This document shows positions 1 through 48,662 of a stretch of DNA of 48,662 nucleotides, one piece after another. The translations under genes were made by a program, and so were the position numbers. How positions within the stretch are numbered: the first letter of the stretch is position 1; the number at the start of each line of letters is the position of its first letter. Under the pieces are notes generated by a model, which had not been told where the DNA came from, made no database searches, and saw only the letters and a program-made list of their open reading frames with translations. Source of the DNA: a virus (taxonomy: Duplodnaviria; Heunggongvirae; Uroviricota; Caudoviricetes); the IMG/VR virus record IMGVR_UViG_2547132418_000015, one strand, 5' to 3'.

Positions 1-692
1 CAAATACGGCATCAGTTACCGTGAGCTGCAGGAGATGCTGGCTGAACGCGGAGTGAATGTCGATCACTCCACGATTTACCGCTGGGTTCAGCGTTATGCG
101 CCTGAAATGGAAAAACGGCTGCGCTGGTACTGGCGTAACCCTTCCGATCTTTGCCCGTGGCACATGGATGAAACCTACGTGAAGGTCAATGGCCGCTGGG
201 CGTATCTGTACCGGGCCGTCGACAGCCGGGGCCGCACTGTCGATTTTTATCTCTCCTCCCGTCGTAACAGCAAAGCTGCATACCGGTTTCTGGGTAAAAT
301 CCTCAACAACGTGAAGAAGTGGCAGATCCCGCGATTCATCAACACGGATAAAGCGCCCGCCTATGGTCGCGCGCTTGCTCTGCTCAAACGCGAAGGCCGG
401 TGCCCGTCTGACGTTGAACACCGACAGATTAAGTACCGGAACAACGTGATTGAATGCGATCATGGCAAACTGAAACGGATAATCGGCGCCACGCTGGGAT
501 TTAAATCCATGAAGACGGCTTACGCCACCATCAAAGGTATTGAGGTGATGCGTGCACTACGCAAAGGCCAGGCCTCAGCATTTTATTATGGTGATCCCCT
601 GGGCGAAATGCGCCTGGTAAGCAGAGTTTTTGAAATGTAAGGCCTTTGAATAAGACAAAAGGCTGCCTCATCGCTAACTTTGCAACAGTGCC
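1..692 (+). mobile_element. IS26 (IS6 family), 3' part ending with the terminal inverted repeat; the 5' part is at the window end
   Basis: IS6-family transposase ORF followed by TTTGCAACAGTGCC at 679-692, the reverse complement of GGCACTGTTGCAAA at 48309-48322; positions 1-231 are identical to 48432-48662. Confidence 0.93.
2..640 (+). CDS. tnpA: IS26 transposase, C-terminal part (N-terminus at 48372-48662)
   Basis: ORF 35..640 is open back to position 2; translation continues the 48372.. ORF (MNPFKGRHFQRDIILWAVRWY...YRAVDS | RGRTVDFYLSSRRN...). Confidence 0.93.
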   Translation, partial: KYGISYRELQEMLAERGVNVDHSTIYRWVQRYAPEMEKRLRWYWRNPSDLCPWHMDETYVKVNGRWAYLYRAVDSRGRTVDFYLSSRRNSKAAYRFLGKILNNVKKWQIPRFINTDKAPAYGRALALLKREGRCPSDVEHRQIKYRNNVIECDHGKLKRIIGATLGFKSMKTAYATIKGIEVMRALRKGQASAFYYGDPLGEMRLVSRVFEM

Positions 693-1044
693 CTTTTTTG
701 TTCAGGCTGGCATCCCAGATATCCAGATTTTCACGTGCTGTACGCTGTGCTGATGCCCCGGCAATTTTAATTTCGCTGAGGTTATTTTTTATCAGCAGCG
801 CGTTATTGCTCATAATGGCTTTAATGGACAGTGCAAGCTGGTTTAATTTTGTTTTATCCGGTTGAATACCGGCTTCTTTCAGCGTGTTTAATAACTCCGC
901 CTGCACAATATTAAACCAGTCCATGCCGGGCCATGTGATAGCATTATTCCCGTCACCTTCTGAAAACCAGCGAACGATAGCACTACGCTGGGCGGATACG
1001 GGCGGCATGACGGTTACGCCGCTGTCGTTATCAATATAAAACAT
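693..1044 (-). pseudogene. Tail fibre gene (Mu S-like), N-terminal 117 codons only, truncated by IS26
   Basis: ORF 586..1044 starts MFYIDNDSGVTVMPPVSAQRSAIVRWFSEGDG and reads into the IS26 terminal repeat after position 693; sits after the gp48-like gene as in Mu. Confidence 0.75.
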
Positions 1045-1586
1045 TAGTTATCTCCGTCATGGTAAACAAATTTATAAATCTGATGCGCGGGTTTATATTT
1101 CTCCAGTAAACATTCCAGCGCACCCGATTCATAAACACGTAACGGCGTCAGAACATTATCCAGCACCGTTGCGTTGCGATAATTTTTAATACCGTAAATA
1201 TTGACCTGCGTAACCCACTGGCCTTCTGTGGAATCCGTCAGCCTGACGGTAAAACCGTACTGCGCAGCCAGCCATTCATAAAAGCGCCGACTCAGATTGC
1301 CGGTCATACGCATTTTATTCGCGGCAGCCCGCCGGCGTTCGGACAGGGTGCCGTTTTCGCTGGTACAGTCCGGCAACCCCAGAAATGATTCCCACTCACC
1401 CAGATACCAGCGGGATGTGGACGGGAAACGCTCCCGCAGCATTTGCCGCGCATCATCCGCCGCAGTGGTAATCACGTCGCTGATGGCCTGCGCCAGCGCA
1501 GATAATTTGCTGTCGGGGCTTTTATTCCAGGCAAGCCCTGACGGCAGTAATTGCAGAAAGGCCGTCTGCCAGGGTGTTACAGCCAT
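1044..1586 (-). CDS. Mu gp48-like baseplate/tail protein
   Basis: 180-aa ORF between the baseplate J-like gene and the tail fibre gene, as in Mu. Confidence 0.7.
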   Translation of the reverse strand: MAVTPWQTAFLQLLPSGLAWNKSPDSKLSALAQAISDVITTAADDARQMLRERFPSTSRWYLGEWESFLGLPDCTSENGTLSERRRAAANKMRMTGNLSRRFYEWLAAQYGFTVRLTDSTEGQWVTQVNIYGIKNYRNATVLDNVLTPLRVYESGALECLLEKYKPAHQIYKFVYHDGDN

Positions 1587-2659
1587 TCAATTGTCCCCGG
1601 TGTTAACAGTTCCGTATTCTCCGAACGCTGGATCTCTGTCGGGAAACGCACTTCAAAATCATCCAGACCGGTAACACCTGCCACCGCACGGATAATACGG
1701 GAGGGGGCAAGTGCACCGCCCGGCGTCACCTCATTAAAAAACATGGTATTAATGGCGTGAGTAATAGCCTGTTTCAGTTCGGCTGTCTTCGGCGATATAT
1801 AAATCCGTGGATTTACCGGCTTTGCCTTTGGTGCAAATACCGTGACATTTACACCATCAGGCTGTCCGACAATCAGGCCGGTTATCGGGTCAGTATGACC
1901 GGCGATATAATCCGCCACGCGTTCCACATCTGCCGGTTGTGGAAAAATATTGCTCCGGTTATCCATAACAAACGTCACCCCGACTGTGCCACCGCCTTTC
2001 CATGTCGGAAAAGACCAGGCACGGGTAACGCCGCTGACTTCACGTGCCCAGCGAACATAATCAAACTGATTACCGCCGAACGGAGGATACTGGACACGAT
2101 ATTCCAGCCGTGACAGCAGCTCCGCTGCACTCTCAATATCAGCTCCACCGGAAAACCCTTTTACAGTGATGGCATCGGAAACAACACTGGCAACCGGGGT
2201 GATCAACGTTAAAAGGGTATTCTCACCGGTATTTCCTGCCTCACCGGCAGCCAGTGCGGTAACGGTAATTTCCGTCGTTCCTGCACGGTCAATCACAATG
2301 GCATCAGCCAGGCTGTAAACCACACCATCAGCACGCTGCCAGCGTGTACCGGCAGGAATGGTGGTCGCTGCCGATGTGGTGACAGTCAGCGGGCCGCTGG
2401 CGGCTGTCGCCTGTTTGCGGCGCACGCCCCAGAACCGGCAGTGCTCCAGCAACTCATCTTCATCTGCTGTCGACGGGATAATCTGCCGTCCAACCCATGA
2501 AATATGCTCGTGAAAACCGGCAGCAAGGCCCGCCTGAGCATAAGCAATGGCACTCAGCGTTTTTTCACGGGCCTGAGGCCAGCTACCCGGCAGGCGCTGT
2601 TCAATATTCTGTTCTGTACGGGCAATCAGCGATGATAATGTCGGTGGTGAATAAGCCAT
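1577..2659 (-). CDS. Baseplate J-like protein (Mu gp47-like)
   Basis: 360-aa ORF in the conserved baseplate cluster. Confidence 0.8.
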   Translation of the reverse strand: MAYSPPTLSSLIARTEQNIEQRLPGSWPQAREKTLSAIAYAQAGLAAGFHEHISWVGRQIIPSTADEDELLEHCRFWGVRRKQATAASGPLTVTTSAATTIPAGTRWQRADGVVYSLADAIVIDRAGTTEITVTALAAGEAGNTGENTLLTLITPVASVVSDAITVKGFSGGADIESAAELLSRLEYRVQYPPFGGNQFDYVRWAREVSGVTRAWSFPTWKGGGTVGVTFVMDNRSNIFPQPADVERVADYIAGHTDPITGLIVGQPDGVNVTVFAPKAKPVNPRIYISPKTAELKQAITHAINTMFFNEVTPGGALAPSRIIRAVAGVTGLDDFEVRFPTEIQRSENTELLTPGTIEWL

Positions 2660-3097
2660 TTAAACCCCGTTAAATGCTGCTTTAAACTCATAAGGAATAA
2701 CGGAACCATCCGGTAATGTCAGTGCAATGTAGAGGTATAACCAGCCCTGATGTAACTGTTCCGCTCTGACGTTAATCGCACTCACCCGGCCCGCTGTTTT
2801 CAGCCATTCCAGCGCCTCTTCGGCATACCCTCTGGCGCGTTCCAGCGTATCCGGTGTGGCTTTTTCACGTGATAACAGCCACAACCGCGAACCGATGGGG
2901 CGGTCGCGGTAACTGTCACCCCACCATCCACGGCGATCATCTGAACCATCCGGCAGCGTGTCAGAATCCAGCGCGCGCCGGTCGGTAAACAGGGAGATTG
3001 TCACATCGGTCGTCAGACTGTCGTCGGTCAGCATATCAATGCCATCCTGTGCAATATCGCCGCGTCCGTTCGTCCAGATAATGGCTAAATCGGTCAT
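2660..3097 (-). CDS. Baseplate wedge protein (Mu gp46-like)
   Basis: 145-aa ORF between the spike and the J-like gene. Confidence 0.7.
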   Translation of the reverse strand: MTDLAIIWTNGRGDIAQDGIDMLTDDSLTTDVTISLFTDRRALDSDTLPDGSDDRRGWWGDSYRDRPIGSRLWLLSREKATPDTLERARGYAEEALEWLKTAGRVSAINVRAEQLHQGWLYLYIALTLPDGSVIPYEFKAAFNGV

Positions 3098-3687
3098 TGC
3101 ATCGGCCCTGTGGTTCCGCCGCTGTCGCCACGGTGGATATGCTTATCCGTCGATTTGCCATTGATGATGGCATCCGGGGCAGTAATATTGCTGTCGAACT
3201 GGCTTTTACCTTTAACGCCCAGACCTTTCTGGATCTCAACGTCGCCGGTAAACGTGGTTCTGGGTGTATCAACGGTCATGCTTTCATCAGCGTAAATCTC
3301 AACCGTTTTACAGGTAATGATGCAGCGCCCGTCCTTTGTCAGCCTGATACGATGCCCCTCGTGGTGGTAAATGCCTGCATCACCCGGTTCAAGATTTGTC
3401 GGGCGGTAGCGGCGGTCTTCCACCACAACGGCAATCCCCTGATCACGTTGTGCACCCACACAGGCAATCAGCGCCTCTGCGCCCGGCAGAGGAACGCTGA
3501 AATGCCCGTAATTTTGCAGGCGCTCCACTTCATCAGATTCCTCATCATCCAGCAGACCGACCTGCAGGTTCTGAACCTTTCGCCCGTCGTTAATCACGTT
3601 AACAACGGCACGCGCAAGCATCAGACGCACACGACGCATCAGCGGTGTCAGCAGGCGGTTCATGGCGGAATCATTTACTCTTTCCAC
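3094..3687 (-). CDS. Baseplate spike/assembly protein (Mu gp45-like)
   Basis: 197-aa ORF following the gp44-like gene. Confidence 0.75.
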   Translation of the reverse strand: MERVNDSAMNRLLTPLMRRVRLMLARAVVNVINDGRKVQNLQVGLLDDEESDEVERLQNYGHFSVPLPGAEALIACVGAQRDQGIAVVVEDRRYRPTNLEPGDAGIYHHEGHRIRLTKDGRCIITCKTVEIYADESMTVDTPRTTFTGDVEIQKGLGVKGKSQFDSNITAPDAIINGKSTDKHIHRGDSGGTTGPMQ

Positions 3688-4808
3688 GGCGGCGTTTTCT
3701 CCGGGTGTCTGCGATAATAATCTTCAACCAGCGCATCAACGCCATCATTACCATCCCCTCTGGATTTGCGGTCGCTTTCAACCGGCACCAGAAAGCCTTC
3801 GCGTGGTGCAAGGCTGACGCGGGTTTTCAGCCCGTCCTGGTCATTCAGTATCAGGGTGACTTTGCTGACCAGTAATTCCGTGGTTTTGATGGCATATTTC
3901 GAGGCATCAATAGTGACCAGCAGGTTTGGCATCCAGAGTTGCCCGTCCTTGCGAGTCCATCCGTCAATTTCAGCCTCAAAGGTGATGGATTTTGCCAGTC
4001 TGCGGCGTTGCTCACGCAGGGCGCGGGCCTGTGCATCCTTCGCCGTAATTTTGCTGTCGGCAATGATGATCATCGGTCTGTAACGGGTTACATCACTGTC
4101 AGTGGCGGTCCCTTTCCGGGAGACGATACTTTTCGCATCAATATCATCACCCTCAGCGCCGTTTGCGCGGGCATAACCCTTGACAATGTATTCGCTGAAC
4201 CGGTCACGGAAATCTTCGTCAAAATCCACCGTCAGCAGATTTTTCCCGAGGATCAGCTCATCAGTGACCGTACTGGCAGCCCGGCTGAATACCAGCTCTC
4301 CGGCGGCATTGCTGGTCATCAGTACACCACGTGCGCGGGAGGCCCGCACCAGCGCTTCGTAAACCGTTTCTGAATGGTCAAGCGTAAAAGACGGAAACGA
4401 CGCTGCGCTTTCCTTGTCTGACAGCTCCCAGCGAACGGTAACGCCATAAGGGGCGCACAGGTCACGCGCAATCTGCTCCAGTGTGCGGTTTTTCCACTGT
4501 CCGCCACTGTAAACGGCAGCACAGTCAATCAGGTCAGCCGTTTTGTCACGTCCGGCGACAGTGATTTTCATACTGTCAGCGGTCATCTGGCGTCGCCGTG
4601 AATCGATATAACCGGTGCAGACAATCTGCCCCCCGATTTCGAGCGTGAACTTCTTCCCCGGAGCCAGCCCGGATAAATCCGTGCCCGGTGGCACGTTCAC
4701 CCCCAGCTCAAAATATCCGGCTACGGATTCAATCGAGCGGGTGACAGAGACTGACGTCCAGCCGGTAAAAAGCCTGCCATCCGTTCGCAGCGTGACGGTA
4801 TTACTCAT
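3675..4808 (-). CDS. Baseplate hub/tail protein (Mu P-like)
   Basis: 377-aa ORF, synteny with Mu P. Confidence 0.75.
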
Positions 4809-6288
4809 TAATCACCTCAATACTGACACCACCGGGAACAAACAACGGGTTGCTGATACCGTTCCTGCGGGCCAGCCGTTGCCAGTTCCGGCTGTTTCCT
4901 GTGTAACGGTACAGGGCCACCATTGCAGGCATCGTCTCCGGCAGACGGTGCGTTTCACTACCCGCCAGTTGCAGCCCGCGTTTTTCCAGGTCGGCAACAA
5001 CCAGCAGACGCAGTTGCGTAAGCTGAACGCTGTCTGTCGAAAAGCCCTGCTCAGATGCCGTCAGAATGACGGTATCCAGCGCAGCCCCCAGCATGGCGGC
5101 TGTTTTTCCGATATCGGACACACTTTCAAATACCGGGGGCGTGGCTGTACCACTGTCTGAAAAGGATACCTGTGAAAAGCCGCCGTCCGGGGTTATGGCA
5201 GTTAACTGTAACTGTCCCTGTGTGACGGTAGCAGATGTGCTGCTGGCCCCGCTGGCTGTGCCGGTTGTGGTGGACGGGGCATCCAGTACAGGTGCACGGG
5301 TGGCATTATCCCTCCGGCGACTGAAATCCAGTGCCGCAGTCAGTGCCTGGCTGGCAGCTTCTGCCCGGTATGTCTGCGCCGCTGCCAGCATGACGTAGTT
5401 CAGTGTGGCAATATTTTTTTCTGCAACCGGACTGTTGTACGAGGTTGTGATTGCCCCCTGTCTGCCTGCGGTGGCGGCATGGCGACGTTCGAACCGCTGC
5501 GCCAGACGGTTCCAGGTGGAAAATGCTGTCCGGGTATCGCATAACGATGAAACGCCGGATAACGCCCCCATCAGCGAGGAGGCCAGCATGGCTGGTTTAT
5601 TTATCAGGCCGGTCACAGAGCCTTTCATCGCAGAAAGCGATCCCATCAGACCGCTGACAGTCTGCGTAACCCCCAGATTGTCCACCGCATCACTGATATC
5701 ATCGATGACACCGGTTACAGCTTCCATCACGGCGGTTGCCGCCGCAGTGCCATCTTTTACGGTCTGCCAGACAGAGGACAGCGTATCTCCCAGAGAACCG
5801 GTTACAGCAACGGACTGTGCCGGTACGGCTGCACTGGTGTCTGTCTCTGCGTCCGGGGCAGTATCCTGCAACGACGGATAAACGGTAACGGTGAACGCGT
5901 AATAATTCAGTTCATCCGCTTTAGTGCGGCATTCCCATGAATCCACCATGACGGCCACAGTGCCGAAATCAGGATGTACCAGCTCACCGCTACCCGGAGC
6001 ATCAAGAGCATCCATCAGCGCACCCGCTTCATCTCTGGCAGTCTCTGCGTTGCTGTTCAGAATGCAGATGCTGAATGTGCGGGAGCGAAGCTTTTTCCCC
6101 AGGTCGTTGACCCCGCCGGTATCACGTAACGGGTACTCACGTTTAACCAGACGACGTCCGCCAGCCTGTTTTTGCTCCTCGATGACGAGAAACGGCACGT
6201 TACGGAACGTGCCTTTGCCGGTTGTTTTCCTGCCTCCACCGGTTTTATCCCGGACAGCATTAACGGCATTTAAAGCATCTTCAAACAT
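4801..6288 (-). CDS. DNA circularisation protein N-like tail protein (Mu gp43-like)
   Basis: 495-aa ORF directly downstream of the tape measure gene. Confidence 0.75.
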
Positions 6289-6292
6289 GGTT

Positions 6293-8368
6293 TTACCAGC
6301 CTGTAATGTAGTTATCGCCCGCGTAAATATTCAGCCCCATACCATCCTCGGTGACGCGGGAACTGGTCAGACGTAACCCCTCGCCAAGTTCGACGCGCAG
6401 CGAGGCTTCCGCATTCACTTTTTGCTCCTGCGGTTCCTTATCCGTGGCCGTCCACTTCTGATACAGGTCGGTTACAAAACCGCCCAGATACTCCCCGGCG
6501 ACACTGCCCAGCGTGGCACCGGCAACCGTACCCAGCGGTCCGGCAAGGCTGCCAACGGCACCGCCGAGCCATGCACCGGCTGTACTGCCAATTGCGCCTG
6601 CTTTTTCATGGGTTGACGCCTGCTCATCCATCAGGACGGGGGCAAGCTGGAGTGCCCCCATTACCGGGCCACCCAGACGTGACAACGCACGCCCCGCGCC
6701 TTTCCCCATCCAGCCCAGCGCCCCGGCACCTTTTGTCACAACCCGACCGATCGCACTGCCTGCAAGTTTGTTTCCGATACCGGAAAACCCCCCGCCAGCG
6801 GCACGCCCGGCATCAGCCAGCTTTCCGACCGCTCCCGTAACCAGTTGCCCGGCAGCACTGCCTGCAAGCCTGCTCAGAAGACCGGATTTACCGGGTAAAG
6901 GTAATGGTGCAGGCCGTGCCGTTACCGGTACGCCGGGTGGGGGTAATGCCAGAACAGGGCGTGGTGCAGGTAATGCCAGCGGCTGTGGCCCGGACAGCAA
7001 TAACGGCTGGGGGGGGAACAGGGGCGTCATGCCTTTGCCTTTCCGGGTGCGACCACCACGGCCACCGCTTCCGTAACCGCCGAACCCGTGAGGCCAGTTA
7101 GTGACAAACACACGCTGAATGCCGGTGCCCTGCAACAGCGTCTCAGACGTCATGGCATCCGGGACCGGCAGACCTGCCTGCCCACGTTTGCGGTTTCGCA
7201 TCCAGCGCCACATACGACGCCCGGTTTTAAACGGATAACTGGCAACCTGCCATGAGGGGTTTGCCACGGCCCAGCCTGCTCTCAGGGCTTTATTGGCAAG
7301 CCAGACAGACACCAGAACAGCAGCCAGTTTTTTCAGGCTGACAATATTCTGGTCAACCCATGCCAGCGCATCTTTACCCGGTTTCAGCCAGCGCCATAAT
7401 TCCTGCGCCGCGATTTTTACCTTTCTGAACGTGGTCAGGAATTTCTGACCAATGTTTTCTGCCAGTGCGTCCAGCTCCCCGGATTTATCCGCCGCATCGT
7501 GCCAGTTAAGCACCCGGCGCATCTCGTTCTTGATTTCTTCAAAGGGGCCGCTGTTTGCCACCTTCGTGCGAAACTCAAGCAGGTTGCCCTCCATCTGGGC
7601 CATCATCCCGTCCCAGGAGTTCATGGCAGCCGCCTGTGCGCCTTCTGACTGCTCCAGCAGGGTCCGGAATACCGTCAGAATGGCTTTCTTGCCCAGCTTG
7701 CCTTTTTCACCCAGCTTACGGATTTTTTTCTCATCCTTACCCGTTGCATCTGCCAGCACCTTGTAAACGTTGATACCGTAACCGGTCAGCAGGTTGGCGT
7801 CCGCCGCCGTGATTTGCTGGCGGGCAAACATCTGTTTGAACTGTAACGAAGCCCCCTGCGCGGTGGGTAAATCCCAGCCATGCATCGCGCCCTGATTCTG
7901 TAGCATGGTGATGAACTGTTTTACCTGGGCGTCAGTCATGCCAAACGCCGTTGATGTGCGGATTTCCTGCAGAACGCCGCCCAGCCCCCAGGTGGTTTCT
8001 TTTGCGTTCTGCTTCGCCCACGCCATCATGGCCTGTGCTCTGGCCTTATCGCCGTGATACAGCGAGTTCATGGCGATAATCTGCTGCTCACGCTGGGCGG
8101 CGGCACCAATAAACAGTTTATTGGCGGTGTAACCCACGCCAGCGATACCCAGCGCCCCGGCTGACAGCATTCGGAATGTACGGGTTGACAGTGAACCCAT
8201 TCTGTCAATGGCACCAGAAACGCGCACAACCTCCATACGCAGGGCACGAAGGGAACTTTGTCCGCTACGGGACAGGGCGTTTATCTGGTTCGAATACTCG
8301 CGGGAACGCCGGGAAAGATTGCCATTAAGATCAATAATGACAGACGCCTTTAAGCGTTTCCCGGTCAT
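6293..8368 (-). CDS. Tail tape measure protein
   Basis: 691-aa ORF starting MTGKRLKAS with a Gly/Ala/Pro-rich C-terminal part, between chaperone and baseplate genes. Confidence 0.85.
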
Positions 8369-8512
8369 AGAGATTTCCTGATTTAACGGTGATATTGAGA
8401 GAGGGTTTTAGCCTGCTGGCAGTGCCGGAAAAAGCGGGACAGCGGGAGAGACAAGGCCCATTCCGGGCCACTTTTCAGAATAACGCCAATCGCTGTCGCC
8501 GCTTTCTCAATA

Positions 8513-8947
8513 TCATTCCGGCACCGCAGCCACTCGCCCCCGTTCTTGCGTCAGCGATGCCGCCACAGCCATGTCGTGCATCTCTGTGGCCAGCGACAGA
8601 CGCTGGAAGTCATCGACGGACAGCTTGCGCATCAGCGCCAGCGATAACGGGCCTTTGATGCAGCCCACGCTGGCAATCTGTCGGCGCAGCATTTCCAGTC
8701 CCATCCGGGACGGGGAACTGACCAGCACCGGGCCTTCCTTGCTCATTACCAGCTTTTCAGCCGCCGCCTGGGCATCAATCAGATCGCCTGCGGTCAGTTC
8801 ACGCAGTGTCACGTCATACTGCATTTCAGTCTCGTCACCGGTGCCGAACGCCAGGCCGTCTTTCAGTTTCAGGCCACCGGACTGAAGCTCAGCCACAATA
8901 CTGTCACGCAGTTCCTGTGCTTCAGGACTTAAATTCATTTCGTCCAT
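8513..8947 (-). CDS. Tail assembly chaperone (Mu gp41-like)
   Basis: 144-aa ORF immediately upstream of the tape measure gene. Confidence 0.65.
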   Translation of the reverse strand: MDEMNLSPEAQELRDSIVAELQSGGLKLKDGLAFGTGDETEMQYDVTLRELTAGDLIDAQAAAEKLVMSKEGPVLVSSPSRMGLEMLRRQIASVGCIKGPLSLALMRKLSVDDFQRLSLATEMHDMAVAASLTQERGRVAAVPE

Positions 8948-8956
8948 TGTTTCCCC

Positions 8957-9313
8957 TTATGCAATGCGTTTGCTTTTTTTTGCCGTCAGTACCAGCGAAA
9001 TTTCGCCGCCGTCGTTTTTCGGTTCATCCGCCTGCCAGGCATTCGCCAGCATCCAGGTTTCACCGGTATCAGCCTGGAATTCGACGGTGATGTTTTCCCA
9101 GTCGATAATTTCATCCAGCCCGATGGGACCGCCCCCCGGAATTTTGCATTCCACTTTTGCGGCACGTGGTTTACCTTTCCAGCCATAAACCCGCGAGCCG
9201 GTCACTTCTTCACGGGTGGTGCCGGAAGGCGTGAAGGAGGCACCTTCCATTGATTCAAGCTCCATGCCATTGACACGGATGAACGCCACCCCCTGACGCT
9301 GATTTCCAGCCAT
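8957..9313 (-). CDS. Tail tube protein (Mu M-like)
   Basis: 118-aa ORF directly downstream of the sheath gene. Confidence 0.8.
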   Translation of the reverse strand: MAGNQRQGVAFIRVNGMELESMEGASFTPSGTTREEVTGSRVYGWKGKPRAAKVECKIPGGGPIGLDEIIDWENITVEFQADTGETWMLANAWQADEPKNDGGEISLVLTAKKSKRIA

Positions 9314-9322
9314 AAATGCTCC

Positions 9323-10822
9323 TTACAGAATGAACTGAACTTGTGCCGCGAAAATGCGGAACTGGTTAATCAGATTCGGGCCGCACAGCACATCAAGACG
9401 GTCTTTGTCGTCCTTGTTACGTGCCACATACAGCTCCTCTTTGAACGTGTCGAAATCCTCGACCAGTCCGGCGTTTTCCCATTCTTCAAACAGTGCCAGC
9501 AGCTCCGTTTTGATCACGGATGGCGTCACCACGGCCTGACCGGTGGCAAAGCGGGTGCCATCACTTGCCAGCTTGTGGTTCGGGAATTTCTGCGTGATGC
9601 GGGTTCGCAGCGAATAACGCAGATAACTCAGCGTGGCGATGGTATTCACGTTCAGATAAGACGGATCGCTGTCACCGTACTTGTTCGTGCGGTACATCGT
9701 GATCATGCGTTCAATCTGCATTTCACCACCATCATTCACGTTAAACGTGGAGATGCCGTCAAACAGCAGCGCATTACGTTCTGACCAGGTGAAACGATCC
9801 CCCACCGCAGGCGGCATTCTTCCGGGCAACGTCAGCGTCTGGAGTGGACGCGCCGGGTCGATGGAAAGCGCCTGGCTGGCAACGGCACACAGGGTGGCGG
9901 CGTACAGATATGACGGTTCCGGTGCACCGGCAATCCCCATACAGGAAATCAGATGGTCATTACGTCTGACACCAAACGTGGAAATATCCCCATACGTGCC
10001 GGACAGCACTGTCACGGCAAAGCCATCAGCCTGACTGACCGGTCCCCAGCGTTCCTGCAATTCAGTGCGTAACAGATTCAGGTTCGGTTCATCGGTATAG
10101 GGCATCACAATATATTTGTATTGCAGATCGCCCATTCCCGCGATACTTGCGCTGATATCCGGGTTGATGTATTTCCGGGATTCGGCTTTGAATGCCGTGA
10201 TAATCCCGTAAGGGGTGGTTTCACCCGCGTAATAGTTCCAGCGCACATCCACGGCAGATAATGCACCCGTAAATTTTGCAGTCAGAACTATATCTGTAGC
10301 GCCGGCATCATCCGGCGTGGTTGAGAGCAATACTGCCTTCACCGGCAAATCAGGATGACCGTTGATTCGGTCAGTCAGCAGGCCAGCCAGCTTCGATCCC
10401 TTGGTACCTGCTGCGACGGATACCGCCAGTCGCTGACCGGCAATGTAAGTCACAAGCGAGCCGTTTTCGGTTGCCGTTCCTGACAGTGTGATTAAACCGA
10501 CAGTAGTTTTAGAGATAGTATTACCGGGGTTTTTCGCCTGCGGAATACACCACAGCTCCGCCACGCGGTTAGCTTTCAGGAATGCATCTGCCATCAGTGC
10601 CAGCATGGAACCCTGACCAAACGCCGCACTGGCCTGTGAGCCGGAACGGATACGGACAGGCACGTCTGGTGCCGCACTGGCCCCCTTATTGCTTTGCCCG
10701 AACATCAGCACGCGCTGACGGGGGGCCGGTGTTCCGCTGACGGCATTACTGTTATCAAATTCGATATACGCCAGAGGAACGCGAACATCTGGCGGGATCG
10801 CGTTAAATGAAATATCGCTCAT
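9323..10822 (-). CDS. Contractile tail sheath protein (Mu L-like)
   Basis: 499-aa [19 protein letters not shown]..., myovirus sheath position. Confidence 0.88.
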
Positions 10823-10828
10823 TTCGAT

Positions 10829-11059
10829 TTACTCCGTTTTTTTCAGCGCAGCGTCGGTATCATCCGCCGTGTTTTCGGTGCTCCCGACTTCAACCACATC
10901 AGTGTTTTCGGTGCTCCCGACTTCAACCACATCACCGGCTACAAGGCGACGTATCCAGAAACTGTTACGGGGCTTTTCTTCTCCCTCAGGCGCCAGTAAT
11001 TCCATCGTGAGCGGGTCACGGATGGTTTTTCCCTCTGCGGGTTTAATTTTCAGCATCAT
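10829..11059 (-). CDS. Small tail-associated protein (Mu gp38-like) with internal 11-aa tandem duplication
   Basis: 76-aa ORF containing DVVEVGSTENT twice. Confidence 0.6.
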   Translation of the reverse strand: MMLKIKPAEGKTIRDPLTMELLAPEGEEKPRNSFWIRRLVAGDVVEVGSTENTDVVEVGSTENTADDTDAALKKTE

Positions 11060-11591
11060 TATCCTTTTCCTGATTCACATTGATATGTGCGGCAAATTCC
11101 GGGGTTTCGGCCGGGAGTTTCCAGGTCTGCCAGTGACGCTCGTAATCATCCAGCGAATCCATGTCCACCACGGACGGCAGCGGGGTAGTGCCACTCAACA
11201 GAACGCCGTAAAGCACCACGCCGGCATTGATACGGTTGTCGTCACAAAGATTTCTGACCTGCGTCAGTCTCATCCCGGTGGTCTGGCCAAACGTCTGACC
11301 GTTAACACCGGCAATCAGTCGCTCCACAATCTGATAAATACCGGGCCGGTTTACCGGTTCCCCGTTCAGCAACTCCGCCACGACAAAAAATGCCCAGCGA
11401 CTTTCAACTTCCCGACGCGTACGCCCCTCACCACAGCCCATCCATGCCAGAAATACCGATGGCGGGGCCAGAAAGAGACGGTGTACATCCTCGTTAGTCC
11501 ATGTGCCGGTAAGGGGTTCCACCTGCCGCAGGGTTGCCCCAAACAACTCACGAACGCGCGCCAGCAGTGCGGCTTCGGTTTCTTCCAGCAT
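11043..11591 (-). CDS. Tail completion/head-tail protein (Mu gp37-like)
   Basis: 182-aa ORF, synteny. Confidence 0.65.
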   Translation of the reverse strand: MLEETEAALLARVRELFGATLRQVEPLTGTWTNEDVHRLFLAPPSVFLAWMGCGEGRTRREVESRWAFFVVAELLNGEPVNRPGIYQIVERLIAGVNGQTFGQTTGMRLTQVRNLCDDNRINAGVVLYGVLLSGTTPLPSVVDMDSLDDYERHWQTWKLPAETPEFAAHINVNQEKDNDAEN

Positions 11592-12016
11592 CAGATAAAC
11601 CCCTTCTGTTTTCGTGAAAAAACAGGTGGATCAGACTGAATCTGCACAAGATCCTCTCCCTCCGGAGAGGCTGCCGTCCTGCTTTCCACACCCGGATCTG
11701 TTTTGCCATCACGTACCTGTTCCAGCCAGCGCACCGTGTCCCTGTAAGTTGCGGTGATCTGCTCGGTGGGTTGTGATTCATTCAGATAAAACCAGGCCAC
11801 CACGCAACACTGCCGTTTCAGCAGTGAGGGGACGACGGTAAGCGGCAGAACAAAGCGCGCGGCGAGATAGCCATCAATAAAGGCCGAGGCATCTGCCAGT
11901 GCCTGTTCTGCCACGGCATCATCCGGCTGCCCGTCCGCTGTTTTAGGGCGGGTGAGAATATCCAGCCGCGTACGTGTATAGCGGGCGCACAGGTCATTTA
12001 CCGTCGCGTAATTCAT
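11591..12016 (-). CDS. Head-tail connector protein (Mu gp36-like)
   Basis: 141-aa ORF, synteny. Confidence 0.65.
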   Translation of the reverse strand: MNYATVNDLCARYTRTRLDILTRPKTADGQPDDAVAEQALADASAFIDGYLAARFVLPLTVVPSLLKRQCCVVAWFYLNESQPTEQITATYRDTVRWLEQVRDGKTDPGVESRTAASPEGEDLVQIQSDPPVFSRKQKGFI

Positions 12017-12423
12017 GCATCCGCCTCAGCCAGCGCCGCTTTGATTTGCGCACTGCTCACCGGTTCCCCCAGCGCCGCACTGACGGCTTTCACTTTGGGT
12101 TCTCCCCCTGCGGTAAAGTGTTCCGGGTTTGCCTTATCCAGACCGGCAAGGGTCGCACGGATACGGGCGTTCAGATCGCCCACACCCAGAACGTCCAGCC
12201 CCCCAGCCTCAGCGAGCGTTTCTGCTGACGATGCAGATACCACAGACAGCACGCTGTCGGCACGAATGATCGCCAGTTGTTCTTCGGTGACTTCCACGGT
12301 GTTTTCGCCACGTGTAAAGGCGATTCCGGCGCGGCGGTAGACCGGACGAAGGCATTTAATAATCGCCGTGCAAGTGATGCGAGAAGTGTCCAGCCGTTGT
12401 GAATTAAGCGAAGTCCCTGACAT
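12013..12423 (-). CDS. Head-associated protein (Mu gp35-like)
   Basis: 136-aa ORF immediately downstream of the major capsid gene and its terminator. Confidence 0.6.
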   Translation of the reverse strand: MSGTSLNSQRLDTSRITCTAIIKCLRPVYRRAGIAFTRGENTVEVTEEQLAIIRADSVLSVVSASSAETLAEAGGLDVLGVGDLNARIRATLAGLDKANPEHFTAGGEPKVKAVSAALGEPVSSAQIKAALAEADA

Positions 12424-12456
12424 AACACATGCTCCTCCTTTTCCTTTATATCAGGT

Positions 12457-12481
12457 TAAAAGGCGGTCTGAACCGCCTTTT
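12457..12481 (-). terminator. Putative intrinsic terminator downstream of the major capsid gene
   Basis: AAAAGGCGGTCTGAACCGCCTTTT hairpin 8 nt after the capsid stop. Confidence 0.5.
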
Positions 12482-12489
12482 AATGACGG

Positions 12490-13407
12490 TTACAGGTAGT
12501 CAGCGACAACCAGTTGCAGCTTGCCCTTCATCTCGTTGGAGACGGTGGTATTGCCATCCGCGAACAGTTCACGGTTAAGCAGTTGCTCTGCGGCTTTTTC
12601 CAGCCCGACCGGTACAACGATATGCGTCGGCTTCAGGCCCAGCTTCTTACCGCCATCACCTTCAAAAGAGCGCATCAGTTGCCAGCCCTTCCAGAGGTTA
12701 TCCAGCGTCAGATCGCCTTTTACCGCGACAGCCATCTGCCAGAAGCCGTAACCGGCAGCACGCCGGGCGCTGGCACCAAACAGGAACTCGTTATCCATAA
12801 AAACGTGGTCGTCATCGATACGGGTACGTGCGACCAGTTCGGGTTTGCGGCGCTCCTGGAAAATCAGCGGTTTGACTGCGCGGGAGCAGTCCAGCAGATA
12901 GAACGGCAGACCACTGAAGCTGTCCTGTTCAACGATGTTAGAGGTATTCTTTACGTCGCCCGTGCCGTCCACATTCGGATATACCGGATGCTCCTTGTCG
13001 AAGAAGTTCTGACCGTCATAGCAGTGCTGGGTAAAGCCATCTTTCAGAAGTTTAAAAATCAGCTCATCCGGCTGAACTGCCGCAGAACGCCCCATCTCCT
13101 GAAAAATCGGCGCATAAATACCCAGATTGTCATCCTCGAAGTCATCACGGGAAATACCCACGGTGCCTTCAAACGTTTTATTGGCGATGGAGTAGCCATG
13201 CGCTTGCATTTGCTGAATGGTTCGCTTACCCACCCATTCTTTCAGGGTCGGGAATTTACCCAGCCAGCCATAGGTATTGCTGCGGGTGGAAGAGTTCACC
13301 GCCATTGCAATTCTGCTGTACTGCGACGGGGCGTCTTCAAGACCGCCCTGAAAATCCTTACGCCAGGAGGTCATCAGGGCTTTAATGGATGCCGGGGTGA
13401 CAATCAT
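12490..13407 (-). CDS. Major capsid protein (Mu T-like)
   Basis: 305-aa ORF after the protease/scaffold gene. Confidence 0.88.
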   Translation of the reverse strand: MIVTPASIKALMTSWRKDFQGGLEDAPSQYSRIAMAVNSSTRSNTYGWLGKFPTLKEWVGKRTIQQMQAHGYSIANKTFEGTVGISRDDFEDDNLGIYAPIFQEMGRSAAVQPDELIFKLLKDGFTQHCYDGQNFFDKEHPVYPNVDGTGDVKNTSNIVEQDSFSGLPFYLLDCSRAVKPLIFQERRKPELVARTRIDDDHVFMDNEFLFGASARRAAGYGFWQMAVAVKGDLTLDNLWKGWQLMRSFEGDGGKKLGLKPTHIVVPVGLEKAAEQLLNRELFADGNTTVSNEMKGKLQLVVADYL

Positions 13408-14489
13408 TTTTCTTGTTCCTGTTTCATTTTCAGATACTCAGCCTCAGTAATGCCGAGCGCCTTCACTGCTGCCTGTTCATCAGCAGACAGCACCGCCACC
13501 GCCGGTTTTTCCTGTGACGGTTTTTTCGCTGTGGTGGTCTGCATGGCAGATAACGCAGCGATGGGCTGTTTTTCCTCAAGCTGTGCCGACAGTGCCGCCA
13601 CGCCAATCTGACCGCCAAGCTGTTCCAGGTAAGTGCGTTCGCTTTTGAAAATGCGGCCTTCCTGTTCCGCCTTGTCCAGAACGGCGCTCAGGCTGGCTGC
13701 GGCGCTTTGTGCAGTCGCCTGTGCCAGTTCATCACGCAGGGCGTTGTAGCTTTCCACCGGGACGTATTTCGTCAGGTCAACGGCGGCTTTCTGTGCCTTT
13801 TCCAGTTCGGCGGATAACGACGCCACTTTTCCGGCATCTGTTTCGAGTGCATCAAGCGCACTCAGGGCCGCACTGGCCTGTTCATCGGTGATGTCTGCAT
13901 TTTCGGGGACCGTCACTCCAAGACGCGCAAGCAGCTTGCGCAGCGTTTCATTCATGGGTTTGTTCTCCTGTTGAAGGATGTCGGGAAGGTCTGCCGCCAG
14001 TGCGGTCAGCTTTTTCATGCCGGTGGCACCGGGGTCATTGGTCAGCGCAGCAAGGCGGATTTGCAGCACCGCACCGGTGGCGGTGTCATACGGAAAAACC
14101 GCAGAGAGATAACCAAATTCGCCGTCATCGATGCGCTGCTGCGCCGCCGCCGTCCAGCGTGGGTGGATAAATAATCCTTCCCCTTCACGCCACTGCATTT
14201 CATCGGCGTTAAACCAGCCAGCCGCGACGAGTTGTTCCGGGGGTAATCCTTTGTCCTTACGTAGCTGGTTATGCTCGTAATCAATCAGTACGTCCTGGTT
14301 GAGCGCGCGAACGCCTTCAACCAGACGCCCGGCAATCTCACCGTCGATGAACCACCCCTGACCACCTGTCACATCAAACGGGCGACCATCACGGGCACTG
14401 AAATGACCGGCAGGCAATAGCTGGCACCAGCCGTCATCGTCAATGGACAGCGCACTCAGTGCGGCAATGCCAATCGCGTGTTTTTTCAT
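13404..14489 (-). CDS. Head maturation protease/scaffold (Mu I-like)
   Basis: 361-aa ORF with Ala/Glu/Gln-rich coiled-coil-like C-terminus. Confidence 0.85.
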   Translation of the reverse strand: MKKHAIGIAALSALSIDDDGWCQLLPAGHFSARDGRPFDVTGGQGWFIDGEIAGRLVEGVRALNQDVLIDYEHNQLRKDKGLPPEQLVAAGWFNADEMQWREGEGLFIHPRWTAAAQQRIDDGEFGYLSAVFPYDTATGAVLQIRLAALTNDPGATGMKKLTALAADLPDILQQENKPMNETLRKLLARLGVTVPENADITDEQASAALSALDALETDAGKVASLSAELEKAQKAAVDLTKYVPVESYNALRDELAQATAQSAAASLSAVLDKAEQEGRIFKSERTYLEQLGGQIGVAALSAQLEEKQPIAALSAMQTTTAKKPSQEKPAVAVLSADEQAAVKALGITEAEYLKMKQEQEK

Positions 14490-14685
14490 GTCCTGCTGCT
14501 CATCATGGTTTGTGAGCAGTCAGTTTGCGGGAGGTGCGGGAAAATCTGGGGTTATGCTATTTGAGTACTGGAGAAAGAAAGTGGAAGGAAGATAAAACGG
14601 GATTCATACACCGTTAAATACCGGTTTAAAAATCCCGTGGCGCGTTTTAAAAAATCTGTGCAGCTGATTTTATGCCTGATTCTGT
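14490..14685. promoter_or_regulatory. G-I intergenic region: hairpin terminator after G, likely late promoter for I, possible strong gyrase site
   Basis: 196-bp non-coding gap about 18.05 kb from the prophage left end; stem CGGGATT...AATCCCG followed by T-run on the minus strand. Confidence 0.4.
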
Positions 14686-15156
14686 TTATTGCCTCAGAGC
14701 GGCGCTGACGCGTTTTCTGATGGCATCAAAAATTTCCTGTTCCCCGGTCTTATCCAGCCCCATATAAGGACGCGCAGGAACGCCTGCCGGGCGGGGTGCC
14801 ATATCGGGTGTACCGCCCCACTGATGAATGGCAGCATAAATTTTTGGCGAACCAATCAGGGCATAATCCTGTCCATAATCGGTGGTAATACTGCGTGCCA
14901 GATCGCCATGCAGGGTAAGAATACTGCCCGGAACAAAACCATGATCCTGACGCCATGCCTGCCACGAATCGCTCCATGCTTCCCAGCCTTTCCCTGTATC
15001 CGGATCTGCCTGCCGTTCAAATGCCTGTTCCGTGGATGACAGCAGCGCCGCAGACATCACACGGGGAATGGCGCGGTCACGTGTGACGGTTCCCAGTTCA
15101 TCCAGCGCAAGCTGAATACGTCGCACATCCACGGCAACGTTCATATCAAGACTCAC
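14686..15156 (-). CDS. Virion morphogenesis protein (Mu G-like)
   Basis: 156-aa ORF following the F-like gene. Confidence 0.8.
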   Translation of the reverse strand: MSLDMNVAVDVRRIQLALDELGTVTRDRAIPRVMSAALLSSTEQAFERQADPDTGKGWEAWSDSWQAWRQDHGFVPGSILTLHGDLARSITTDYGQDYALIGSPKIYAAIHQWGGTPDMAPRPAGVPARPYMGLDKTGEQEIFDAIRKRVSAALRQ

Positions 15157-16472
15157 TTATTCACCTCCACATGCCCCTCCAGTACGTCAATCATCCCGTC
15201 AGCAATCGCGGCTTCAAGCGACTGTGCAGATACGCGGCTGATACTGACCAGCACATCCGCCCGGTCATTCTGTTTGCTGACAGCCTGCGATGTTCTGACC
15301 ACAACTTTTGCAGTGCCGTCGCGGGTTGCCACAACATACAGCAACTGGTGGTTCTCCCTGTCCCACAATACCGCCTGTGGTTTTGCCATCAGCGACGGCA
15401 GACGCTGTAAATCTTCCGGTTTCAGGGCGGCATCAGCAGTGGTCGCCAGACTTTTCCCGTTCATCACAAGCAGACGGGCTGGCATATTCCCGGTGCGCTG
15501 ATGTACGGCTTCAGCCACGGATCCCGTCATAAAACCCAGCGCCCGGATTTCATGACCGGTCTGACGTGATCCTGCCAGGCGTTTAAGCCAGAGGGAAAAA
15601 GCAAGCTGACGCTCCCGGCTGTTATTCAGCGTCTGCACAACCTGCTCACGCAGCTGCGCGTCGTGAATTTCCACCAGTTTTCGAATCAGTGCCTGATCCG
15701 TACCAAATGCTGCCGAACCGGGGTTATATGACCAGCCCACATCCGGCGTCATTTTTACCTGACCGTTGTCAAACGTGGTTGACGATGTGCGGAAAATCTC
15801 GCCGGTGCTTTCATCCGTACCGGCATCCACTTCGCGGGTATTCATGAATGACGCACCATAACTGACCTGTAGCCCCAGTTCTTTCATGCGGGCCGCAGAC
15901 AGCGCCCGGACGCGACAGCGGCAGCGCCAGCCGTTCGGCGGGTAATGCGTCTGCCAGAAAATGTCGTCATACCGGAAAACCACATTGTGCAGCCGCGCAT
16001 GTTCCGGGCGCGTTCTGCTGTCCATAACGGCGACATACTGCCAGTACGGATACAGGTCCGCCGTGTTCATCATCTGCGCATAACGTCCCGCCGCATATGC
16101 TGTACGGGTGTTGACGTCATAAATGGTTGCCAGACGACGCGGACTGCCCAGCTCAATTTTCTTCGCGTTTCCGTCTGTATCCACGATGATTTGTTTTCCC
16201 CACCATCCGAGTTTTTGCAGCCGGGGGGCCAGTGTGCGGGTAAATTCCTCACGGGTGATACCTTCACTGACAGCCCGCTCCACTTCCTCACGGATTGTGG
16301 TCAGTACATCCATCCGGGTGGCTTTGGCAACGGTAAAGGCGCGGGCGTGCGCGTCTGCCAGTTGTTCGTACCAGTTCCAGGTGATGTTGTAGCCTTTGGC
16401 GCGGAAATACGCGACAGCCTCCTTTGGCGGGAGGCGTGCGGCATACGCCAGATCAATGGTCTGCTGCGGCAT
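15153..16472 (-). CDS. Head morphogenesis protein (Mu F-like)
   Basis: ORF 15153..16508; ATG at 16472 (MPQQTIDLAYAA...) has a GGGGG ribosome-binding site; the 16508 start is GTG. Confidence 0.82.
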   Translation of the reverse strand: MPQQTIDLAYAARLPPKEAVAYFRAKGYNITWNWYEQLADAHARAFTVAKATRMDVLTTIREEVERAVSEGITREEFTRTLAPRLQKLGWWGKQIIVDTDGNAKKIELGSPRRLATIYDVNTRTAYAAGRYAQMMNTADLYPYWQYVAVMDSRTRPEHARLHNVVFRYDDIFWQTHYPPNGWRCRCRVRALSAARMKELGLQVSYGASFMNTREVDAGTDESTGEIFRTSSTTFDNGQVKMTPDVGWSYNPGSAAFGTDQALIRKLVEIHDAQLREQVVQTLNNSRERQLAFSLWLKRLAGSRQTGHEIRALGFMTGSVAEAVHQRTGNMPARLLVMNGKSLATTADAALKPEDLQRLPSLMAKPQAVLWDRENHQLLYVVATRDGTAKVVVRTSQAVSKQNDRADVLVSISRVSAQSLEAAIADGMIDVLEGHVEVNK

Positions 16473-17991
16473 CCAGACGCCCCCATATATCGGCAACAAA
16501 AATGGCACGGGTCAGCATGTCGATAAGTTCTGCATCATCCATCTGCGGATATAATGAAGCGGCTTTGTTCATGGCGGCTTCCGGGCCATCTTTCAGCACA
16601 GAAAAAATGACGGGTTTCAGCAGGGGATCAACCGAACGCTGCCAGTCTTCCGGTGACACGCCCATCCGGTCGATATCATCCTCCTGCGGGATATCTTCAG
16701 CGGATAATGCGGCTTCTTTCTGCGGACCGTTATCCGGGACAACCGGTTGAGCAGTAAACACGGCTTCGTCACCGACCGGCTGTGGAATATGGAGTTTTTC
16801 CTGTATCCAGGAGACCGGAATACGCATTCCCGCCGCCAGTTTCGGAATGGCGTCAGACAGTGCCGTAATATCACCCGCTTCACTGGTATCAAACACAATG
16901 CCCGGCAGGCGGTTAATATCAATGGTGCTGTCACTGTTCAGTGCCAGCAGGGGATAAATCAGGTCACGGTTAATACTGCGGGCAAGCTGGCCCACATCCG
17001 CGTTACGGATTTCCCGGCGAACCTCATCATGCACTTCACCCAGCGACCGTGCACCTTTATCGCCGGCCTCTGTGGTCAGGGTGCCGCCCAGAATGGCTTT
17101 TGAAATCGCTTTTTCTGCCCAGCCAATCATCGCCATAAAGGGGTCTGACTGACCATCTGCGGCGCTCTGAAAATCCAGCGTCATCCCCATCGGAATAATG
17201 CCACCGGCACGTCGCCCGATATCCATCACGGCCTGCATCAGCGTGGCTTTCTCACGGTTCGTGGAGCCGGTCGGATATTTACCGACGCGCATGGGGAGTC
17301 CGTAAATTTCCAGAAACTCTGCAAAATCACGCACGGAATAGTTTTTAAAAATAAAAGGCCAGATAAGCGTGCGCACAAGGCCATTGGTGCCAACGTACCC
17401 GGTGCGGGATTTGGCCCGGTGCATAAACCAGCCGAACGGTTGCAGCTCCAGCCCGTGATAAGACGCATCACACAGGCGTAATTCGTTCAGATTGTCGGGG
17501 TTCGCACAGAACAGCGCCGGATCGCGATGATGCAGCGCCACCGGCACGCGCATTTTGCCCAGCCATCCCCATTCAATCTCCTGCATGGAATAACCCTTGA
17601 GAATGGCATCACCGGCATCAAACAGGGCATCTTCAAACCACGCCGCATCATGCAGATATTCATTCAGCATGTCGGCGTCTTTTTTCTCCTGTGCGCTGGC
17701 ATCACGTGCCGGAGCGATGCGCCATTCCAGCGCCTGAATGGCAAGCCGGCGTTTGCTCAGTTCGGAAAAAAGGTGGGTGTCCTTTTCTTCCATATCAAAG
17801 GCCAGGTCAGCCTGTGCGGTCAGATCACCGCGTTCGGCATCACGCAGCATCTGCGCGGCCCGGTTCGGCGTCACACCACTGGAAGGATGCTCCTGCGTAC
17901 GCTTCATGACCATTGCCAGCTCATCGCTGCGGGTCTGCATTTCATCGTCAAAATCAAACGGCTGCCCGGAAATATCCAGAATACGGCCCAT
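16453..17991 (-). CDS. Portal protein (Mu H-like)
   Basis: 512-aa ORF directly downstream of the large terminase. Confidence 0.88.
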   Translation of the reverse strand: MGRILDISGQPFDFDDEMQTRSDELAMVMKRTQEHPSSGVTPNRAAQMLRDAERGDLTAQADLAFDMEEKDTHLFSELSKRRLAIQALEWRIAPARDASAQEKKDADMLNEYLHDAAWFEDALFDAGDAILKGYSMQEIEWGWLGKMRVPVALHHRDPALFCANPDNLNELRLCDASYHGLELQPFGWFMHRAKSRTGYVGTNGLVRTLIWPFIFKNYSVRDFAEFLEIYGLPMRVGKYPTGSTNREKATLMQAVMDIGRRAGGIIPMGMTLDFQSAADGQSDPFMAMIGWAEKAISKAILGGTLTTEAGDKGARSLGEVHDEVRREIRNADVGQLARSINRDLIYPLLALNSDSTIDINRLPGIVFDTSEAGDITALSDAIPKLAAGMRIPVSWIQEKLHIPQPVGDEAVFTAQPVVPDNGPQKEAALSAEDIPQEDDIDRMGVSPEDWQRSVDPLLKPVIFSVLKDGPEAAMNKAASLYPQMDDAELIDMLTRAIFVADIWGRLDAAADH

Positions 17992-19646
17992 TACCAGCCC
18001 CCTCGTTCAAACTGGTGATAATCATCAAAATCATCGTTATCAACATCATCACCACGGTGGCGTGGTGGTAGCGGACGAACGCTGTCCTCGTCGATAACAA
18101 AACCATTCATATAAGACGCCCTGACAGCCATACAGAGCGCCACGGCAAAGTCGCCATGTCGTCGGCCTTTACCACCTTCATCTTTTGTGCGCCCCTTATC
18201 AATCTGCGGAATACCTTTGTCCACCTTGATGTGGAGCAGGTCATCAAGTGTGGTCTGGTGCCGGGCAATCGTGATGTTCTGCGCCTCAAACTCGCCTTTC
18301 AGTTTGGGCATCCACTCCTGATACCAGGATGCGGTCAGATTCACACAGTCGATCATCTCCGGGCCATAAATCAGACGGGCGGCTTCTGCCAGATAACCGC
18401 CGTTACCGGTGGCATCAAATGCAGCGCCGGTAAAACGGGGCAAACGGGACAGAATGAATAAAAGGATTTGTCGCTGCTGGTCATAGGTCACATTACGCAG
18501 CTCCACGCGGAAACATTCGCGTTTGCGTAAGTCAGGCGTGATGGCAAGCGGCACAAACACCGTCAGGTCGCCACGGCGTGCAAAGTCTTCGCCCAGTACG
18601 TGTTTATTGAGCGGCGACAGCGCATCGAGCAACGGGAGCAGCTCCTGTTCACACCAGTCCTGAACGATGCCGTGGCGCATTTGTGGTGTCAGCGATTCAA
18701 AATCGTCCGGGGCTTCAAAACGCAGAACCGGGATATCCCGCGCGGGTGTCATGGCAGCTTCAATCAGCACGCGTGACAGATAAGCGCCCCCGGATTTTTT
18801 AGGAATGCAGCCGTATTCCTCGTCGGCGCTCTCTTTATTCGGCGCATTCCGGTACAGGCCATCACGCCAGGCTTTTTCCGCTTCCGGCGACCACGGCTGA
18901 TTCGTGACGTAACAGATACGCCGGTACAACCCGTCAGCGATGGCATCATCCAGCGTGATGCGGTGAACGCTGTAATCCTTGCGCCCCTCGCGCGCATCCT
19001 GAATGTACTGGTTAAACAGGTTATCGACGCCGTTATGTGTCGATATGATGCGCACGCTGGCACCCCACATGTTTAGTGCAAAGGCCGCTTTCAGCAGTTC
19101 GTCCAGGGCTTCATGGAATGCCGCCTCATCAATCACCACGTCCCCCTGCAAACCACGCAGGTTAGACGGACGGCTTGACAGCGCCTGTATCTTAAATCCG
19201 CTGTTCGGAAAGCGGATCATGTAGGTGAGGATTTCTTCTTTTTTGTCGCTGTCCCAGAAGGTCTGCTCCCAGACGTCAGCCTTTGCCAGCTGGTTAAAGG
19301 CGCGGGCAAACAGGGCACAGGCGGCGATGTATTCCAGCGCCATTTCCTGACGGGAACCCACATAAAAGACGTTGCGACCACCGCGACGCTTCGGCTTTGC
19401 GGCCGTCATGACATTGCGGCCCGCTTCAGCCCATGTCAGACCGGTACGACGGGATTTTTCAGCGATGCAAATCTGGCTTTCATCCTCAAACCAGCGGCGC
19501 TGATAGCCCAGAAAAACCGGTTCATTGCGGGGCTGTGCTTCCCCGATATCGGTCACGATATTCACGCCGAGCAGTCCGGCTTCCTCACGCAGGTTGATTT
19601 TGCGGGGCGCATGAAGGGCTTTAAGATTGTTTTCTCTGGTGTTCAT
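17991..19646 (-). CDS. Terminase large subunit
   Basis: ORF 17991..19838; start placed at ATG 19646 (MNTRENNLKALHAPRK...) to avoid overlap with the small subunit. Confidence 0.88.
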   Translation of the reverse strand: MNTRENNLKALHAPRKINLREEAGLLGVNIVTDIGEAQPRNEPVFLGYQRRWFEDESQICIAEKSRRTGLTWAEAGRNVMTAAKPKRRGGRNVFYVGSRQEMALEYIAACALFARAFNQLAKADVWEQTFWDSDKKEEILTYMIRFPNSGFKIQALSSRPSNLRGLQGDVVIDEAAFHEALDELLKAAFALNMWGASVRIISTHNGVDNLFNQYIQDAREGRKDYSVHRITLDDAIADGLYRRICYVTNQPWSPEAEKAWRDGLYRNAPNKESADEEYGCIPKKSGGAYLSRVLIEAAMTPARDIPVLRFEAPDDFESLTPQMRHGIVQDWCEQELLPLLDALSPLNKHVLGEDFARRGDLTVFVPLAITPDLRKRECFRVELRNVTYDQQRQILLFILSRLPRFTGAAFDATGNGGYLAEAARLIYGPEMIDCVNLTASWYQEWMPKLKGEFEAQNITIARHQTTLDDLLHIKVDKGIPQIDKGRTKDEGGKGRRHGDFAVALCMAVRASYMNGFVIDEDSVRPLPPRHRGDDVDNDDFDDYHQFERGGW

Positions 19647-19653
19647 AACCCTC

Positions 19654-20244
19654 TCATGCCTTACCCAGCAGCACATCACGGATACGCTGCTCCAGCTCTT
19701 CGCTGATGCCATCCTGCCCGCGCAGTTCTTCACTGACGGCGTTTGCCGCTTCTTCTGCGAATGCCTGGCGGATTTCTTTCTCGCGCCGGTGGCTGGACAT
19801 TGCCGTGGATTCCAGACGCTGTGCCGCCAGCATGGCATTTTTCAGCAGGTCAATATCCACGTCAGATTCCGGGTTTTCGATTTGCCGCATCATGGCCTTA
19901 AAAAGCTGGCTGCGGGCCATTTCCAGAATCAGCTTTGTGGTTTCTCCCATTGGCTTGTCGCCAAGTTCTGCGGTCAGTGCTGACGTCATTTCACGCATCT
20001 GTCGCAGGTTATGGCCTACCTGCTCGACGTTCGTCGCGTAACGGTTCAGACCGGAACGGGAGAGTTTCATCTCATCCGGCAGGCCTGCGTCTTCAATCAG
20101 TGCGTTAATTTCTTCCAGAATGCGGGCCTGTGGGATCGCTTTATCACGCAGCATTTCATGCAGCGTTTTACGTACGTTTTCCGGCAGTAAATCCACTTTT
20201 GAAGCCCGGCCCCGTGTTTTCCTGTCCATCACGCCTCCTGTCAT
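19654..20244 (-). CDS. Terminase small subunit-like protein (Mu gp27-like)
   Basis: 196-aa ORF immediately upstream of the large terminase. Confidence 0.75.
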   Translation of the reverse strand: MTGGVMDRKTRGRASKVDLLPENVRKTLHEMLRDKAIPQARILEEINALIEDAGLPDEMKLSRSGLNRYATNVEQVGHNLRQMREMTSALTAELGDKPMGETTKLILEMARSQLFKAMMRQIENPESDVDIDLLKNAMLAAQRLESTAMSSHRREKEIRQAFAEEAANAVSEELRGQDGISEELEQRIRDVLLGKA

Positions 20245-20531
20245 GCACGGGGACGAGGACGCTTGACACCGGCAACGCGGGCACGACCTTCTGCCACATC
20301 CTGACCCCGGGAAGTCAGCGTTACGACATAAAAGCCGCGCAGGTTTTCCACGGTGACCAGTTGCTGCTCTGCCAGCCAGTCAATCTGGCCGCGAACCACA
20401 TCGCGGGAAACGTTGTGTCCGTATGCATCCAGACAGTCCTGAAGGATGGATTCGTTGGCTTCGTTATTGCAGTCCATCAGGGAACGCAGGATGACCAGAC
20501 GACGGTCTTCGGTCAGAATATCGTTAATCAT
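20241..20531 (-). CDS. Mu gp26-like protein
   Basis: 96-aa ORF, translationally coupled to neighbours. Confidence 0.55.
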   Translation of the reverse strand: MINDILTEDRRLVILRSLMDCNNEANESILQDCLDAYGHNVSRDVVRGQIDWLAEQQLVTVENLRGFYVVTLTSRGQDVAEGRARVAGVKRPRPRA

Positions 20532-20845
20532 GAATTACTCCGGTTTACTGCGTTTTCAAGCAGCAGCTCCAGTTGATGGGAAAATGACTGCACCCGCTGG
20601 GACAGCACCCGGATATCACCGGACAGCTCTGCAATTCGCAGGCGCATTTCGTGTACATCTTCTGTGCCGGGGATGCTGGCGTAGCGGGTTTCCATTTCGG
20701 TCATCCGGTTTTCAAGACGCTCCACACGCTCGGTGCTGGCAAAACTACGACGCATCGCCCAGACGGCCCCCCCGGCCACAACAGGCAACAGGTAAGGCCA
20801 TAACGCTAAAACTGAAATCAAATCCATTATTCTGCTCCACGGCAC
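20528..20845 (-). CDS. Membrane protein with coiled-coil region, lysis-cassette associated
   Basis: 105-aa ORF with N-terminal hydrophobic segment ISVLALWPYLLPVVAGGAVWAM. Confidence 0.5.
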   Translation of the reverse strand: MPWSRIMDLISVLALWPYLLPVVAGGAVWAMRRSFASTERVERLENRMTEMETRYASIPGTEDVHEMRLRIAELSGDIRVLSQRVQSFSHQLELLLENAVNRSNS

Positions 20846-21021
20846 CAGTGGCAGTAGTTCGCCATCGGCTGCTGTCTCAGCACATCAGGCCGCAGCTCAC
20901 GACCGCAACCGGCACACAATACAGGCGGGTCATACGCCGCCGGGCGGGGAATATCACGGGTATCCCCCTGCCAGAGTTCAGCGAGCAGCAGCGCCAGCGC
21001 CCGGTTCTGGTCTTCGTTCAT
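20827..21021 (-). CDS. Small Cys-containing protein, possible zinc ribbon
   Basis: 64-aa ORF with CAGCG...CHWC. Confidence 0.45.
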   Translation of the reverse strand: MNEDQNRALALLLAELWQGDTRDIPRPAAYDPPVLCAGCGRELRPDVLRQQPMANYCHWCRGAE

Positions 21022-21319
21022 AAATTTCTTTCCTTCGGGTCTCCTGTTCCCGGACTGATGCCTTGTCGCGGTTGCACTGCCCGAGCGCCATCAACAGGTC
21101 AGCATTCCAGAGAAGGGATGCTCCCCACGTCAGGGGCTGTGGCATGGGCGGAACGGGCGTTGCTTCCGTCAGTTCTGCATCAGTTTCGGGCTGGAGCACC
21201 ACCGATGGCACGGGTGCGTTTTTCGAGTTCCCGCAACCTGTCAGCAGCAACGGCAGGCACAGGACGAGTGCTGCAATTGTCACCGGTAATGGCGGTTGTA
21301 ATTTTTTGTTTTGCATCAT
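20978..21319 (-). CDS. Outer-membrane spanin lipoprotein (Rz1-like)
   Basis: Starts MMQNKKLQPPLPVTIAALVLCLPLLLTGC (signal peptide plus lipobox LTGC); overlaps the i-spanin 3' end in another frame. Confidence 0.65.
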   Translation of the reverse strand: MMQNKKLQPPLPVTIAALVLCLPLLLTGCGNSKNAPVPSVVLQPETDAELTEATPVPPMPQPLTWGASLLWNADLLMALGQCNRDKASVREQETRRKEIYERRPEPGAGAAAR

Positions 21320-21566
21320 GATGTTCTGTCTCGTCTGCCAGCCGTGCGGCACGATTTGCGGCACGGATAGCGGAAAATACCTGCATCGTCTGTTCCTGAC
21401 CGTGTAACAACCATTCAGCAGTGTGGCGGGCCTGTTGCTCCGTCTGTAATTCACGGCGCAGCGTCTGGTTATCGTGGCGGGTGCTGTCCAGCCTGTGCCA
21501 CAACACCCCGGACAGAACGGCGGCAAACACGGCAGCCAGCAGTAAACTTTTACTGGCGAAGGTCAT
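21180..21566 (-). CDS. Inner-membrane spanin (Rz-like)
   Basis: 128-aa ORF with N-terminal transmembrane segment and charged coiled-coil region, directly downstream of the endolysin. Confidence 0.65.
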   Translation of the reverse strand: MTFASKSLLLAAVFAAVLSGVLWHRLDSTRHDNQTLRRELQTEQQARHTAEWLLHGQEQTMQVFSAIRAANRAARLADETEHHDAKQKITTAITGDNCSTRPVPAVAADRLRELEKRTRAIGGAPARN

Positions 21567-22068
21567 CCGCCCCCCTGATATTCCAGATAGCCATTTCCAC
21601 TTCGCGACGGTTCATCAGTCCTTTCCATTTATGGCCTGCGGCAAACACCCAGCGGGCCATCTGGTCACGCGCTCCGGCGTAATCACCGGCATTGAGTTTT
21701 TTCAGCAGCGTTGATTTACTGAATGCGGTAACACCGGTGTTGAAAATAAACGTTGCCAGCGCCGTTTTCTGATATGGCGTCAGCGGCACCCTGACAAGAC
21801 GATCGATTGCCGCATAAACCGGTTTTAAATCACTGTCGAGAAGAGCCATACACTCCGCATGGCTGTAACGGCGCATTTCGATATCCGGCCCGGTATGTCC
21901 CACACAGACCGTAAGCACACCGGCAATATCGCGGTAAGGCATATAAGCGATATTTTCCAGATGGATCAGAGACTGACGGGTCATTTCCTGATAACCACCC
22001 ACACCGCCACCGGCAATCGTTGCCGCCAGCAGTGCGGCTTTCAGTTTTTTTGGTATCCCCGCCATCAT
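21550..22068 (-). CDS. lys: Endolysin with N-terminal signal-anchor-release region (Mu Lys-like)
   Basis: 172-aa ORF with hydrophobic N-terminus LKAALLAATIAGGGVGGY followed by a lysozyme-like domain. Confidence 0.82.
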   Translation of the reverse strand: MMAGIPKKLKAALLAATIAGGGVGGYQEMTRQSLIHLENIAYMPYRDIAGVLTVCVGHTGPDIEMRRYSHAECMALLDSDLKPVYAAIDRLVRVPLTPYQKTALATFIFNTGVTAFSKSTLLKKLNAGDYAGARDQMARWVFAAGHKWKGLMNRREVEMAIWNIRGADDLRQ

Positions 22069-22140
22069 GCTTCCCTGAAAAAATGCGCTGATGGCAGTCT
22101 AAAAAATCAGATGGCAGGTGCGGGATTATGGTGACAGGAA

Positions 22141-22163
22141 ATAACCGGCAGGATGCCGGTTAT
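22141..22163 (-). terminator. Hairpin at the 3' end of the C gene
   Basis: ATAACCGGCAGGATGCCGGTTAT inverted repeat overlapping the C stop codon; U-tract is weak. Confidence 0.35.
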
Positions 22164-22582
22164 TTTGGGCTTTCAGGTGAGAACAGATCAGGCTGATGAC
22201 GTCGTGTATGCAGCTTTCTCTGGCGGGCAATAATCTGGTAGATCTGCGGCTGGGACAGGCGATACTGGCGACGCAGTTCTTCCATGTTACGACCATTGAA
22301 CTGGCAGTAAAGCAAATCGTCGCGTAACGCGGTCAGGATCGTATCGCCGCAGGGGATGTAAAACTGCCGCCCGCCCAGAAAACAGGACAGGGCAACGGCC
22401 TGTTTACGGGCAAGCTCACGGGGATTGCTGACGTTCTGGCGTTTCAGTTCGTTTTCCAGAATATCAATCAGATCAACCACTGAACGGGGCCAGCGTGATT
22501 CCAGTTCCGGGGCCGGGATGTTATCAATATGCCCGATTAACTGGCGAATTGCCGGATCGTGTTCAAATAAATCATGCTGCAT
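22160..22582 (-). CDS. C: Late transcription activator C (Mor/C family)
   Basis: 140-aa ORF paralogous to the upstream 129-aa Mor-like ORF; located just before lys as in Mu. Confidence 0.85.
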   Translation of the reverse strand: MQHDLFEHDPAIRQLIGHIDNIPAPELESRWPRSVVDLIDILENELKRQNVSNPRELARKQAVALSCFLGGRQFYIPCGDTILTALRDDLLYCQFNGRNMEELRRQYRLSQPQIYQIIARQRKLHTRRHQPDLFSPESPK

Positions 22583-22594
22583 ATTTTCCCCCGG

Positions 22595-22714
22595 TTAACA
22601 GACAAAAAGATACACCACGGCACTGATGGTTATCAGAACCACAAGGGCAATCACTTTTATCGCATTAATCAGCGTGGACGGCCCGAAACATTCATCACTG
22701 AATTTTCTGTACAT
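22595..22714 (-). CDS. Possible 39-aa hydrophobic peptide
   Basis: MYRKFSDECFGPSTLINAIKVIALVVLITISAVVYLFVC with AAAGGGG ribosome-binding site; ends 12 nt before the C start; not in the ORF track. Confidence 0.3.
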   Translation of the reverse strand: MYRKFSDECFGPSTLINAIKVIALVVLITISAVVYLFVC

Positions 22715-22723
22715 GGTGCCCCT

Positions 22724-23086
22724 TTACCCGAACAGACGAGCGCGAAAACGAAAGGAGAGCCAGAACGTCAGCAATCCGGCCAGCGCCCAGATGACATACT
22801 CAGGACCCGTTTTCAGTTGAGACGTTGCCATCACGGCTAATCCCAGCCCGGACAGCCCCCCCAGCCAGGTCAGAGGCCAGACGAACCGGGCAAAATGTTC
22901 AGGCACCCGGCAGCTCATTATCAGCGCATCCAGATAATCACCGGCAACACATAAAGCAACACTGAAAACCGAGGCACAGCAAAACATCAGCGCGCGCCAG
23001 CCACAAAACAGACTTATCCACAATAACAGCGCCAGTAATACCACCGATAAAAAATCAGGCCACTGACGAGCAGAACGCTCAGACAT
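22724..23086 (-). CDS. Integral membrane protein
   Basis: ORF 22724..23137; start at ATG 23086 (MSERSARQWPDFLSVVLLALLLWISLF...) with AGGGAG ribosome-binding site; several hydrophobic segments. Confidence 0.6.
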   Translation of the reverse strand: MSERSARQWPDFLSVVLLALLLWISLFCGWRALMFCCASVFSVALCVAGDYLDALIMSCRVPEHFARFVWPLTWLGGLSGLGLAVMATSQLKTGPEYVIWALAGLLTFWLSFRFRARLFG

Positions 23087-23297
23087 AATGTTTCTCCCTG
23101 TAAAGCAGGCAATGATGAAGAATTTCCGGCATATCAACTGACTGCCAGCCTTTCATGTAATAACTGCCGTGGGTGCCATCATGACCGGTATAGTCGCGGG
23201 GCGCAGGACGTGGCCCACCGGCGACACGGCGCAAAACCTCCTGACGCAGCCGCTCACGTCTGCCAAGATGAAAGGATGCATTCCAGCCTTTACCCAT
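23079..23297 (-). CDS. Hypothetical 72-aa protein
   Basis: ORF with GGGGA ribosome-binding site, overlapping the next gene start by 8 nt. Confidence 0.4.
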   Translation of the reverse strand: MGKGWNASFHLGRRERLRQEVLRRVAGGPRPAPRDYTGHDGTHGSYYMKGWQSVDMPEILHHCLLYREKHYV

Positions 23298-23374
23298 GAT
23301 GATTTTCCCCGGTACGGTTATTCATCACAGGATATTGAGGACGTAAAAAAAGCCGGATTAACCGGCTTTACTGT

Positions 23375-23764
23375 TTACAGAAGTGAGGGCTGGTACTGGC
23401 GGTATTTCAGCCGTCGCATCCGGCGAATGGCTTTGTACACCGTATTGAAAGTGACACCATAACGGGTGGTCAGTTCGCTGACGTTGCGACCGTTAAAATC
23501 ATTCCAGATACGCAAATCCCGAATCAGCGAGTCCAGAACCTGACCGCGTGGAATGTAGACCTGGCCGCCGCCCAGATGCTTACAGATAGCCACAACAATC
23601 TCCAGTGAATGGGCAGGATCAACACCCAGCCGGGACAATTCCCCGCGTAGTAAATCGTTCAGCTCCGCCAGCAGTGCCGGAAAGCGTGACGTATCCTCTG
23701 CGGGATTGTCAAGATGTGCCAGGATGGTGTCATCCTGCAAATCACCAAATAAATCTTCCGTCAT
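23375..23764 (-). CDS. mor: Middle operon regulator Mor (Mor/C family)
   Basis: 129-aa ORF immediately downstream of the GemA-like gene. Confidence 0.85.
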   Translation of the reverse strand: MTEDLFGDLQDDTILAHLDNPAEDTSRFPALLAELNDLLRGELSRLGVDPAHSLEIVVAICKHLGGGQVYIPRGQVLDSLIRDLRIWNDFNGRNVSELTTRYGVTFNTVYKAIRRMRRLKYRQYQPSLL

Positions 23765-24312
23765 TGTGCCATCCTCCGCGTCTTTCTGGCATGGGCATAA
23801 GCCGCCGTCATGGCATCATAGCCGCGCAGTTCACGCCCGGACGGACTGACCGGCAATGGAAGCCCGTGACGGGAAAAGGCTTCACGAATACAGCGGATGT
23901 GCCACTGTTTCAGGGTTTCAAGCACAACCTGCAACGATTCTCCGTGGCACCACGCCAGTGTGGAAACCCCCTGTCCGCCGTTGCGTTTCGCTGTCAGGCG
24001 CTGAACATATTTATCCAGCGCCACATCACCGCCATCGGTAATAAAACCGTCTTCTGCCATCTGCTGCCAGACTTTGTATACCTTCTCGCGGGGAGTGGCA
24101 TACCCCTTAAAGCGGCGACGTGGATGTTTATTCAGCTTCTTAAAGCCGCGTTCTTTCATGGCATCGAGCACCTGTTCCAGTTGCGTGACCGTCAGCTCGC
24201 GGCAACTGGTTTTGCCCGTTTTCTGCATCAGAAAAGCGCGGTAAGTGTCGTCGTCGAGTTGTAGCTCCCGACGGGCGACATGGATTAATTTAATCAGGGA
24301 TGTGCGATTCAT
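23761..24312 (-). CDS. gemA: GemA-like regulatory protein (Mu gp16)
   Basis: ORF 23761..24480; start placed at ATG 24312 (MNRTSLIKLIHVARRELQLDDDTYRAF...) with GAGGTG ribosome-binding site. Confidence 0.8.
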   Translation of the reverse strand: MNRTSLIKLIHVARRELQLDDDTYRAFLMQKTGKTSCRELTVTQLEQVLDAMKERGFKKLNKHPRRRFKGYATPREKVYKVWQQMAEDGFITDGGDVALDKYVQRLTAKRNGGQGVSTLAWCHGESLQVVLETLKQWHIRCIREAFSRHGLPLPVSPSGRELRGYDAMTAAYAHARKTRRMAQ

Positions 24313-24342
24313 TTGCTCACCTCTCATATTAAGGAATGAGAT

Positions 24343-24759
24343 ATGAAAATTGATTATGACGAGATAGCCAGAATATTTGATGTTTTTCTGGAGGCCGACA
24401 CCGCATTCATTCGACTGGAAGATGTCGGCTGGGATTGTTCTCAGCGGCACAGCGACAGCCATCAGAAGCTGGTTTTCCATCTTCTGTTGCTGGTTGAAAA
24501 TGGTTTTATCAGCAACAGATATCTGGAAACAGGCACCGCAAAAAGCATTGGTCTCACCCCAACAAGCCTCGGATATTCATATTCAGGCACCAGTGTCAGA
24601 CTTACACAAGATGGTCATGATTTTGCGAAAGCACTACATCAAAAACCCATTCTTGAGCGCATAAAACAGGACCTTGCCGACGCCCCGATGACGCTCGTAA
24701 CAGACGTCGGCAAACAGTGGTTAACCTCGTTTCTTAAAAAGAAACTCGGGATTGAATAG
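24343..24759 (+). CDS. Hypothetical 138-aa protein on the opposite strand inside the phage early region
   Basis: ATG with AAGGAA ribosome-binding site; diverges from gemA across a 30-bp gap; 3' end overlaps the 24721..25032 gene by 39 nt. Confidence 0.55.
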   Translation: MKIDYDEIARIFDVFLEADTAFIRLEDVGWDCSQRHSDSHQKLVFHLLLLVENGFISNRYLETGTAKSIGLTPTSLGYSYSGTSVRLTQDGHDFAKALHQKPILERIKQDLADAPMTLVTDVGKQWLTSFLKKKLGIE

Positions 24760-25032
24760 TTCCCTGTTCATACGTTGCAGCGCATCAAGGGCGGCGACAG
24801 CCGCCACTTTATTGTTACCATCAGCAATAGTGCGGAGATTTTCAATAATCCAGTGAGGACTCAGTGACTCAGCAATAATGCCAAACCGGTACGCCATGAC
24901 TTCATCAATAGCTTTTTCATGAGACGACTCATATACAAAACTCACAAAGTCATGCACTTCTTTTTTCGGCAAACCACCGGCAATCAGCAGGGCGGCAAGC
25001 TCTTCTGATTTTGAAAATACACCATTATTCAT
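24721..25032 (-). CDS. Hypothetical early-region protein
   Basis: ORF 24721..25047 (GTG); ATG at 25032 with AAGGTG ribosome-binding site is the likely start. Confidence 0.55.
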   Translation of the reverse strand: MNNGVFSKSEELAALLIAGGLPKKEVHDFVSFVYESSHEKAIDEVMAYRFGIIAESLSPHWIIENLRTIADGNNKVAAVAALDALQRMNRELFNPEFLFKKRG

Positions 25033-25033
25033 A

Positions 25034-25727
25034 TCACTCACCTTCACAATTCATGCACGCCGTGTCATCGCCCATATCGCAGTGGTTGCATTTCTGCCCA
25101 CCACAATGAGGGCACTCTTTCAGATATTCAGGGTTTTCATTACCGCAGGTCGGGCATTCCTGTTTCACCGTGGTGAATGTCCCCAGCCACGAATACGAAT
25201 TTTCACCGACTGTCTTTTTCCCCGTTATTTCTGAATCAGAACTAATACAGTGTTTTTCAACCCATGCCACACGTGCTGAATTCAGGTGGCATCTGGCCAA
25301 TTTGCTTTCGTTTCTGTAATGTTTGCTGTCCCGGTTAAATGGCAATTTCTCATTCAGCCCTGCTGAGATAAAGTCCGCATGTAATTGTTCTAATGCGGCT
25401 TCACTGTCTGCACCGGTTGATTCAAAATAATCGTAAGCATTGGCACATAATCCGGCAGCCCGGGTAAATACATCATCGCCCGTCTCCATTGCCCCATTCT
25501 TTAACCATCGGTTGTAGGCTGTATAAAAACTATAAAGTTGCTTTCTGATACAGGTAGTGGCAGTTCCGCCATTAACTGACGCTGGCGTAACATAGCCAGC
25601 TCTGCATAAAGCAGAACGAAGTATATCCAGAACCTGCCAGGCATCTTCTCCTTCAATCACGCTACAGTTTTTGTACACCAGGACGTCCCGGCCACAACTT
25701 TTATCAATACCCCAGTCTTCAAATTTC
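25034..25727 (-). CDS. Hypothetical protein with C-terminal Cys-rich (zinc-ribbon-like) tail
   Basis: ORF 25034..25792; likely GTG start at about 25727 with GGAGG ribosome-binding site overlapping the upstream stop; C-terminus CPTCGNENPEYLKECPHCGGQKCNHCDMGDDTACMNCEGE. Confidence 0.55.
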
Positions 25728-26258
25728 ACAACCAGCCTCCTGCACCACACCCGGTGCTGATGAAAAATCAATGATGAGATAACGCAGTACATGGTCGGTG
25801 ATATTCCAGGCGCTGGAACTGCAAATAAACCGCCCCAGCCGGATATCGATATAAGCCATCACAAAACGGGGCATTCCCTGTTTGCACATCTCGTCATCCA
25901 CTTCTGCAACGATGTGAACGGACTCACAGGTCAGTACGCCTGTCGCAAACTCTTTTGCCAGTGCGGGGATGGTATTACCTTCCACCCAGGGTAATGAGCG
26001 ACGCCAGTTGCACCACACCGCATCATCAACAGCAGGCTGCTCAGTTGCGTTTCGTCTTACCGGCGGCGTCTGACGCGGGCGCGGAACGTCATAAAATCCG
26101 TTGCATTCGGTGAGCACTCCGGCATCAACCGCATCACGCAGGAAATACACCATTGCGGAGGGTGGCATCTGCATTTTTTCAGCCAGAACCCCGCAGGTCA
26201 GGCGTCCGTAAGCCCGTAATAATGTGCTGACACCATTCAGAATTTTTGCATCAACCAT
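25719..26258 (-). CDS. Hypothetical early-region protein
   Basis: 179-aa ORF with GAGGA ribosome-binding site. Confidence 0.6.
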   Translation of the reverse strand: MVDAKILNGVSTLLRAYGRLTCGVLAEKMQMPPSAMVYFLRDAVDAGVLTECNGFYDVPRPRQTPPVRRNATEQPAVDDAVWCNWRRSLPWVEGNTIPALAKEFATGVLTCESVHIVAEVDDEMCKQGMPRFVMAYIDIRLGRFICSSSAWNITDHVLRYLIIDFSSAPGVVQEAGCEI

Positions 26259-26356
26259 GTTTTATTCCTCAGTAATCTGTTTCAGGCGCGAGCAATCCCC
26301 TGACGCATCGCGCCATAATTAAAAGAATGTGAATTAATTAAATATTAATGGTGGTA

Positions 26357-26881
26357 TTAAATACCGGCTTCCTGTTCAAACGGAATAATGGAAAAATCTT
26401 CAATTCCCGATTTAACCGTAATTCCGGCAACACCTGCGACGGCTTTTGGTTCCAGTAAAATCGCCTCCTTGTTGATTTCCTGCTTCGTGCGAATAAAGCG
26501 TTGCAGGCCAAGACGCTCCAGCGTTTCCATCACTGCATCCATACCACGAATACTTACTGATGGTGGACGGCCCCGCCACGATACATCACCGGTGACAAGA
26601 TTCGCCGTCTTCACTTTGCCGCCGTTCGTCAGTTCGTCGCGGTTCGCTTCACACCATCCCTGAACGCCTTTTGAAAGGGTTTCAATATCGGTTTTAATCG
26701 GTGCAATCCGGGCCGCAAATTTCTCCGTAATTTCCGCGATGGCATCATTCATTTCCGTTTCCAGACGTGATGCTTCGCGCTGTAAATCCCCGATGCGTTT
26801 AATATCGGTAATCACCGCATCGCGGTTTTGTGGCACATAAGCCGCTGCGGCACTCTTGATACGTTTTGCTGGTTTAGCCAT
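26357..26881 (-). CDS. gam: Gam-like host-nuclease inhibitor
   Basis: 174-aa ORF MAKPAKRIKSAAAAYVPQNRDAVITDIKRIGDLQREASRLETEMNDAIAEI..., same length and position as Mu Gam. Confidence 0.85.
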   Translation of the reverse strand: MAKPAKRIKSAAAAYVPQNRDAVITDIKRIGDLQREASRLETEMNDAIAEITEKFAARIAPIKTDIETLSKGVQGWCEANRDELTNGGKVKTANLVTGDVSWRGRPPSVSIRGMDAVMETLERLGLQRFIRTKQEINKEAILLEPKAVAGVAGITVKSGIEDFSIIPFEQEAGI

Positions 26882-26900
26882 AAATTAAAGCTCCTGTTAA

Positions 26901-27200
26901 TTAATATCCGCTGTATACAATGCTGGATACAGCTCGATTGCTTAATTCCATCTTTCGGGCAATGACATGAATATCCAGCCCTTCTTTATAAAGTTCACGA
27001 CATAAATATTTGTCGTGTTCACTGATTCGGTATACACACAATGATATTCCGTGCCTTCTGGCATGTGCCCGGAGGGCGGTTGTGGCGACTTTCAGTTTTT
27101 CCGCCATTTCTTCAACGGTCATTTTCCCGACGTTGGCTTCGATAAATTCCCGGTCTTCGCGTGACCAGCGCTTACGATTACACTTCATGTCAGCCACCAT
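26901..27200 (-). CDS. Hypothetical early-region protein, possible helix-turn-helix
   Basis: 99-aa ORF in the semi-essential region. Confidence 0.5.
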   Translation of the reverse strand: MVADMKCNRKRWSREDREFIEANVGKMTVEEMAEKLKVATTALRAHARRHGISLCVYRISEHDKYLCRELYKEGLDIHVIARKMELSNRAVSSIVYSGY

Positions 27201-27620
27201 TCAGTACAGCAGAGGCTCGCGCAGTGATGCCGGAATATGCCGCAGCGATAACTGAACCGCTTTCAGGGCAAGCGAGGAATAACAGCAGCGCGCCCAGCCT
27301 TTTGCCATTAACCGGTAATCGCGCCAGATACGCTGCCACATTTCACGGGCCTCAGGGTCTGATGCGCAGATGTATTCCCGGTCCATGACGTACTCCCATA
27401 AATCCACGTTGAACGCACCGCCAAATGCAATGGCGCGGGATATGCTTTCGCCGCAATAACGCGCACAAATGCTGTAATGGTCGAAAGCAATCAGGTAAGT
27501 CTTTTCACCACAATCATCAACTTTCCGGGCGCAAATAAACTCGCGTAATTCACCACCGTTGTTATTGCGTTCCTGAATTCGGATTAATGCCTGAATTTCA
27601 TTTCGGATTTTGACGTTCAT
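27201..27620 (-). CDS. Hypothetical early-region protein
   Basis: 139-aa ORF. Confidence 0.5.
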   Translation of the reverse strand: MNVKIRNEIQALIRIQERNNNGGELREFICARKVDDCGEKTYLIAFDHYSICARYCGESISRAIAFGGAFNVDLWEYVMDREYICASDPEAREMWQRIWRDYRLMAKGWARCCYSSLALKAVQLSLRHIPASLREPLLY

Positions 27621-27640
27621 TGTCAGCGTTCCTTTGCGAA

Positions 27641-27910
27641 TTAATGTCTGGCTGTATTCGGGTTATAGCTGAATAATTCCCCCTCGGCTTCCAGCCCAAG
27701 CTCCCTGGCTGATTTCAACAACTCCTCGGTCGCTTTTTTAATGATTTCAGGAGCCATGCTCTTGATGATGCCTGCCATTACATCATGTGGCCCGGTCTGG
27801 TCCTCAGGTGAGGATTCTTCCAGTCGCACATTCATATTTACGGCAAAACCTCCATTTTCCTGAAACTCAATATTTCTTGTATTGTTAAATTCAAAGATTA
27901 CTTTTGCCAT
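27641..27910 (-). CDS. Hypothetical early-region protein
   Basis: 89-aa ORF. Confidence 0.5.
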   Translation of the reverse strand: MAKVIFEFNNTRNIEFQENGGFAVNMNVRLEESSPEDQTGPHDVMAGIIKSMAPEIIKKATEELLKSARELGLEAEGELFSYNPNTARH

Positions 27911-27930
27911 TTTTCTTCTCCTTATTGATT

Positions 27931-28176
27931 CTAAATAACTGCGCTGGCTTTTACCTTCGCGCCTTTTACCTGCTTAAAGAAAACTGCGCTGCACCACGGA
28001 CAACATGTCAGGGAATCCCAAATTTCCTTTTCGTGTGAGCATTGCGTCATAATCTGTTCACCGCATCCGGGGCATTTATATGTCGTCAGCGGCACCCCGT
28101 GGCACTGACAGTGTTTAACCCATTCAATATATTTTTCAGCTTTAATACACATCGTTATCTCCAGATAATCTGACAA
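27931..28176 (-). CDS. Hypothetical Cys-rich small protein
   Basis: 81-aa ORF with CQCHG...CPGCG...CCPWC motifs. Confidence 0.5.
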
Positions 28177-28382
28177 CCATTAAGACGGGCCGTCCATACA
28201 GAACGGGCCACCCCGGACTTATGCTCCATAATCCTGACCGCGTTTTTTACCAGTTCCACCGGTGGGTAAGTGATTTCAAGAATCGGACGCGCCACGCCGA
28301 GATATGATTCATTTACATGACTCCCGCGCGCCTGTAACCAGTTCTGCGCATCCGTTGCCATTTTTATATTTCGGGCCATCAT
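28155..28382 (-). CDS. kil: Kil-like protein
   Basis: 75-aa ORF immediately downstream of B, the position of Mu kil. Confidence 0.6.
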
Positions 28383-28397
28383 AATTTCTTCTCCTTC

Positions 28398-29336
28398 TTA
28401 ATTACGCAGCAGCGTTGAAATATCAACGTCCAGGTCTAATTCACGGAAAGCCTGACGCAGATAATCTTCGTTAACACGCTCACCTTTACCGTGAGCCGTC
28501 ATGGCGGCAAGGCGAAGTGAATGATTCAGAATGCGAAGCGCACCTGGTTTCTGCGCAATCTGCTGTAATAACTCCAGTTCATTTTCGCCGTTAATCTGCC
28601 AGGCATCCGCAATAGCTTTTACATCGGCTTTTTTGGTTTTATTAATTGCAGTGCGCTTTGCAATACGGGAAAACAGACGGGCAAATTCAACCGTTCTGTT
28701 ACCCCCCGTCATATTTGAATAAACCCGGTGATTTCCCATCAGCACAAGGCCAGTGCGGGTTGATTCCTGTAACAGGCGGAGTTCTTCCAGAACTTCGGCA
28801 CCAAGATGATCAGCTTCGTCGATGATAACCAGCCCCTGTGTACCTTCAAGGCGACGTCGCAGGGCGCGGGAGAGCGGCCCTTTACGGCGTGGTGCGTCAT
28901 TCATTCCCAGCTCAAACGCCAGTTCAGTAAGACATTCCAGAACGCTGGCACAGGATGGCGTAATGGTGATCATCCAGACATTGTTATTGGTGCGGCGATA
29001 TTCACGGGCCGCTTCGGTTTTGCCCACACCAGGATTGCCACATACAACAGCAATACTTTCAGTCAGGCTGGCAAAACGCATACTTGTCCAGATTTGTTTT
29101 ACCGTCTGCGTTTCCACAAAGCGGGGCGGTTCAGGTAGTTCTGCCACTGCATGATATTTTTCCAGCCAGCGTTGCAGCATTTGTGAAACACGCTCGTTAT
29201 CCCCGTTGTACTTATCATTGATAAAACTACTGATAGTTCCGGTAGAAAGTCCGCTCTCAAGAGCAATTTGTTTAAAGGTGGTTTCTTCATTTTCTACAAG
29301 CGTGCGCAGTCCTGCGCGAATATCGGAAATATTCAT
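28398..29336 (-). CDS. B: Transposition ATPase B
   Basis: 312-aa ORF with Walker A GNPGVGKT, directly downstream of the transposase. Confidence 0.9.
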   Translation of the reverse strand: MNISDIRAGLRTLVENEETTFKQIALESGLSTGTISSFINDKYNGDNERVSQMLQRWLEKYHAVAELPEPPRFVETQTVKQIWTSMRFASLTESIAVVCGNPGVGKTEAAREYRRTNNNVWMITITPSCASVLECLTELAFELGMNDAPRRKGPLSRALRRRLEGTQGLVIIDEADHLGAEVLEELRLLQESTRTGLVLMGNHRVYSNMTGGNRTVEFARLFSRIAKRTAINKTKKADVKAIADAWQINGENELELLQQIAQKPGALRILNHSLRLAAMTAHGKGERVNEDYLRQAFRELDLDVDISTLLRN

Positions 29337-29374
29337 CTGAATAACCTCGTAATTAAATTTTGTTTAAACGTTAA

Positions 29375-31363
29375 TTAAATGGCTTTTTTACGTCTGTTCT
29401 GTTCCAGAATATCCAGCGAATGATTCAGATATTCATCACGCTCAGTTTCGTATTCATCATCACGCTCCTGATTCTTCACCCGTTCCGTATTACCGGAAGG
29501 CCGGAAAATGCCGACAATTCGTGATTCTGGTGCTTCAGGTTCGGCTATCTGCGGCAGCAGCTCTGCCACTTCCAGTGCATCCATTTGTTTCTGTGCCTTA
29601 ATCGCTGCTTTCGTCGCAGATTTCAGTTGTTTCTGGCGGCGGCGATATTCACGGCCTGCCGCAGCATCATTAAACGCAACAGGTGCCAGACATTCCGCTT
29701 CACAGATAAACCGACCGTCCAGGGTGTAACAATAAACCGTGCTGTGTAGCTGCTGCGGATCAAACCTGACCACAACTTTTTTCACGCCGGCATTCATTAA
29801 TGCCATGTTGTAATAAACGTTTTTCGCGCCTTTAAGGGAGCCGCCAACTTTAAGCGTAAACTCGCCTTTGCGTGAAACGTTCACCGCCTCGGCAGGCAGT
29901 AACAGCATCCGTTTTTGTTCTTCGGTTGGCTTACGCACAATCGTTCTGGCGTATTCACGCTCGAAAACATCATCAAACGAGAGTTTGCCCCCGCACATTT
30001 CTGTTTCACGGCCTGTTCTGGCATTGAACATCGCCACACCTTCGGCAAGGTTTTTCAGAAACAGCTCTGCATCAACAGCGCGGTTGCCATAGTTATCAGG
30101 TTTTGCCTGCGGATTTGGCCCCGTATATGCGCCAGCCAGTGCCGGATGCTTATCAACGTATTCCTCAAGCCCACCAACACCGAAAGCACGTTCAACAGGT
30201 TTTGCCTGGCCCCAGCCTTTACCGGCAACAACGCTTGTCCAGTGCATTTTCGCACCCATCAGTAAAAACAATCCCTTTGGATCGTCTTCTTTCACCTTAA
30301 AGCGGTAGCGATTGGGCGCGCCTCCCGTCAGCCATTTATTCGCAGCACCACGGGTGTTATCAATGGTGATGTGAAAATCCTCCGGGATACCGTAGCGAGT
30401 CACAACATCCATGAACGAGAGGCGAATTGAATCAATGTTCTCGCTCACATCGCAGCGCCAGCCCAGAATTTTTCGGGTTTTCACATCCTGCCAGAACCAT
30501 GTTTTCGGGCGGATCACATCACCGTTAAACCAGCGTACAAAGACGTTATGCAGATAACCGTCGCCGTTGATCCACTGCATGGCGTCCAGGTGTTCCACAG
30601 TTCGCTGCTGTGCCGGTATCAGATGCATCAGTGCATGTTCACCTTCACGACAGGCAACAACCATTGCCTCGTCCAGTTGCTGAATCCGGCGAAAGGCCGT
30701 GGCACGGGAGGGAATCCTCCAGCCATGCTCGCGGGCTGCCAGTTCCAGACGCTCATAACATTTGCGGAAGGCGGGTTTTTCCGGTCGCAGATAATCTGCA
30801 ATCAGAAACTGCCAGGCATCCTCGTCAAATTCACTTTTGTGAACATTGCGACGGGATGCACCACGTCCATCAACAAGTGCAGCCGCCCAGTCAGGCTTCG
30901 CAAACTTCTGTACCTGGTAATACTTGTCCCGCAAAGTGGATGCGCTGACCTGGTAATGCCCTGCAACGGTCGCAAAAGCCGTTTTCGTTGAAATCCCCTG
31001 GTTCAGCATTTCGTCTGCAGCCTGAACCGCAGGCAACCATTTTTCAGCAAGTCTGCGCTGGGAATCGCTGGCTTTATCCCATTTGCTCCACAGCACCTCA
31101 CGATCATAATCATGGGCTTCCAGCGTGGGGCGGGCGATTTCAAAACGGCCCAGGCTTGTTTCAATTCTCCCTTGTTGCAACAGAATTTCAGCACGTAATG
31201 CGACAGGGAATGATTTGATATTGAATTCAAATGATACACCTTTAGTCCCTGCAACCTGTCTGAACTCCCAGCCTTCTCTTTGTGCCTTACGTGTAATGTT
31301 AGTGGCTTGCTTTGGTAAACCTGCCAAACCGAGCAACTCTTTTGCTGTATACCATTCTTTCAT
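29375..31363 (-). CDS. A: DDE transposase A
   Basis: 662-aa ORF, Mu A-like over most of its length with a divergent N-terminal DNA-binding region. Confidence 0.93.
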
Positions 31364-31370
31364 AGCGCAC

Positions 31371-31592
31371 CTAGTATCGAGACGGCCAAATATCTTGCGG
31401 TGTCATTCCCAGTGCATCTGCAATGATTTTCTCCGCTTTCGGATATCTCTTATCCAAAGCATTTTTTAATGTTGAAGACGAAAGATGATTAGATCTTCCC
31501 AATTCAGCTAGTGACATATTGCGTTTTCGTAGCTCTGCAACGATGTCAGCTCTGTGCCAATCTTGGCGGTTAGTTCTTTTATTCATATGCAT
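31371..31592 (-). CDS. ner: Ner-like early transcriptional regulator
   Basis: 73-aa ORF ending ...[14 protein letters not shown], first gene of the early operon. Confidence 0.85.
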
Positions 31593-31777
31593 TTCATGTA
31601 ATCCTTTCAGATTCCCCCGCGAGCTACGCTATAAAGTAGCTCACGGCATATCGTGCAATGTAGTGTGGAATCACTTTCAAATCAATAGTGATTTGAAAGG
31701 ATTTGCCATGATTTCATATAACAGCATGATTTTTATATGAATTTATTTTGTCTCTATTGAAATCACTAGGATTTTAA
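31593..31777. promoter_or_regulatory. Divergent early/repressor promoter and operator region
   Basis: Between divergent ner and c; palindromes AGCTACGCTATAAAGTAGCT (31622-31641) and CTTTCAAATCA-ATAG-TGATTTGAAAG (31674-31699). Confidence 0.7.
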
Positions 31778-32302
31778 ATGATGTCTTTTGAAATCAAAGA
31801 ATGGTTTAATGCGAAAGAGCTGGAAGGGATGCCTGGTGTACCAAAGTTGGCGACTAACATTACCAGGAAAGCTGTGGCGGAAGATTGGGTAAAACGTCAG
31901 CGTCACGGTGGGAAAGGTGTCGCTTATGAGTATCACATCAACAGTCTGCCAGAAGAAACACGCAGGGCCATTAAAGGAGCCTCACTTTCTGATAAACCAG
32001 TGCATACATCAATCGCCCATACAGTTGATGAGAGGCTAATTTATGCAATGAGCTTCTTAACACCAGATGAGCAGGCCGCAGCTGTGGAGATCATTCGTGT
32101 GGCAGGGATTAAAGGACTTATGCCTACAATTGTCAGTAAAGATAAGGCATTAGAGGCATTAGGGATTACTGTGGAGCAACAGAAAACCCTGCAAACTCTT
32201 CAGGCATTACCACCGGAAAAAGTGAGAGAGATTTTGTCTCAGTATGAAGGCAAAGAACATAATTTCCCTGTAAGAGAAAACGATGTAAAGAAAGCTGTAT
32301 AA
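31778..32302 (+). CDS. c: Repressor c (Mu/D108 family)
   Basis: 174-aa ORF with AGGA ribosome-binding site; C-terminus ...KVREILSQYEG...KKAV as in Mu-type repressors; divergent from ner. Confidence 0.85.
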   Translation: MMSFEIKEWFNAKELEGMPGVPKLATNITRKAVAEDWVKRQRHGGKGVAYEYHINSLPEETRRAIKGASLSDKPVHTSIAHTVDERLIYAMSFLTPDEQAAAVEIIRVAGIKGLMPTIVSKDKALEALGITVEQQKTLQTLQALPPEKVREILSQYEGKEHNFPVRENDVKKAV

Positions 32303-32641
32303 CAACCAGGTAATAGCTAAGACATAAACTTCACTCCAGGCAATTACATATGTAAGATACCCAAACAGTGATGATTGTTTTTGACACACATCACTTGCTG
32401 AAAGCCTGGTTGTTACCGTTTTTGAAGCATTTTTGAAGCTGTACTTGAAATGATGCGTGAAGTAATTGCTTTTCGTGTCTTTAATGAATCAAAAGCTGTT
32501 TCCAACAATCTTTCGCGTTTCAAGATGTAACGGCTAAAATCTGTCCTACAGGCTTGCAAGCCCCACTAAATCTAATCCCGCCAAATCCCGAATAATCCAA
32601 TGTCCTCCCGGTTTTTTTCGTACTTCAAGTGAATCAATACA
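32303..32641 (-). other. Prophage left end with transposase binding sites; terminus at 32641
   Basis: Minus strand from 32641 reads TGTATTGATTCACTTGAAGTACGAAAAAAACCGGGAGGACATTGG...; repeated TTTTCGT-type motifs. Confidence 0.85.
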
Positions 32642-32654
32642 GTGCTGATTTATG

Positions 32655-32957
32655 TCAGACGGGATTTTGCTTATCAATTATTGAGAACAGAAATTTTCCT
32701 GAATCATCAATACTATACTTAGCAAGTAAAGGTGTTTTCTCATTTATCTGCTTGAGTGCAGGATCAAGGAAAGATCGTTTCAACTCTGCCAAGTTCTTCT
32801 GCTGGGATTCCGGTAAGACGAAACGGTCATTTAACCAAGCATGAGTAGTAACCCATAAGCCTGAAGATTTGAATTGAGCAAGACTTTCATAAAGGCGGAT
32901 CGTCCGGGGATTTCGAAGACTGCCACAATCGCGGAGCGAGTAGGTGGTGAACTGGTT
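32655..32957 (-). pseudogene. Remnant of a second Rep_3-family initiator gene (C-terminal about 99 codons)
   Basis: Minus-strand translation QFTTYSLRDCGSLRNPRTIRLYESLAQFKSSGLWVTTHAWL...INEKTPLL...DKQNPV aligns with the C-terminus of the rep gene at 40612-41334; cut by IS1 at 32957/32958. Confidence 0.75.
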
Positions 32958-32972
32958 GGTAATGACTCCAAC

Positions 32973-33476
32973 TTACTGATAGTGTTTTATGTTCAGATAA
33001 TGCCCGATGACTTTGTCATGCAGCGCCACCGATTTTGAGAACGACAGTGACTTCCTGCCCAGCCTTGCCAGATGCTGCCTCAGATTCTGGTTATGCCGCT
33101 CAATTCGCTGCGTATATCGCTTGCTGATAACGTGCAGTTCTCCCTTCAGGCGGGATTCATAAAGCGGCCAGCCATCCGTCATCCATACCACGACCTCAAA
33201 GGCCGACAGCAGGCCCGGAAGACGCTCCAGCGTGGCCAGAGTACGCTCACCAAAGACGCGTGCCACCACCGTCCTGCACATCCTGCCATAGGCGTAAAAT
33301 AACCAGCGCTGACGTGATTTAGCCCCGACGTAGCCCCACTGTTCGTCCATTTCCGCGCAGACAATGACGTCACTGCCCGGTTGTATGCGTGAGGTTACCG
33401 ACTGCGGTCTGAGTTTTTTAAGTGACGTAAAATCGTGTTGAGGCCAACGCCCATAATGCGGGCGGTTGCCCGGCAT
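32973..33476 (-). CDS. insB: IS1 InsB (transposase frame, made as InsAB' by frameshifting)
   Basis: 167-aa ORF ...[22 protein letters not shown]... Confidence 0.88.
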
Positions 33477-33670
33477 CCAACGCCATTCATGGCCATATCA
33501 ATGATTTTCTGGTGCGTACCGGGCTGAGAGGCGGTGTAAGTGAACTGTAGCTGCCATGTTTTACGGCAGTGAGAGCAGAGATAGCGCTGATGTCCGGCAG
33601 TACTTTTACCGTTACGCACCACGCCTTCAGTAGCTGAGCAGGAGGGACAACTGATGGAGATGGAAGCCAC
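33395..33670 (-). CDS. insA: IS1 InsA
   Basis: 91-aa [46 protein letters not shown]... Confidence 0.9.
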
Positions 33671-33729
33671 TGGAGCACCTCAAAGACACCATCGTACACT
33701 AAATCAGTAAGTTGGCACCATTATCCGGC

Positions 33730-35650
33730 AGGCGATCTGGATTATCGTCACGCTGTTAAATATGTCGCGGTAGGGATACCCGTTACCGGATACCCCCCGC
33801 ACAGATCCCGGCGTGCGCGATTTACGCACCGGGCTCCTGCCTCGGGTGTCTGGCGGTGAACCGCTCCACAGGCCATGGATGAAGAACCCGAACCCTTGGT
33901 AGCCATGCGGCTGCCAGTTTGTTTGCTTTCGTCCAGGTCGTATCATCCTTCTGGCTCCTGCGCCTGAGCGCCCGGCGCCAGAGGTTTGTTACGTGTGTCC
34001 TGAACTTCTGCATGGTGGGGAAGTTGCCCGGTACCGAGTGATAGTTCAGGTATCCCTGAACCACTCTCCTGAGCCATTTTCCCTGTTCGGGGATTGAGTA
34101 ATGCCAGCGCCTTCGCAGACCGTCTTTGATGGCTTTCAGAGTTGCCGTCATCCGATCCCGGCGGGTCTTTCGTATCAGCATGAACCTGCCGTTGCGATCT
34201 TTCCCGCTGATGTGCGTGAACCCGAGGAAGTTGAACGTTTCTGGTTTGCCTTTTCCCCTGATGGCACGGTTTTCGGCAGCGAAGCGGCCGAACTCCATCA
34301 GACGGGTTTTCTCCGGGTGAACCGTGAGTCCGAACTCCCTCAGTCTGCGCTGCATGGCTATACGGAAGCGCCGGGCATCGTATCGTTTGTCGAACCCGAT
34401 GACGATGTCATCGGCGTATCTGACCATTACCACATTGCCTGTGGCATAGCGACGTCGCCACTGATGCGCCCACAGATCGAAGACGTAGTGGAGGTATATG
34501 TTTGCCAGCAGCGGTGAGATGACCGCACCCTGTGGGGTGCCTTCCTCCGTTGCTCGCCATTGACCCTCCTCCAACGTCCCGGCTGTGAGCCACTTACGTA
34601 TGAGCCTGATTACGCTCCGGTCGCCGATCCGATGCTCTGTGAACCTGATCAGCCATTCGTGGCTCACCCTGTCGAAGAACTGACTGATGTCGGCATCCAG
34701 TACCCAGTTTACGTTAGTGCGTACCAGCCCTGTGGCCAGTGCGTCCAGTGCATCGTGCTGGCTTCGCCCGGGTCTGAACCCGTATGAGAACCCCATAAAG
34801 TCGTTTTCATAGACTGCGTTCAGGATTTTCACCAGCGCATACTGGACGATCTTGTCCTCCAGCGAGGCGATGCCGAGCGGGCGTTGTTTTCCATCCGCTT
34901 TTGGGATGTAGTGACGCCTGCCGGGCTGCGCCCTGTAGCTGCCCTAATGTAGCCTCCGGTGCAGATCTGTTATGTTGTTCTTCATGTTTCCGGCGTAGTC
35001 CATCCACCTGATGCCATCCACTCCGGCGGCCGCTTTCCTGCTCAGGGAGAGGAATGCGGCTTCCAGTGCTTCGACTGTCAGCAGGTGGAACAATGCTGTA
35101 AACCGTTCTTTCTTCCGCTGCTTCGCAGCTTCCCGCACGCGTGACAGCCTCTGTGACATGCTTTCCCGGCTCTGTGTCCGGCGCATGTGTGGCTGTTCCG
35201 CGTTCCCCTTGGCCCCGCTCCTTCGCTCCACTGACTCCGCTCCTTTCGGGTTGTTCGCCTGCTTCGCCGCTACTATGAGCGAGTCCGACTTCTCCTCTCC
35301 GTACATCACCGGCTATGACTCCTCGTCTTCCCGGTGCGGGCCGTCTCCGACACTGGCAGATGGTCAGAGGGGAGATCTCCCGGTTCCCGCGTAGAGATCG
35401 TATTGACATGCCAGGGTCTCAGACCCCGCCGGGTCCATGTGGCACTCGCAGTATCGCACCCTATGATGTTGCCTTCCGTTAACAGTACAACGTCGGCACC
35501 CGGTAATTTAATATACATTTCGTGGCTCAATGGCTGGCCTGTCAACACCCCTGTCAACGCTTCGCCCCATACCTCGCGGTATGCAACGCATGACTCGGGG
35601 ACCTTGTGGATTGCTGGTCCTTCAATGGTCGGGGACTTTCACCCCTTGAT
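33730..35650 (-). mobile_element. Group II intron 1, boundaries approximate, 5' end possibly truncated
   Basis: Reverse transcriptase ORF; domain V-like GAGCCCGGTGCGTAAATCGCGCACGCCGGGATCT on the minus strand at about 33803-33836. Confidence 0.6.
33822..35309 (-). pseudogene. Group II intron reverse transcriptase/maturase interrupted by an in-frame TAG
   Basis: ORFs 34944..35309 and 33822..34832 are in the same frame, separated only by TAG at 34944-34946; motifs AAGVDG, FRPGRSQHDA, YADD. Confidence 0.8.
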
Positions 35651-35674
35651 CTCTACCGGTCTCCCGGTGAGCAC

Positions 35675-35690
35675 TGTATGTATAACCAGT
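35675..35690 (+). promoter_or_regulatory. LexA (SOS) box upstream of the umuD-like gene
   Basis: CTGTATGTATAACCAG fits CTG-N10-CAG, 26 bp upstream of the ATG. Confidence 0.75.
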
Positions 35691-35715
35691 AAAATTAGAG
35701 TGTCAGGAGGAAAGA

Positions 35716-36146
35716 TGAAACTACAACTTTTCAGCACCGGGAAAGAACTCCCGCCACAGGCCCATCCATTGTTTGCCGATCTGGCCAGCTGCGGTTTTCC
35801 CAGCCCTGCTGCTGACTATGTCGAGTCCGATCTGGATCTCCATGATTACTGCATACGGCATCCGAGCGCGACGTACTACCTGCGTGCCAGCGGAGACAGC
35901 ATGGCCGACGGCAGTCTGTACAATGGCGATCTGCTGGTTGTGGACAGTGCTGAAAAGCCGCGGCACGGCGATATCGTTGTCGCCAGCATGCAGGGGGAGT
36001 TTACGGTGAAACGGCTTCTGCTGACGCCGCGACTGACGCTGCAGCCCATGAATGCCTCCTGGTCGCCGATTTATCCTGATCCCGACGAGCTGGATATCTT
36101 TGGCGTCGTCACGCATATCATCCACCGCCCGAGGGAGATGTACTGA
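35716..36146 (+). CDS. UmuD-like translesion polymerase accessory protein
   Basis: 143-aa [37 protein letters not shown]... with Cys-Gly cleavage site; track ORF 35334..36146 is a spurious upstream extension. Confidence 0.88.
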
Positions 36147-37417
36147 TGTTTGCCCTGGCCGATGTGAACAGCTTCTATGCCAGCTGTGAACGTGTTTTCC
36201 GCCCGGATTTGAAAGGAAAGCCGATAGTCGTCCTGAGCAACAACGACGGGAATGTAATCGCTCGCAGTGCCGAGGCGAAGCCCTGGATCAAAATGGAAAC
36301 TCCGTGGTTTCAGATAAAAAACGAAAGATACCCGGAAAAAATATATGCGTTTTCAAGTAACTATGAACTTTATGCCTCGATGTTGGCGCGCGTGATGAAC
36401 AGCCTGGAGGAACTGGCCCCCAGAGTGGAACAGTATTCAATTGATGAGATGTTCCTCGATTTGACCGGCGTGGAGCACTGTATGGAGCTTGAGGACTTCG
36501 GCCGGCAGCTGCGTCAGCACGTGTATGACTGTACCCACCTGACCATTGGCGTGGGCGCCGGACCAACGAAGACCCTCGCAAAATCAGCCCAGTGGGCCTC
36601 AAAAGAGTGGAAACAGTTTCGTGGCGTACTTGCTCTGACCAGGGGAAATCCGCAGAGAACGCGGAAACTGCTTTCACTGCAGCCGGTTGAAGAAATCTGG
36701 GGGGTGGGTAACCGTATTGCACGCAAGCTGAATGTACTGGGCATTAAGACCGCGCTCGATCTCGCCCTGACGAACCCGGCCTTCATCCGCAAAAATTTTT
36801 CTGTGGTCCTTGAGCGAACGGTACGGGAACTGAACGGGGAAAGCTGCCTTTCGCTTGAGGAAGCCCCTCCGACGAAACAGCAAATTGTCTGCAGCCGCAG
36901 TTTTGGCGTGAAGATCACGGAGTACGAGTCACTCCGTCAGGCTATCTGTCAGCACGCAGAGCGGGCCTCTGAAAAACTGCGTAAAGAGCACCAGTATTGC
37001 CGGCATATTTCCGTTTTCATCAAAACGTCTCCGTTCGCCATTAAAGAGCCTTACTACGGCAACGTGGCTACGGAAAAACTTCTTACACCCACTCAGGACA
37101 CCAGGGACATCATTGCAGCCGCTACAACGGCTCTGGAGCGTATCTGGAGGGATGGGCACCGGTATGCCAAAGCCGGAGTTATGCTGAATGACTTCACCGG
37201 CTCCGGCGTTTCGCAGCTGCAGCTGTTCGACGAACGCCCGCCACGCCCTTACAGTGCTGAGCTGATGAAGGTTCTGGACGGGATCAACAACTCAGGGCTG
37301 GGTAAAGTATGGTTTGCGGGGCGGGGTATTGCCCCGGAATGGCAGATGAAACGGGAGATGCTTTCTCCTGCTTATACGACACGATGGTCAGATATTCCTT
37401 CAGCGAAACTGGCGTAA
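36146..37417 (+). CDS. UmuC-like error-prone DNA polymerase V catalytic subunit
   Basis: 423-aa [22 protein letters not shown]...SNNDG..., Y-family polymerase; start overlaps the umuD-like stop. Confidence 0.9.
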
Positions 37418-37419
37418 AA

Positions 37420-37498
37420 CTTTGGCGATTTCACCTTGAAATTCTCAGCCTAAACTGCCTAATTACAATAAGTTAGATGTGAAATCGCCATGGCGAAA
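37420..37498. other. P1-type partition site parS
   Basis: ATTTCAC/GTGAAAT heptamers and TCGCCA/TGGCGA hexamers flanking an AT-rich segment, immediately downstream of parB. Confidence 0.7.
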
Positions 37499-38476
37499 TT
37501 ATTGACTCAAATTTCTGTCAAGGACCTCGTTGATAGCCTTGTCCAGTTCATCCTGAATCACTTTTGACATACGGCTAAACTCATAAGTCAGCGTACGCCC
37601 TTTCACACGCTTACGCGCGAACTTGTCCTTTTCTTCAAAAGACCAGAGTGGGGAAACCACTGACTTTTCCTTGGGAGATGGATCTATCAATGCCTGAGAT
37701 GCCTGAGAAATCAGCTTCAGTATACTGGCTTTCTGTTCGTCTTCTGGTCGCTCGCCTTCACTCAAAATTGCATCGAGCTGAGCTGATACAGACTGAATGA
37801 GTTCTTCAGGCGTTAATCCCTTTTCACTGAGTTTTTCATTAACTTCTAAAAGAAGTTTATAGTCACTAAACGATAGCTCCGACTGAACCGGGAACAGAGA
37901 AATCAAGTCTTGCGGTACGGCCGCCGCCTGCAGCGCCCTGGTAACTTTAGCTTGAGATAACCCCTCCAGTTCAGCAATTTCCTTTTGATTAAATCCGGAC
38001 TCTTTAAGAGCGATCAATCTCAGGCCAATCTCCCGAAGATTATGTTCTTTAGCTGTCTGGATATCTTTAGCCAGTTGGCGAGCTTCATCAGCTGATAAAT
38101 GCTCTTCGGTAACCATTACATCAAGGCCTGTACGGACAAAAATTGCTGAGGCTCGCCGTCTTGAACCATCCAGTATCTCAATCCTTTCACTTTGCTTAAT
38201 ACCAATACAGGGAAAGAACTGCTGAAACTTAATCGTCTGGATAATGGATTTCAGGGATTCCCTGGTCAGTGCAAGTTGATCTCTTCCGTTGTTTTCCTGG
38301 TTTACGAAGGTCTTACTTTCAACTTCAGATGCAGGCACCCGAACAAACCTGAACGTTACCTTCCTGCCGGTTTTTAAGGTAAATACCTGGCTTCTACCGG
38401 TGTCCGTCATTTCCGCAATTGACGCCTGGGTATTTAACTGTCTGCCGATGGTTTTTCTTTTCTCATTCGACATCAC
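37499..38476 (-). CDS. parB: Partition protein ParB (P1 type)
   Basis: 325-aa ORF with ...IEILDGSRRRASAI... and GLSQAKVTRALQAA motifs. Confidence 0.9.
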   Translation of the reverse strand: MMSNEKRKTIGRQLNTQASIAEMTDTGRSQVFTLKTGRKVTFRFVRVPASEVESKTFVNQENNGRDQLALTRESLKSIIQTIKFQQFFPCIGIKQSERIEILDGSRRRASAIFVRTGLDVMVTEEHLSADEARQLAKDIQTAKEHNLREIGLRLIALKESGFNQKEIAELEGLSQAKVTRALQAAAVPQDLISLFPVQSELSFSDYKLLLEVNEKLSEKGLTPEELIQSVSAQLDAILSEGERPEDEQKASILKLISQASQALIDPSPKEKSVVSPLWSFEEKDKFARKRVKGRTLTYEFSRMSKVIQDELDKAINEVLDRNLSQ

Positions 38477-39678
38477 ATACCTCCGTTAGTACGAATGAAC
38501 TCGATGCGATCAAAGACTGCCTTCGCAAAGTCTTCCGCTGCTGATTTTGCGCTTTTTAGTGCCTCTGTACTTCCATCATAGGTTGCTGGATTTGCTGAAA
38601 TAACTGTGTCAAAAGTCTCCCCACAACGTTCGAAACCATCCAGTCTTGGCAGAACCATGTCTAGCATATCGGCACCGAAAACCTCTTTGGCCTGACTATG
38701 GCAAATTTTGTGATCAGACTTGTTCAGGATCTTGGACATGAAGCCGACATTACCGATGAGATTGCAGGTGTGCCCATCCATTTCGATGGAATCTATGAGG
38801 GCAGGGAGGCTGGCCACAAACTTCAGGGAAGAATGAAAATCAACCGTCGCCGGTGGAAGAGGGGTCAACATCAGGTCTGCCGCCCCAATGCAGTTTTTCA
38901 GGAACGCATCAAGGTGAGGACCACTATCAAGGAAAATAAAGTCGTAGTCATGCTGGAGCTTGTCGATAATGTTCTCTTTAAGCACCGCATGAATATTTTT
39001 CCCTGGCAGATGTTCTTCACACAATCCCTTCCAGCCTTCAGCAAGGAATGCATCGTCAATGGAAGCGGGGATTACATCAACACCAGGGATAATAGACGGT
39101 ACTATAAAATCGGAAAGTAATTCTTCACGAGACACGTTCTGGAGCATGGCCTGAGCAGCCGTATTTTCAACCAAGCCCACTGAATTCTCATGGCTCAGGA
39201 ACATTGTCAGAGATGCCTGCGGATCGAAATCGATGGCCAGAATACGCAGGTCTTCGAACAGAAGCTGAGGATGAGCTCGAAAAGCATGTGATAATGAAGC
39301 GGTAGAAACTGTCTTGGAACCACCACCTTTAAGATTACATACAAAAATCGTAAAGGCTTTATCGAAGCGATCCCTGTACTTCGGTACTTTACGATGGTTA
39401 TACAGATCGATGACATTCTGAATCGTCATCGCGTATTTCATCGTATTACCAGAAGGTTTCTTTTTAAAAATGTAGCCACCGGCTTCCATTTCGGACACAG
39501 CATACTCAACACTGCCTTTACTGAGCTTAGGCAGCTTATACAGAGCGGCTTTGCTGTATTCCTGATAGAACTCGGTAAGCTTCAATTCCTCTTTTTGCTG
39601 TCGGATACTTTCGCTCAAAGATGTCAGAAGCTTACCTGCACGTGTAGCGACTTTCCGTAACTGCTCAATATTGTCCAT
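38473..39678 (-). CDS. parA: Partition ATPase ParA (type Ia, P1 type)
   Basis: 401-aa ORF with deviant Walker A CNLKGGGSKT and an N-terminal DNA-binding extension. Confidence 0.9.
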   Translation of the reverse strand: MDNIEQLRKVATRAGKLLTSLSESIRQQKEELKLTEFYQEYSKAALYKLPKLSKGSVEYAVSEMEAGGYIFKKKPSGNTMKYAMTIQNVIDLYNHRKVPKYRDRFDKAFTIFVCNLKGGGSKTVSTASLSHAFRAHPQLLFEDLRILAIDFDPQASLTMFLSHENSVGLVENTAAQAMLQNVSREELLSDFIVPSIIPGVDVIPASIDDAFLAEGWKGLCEEHLPGKNIHAVLKENIIDKLQHDYDFIFLDSGPHLDAFLKNCIGAADLMLTPLPPATVDFHSSLKFVASLPALIDSIEMDGHTCNLIGNVGFMSKILNKSDHKICHSQAKEVFGADMLDMVLPRLDGFERCGETFDTVISANPATYDGSTEALKSAKSAAEDFAKAVFDRIEFIRTNGGM

Positions 39679-39684
39679 TTATCA

Positions 39685-39730
39685 CCTCATGACGTTTTTT
39701 GTCATTTTGAACAAAAAGTGTCATGTTGCA
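39685..39730. promoter_or_regulatory. par promoter/operator with inverted repeats
   Basis: ATGACGTTTTTTGTCAT palindrome (39689-39705) immediately upstream of the parA ribosome-binding site. Confidence 0.55.
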
Positions 39731-40070
39731 AGAAAAAAAATCATATTGTTTTGATTTCGCTCTCAACAGAAGGGGGATGAAGCTCGACGGGCGTGCTACT
39801 AAATCACACTGCAGCAACACGCAGACGCACTTTTGACCATCAACAGCAACTCATACAAAAGGGCTTTGAGAAAGGTATTCAACTTGCAAGACAGGAGAGT
39901 CATTCAGAAGGATTCTGATTTTAGTTACGACCAGTGCAATGCTGAGCCTTATGTATCAGCGCTCGCCGCAGCCATGTAACCGAGCGTAGCGAGCGAACTG
40001 GCGAGGAAGCGAAGAGGAACCGTTCCGGCAGATAGCTCTTACGCTCAGCACAAGAAGAGTTTTCCATCCT

Positions 40071-40565
40071 CTGTGGGAAACAGGTCAACTTTAATGGACG
40101 CTCCGGACTATGGGAAACAGGTCAACTTCGCGGACGGCCCGGACTATGGGAAACAGGTCAACTTCACGGGCGGCCGGGAGTGTGGGGAACAGGTCAACTT
40201 CGCGGACGGCCCGGACTATGGGAAACAGGTCAACTTCACGGGCGGCCGGGAGTGTGGGGAACAGGTCAACTTCGCGGACGGCCCGGATTATGGGAAACAG
40301 GTCAACTTCGCGGGCGGCCGGGACTGTGGGAAACAGGTCAACTTTGCAGACGGCCCGGACTGTGGGAAACAGGTCAACTTCGCGGGCGGCCGGGAGTGTG
40401 GGGAACAGGTCAACTTCGCGGACGGCCCGGACTAAGGGAAACAGGTCAGCTTCTCGGACGGCCCGGACTATGGGAAACAGGTCAACTTCTCGGACGGTCG
40501 GGAGTGTGGGAAACAGGTCAAGTTAGGCAAGCACTATGGGAAACACAGCAAGTTCAGTATCCCCC
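40071..40565. repeat. Array of 13 direct 36-bp iterons plus one degenerate unit, downstream of rep
   Basis: Unit TGGGAAACAGGTCAACTTCGCGGACGGCCCGGACTA repeated at 36-37-bp period. Confidence 0.9.
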
Positions 40566-40611
40566 CATATGTCAGCAACAAACTAAGGGGGGAGGAAATA
40601 AAAATTACAGA

Positions 40612-41334
40612 CTATTGTTTTTTATCAAGAAAATTAAACAGCAAGCGACCATCTTCTTCAGTGGTATATGTTACCTTTAATGGCGTCTTCTCATTAATTT
40701 TCTTCAGAGCAGGTTCCAGGAAGGTACGCTTCATTTCAGCAATATTGTTTTTCTGCGAGGCAGGGAGCATAAACCTTTCACATAACCAGTCATGTGTGGT
40801 GATCCAGACACCAGTGCTCCGGAACTGACACAGGCTTTCATAAAGCCGGATGACACGAACACTATTAAGCTGGCCACAGTCATAGAGAGAATAGGTAGTG
40901 AACTGGGAGGTTAAGCCGACCAGGAATGGCATGACCTTGTAGTTAAATTCAATCTGCCAGGAACCCCGGCCTCGCTTCATTCCTGCTTCAGCCAGCCACG
41001 GACGTTTAACTTCTTCAAACTCACCTTCTTTTGGATAAAAGGTAACCGTTGATTCGCCCAGAGCATTTACCCCAGCCTTCACATCACGACTGGCGACAGA
41101 CGTAGCGACATTGAAGTATTTGACGTAATCGGAAACGCTGATTTTGAAGAGCGGCAATACGTCAGAGTCATCTTCCTGGCTGTCATTAAAATAGGCCTGC
41201 ATGAGGCATAACCACAGCACACGTTTTGCCTGAAGAGGCAGGTAATATGCAGCTTCGGTCAATTCGTTAGATTGCTTTATACTGGCGCGTTTTTTAAACG
41301 TTTTAGTAGCTGGCAAGAGTGCTTGAGTATCCAT
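40612..41334 (-). CDS. rep: Rep_3/RepE-family replication initiator
   Basis: ORF 40612..41493; start placed at ATG 41334 (MDTQALLPATKTFKKRASIKQSNELTEAAYYL...) because upstream codons overlap origin iterons; RLYESLCQFR motif. Confidence 0.82.
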   Translation of the reverse strand: MDTQALLPATKTFKKRASIKQSNELTEAAYYLPLQAKRVLWLCLMQAYFNDSQEDDSDVLPLFKISVSDYVKYFNVATSVASRDVKAGVNALGESTVTFYPKEGEFEEVKRPWLAEAGMKRGRGSWQIEFNYKVMPFLVGLTSQFTTYSLYDCGQLNSVRVIRLYESLCQFRSTGVWITTHDWLCERFMLPASQKNNIAEMKRTFLEPALKKINEKTPLKVTYTTEEDGRLLFNFLDKKQ

Positions 41335-41399
41335 TTCAATGCCTATGGGTAAATTTTTACCCACCCATAATGACAGTGAAAACAGAAATTGCAAGCTAT

Positions 41400-41690
41400 C
41401 GCGATACTTATCCACCGGAAAAATCTGCACTTTATCCACAAGTGGATAATTGAGAACTGAACTTGACCTCTTTCCCATAGCTTGTTGATGCATATCCCAT
41501 AGCTTGTTGACACAAAACCCACTGATACGTGATTAATTTCCCATATTATGTTTACCAGTTGCCCATACAGGCCCCCTCTCAGGCCGCACTGTACGCGGCT
41601 TTCAGGCTCCCTAAAAGATGTAAAATAAAGAAAAAGAATAAAAAAGTACTTTATAAAAATATGCCCGTGGATAAGTGGATAACCCCGAGG
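41400..41690. other. Vegetative replication origin: DnaA boxes, four spaced iteron cores, AT-rich segment
   Basis: TTATCCACAAGTGGATAA (41433-41450), GTGGATAAGTGGATAA (41666-41681), CCCATA cores at about 41475, 41497, 41541, 41563, AT-rich 41600-41660. Confidence 0.7.
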
Positions 41691-42025
41691 GGAGGTGATT
41701 TTTCAGGCATTGAGCGTAAGCAGAATTTATAAGTTTTGTTCCCTGGTGCTTCCTCGCTCACTCGGGGCTTCGCCCTGTCGCTCGACTGCGGCGAGCACTG
41801 CTGGCTCGATCATATCCGTGGCCGGAAGATACTACTCCTCCCCCGAGTCGCTCTCCAGAGCCGGCTACAGCGAGACAACCCGCACGAAGATTTCTATCGT
41901 CCCTGCAGACATATTCGAATCGTTTTTATTAACCCTGGCTTCCGTCGTGACAGAACACTACGTCCTGTAAAAGGGGGACTAAGGCCCCTGAATCACACAC
42001 CTGAATAATGCGGAGTTTTACGATA

Positions 42026-42112
42026 ATGTCATTGCTGGAAACTTTCCTGACCGCTTCTCAGGGGGCAACAATCCTGTTCCTTGCCATGCTGATTTACTGG
42101 CAAAAGCGATAA
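42026..42112 (+). CDS. Possible 28-aa hydrophobic peptide
   Basis: MSLLETFLTASQGATILFLAMLIYWQKR with GGAG upstream, followed by palindrome GCTGGCCTTTGGCCAGC; not in the ORF track. Confidence 0.25.
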   Translation: MSLLETFLTASQGATILFLAMLIYWQKR

Positions 42113-42240
42113 ATCCAAGCGGGCTGGCCTTTGGCCAGCTTCGCTGTATAAGGGGAAAAATGCGGCATATCCAGACATTTCACTAGGCAATTTGAATTCA
42201 GATATCTATGCTTGGGATCCGGTCAACAGGAGGTAACAAG

Positions 42241-42498
42241 ATGAAACTTGAAACTATACAGATAGATAATACCGTAAGGAGTGGTCTTAATTCTTTCACT
42301 GACGGGGTGATTATTCGTGATACAAAGGTATTGATCACGCTCAATCTCCCGGATGGACAGAAAACCACTATTGAGGGGGAATGGCGGCATATGTCGGACG
42401 CCAACAGGTTGTCAGAACGTATTACGATGCTTCAGCATGCGATCTATGAGCAGTATGAAGAATACAGAGCAGATATTCCCGTCAGCTGGTCCAGATAA
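42241..42498 (+). CDS. Hypothetical 85-aa protein
   Basis: ORF 42208..42498; ATG at 42241 (MKLETIQIDNTVRSG...) with AGGAGG ribosome-binding site. Confidence 0.55.
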   Translation: MKLETIQIDNTVRSGLNSFTDGVIIRDTKVLITLNLPDGQKTTIEGEWRHMSDANRLSERITMLQHAIYEQYEEYRADIPVSWSR

Positions 42499-42555
42499 CG
42501 TCTGACAGACCTCCCCGGCGAGCAGGACGTTCGCCAGCATCATTCTCCTAAGTAC

Positions 42556-43332
42556 TTAAATATTCCCTTTCAGCATGGCTACCGCATCCGCTTCGGGCAT
42601 CTGAAACTGAACTCGATGCCGCGCAGCAACATCAAGTGCGAACACCTTCGTATAGACTTCCGTCGAGCTAATCGATTTGTGGCCCATCAGGCTCTGCAAA
42701 ACCTTCAGTGGTATGCCGGCATACAGCATATGCATCGCGTAGGAGTGGCGGAACGTATGCGGGGTGACCGGCACCGAGAATGTCCCCCCGTCGACGGCGG
42801 CCGCTTCAACCGCTTCGCCAATCCAGGTCCGTACTGTCCGGTCGGTGATGTCCCAGATGCGGGCTTTCTCTGTTCTGCCGGTACGCTTGTTGCGTCTTTC
42901 CAGCGGAATTTTCAGGGTGGCCACCATCATCTGCAGCTGGCTGACGTAGTGGTGATCGGAAAGCGGAACCAGACGATGAGCCTGGCTACCGGCGGGAGCT
43001 CGGCCGGCTGTCCTGGCCGCTTTTTCGGTGCGCTGCTTAAGCGTGGCCAGCTGCACGAACGGATACGGTGGCACCAGCGAAAAATCCCCCCGGGTCAGCG
43101 CCAGCGCCTCGTTGATACGTGCGCCGGTGTTCCAGAGGGTTGCCAGCAGCATCTTGCGGTGCAAATCGGGCACATAATGGAGCAGGGCGCTGACTTCCGG
43201 TGCCAGCAGGTATTTCGGTAGTTCATCTTGAACGAGCGCCATCTGGCGCAGGGCCAGCGCGGCGGGATAGTCAATGGCCACCGGCATTTGCGCCGGCTGC
43301 TGCGGGTGAGAATATGATAAGAGGCCGCTCAT
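42556..43332 (-). CDS. Tyrosine site-specific recombinase, likely plasmid multimer resolvase
   Basis: 258-aa ORF with ...HTFRHSYAMHMLYAGIPLKVLQSLMGHKSISSTEVYTKV... (R-H-R-Y active-site pattern). Confidence 0.85.
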   Translation of the reverse strand: MSGLLSYSHPQQPAQMPVAIDYPAALALRQMALVQDELPKYLLAPEVSALLHYVPDLHRKMLLATLWNTGARINEALALTRGDFSLVPPYPFVQLATLKQRTEKAARTAGRAPAGSQAHRLVPLSDHHYVSQLQMMVATLKIPLERRNKRTGRTEKARIWDITDRTVRTWIGEAVEAAAVDGGTFSVPVTPHTFRHSYAMHMLYAGIPLKVLQSLMGHKSISSTEVYTKVFALDVAARHRVQFQMPEADAVAMLKGNI

Positions 43333-44072
43333 TGGTTTGACATTCCATCAGGTATCACTAATTGATTCCACTCCCTGTTGCGGGTAGCTTCAGCAGCGCG
43401 CAGGGCTCTTTCGCGCCTCCAGACTTTACGAAACACGGAAACTGCAGACCATTCATCATGACCTGTAAGACGTGTTTCGGGCATCCCGGTTGCCTTGCGC
43501 AGACGGACGGCAAGAATGACAGCGTTGATGCCCAAGCGCGTGAACTGATACTGCCGTTCCCTGAAATAGTCCTTATGCCAAGGAGGGTCGGAGTATTCGG
43601 CGGCATATGCAATTGCCCTGTGGGCCTCATCCTGGAGCACCGGCAGTTCACGGATGCGATACATAAGACGTGGCTCTAAAGTCCGCCAGTCACCGGAGAC
43701 ATCGATCAGATTCAGTTCAGGGTAATTCGTGACAGCTTTTCTCTCAGGCTGGGGGGCATCATCATCCTGGCCGTCATCCGTCACAACCCGGAAACAACCC
43801 TCAGCATACCGTTCAAGCATGAATACCAACTCGGTGGCAATGTAATGCAGTTCCTTTTTCATTTTATCTTCTGACGCCTGTCTCTCACGCTTAAGCGTGA
43901 AATAATGTGTCAGCCAGATGCCAGTGAGTGTTATACCCCCAGTAAGCAGGCCAGTGATAAGCCCGGTTGCCACGTTTCCCCAGATCCCCGCCCCTTGATT
44001 AATCAGCTGTACGGAAACCGGATGGGATGTCGCAGCAACTATACTCTCAGTTGCGGCCTGTATATCAGTCAT
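43329..44072 (-). CDS. Hypothetical membrane-anchored protein, stop overlaps the recombinase start
   Basis: 247-aa ORF with N-terminal hydrophobic segment GNVATGLITGLLTGGITLTGIWLTHYF; 4-nt overlap with 42556..43332. Confidence 0.6.
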   Translation of the reverse strand: MTDIQAATESIVAATSHPVSVQLINQGAGIWGNVATGLITGLLTGGITLTGIWLTHYFTLKRERQASEDKMKKELHYIATELVFMLERYAEGCFRVVTDDGQDDDAPQPERKAVTNYPELNLIDVSGDWRTLEPRLMYRIRELPVLQDEAHRAIAYAAEYSDPPWHKDYFRERQYQFTRLGINAVILAVRLRKATGMPETRLTGHDEWSAVSVFRKVWRRERALRAAEATRNREWNQLVIPDGMSNQ

Positions 44073-44122
44073 TGATCATTTACCCCTTTATATTCCTGAG
44101 AAATCCCGCCCTCTGTCCGTAG

Positions 44123-44473
44123 TCAGCGGCCGGCAGCCAGCTCTTCAGCCAGTTTCACAAACCTTTTGTGCTCAGTCTGCAGGTAATGGCTGTAAATCCG
44201 GGCATCACGTTCTGTCAGTCCGGATGGATTGCCGGTGAAGTAACGTTGCAGCACCGCAATACAGTGATTGTAGGTATCGAGATCATATTCCCAGTTTCCC
44301 AGCTCACCGGCCGCATCCAGTTCCTGGCGAAACTGCTCGTATTTACGGAGCAGAATGCCAAGACCTAATTCTGTTGCAGCATAAAGATTATTTTCTCCTG
44401 GCGCGGAAATCGCATTACGGATTTTTTCAAAAGCATAACTGAAATCATTTCTCTCATTGAATGCAGTAAACAT
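44123..44473 (-). CDS. Hypothetical 116-aa protein, first gene of the recombinase operon
   Basis: ORF 50 bp upstream of the membrane-protein gene, same strand. Confidence 0.55.
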   Translation of the reverse strand: MFTAFNERNDFSYAFEKIRNAISAPGENNLYAATELGLGILLRKYEQFRQELDAAGELGNWEYDLDTYNHCIAVLQRYFTGNPSGLTERDARIYSHYLQTEHKRFVKLAEELAAGR

Positions 44474-44549
44474 GTCCTTTCCTCAGTTGAATAGTTAGCC
44501 GTGCAATTTTACCACACCTCAATCATCGTCAGATGAGTGCCACTCTGTC

Positions 44550-44585
44550 GTGACAGTGACTTTCACTAGAGTGATTTTCACATAC
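44550..44585. promoter_or_regulatory. Two short palindromes upstream of the 116-aa gene
   Basis: AGTGA-CTT-TCACT (44555-44567) and GTGA-TTT-TCAC (44571-44581). Confidence 0.4.
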
Positions 44586-44879
44586 TAAAATAATAAGCAG
44601 CCATATAACAACGTAATTAAATTACCTGACGGCCGCTCTGGCCGGATCCGACTTTTATGTTATTCCACAGTTTCCGGAAGTGTACCACGCACACGGAATA
44701 ACCACAGCGCCCTTTCAGGGTGGTGAGCGGCCGGTCACGGGGCAGGGGAGGGACACAACATATATGGTCACTGACAGCTGGAAACACCGCTACATCTTGT
44801 GTTTCCGGGCCGCTGCGCGCCGGCGGGGCTGAATCAGATCCGGAACTGCCTTTTTTCGGATCTGAGCGGGAAAAGTGAG

Positions 44880-45046
44880 AAACCAACATAGGTGTAACAT
44901 ATCCATATGCCGGGCATCTGCATAGGCAAAGCATACGCATATACCTACCATCTGCATATGTAACACCTATACAAGCCGGGCTTGCAGGCATATACTTCAC
45001 CTATGCGGGAATACTCCCTGGCACACTCAGCATATGAGGAAAAACC
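44880..45046. promoter_or_regulatory. Repeat-rich region upstream of vapB
   Basis: Inverted repeat ATAGGTGTAACATAT / ATATGTAACACCTAT; palindromes ATGCCGGGCAT and CAAGCCGGGCTTG; AGGAAAAACC ribosome-binding site before ATG 45047. Confidence 0.4.
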
Positions 45047-45277
45047 ATGCGCACAGTTTCGATATTTAAAAACGGCAATAACCGCGCCATCCGTCTGCCC
45101 CGGGACCTGGATTTTGACGGCGTCAGCGAGCTGGAGATCGTCCGGGAAGGGGACAGCATCATTCTGCGTCCCGTCCGGCCGACCTGGGGCTCGTTCGCGC
45201 AGCTGGACAGGGCCGATCCGGACTTTATGGCGGAGCGTGAGGATGTGGTCAGCGATGAAGGACGTTTTGAGCCATGA
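45047..45277 (+). CDS. vapB: VapB-type antitoxin (AbrB/SpoVT fold)
   Basis: 76-aa MRTVSIFKNGNNRAIRLPRDLDFDGVSELEIVREGDSIILRPV...; stop overlaps the vapC start. Confidence 0.85.
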   Translation: MRTVSIFKNGNNRAIRLPRDLDFDGVSELEIVREGDSIILRPVRPTWGSFAQLDRADPDFMAEREDVVSDEGRFEP

Positions 45278-45690
45278 AGAAAACCTGGATGCTCGATACT
45301 AACATCTGCTCGTTCATCATGCGCGAGCAGCCGGCAGCGGTGCTGAAGCGCCTGGAGCAGGCGGTGCTGCGCGGTGATCGCATCGTGGTCTCGGCCGTGA
45401 CATATGCCGAGATGCGCTTCGGCGCCACCGGCCCGAAGGCCTCGCCGCGCCATATTCAGCTGGTCGACGCGTTCTGCGCGCGCCTCGATGCCGTCCTGCC
45501 CTGGGACCGCGCCGCGGTGGACGCCACGACGGACATCCGGGTGGCGCTGCGCCTAGCCGGGACGCCGATCGGCCCGAATGACACGGCCATTGCCGGGCAC
45601 GCCATCGCGGCGGGCGCCATCCTGGTGACGAACAATGTGAGAGAGTTTGCGCGGGTCCCGGGCCTGGTGCTGGAAGACTGGGTGAAATAA
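45274..45690 (+). CDS. vapC: VapC-type PIN-domain toxin
   Basis: 138-aa MKKTWMLDTNICSFIMREQ... with conserved acidic residues. Confidence 0.85.
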   Translation: MKKTWMLDTNICSFIMREQPAAVLKRLEQAVLRGDRIVVSAVTYAEMRFGATGPKASPRHIQLVDAFCARLDAVLPWDRAAVDATTDIRVALRLAGTPIGPNDTAIAGHAIAAGAILVTNNVREFARVPGLVLEDWVK

Positions 45691-45834
45691 TCCCGTAATA
45701 ATTTCCGTGACGGAGACGACAGACATGAATGGGCTTTGTTGAATAAATCGAACTTTTGCTGAGTTGAAGGATCAGATCACGCATCCTCCCGACTGGATTT
45801 GCCCCTATATTTCCAGACACCTGTTATCACTTAA

Positions 45835-45914
45835 TGGAGTGACCCCGAGCCCGTAGACAAATCTGCCCTATAGTTGGAGTGACCCCGAGCCCGTAGACAA
45901 ATCTGCCCTATAGT
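45835..45914 (+). repeat. Perfect 40-bp tandem duplication between the IS end and orfA
   Basis: TGGAGTGACCCCGAGCCCGTAGACAAATCTGCCCTATAGT at 45835-45874 and again at 45875-45914. Confidence 0.95.
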
Positions 45915-45933
45915 TTGAGCATAGGAGGAGTCT

Positions 45934-46218
45934 ATGGGCACATCACGTTTTACCCCTGAATTTAAGGAAGAGGCCGTCCGCCAGATCACCGAGCGGGGCT
46001 ATTCTATTGCTGAAGTATCTGAACGGCTCGGCGTGTCGGCGCACAGCCTATATAAATGGCTCCGGGCTGTTAAGCCTGACAACAGTGGACAGCAGGCACA
46101 GGATTTACTGGATGCCAGAACAGAAATTCTCAGGCTGAAAGCACAGCTTAAACGCACTGAGGAAGAGCGGGATATTCTGAAAAAGGCAGCGCGGTACTTT
46201 GCAAGGGAGCCCGACTGA
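45934..46218 (+). CDS. IS3-family transposase OrfA
   Basis: 94-aa ORF with helix-turn-helix and leucine-zipper-like C-terminus ending ...DILKKAARYFAREPD; AGGAGG ribosome-binding site. Confidence 0.85.
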   Translation: MGTSRFTPEFKEEAVRQITERGYSIAEVSERLGVSAHSLYKWLRAVKPDNSGQQAQDLLDARTEILRLKAQLKRTEEERDILKKAARYFAREPD

Positions 46219-46265
46219 AGTATCGCTTTATCAACGATCACCGTGAAATCTGGTCGATCGTTACA

Positions 46266-46620
46266 ATGTGTCGGGTCCTTAAGGTTGCCCGTGCCGGATT
46301 TTATGTCTGGCTCCATAACCCTGTATCTGCCGGAGAAAAGGATAACCAGCGACTGCTGGAACTCATCCGCGACTCCTATACGCTGAGTGGTGGAGTTTAC
46401 GGTTATCGCAGGGTTCATGGCGATCTTCGCGAAATTGGCGAAGTGTGCAGCAGAAACCGGGTTGCCAAAATCATGAGGAAAAACAGGATTCAGGCTATAC
46501 ATGGTTATAAAGTGCCACGCGGGAGCCGGGGACGACCGTCACTGATAGCGCCTAATCACGTGCGGCGTGAATTTACTGTAGTGAAGCCCAATCAGGTGTG
46601 GGTCACCGACATCACCTACA
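46266..46620 (+). pseudogene. IS3-family transposase OrfB, N-terminal part, interrupted by a group II intron
   Basis: Ends ...NQVWVTDITY, then the reading frame enters intron sequence beginning GTGTG at 46621. Confidence 0.8.
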
Positions 46621-48308
46621 GTGTGCCCGGAGTTCAGGGCGGGCATGGATGCTTAAATGAACCGCGAGTCTGTCTGGAATATTGAACCGGTAACTCACGA
46701 TGAGAAACCCAACAATCCCACCGGGTGTGACGGTGGAGAACCTGAGCGGCAGTGACCTGCGGCATGCCCGCAGGGTGATGTAACCCGCTGACAACGGGGA
46801 TTGAGGCGAGATCACTAAGCCGAGATGATCCTCAAGGTTAAGTACTGAAAGGCTGAAGAACATGAACCCGTTAATCCGCCTCTGTGGGTTGAAAACGTCA
46901 CCACGGCCTACGTGATCTGACAGGCCGTGCAGGAGGAACTGGCAGTGATACGTAAGCACTGCCGGTCGAAGGTGTTTTGACATGTATGCGAAACACCGGG
47001 GCAGCAGCGTCTATCACGCTTGCGTTGCTGACTTCTGCCAACTTGCGGCAAGCAAGGATAAAGAGTGCGACGGGCAGCCTCCTCAGTATGCCTGAGTCCA
47101 GGCAGGTAAACCGGGGAAGGTCAGCGACGGATGTTAAGGGGGCATGGCTCCGATGACGCGCTGGCTGGCGGAGCTTCCGTAGTAGTCCGCGATGGGGAAA
47201 GCCCATTACATGGCGAAGGGAAGCAGTTTGAATGTGTTTGCGACGTGAATTAACTGACCTAACGAGGTGAAGACCTTTGATAATCAGCGAAATGCAACGC
47301 AAGCTTGCCACATGGGCAGCCACCGATCCGTCCCTACGGATTCAACGGCTGCTGCGTCTGATAACACAACCAGAATGGCTGGCTGAAGCGGCGCGGATCA
47401 CGCTTTCATCAAAGGGGGCGCATACCCCCGGCGTTGATGGCGTGAACAAAACAATGCTACAGGCCAGACTGGCTGTTGAGCTGCAAATCCTCAGGGATGA
47501 ATTACTCTCAGGCCACTACCAGCCCTTGCCCGCCAGACGGGTTTACATCCCTAAAAGCAACGGCAAACTGCGACCACTGGGTATCCCCGCGTTGCGGGAT
47601 CGTATTGTTCAGCGGGCCATGCTGATGGCGATGGAGCCGATATGGGAGAGTGATTTTCATACGCTCTCATATGGCTTCCGGCCTGAGCGCAGTGTCCACC
47701 ACGCGATCCGCACGGTGAAATTACAGCTCACAGACTGCGGTGAAACCCGGGGACGCTGGGTGATTGAAGGCGACCTGTCCAGTTACTTCGACACCGTACA
47801 TCATCGACTGCTGATGAAGGCTGTACGCCGCAGGATCAGTGACGCACGTTTCATGACTCTGCTGTGGAAAACCATCAAGGCGGGACATATCGATGTCGGT
47901 CTCTTTCGGGCGGCCAGTGAAGGTGTGCCACAGGGCGGTGTTATATCGCCGCTATTATCGAACATCATGCTGAATGAGTTCGATCAATACCTGCATGAGC
48001 GCTACCTGAGCGGGAAAGCCAGAAAAGATCGGTGGTACTGGAATAACAGTATCCAACGGGGCCGAAGTACGGCGGTCAGAGAAAACTGGCAGTGGAAACC
48101 CGCGGTGGCGTACTGCCGCTATGCCGATGATTTTGTCCCCATCGTCAAAGGCACCAAAGCACAGGCGGAAGCCATCAGGGAGGAGTGTCGGGGTGTGCTC
48201 GAAGGCAGTCTGAAACTCAGGCTGAACATGGATAAGACTAAAATCACCCATGTTAATGACGGCTTTATCTTTCTGGGGCACAGGATCATTCGCAAACGCA
48301 GTCGTTAT
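46621..48308 (+). mobile_element. Group II intron 2 (5' part), inserted in IS3-family orfB and truncated by IS26
   Basis: Starts GTGTGCCCGG; about 656 nt of structured 5' region, then a reverse transcriptase ORF that runs into the IS26 terminal repeat at 48309. Confidence 0.8.
47277..48308 (+). pseudogene. Group II intron reverse transcriptase/maturase, C-terminally truncated by IS26
   Basis: ORF 47277..48335 with HTPGVDGVNK, YIPKSNGKLRPLG, YCRYADDFV motifs; last residues are read from the IS26 terminal repeat. Confidence 0.85.
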
Positions 48309-48662
48309 GGCACTGTTGCAAATAGTCGGTGGTGATAAACTTATCATCCCCTTTTGCTGATGGAGCTGCACATGAACCCATTCAAAGGCCGGCATTTTCA
48401 GCGTGACATCATTCTGTGGGCCGTACGCTGGTACTGCAAATACGGCATCAGTTACCGTGAGCTGCAGGAGATGCTGGCTGAACGCGGAGTGAATGTCGAT
48501 CACTCCACGATTTACCGCTGGGTTCAGCGTTATGCGCCTGAAATGGAAAAACGGCTGCGCTGGTACTGGCGTAACCCTTCCGATCTTTGCCCGTGGCACA
48601 TGGATGAAACCTACGTGAAGGTCAATGGCCGCTGGGCGTATCTGTACCGGGCCGTCGACAGC
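48309..48662 (+). mobile_element. IS26, 5' part beginning with terminal repeat GGCACTGTTGCAAA
   Basis: Terminal repeat at 48309-48322, transposase start at 48372; 48432-48662 is identical to 1-231. Confidence 0.93.
48372..48662 (+). CDS. tnpA: IS26 transposase, N-terminal part
   Basis: MNPFKGRHFQRDIILWAVRWYCKYGISYRELQEMLAERGVNVDHSTIYRWVQRYAPEMEKRLRWYWRNPSDLCPWHMDETYVKVNGRWAYLYRAVDS. Confidence 0.93.
   Translation, partial: MNPFKGRHFQRDIILWAVRWYCKYGISYRELQEMLAERGVNVDHSTIYRWVQRYAPEMEKRLRWYWRNPSDLCPWHMDETYVKVNGRWAYLYRAVDS

Follow-up and report, generated by a model that had tools for sequence, protein, structure and literature searches.

A truncated E.c.I4 group II intron within ISEc15, adjoined by IS26 on an IncR-type plasmid backbone

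Group II introns that home into insertion sequences

The group II intron E.c.I4 was reportedly first described in two papers by Dai and Zimmerly in 2002. It is a bacterial class A intron (PMC3552965), is about 99% identical to S.f.I1, and homes into conserved regions of the transposase genes of IS3-family elements, for example those of IS629, IS911, ISEc16 and ISEc31 (PMC3522654; PMC3552965). A fragment located in the CP4-6 prophage of E. coli K-12 has been published as E.c.I4-tr1, a class A intron of 1764 bp with 99% identity to the reference (PMC3522654, Tables S2/S3). Matches to E.c.I4 are present in nearly half of the complete E. coli genomes (2669 of 5426), mostly within IS3-family transposase genes. 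A similar lifestyle is followed by RmInt1 of Sinorhizobium meliloti, a group II intron that is likewise reported to lack an endonuclease domain and to have its natural homing site within an insertion sequence, ISRm2011-2. RmInt1 is a class D intron and thus of a class other than that of E.c.I4, its sequence is unrelated, and its host belongs to a different IS family; the likeness is one of lifestyle only.

The DNA analysed here (the window) is a stretch of 48,662 nucleotides from IMG/VR virus record IMGVR_UViG_2547132418_000015. Near its end, on an IncR-type plasmid backbone and immediately downstream of the vapBC toxin-antitoxin genes, several mobile elements lie within one another; all of their features given below are on the plus strand. 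By sequence comparison, the front 1.7 kb of E.c.I4, an intron common in E. coli, sits here at its usual target in ISEc15. The locus is almost certainly layered debris left by four successive mobile-element events, in which the 5' part of E.c.I4 lies in the orfB gene of ISEc15 and is itself cut by IS26. The arrangement is not a product of chance, as one public plasmid carries a stretch of 2623 nt with 100% identity and many others carry it with 99.8% identity. ISEc15 occupied by the intron is found in the same context in at least 298 plasmids.

The copy in the window agrees with published E.c.I4 in its sequence, in its DITY target within an IS3-family orfB gene, in its GUGUG 5' end, and in a reverse transcriptase (RT)/maturase without an endonuclease domain; it differs in that only nt 1-1688 are left. 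Its host, ISEc15, is not among the four IS hosts named in the E.c.I4 paper, yet is found occupied in hundreds of sequenced plasmids, and our literature search returned no paper that names ISEc15 together with group II introns. The arrangement resembles that of the K-12 CP4-6 prophage (IS911A, E.c.I4-tr1 with eyeA and ykfC, IS5A), where the intron holds the same position in orfB and a third IS likewise truncates it within the RT reading frame. The EyeA stretch is identical in the two copies and the truncated RT nearly so. However, the host is IS911 in K-12 and ISEc15 here, the cut was made by IS5 at intron nt 1764 in K-12 and by IS26 at nt 1688 here, and a chromosomal prophage there contrasts with a plasmid context here. 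The sequence-only reading of this DNA had proposed a comparison with known E. coli introns, and this comparison identifies the intron: it is 98.96% identical over 1729 nt to the CP4-6 fragment (L003 4192-5955; NC_000913.3 272191-273954), a stretch which we equate with E.c.I4-tr1 through an inferred shift of coordinates between sequence versions, length and position being in agreement. Identity to an intact copy of 2270 nt (L001 4882-7151) reaches 99.84%.

The ISEc15 remnant and the 5' boundary of the intron

The remnant of ISEc15 comprises the 5' 786 bp of the element up to the intron insertion point (45835-46620); a complete, annotated ISEc15 (L008 1936-2721) matches it with 99.4% identity over these 786 nt. 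The complete element is about 1270 bp long, with TGGAGTGACC... as its left and ...GGTCACTCCA as its right inverted repeat, the latter at L008 3205; copies with 100% identity carry the RefSeq name 'IS3-like element ISEc15 family transposase'. In relatives, the 3' end of ISEc15 is already cut by an IS110-family element. A repeat search and TRF detect two tandem repeats of 40 nt (45835-45914), which form the left end (IRL) of ISEc15. This duplication was considered as an artefact or peculiarity of the window and rejected, as it is native to ISEc15: the complete element of L008 and the copy in L009 each have both repeats as well, and L001 has a single one.

The remnant retains the IS3-family arrangement of an orfA gene encoding a helix-turn-helix protein and an orfB gene in the -1 frame. 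OrfA (45934-46218; 94 aa) matches PF01527 HTH_Tnp_1 (E=1.3e-18) and positions 1-86 of the NF033516 transpos_IS3 model. A probable -1 frameshift site, CTG AAA AAG, which would join orfA to orfB, lies at 46177-46185; its role would follow from the IS3-family rule, the classic slippage motif being A AAA AAG and the motif here G AAA AAG. From 46185 onward the -1 frame is open (GSAVLCKGARLKYRFINDH...VTDITY), and the N-terminal part of orfB (46185-46620), which includes VTDITY and the initial base of the codon after it, matches PF13276 HTH_21 and positions 85-225 of the 369 positions of NF033516. It thus reaches no further than the motif of the first catalytic Asp; in relatives, the remaining portion of the DDE domain (…HSD…) is found on the far side of the intron. 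Neither the remaining DDE (rve) catalytic domain nor the right inverted repeat was found in the window by local BLAST, and both are present in the complete ISEc15 of L008. The copy described here is accordingly predicted to be an inactive relic that cannot transpose, because two of the three DDE residues and the right end are missing.

The E.c.I4 fragment (46621-48308; nt 1-1688 of 2270) consists of the ribozyme domains upstream of the reading frame and the first two thirds of the reading frame in domain IV, its boundaries being set by comparison of four host IS elements. It begins with GTGTGCCCGG at 46621, which fits the GUGYG consensus in the form GUGUG. When intron copies in four host IS elements (ISEc15, IS1133, ISKpn11 and an IS911-like element) are aligned, identity begins exactly at GTGTGCCCGG and stops at ...CTCTAC, while the flanks diverge; in all four, the insertion lies at the same codon position, that of DITY followed by I or V. 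Joining of the exons yields ...VTDITYIRTWQGW... in frame and restores orfB, and 424 plasmid records contain the uninterrupted ISEc15 site as a single BLAST piece with an identity of about 100%. The 5' end is accepted because the four hosts diverge at this point, the joined exons restore orfB, and the empty site is found in those 424 records; as judged from these alignments, the boundary at 46621 is established by host comparison and not by covariance models.

The main claims of the sequence-only reading are borne out by these data. It had described an IS3-family element whose orfB is split by a group II intron that is in turn cut by IS26, a nesting now confirmed by the four-host comparison and by the inverted repeat at 48309; we add the names ISEc15 and E.c.I4 and specify that IS26 adjoins the intron and not the IS itself. 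The frame was correctly said to be intact up to ...NQVWVTDITY, as the open reading frame 46266-46619 ends in this way and matches both HTH_21 and the NF033516 IS3 transposase model. Placing GTGTG at the very next base was off by one, since an A at 46620, the first base of an Ile/Val codon that is completed by the 3' exon, stands between the two; the 5' end at 46621 is nevertheless right. The reading had also foreseen about 656 nt followed by an RT reading frame; 46621-47276 is exactly 656 nt long and that frame, with an RVT_1 domain (E=9e-34), comes next.

An incomplete ribozyme and a truncated reverse transcriptase

Infernal searches with group II models, also suggested by the sequence-only reading, speak neither for nor against a 5' end at 46621. 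At the gathering threshold, Rfam gave no group II match for the E.c.I4 fragment in the whole window, and the group II models (D1-D4 and RF00029) gave none in 45700-48662 even at E<=10. At E<=1, the D1-D4 models also miss the intact copy, whose domains V/VI score 64.9 bits, and their silence is uninformative on position 46621 because intact copies are missed too. These models apparently do not cover the class to which E.c.I4 belongs. We rejected the missing Rfam match as a refutation of the intron on the same ground. Elsewhere in the window, at 35414-35639, the D1-D4 models do recognise an unrelated intron remnant.

In intact copies, domains V/VI follow right after the reading frame (RF00029, 64.9 bits, E=1.3e-11; L001 7065-7151); in the window copy no RF00029 match is found at E<=10, and domains V and VI are absent. 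This makes the window copy a 5' fragment instead of a functional intron, and its RNA would be unable to splice because domains V and VI are missing. A scan for complementarity to the 5' exon yielded a candidate EBS2 (UGAUGU, 46776-46781) opposite exon positions -12 to -7 (ACAUCA), which local folds place in a hairpin loop, and a candidate EBS1 (UGUGGGU, 46883-46889) opposite positions -7 to -1 (ACCUACA). With G-U pairs allowed, the candidate EBS1 pairs with seven of seven positions in ISEc15, IS1133 and the IS911-like element, and with six of seven in ISKpn11. Both candidates pair with all four host sites, but matches so short are not statistically rare; by a rough estimate, a 7-nt match with G-U pairs would be expected by chance in about every second try within 650 nt. 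The minimum free energy fold of the 656-nt 5' region displayed no recognisable group II domain I architecture.

The truncated RT reading frame runs from a TTG at 47277 (ORF list), or a RefSeq-style ATG at 47292, to 48335. Its last native codon ends at 48308-48311, after which eight codons and the stop are provided by the left inverted repeat (IRL) of IS26. The RVT_1 domain covers residues 91-337 (E=9e-34), the YADD motif is kept, and the TIGR04416 group_II_RT_mat model is matched over positions 4-271 of 353 with 295.1 bits (cut-off 300). Intact copies encode a protein of 502 aa with RVT_1 and GIIM (residues 356-421) domains and no endonuclease domain, which scores 341 bits with TIGR04416, above the cut-off. 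The GIIM maturase (X/thumb) domain is not contained in the window reading frame, which ends at residue 339 in the 502-aa numbering, and the truncated protein is therefore predicted to be unable to act as a maturase because the X domain is missing.

Could this reading frame encode a stand-alone RT of the retron or defence type, with the GTGTG being coincidental? The fragment is without any Rfam group II match, and the models of the retron St85 RT, Drt2 and Drt3a give secondary matches; these are weak, however (E about 1e-12 to 1e-14, well short of the cut-offs), and group_II_RT_mat is the best model by far with 295 bits. Full-length copies with 99.8% identity possess the GIIM domain with domains V/VI directly after the reading frame and are precisely bounded in four different host genes, and the sequence is that of published E.c.I4. 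The chance that it is a stand-alone RT is very small, and this proposal is already refuted by the intact copies. A different suggestion accepts the intron fragment as such but holds that it is kept because it is used, through its 5' RNA as an EyeA-like small RNA and/or through a truncated, YkfC-like RT without the X domain. The locus annotated in K-12 as the small RNA EyeA (b4690), which lies within the E.c.I4 fragment there, has a counterpart of 100% identity at 47010-47084, the RT frame is still open with its YADD intact, and a functional remnant would explain why copies in K-12 and on the window plasmid were independently truncated to a similar extent (by IS5 at nt 1764 and by IS26 at nt 1688). 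Against this stand the lengths of published E.c.I4 fragments (132, 405, 985 and 1764 bp), which keep no common truncation point, the occurrence of the exact junction in just one other plasmid record, and an RT that is without its thumb/X domain. We regard retention for use as highly improbable; judging from the parts that are missing, the region would be inert debris in which only IS26 is potentially active.

The IS26 junction and a proposed history of the locus

The left end of IS26 occupies 48309-48662, with the IRL at 48309-48322, tnp26 from 48372, and a match to DDE_Tnp_IS240. The RT frame had been said to run into an IS26 repeat at 48309, and the 14-bp inverted repeat GGCACTGTTGCAAA is found at precisely this position. 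Because the IS26 end and the intron share GGC (in intact copies, ...CGTTATGGC is followed by GAG), the junction can be placed anywhere within 3 nt, from 48308/9 to 48311/12. The IS26 part is 100% identical to the annotated IS26 copies of E. coli strain D6 plasmid A (NZ_CP010149.1). This plasmid matches the window with 100% identity over 2623 nt (its positions 178505-181127), a stretch that takes in the exact intron/IS26 junction, and it is the only PLSDB record that contains this junction in one piece. Collinearity between the two is limited to 32642-48322 of the window (local BLAST); beyond IS26, a truncated mef(B) and sul3 follow in NZ_CP010149.1, and a Mu-like prophage in the window.

A simple insertion of IS26 would have split the intron-bearing ISEc15, with the remainder lying directly beyond IS26. 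IS26 commonly goes into other elements, and the window ends within IS26, so that the far side is not directly visible at that end. Yet positions 1-226 duplicate 48437-48662; if the window is circular, the rest of the same IS26 lies at 1-692, with its right inverted repeat at 679-692, and removal of the 226-nt overlap rebuilds an element of exactly 820 bp. On its other side, from 693 onward, this element is flanked by a Mu-like phage tail-fibre gene. The left flank reads GTCGTTAT and the right flank CTTTTTTG; these do not represent an 8-bp target duplication, and IS26 therefore marks a deletion or recombination junction instead of a simple insertion. Moreover, a local BLAST search of the intact copy against the whole window matched only 45875-48311, and the 3' parts of the intron and of ISEc15 are absent, as the sequence-only reading had stated. 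In NZ_CP010149.1, an independent record, the same left IS26 junction has a different right flank, where the truncated mef(B) and not the intron comes next. A simple insertion is thus extremely improbable and already contradicted.

We propose that the layered locus arose in successive steps. ISEc15 would first have inserted downstream of vapBC. E.c.I4 would then have retrohomed into its usual target, the conserved stretch of IS3-family orfB genes (...W.xDITY followed by I or V) in which the first catalytic Asp is encoded. If it behaved like characterised group II introns, its excised RNA would have reverse-spliced into the DNA, with the target recognised mainly through EBS/IBS base pairing, and been copied by the RT. 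L009 has the same vapBC context with an empty site, and its IS110 junction is the same as in the occupied L001; the IS110 truncation would be earlier than the homing of the intron, on the assumption that precise intron loss is rare. Finally, an IS26-mediated event would have removed everything past intron nt 1688, namely the RT thumb/maturase (X) domain and what else remained of domain IV, the catalytic domain V, the branch-point domain VI, the 3' remnant of ISEc15 and any sequence beyond it, and would have joined the intron fragment to unrelated DNA.

Such wreckage of nested elements on a resistance-plasmid backbone is ordinary and of a documented kind, and the arrangement of ISEc15, E.c.I4 and IS26 matters little in itself. 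It neatly illustrates how mobile elements accumulate on resistance plasmids, in that public records give the empty, the occupied, and the occupied-then-truncated states of one site and so permit a relative dating of the events. Annotation should treat the truncated RT reading frame and the orfB fragment as pseudogenes and remnants and not as genes. The intron/IS26 junction, with one other record in PLSDB, is a rare marker by which the descent of this IncR segment could be followed.

The host element and the limits of the intron

The outermost layer of the nested structure is an IS3-type insertion sequence at positions 45835-46620. Its orfA (45934-46218, plus strand) matches HTH_Tnp_1; the orfB fragment (ORF 46266-46619, plus strand) matches HTH_21 and, as a sequence-only reading of the window had stated, is intact up to ...NQVWVTDITY, both in the sequence itself and in the ORF list. 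No stop codon interrupts the -1 frame between 46185 (at CTG AAA AAG) and 46619, and in a profile search orfA and the orfB fragment jointly span positions 1-225 of 369 of the IS3-family transposase model NF033516. RefSeq labels the 100%-identical copies 'IS3-like element ISEc15 family transposase'. Complete ISEc15, as found in record L008, measures about 1270 bp (IRL TGGAGTGACC..., IRR ...GGTCACTCCA); because this record aligns to 45835-46620 with 99.4% identity, the window carries the first 786 bp of the element, and the remainder, IRR included, is missing, as had been proposed. Two perfect 40-nt repeats stand in tandem at the left end (45835-45914), with the terminal inverted repeat in the first one. 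Both copies are present in L008 and in the intron-free record L009, and one only in the Klebsiella pneumoniae plasmid pSCLC3-1_4 (L001, 4136-4175); the copies in L008 and L009 show that the duplication is native to the ISEc15 left end. Since two of the DDE residues and IRR are gone, the ISEc15 of the window would be unable to transpose.

Directly upstream of this stack lies a vapB/vapC (vagC/vagD-type) toxin-antitoxin pair (45047-45690), annotated in matching plasmids and ordinary backbone content. The interval that separates the ISEc15 IRL from the vapC stop (45690) contains, at about 45728-45790, a short stretch (GGCTTTGTTGAATAAATCGAACTTTTGCTGAGTTGAAGGATCAGATCACGCATC...) that may represent the IS903 terminal inverted repeat region; if so, ISEc15 would overlie a further IS remnant.

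The group II intron had been thought to begin directly after the ITY codons. A 5' end of the GTGTG type is indeed present (GTGTGCCCGG, starting at 46621), but A 46620, with which the next orfB codon opens, intervenes between it and the TAC codon. Positions 45875-48311 are 99.84% identical to pSCLC3-1_4, in which the element continues. The intact ORF of this plasmid encodes a 502-aa protein (ltrA, WP_001189111.1) with RVT_1 and the maturase domain GIIM that scores 341 bits, above the cut-off, against TIGR04416 (group_II_RT_mat); right 3' of its stop codon, the Rfam model of group II domains V/VI (RF00029) matches with 64.9 bits (E=1.3e-11), ending at L001 7151. The junctions were aligned with those of copies in three additional hosts, IS1133, ISKpn11 and an IS911-like element (E. 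coli C, K-12). In all aligned hosts, identity begins precisely at GTGTGCCCGG and stops precisely at ...CCTCTTACTCTAC; the flanks differ and have in common only codons for ...PNQ.W..D(I/V)TY, then (I/V). Joining of the exons yields an open IS3-type orfB again, e.g., ...VWVTDITYIRTWQGWLYLAVVIDLF...HSD in ISEc15, and 424 plasmid records contain the joined ISEc15 exons uninterrupted, as a single BLAST piece, nearly all with 99-100% identity. Among these is L009, in which vapBC and ISEc15 are arranged as in the window and the intron is absent. Together, the host-junction alignment, the restored orfB and the empty ISEc15 sites establish an intron 5' end at 46621 and a full length of 2270 nt.

UGUGGGU (46883-46889) can pair, with G-U allowed, with the last seven exon bases of all four hosts, with one mismatch in ISKpn11, and UGAUGU (46776-46781), situated in a hairpin loop, is complementary to exon positions -12 to -7. 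These are plausible candidates for EBS1 and EBS2, respectively, matches of such sizes not being rare by chance.

What remains of the intron

The window retains intron nucleotides 1-1688 (46621-48308), which comprise the 5' domains of the ribozyme and, of the ORF, the part up to and including the RT domain. Lost are the X/maturase domain of the protein and, in the RNA, domains V and VI along with the 3' part of domain IV; the intact element, when compared by BLAST with the whole window, found no match past 48311, in agreement with the earlier view that the intron 3' part is missing. The RT ORF, described as following after about 656 nt and running into the IS26 repeat, does so: 656 nt on from the intron 5' end it starts at TTG 47277 (ATG 47292; plus strand, ORF list), is native to 48308 and then enters IS26 (GGCACTGTTGCAAA at 48309). 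Of its 344 native residues, 91-337 match RVT_1. Because of its truncation, the ORF (TIGR04416 profile positions 4-271 of 353) reaches 295 bits, slightly below the cut-off of 300. The YADD motif is kept, and the adjoining Leu-to-Pro change stems from one of four substitutions relative to pSCLC3-1_4.

The Rfam group II models gave no signal on the fragment, even at E<=10. The D1-D4 covariance models, a check proposed for the 5' end at 46621, are also without a match on the intact copy, and are therefore silent on this boundary, for or against. The fragment would be unable to splice, because domains V and VI are absent, and unable to supply a maturase, because the X domain is absent; that 5' E.c.I4 fragments such as this one are functionally retained is highly improbable.

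The minus strand carries the remnant of another group II intron, unrelated to the first (33822-35639). This remnant contains the only gathering-level Rfam match of the window (RF02005, group-II-D1D4-6; 186.6 bits, 35414-35639), and its RT frame is split into 34944-35309 and 33822-34832, the latter matching RVT_1 with E=1.6e-39. An IS1 transposase ORF (32973-33476) lies closely 3' of it, and the remnant is directly upstream of, and divergent from, umuD-like (35715-36146) and umuC-like (36146-37417) genes.

The IS26 junction and the order of events

The IS26 IRL starts at 48309; its first bases, GGC, equal those of the intron at this point, leaving a 3-nt ambiguity in the junction. Positions 1-226 are identical to 48437-48662, IRR lies at 679-692, and with the overlap removed IS26 is exactly 820 bp long. 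The intron had been read as cut by IS26. It is truncated there, but a simple insertion is ruled out by the unmatched 8-bp flanks (GTCGTTAT and CTTTTTTG; no target duplication) and by the differing far sides: beyond IS26 lies the tail-fibre gene of a Mu-like prophage in the window, and a truncated mef(B) in E. coli D6 plasmid A (NZ_CP010149.1), the only PLSDB record with the intron/IS26 junction in one piece. These two features indicate that the IS26 junction arose by deletion or recombination and was reshuffled afterwards.

One and the same site is seen empty (L009), occupied (pSCLC3-1_4) and truncated (the window). The first two have a common downstream junction, at which an IS110-family element (transposase WP_000227969.1; L001 7335-8514, L009 about 2905-4249) cuts the ISEc15 orfB after the second catalytic motif (...VHSD). 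As empty and occupied sites have this same junction, the intron most likely homed into an already dead ISEc15. Following established group II intron biology, its arrival would have been by retrohoming, i.e., reverse splicing guided by EBS/IBS pairing and then reverse transcription. The IS26 event was the last one; it took away the 3' third of the intron together with what was left of ISEc15 and with the IS110-family element. In pSCLC3-1_4, the IS110-family element is itself cut by IS26, an extra nesting layer absent from the window.

With its 226-nt identical ends, the window looks like a 48,436-bp circle with a terminal overlap, in which a replication/partition segment of the IncR type is accompanied by just one IS26. 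On this plasmid backbone resides a transposable, Mu-like prophage of about 32 kb (693-32641). E. coli CP088505.1 aligns to it in blocks (72-97% identity) and is annotated there with Mu transposase, AAA ATPase, Gam, GemA, late-transcription activator, terminase, DUF935 protein, gpT head protein, tail sheath, tape measure, baseplate and tail fibre. The prophage end at 32641 (minus strand) reads TGTATTGATTCACTTGAAGTACGAAAAAAACCGGGAGG, presumably the Mu left-end sequence, and collinearity with D6 plasmid A begins exactly at 32642; at the other end, the tail-fibre gene is interrupted by IS26 at 692/693. The IncR segment contains 12.4 tandem copies (40074-40521; 85% matches) of a 36-nt unit, TGGGAAACAGGTCAACTTCGCGGACGGCCCGGACTA. 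In the D6 plasmid, whose alignment to the window is heavily gapped here, this region has the partition genes on one side and the replication initiator gene on the other; the array may be iteron or centromere-like.

Relationship to E.c.I4 and its distribution

In the CP4-6 prophage of K-12, IS911A is followed by a 1764-bp stretch with eyeA and ykfC that extends up to IS5A. The comparison with known E. coli introns, suggested from the sequence, gave 98.96% identity between this stretch and window positions 46583-48311. Leclercq and Cordaux list it as 'E.c.I4-tr1, class A, prophage CP4-6, fragment of 1764 bp' (271415-273178, older K-12 numbering; PMC3522654), which identifies the intron, as judged by this near-identity, as E.c.I4. 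The K-12 arrangement IS911A::E.c.I4-tr1::IS5A is the closest parallel: the three-layer architecture is common to both, the outer and truncating elements differ (ISEc15 and IS26 in the window), and the truncated RT of the window is a near-copy of YkfC. Positions 47010-47084 are 100% identical to the K-12 locus annotated as the small RNA EyeA (b4690); since this locus lies inside the CP4-6 E.c.I4 fragment, what is annotated in K-12 as an sRNA is part of a group II intron RNA.

The E.c.I4 protein is without an endonuclease domain; Toro and Martinez-Abarca assign E.c.I4 to class A and group it with intron ORFs in which no D/En region is recognisable (PMC3552965). The intron is very common: the intact copy is matched in 2669 of 5426 complete E. 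coli genomes, where the features beneath are mostly annotated as IS3-family transposase fragments, and ISEc15::E.c.I4 in the context of the window occurs in at least 298 plasmid records. The published targets of E.c.I4 are specific positions in IS3-like transposase genes, i.e., IS629, IS911, ISEc16 and ISEc31 (PMC3522654). Our findings are all in line with the published, already known E.c.I4; ISEc15 was not named as a host in the 2012 paper (PMC3522654), yet it is occupied in hundreds of deposited plasmids.

Follow-up and report, generated by a model that had tools for sequence, protein, structure and literature searches.

The window, by which the whole stretch of 48,662 bp analysed here is meant, is the complete contig APZN01000103.1 (48,662 bp; identified by exact matches of two window proteins and identical to the window over the 36 kb compared) of GCA_000358145.2, a many-contig short-read draft assembly. 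It contains a Mu/D108-like prophage that has lost its right end, followed by an IncR plasmid backbone, and both of its ends lie within pieces of IS26. The features are listed below with their strand where one was assigned; the IS26 parts were located by BLAST of the merged element against the window.

1-226, + strand: terminal repeat, start copy (IS26 positions 129-354)
1-692, + strand: IS26 3' part (IS26 positions 129-820)
2-640: tnp26 codons 23-234, within the IS26 3' part
679-692: right inverted repeat of IS26, perfect
586-1044, - strand: S'-IS26 fusion open reading frame
693-32641, - strand: Mu/D108-like prophage, right end deleted
693-1044: S, truncated tail-fibre gene
1044-1586: gp48
1577-2659: gp47
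6293-8368: tape measure
26357-26881: Gam
28398-29336: B
29375-31363: A
31778-32302, + strand: c repressor
32642-48308, + strand: IncR plasmid backbone, 15.7 kb, including a rep remnant and a partial ISEc15
32973-33670: IS1X3
33822-35309: degenerate group II reverse transcriptase (RT) gene with an internal stop, adjoining IS1X3
35715-37417: umuDC
37499-39678: parB/parA
40074-40521: 36-bp iterons, 12.4 copies
40612-41478, - strand: repB, Rep3-type
42556-43332, - strand: resD
45047-45690: vapBC
47292-48308: RT gene cut by IS26
48309-48662, + strand: IS26 5' part (IS26 positions 1-354)
48309-48322: left inverted repeat of IS26, GGCACTGTTGCAAA, with its reverse complement at 679-692
from 48372: tnp26 start, first 97 codons, within the IS26 5' part
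48437-48662, + strand: terminal repeat, end copy (IS26 positions 129-354)

IS26 at the contig ends

The two IS26 pieces lie where the original prediction had placed them, at 48309-48662 and 1-692, with the left inverted repeat starting at 48309 and the right one ending at 692, and its estimate of a single element of about 815-820 bp agrees with the merged pieces, which add up to exactly 820 bp (354 + 692 - 226). Each piece on its own is partial, and in the merged element the 14-bp inverted repeats GGCACTGTTGCAAA are perfect and an open reading frame of 234 aa scores 275.6 bits against the IS6 family transposase NF033587 (cut-off 125). The merged element shows 0 differences to IS26 in three unrelated records (CP040165.1, AQDV01000034.1 and one Logan contig), and the PLSDB plasmid matches to it carry IS26 annotation. 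Both pieces are on the + strand and are thus directly oriented. There is no 8-bp target duplication at the edges of IS26, as the comparison of GTCGTTAT (48301-48308) with CTTTTTTG (693-700) reveals, and this IS26 is therefore not a simple insertion. A missing target duplication is expected after cointegrate, deletion or conservative reactions and hence is no argument against the identity of the element.

The ends of the window had been described as an exact repeat of 231 bp, with 48432-48662 equal to 1-231. That there is an exact terminal direct repeat holds true, its length and start do not: the longest prefix equal to a suffix is 226 bp (1-226 versus 48437-48662, 100% identical), whereas in the register 48432-48662 versus 1-231 matches are found at 50 of the 231 bases, the start at 48432 being five bases too early. 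The end-to-end alignment that had been proposed as a check gave the same answer, identical ends over 226 and not 231 bp. An exact match of this length cannot be due to chance. It is the sole long two-copy repeat within the window, and a search of the window for an internal, third copy of IS26 found none. If closed at this overlap, the molecule would be a circle of 48,436 bp, so that the predicted size of about 48.4 kb is right as arithmetic. As the window is a whole contig, the repeat joins the two ends of one contig in a many-contig draft.

How common are contig ends of this kind? The partial Tnp26 products of the left and the right terminus occur in 222 and 157 indexed blocks of the collection, the former being two to four times commoner than the products of three control start positions (56, 68 and 109 blocks). 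A special hot spot at the termini was considered and rejected, the left-end excess showing ends that are commonplace and not positions that are unique. Draft contigs starting or stopping inside IS26 are abundant in public drafts. Starts at IS26 position 128/129 and ends at position 355 recur in many unrelated NCBI draft contigs, and assembler overlap trimming at k=127 is possibly the cause of this preference. Two other origins of the break points were also rejected. A k-mer-limited break in a de Bruijn assembly should extend equally far into IS26 on both sides, by no more than k-1 bases, and the observed lengths are 692 and 354. A fork at an IS26 sequence variant would have to coincide with the break points, and neither C42T, seen in the related contig described below, nor GG to AA at 613-614, seen in E. 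coli D6 plasmid A, lies at 128 or 355.

Prophage, plasmid backbone and their relatives

The prophage is 96.9% identical to Mu coordinates 8545-31802 and 98.1% identical to D108 coordinates 1-9594. Its left end (TGTATTGATTCACTTGAAGTACG...) is complete down to the last base, which lies at 32641, and in addition to the genes listed above ner, terminase, portal and other head and tail genes are present. At the other side IS26 interrupts S after about 117 codons, at a Mu coordinate of about 31,809 and ahead of the boundary of the G segment (the Mu map has the start of S at 31458 and that of the G segment at 31966). The window therefore lacks the remainder of S, U, S'/U', the G segment, gin, com and mom, as well as the right end with attR. 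Having lost its right end the prophage would be unable to transpose, as expected from established Mu biology. The S'-IS26 fusion begins with the first approximately 117 codons of S and continues through the right end of IS26, and this exact fusion product was found nowhere else on record. The morphogenesis region also holds a perfect 33-bp tandem duplication of 2.0 copies (10869-10934).

Look-ups with gp48 and the c repressor retrieved many Mu-like prophages, all of them chromosomal, and in PLSDB the sole other plasmid record with this Mu-like DNA is CP088505.1, at 93% identity. This record of 52,198 bp was deposited as a circular non-mobilizable E. coli plasmid and contains a complete Mu-like genome together with tyrosine integrase, RecT and nuclease genes and IS1. 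Its annotation lists no obvious plasmid replication genes, and the record may represent a phage region that was excised or wrongly assigned.

The backbone is that of an IncR plasmid, since repB, the iterons and parAB, resD, vapBC and umuCD were all found, and its identity to IncR-typed plasmids is 99.2-99.7%. Two different group II intron RT genes lie in it, at 33822-35309 and 47292-48308. In the second, IS26 cuts the gene at its 3' end and the reading frame carries on through 9 codons of the element. At 45835-45914, between vapC and the remnant of ISEc15, lies a perfect 40-bp tandem duplication, which is also present in the two relatives described below, AQEY01000006.1 and E. coli D6 plasmid A, and is therefore an inherited feature of the backbone. 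Compared with the same two relatives the iteron array of the window is 72 bp longer, by two units in a perfect double-unit duplication, with 11 core motifs versus 9. This excess reflects either a real change in copy number or an assembly difference.

The three junctions of the window (truncated RT gene to IS26, RT'|IS26; IS26 to truncated prophage, IS26|Mu'; Mu left end to plasmid, Mu-left|plasmid) are found in one IMG/VR record only, IMGVR_UViG_2534681703_000016 (49,238 bp), which is NCBI contig AQEY01000006.1 from the separate assembly GCA_000355295.1. The first 74 bp of this twin contig belong to an IS110-family transposase gene (IS110'), after which come a complete IS26 and Mu'. At its other end RT' leads into about 800 bp of IS26 in the same orientation as the first copy. 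The 74 bp, which sit within an intact IS110-family (IS4321/IS5075-like) gene on E. coli F-type (IncF) plasmids, were searched for in the window and are absent from it; the outer flank of the Mu-side IS26 in the twin is TCCAGCTC. As both IS110' and RT' flank IS26 in the twin, that genome contains at least two IS26 copies, or left flanks. This accounts for the end of the contig within IS26, and the closure of RT' to Mu' through IS26 is consequently just one possible pairing. Different unique sequence beyond each IS26 copy, which according to the original prediction would speak for two copies in a larger replicon, is thus essentially what is seen, in an assembled contig instead of long reads.

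At IS26 position 42 the two copies of the twin differ, with T in the copy beside IS110' and C in the copy beside RT' and in the canonical element. The T is located at position 116 of AQEY01000006.1, 115 bases from the contig start, and the final approximately 90 bases of the same contig hold two single-base deletions. The T may be genuine and specific to this copy, or else an error at the end of the contig. The two variants fit recombination between two pre-existing copies and fit an assembler crossover equally well.

Apart from the iteron array, in which the twin has two units (72 bp) fewer, window and twin differ by 8 substitutions in 23,128 compared bases (at 6112, 6790, 7011, 7016, 20771, 26571, 30716 and 42785). 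At all eight positions the base of the window equals that of a neighbouring C or G run (six A to C, one C to G, one T to G), six of the eight are missense (three in the tape measure, Gam V104G, MuA S216R and ResD V183G), and the other relatives compared side with the twin. An explanation as private errors was rejected, as a few unrelated assemblies have ResD V183G and Gam V104G as well. The differences may be recurrent context-specific sequencing errors or real variants.

Of the three junctions, RT'|IS26 recurs without a single base difference in plasmid A of E. coli D6 (NZ_CP010149.1), an IncF/IncR plasmid of 199 kb, and no other PLSDB record has this junction in one piece. In D6, in AQDV01000034.1 and in one metagenome scaffold, as well as in 15 similar places, the IS26 at this junction is followed by mef(B)'-sul3, a resistance region, and in one Logan contig by a Tn3-family gene. 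The RT'|IS26 junction is old and shared. The IS26|Mu' and Mu-left|plasmid junctions were found in none of 5,426 complete E. coli genomes and not in PLSDB, the GTDB representative genomes or the JGI metagenomes, and searches of the literature for an IncR/Mu plasmid and for APZN00000000 returned nothing useful.

Closed circle, chimera or break at two IS26 copies

How did the two identical ends arise? The original prediction had allowed for either a circular molecule or a contig broken at two IS26 copies. The latter is the reading we consider probable, though with considerable room for doubt: a contig broken at two separate, directly oriented copies is favoured over a circle of 48,436 bp by the draft nature of the contig, the flank in the twin, the continuation into sul3 and the commonness of IS26 contig ends. 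The identical termini mark a contig boundary of the ordinary kind that repeats induce, a type of feature already known, and are no evidence of a closed circle. Each contig end would enter IS26, at the start with positions 129-820 and at the end with positions 1-354, and the two incursions would happen to overlap by 226 bp. The underlying DNA would then most likely be a module of 47.6 kb, composed of the IS26-truncated Mu-like prophage and the IncR replicon and bracketed by two direct copies of IS26 in a larger replicon, an arrangement of the IS26 cointegrate or pseudo-compound type. In IS26 cointegrates directly oriented copies are found at both boundaries (PMC4196232).

Concerning the history of the module, the clean left-end junction and the continuity of the D6 backbone across the site demonstrate that the Mu-like phage transposed into the IncR backbone. 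An IS26-mediated deletion or recombination probably took out the right end of Mu together with adjacent plasmid DNA, and the position of the module between two direct IS26 copies would most simply reflect an IS26 cointegrate with an F-type plasmid bearing an IS110-family element. A copy-in cointegrate would as a whole be flanked by an 8-bp target duplication and would predict TCCAGCTC TTTAATCTG... directly after the right-hand IS26, where the assembled sequence ends, and copy-in into the IS110-family gene would predict ...TTTGCAACAGTGCC and then TCCAGCTCTTTAATCTG on other APZN01 or AQEY01 contigs. The two IS26 copies are probably physically separate in this isolate, and the structure probably originated by IS26 cointegrate formation or deletion. 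Two caveats apply to the use of the twin. It is a different assembly from the window, and its path from IS110' to Mu' spans an 820-bp repeat and may be an arbitrary choice of the assembler, so that it proves at least two IS26 left flanks in that genome but not which of them pairs with Mu'.

A genuine closed circle, an IncR plasmid of 48,436 bp with a single IS26, a right-end-deleted Mu-like prophage and a 226-bp overlap at the ends of the contig, is possible but doubtful. The overlap of the ends is exact, the two pieces fit together perfectly into an intact 820-bp IS26, there is no internal IS26, and the unrelated flanks without a duplication are what an IS26-mediated adjacent deletion leaves. 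Furthermore, the incursions of 354 and 692 bp are deeper than in a simple k-mer-limited break, and the segment contains repB, iterons, parAB, resD and vapBC, a gene content that would make autonomous replication plausible. Recombination between direct IS26 copies, by RecA or Tnp26, releases a circle with one IS26 (PMC4196232; PMC4676283). With direct IS26 copies and a complete IncR replicon a free circle of 48,436 bp is thus biologically plausible and may coexist with an integrated form; it could be the product of a resolved cointegrate. On the circular reading another IS26 elsewhere in the genome would supply the IS110' flank of the twin. Yet the twin puts a different flank beyond the Mu-side IS26, IS26 is multi-copy in the genome of the twin, and RT'|IS26 normally continues into the sul3 region. 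Moreover, RT'-IS26-Mu' was not found in one piece in PLSDB, the complete E. coli genomes, the GTDB representatives or the JGI metagenomes, and contig termini of this kind are common in drafts. A chimera, in which the assembler misjoined a chromosomal Mu-like prophage to an IncR fragment and neither the module nor the identical ends would represent a single molecule, is highly improbable. Such prophages are indeed common in E. coli chromosomes, and a sister assembly (AQCM01000023.1) holds one in chromosomal context, but the plasmid is joined precisely to the outermost base of the left end of Mu, as in transposition, with no repeat shared there, the Mu-left|plasmid junction is present in two separate assemblies, and the backbone of D6 is continuous across the insertion point.

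What would follow from each reading? It is rather unlikely, though conceivable, that the window represents a free IncR plasmid or giant IS26 translocatable unit of 48.4 kb that carries a locked Mu-like prophage. Were this true, the loss of the right end and the tail-fibre genes to IS26 would have locked the prophage in place. Through its single IS26 the unit would alternate between the free circular form and a cointegrate with an F-type plasmid, and the locus would be an example from nature of the capture and immobilisation of a transposable phage on a resistance-plasmid backbone. For the contig broken at two IS26 copies, the reading that we prefer, the consequence is a practical one. The near-identical sister contig is catalogued in IMG/VR as a viral genome, and if the window were called circular, part of a larger plasmid would wrongly pass for a complete phage or plasmid of 48 kb; a terminal overlap within a mobile element should not be used for calling a contig complete. 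A Mu-like prophage that entered an IncR backbone and was afterwards disabled through IS26 is seldom seen in public collections of plasmids, and the mechanisms involved are known ones.

Comparison with known systems

An exact terminal overlap is widely taken as a sign of a complete circular genome. In the window the first and last 226 bp are identical as well, but the overlap lies wholly inside the multi-copy IS26 and not in single-copy sequence, and the twin continues differently; for these reasons the overlap is not diagnostic of circularity.

Compared with Mu and D108 (Muvirus), the prophage is 96.9-98.1% identical over Mu coordinates 1 to about 31,809, with the left end, c, ner, A, B and the head and tail genes intact. 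It differs from them in being without most of S, U, the G segment, gin, com, mom and the right end, and in being located in a plasmid backbone and not in a chromosome. E. coli D6 plasmid A has a backbone that is collinear with that of the window from the rep remnant to the RT gene, at 98.8-99.7% identity. In contrast to the window, D6 plasmid A has no Mu insertion, has two iteron units fewer, and continues from the RT gene into its own IS26, a G184N variant (GG to AA at 613-614), and then into mef(B)'-sul3.

The published IS26 is 820 bp long, with 14-bp inverted repeats and a Tnp26 of 234 aa (PMC4196232), and the merged element likewise has 820 bp, 14-bp inverted repeats and a 234-aa Tnp26. 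In known IS26 cointegrates and pseudo-compound structures direct copies bracket a segment, and there is no 8-bp duplication at the individual copy (PMC4196232). The proposed structure would share this arrangement and would differ in that the bracketed segment, at 47.6 kb, is unusually large and consists of a replicon and a phage instead of a resistance gene.
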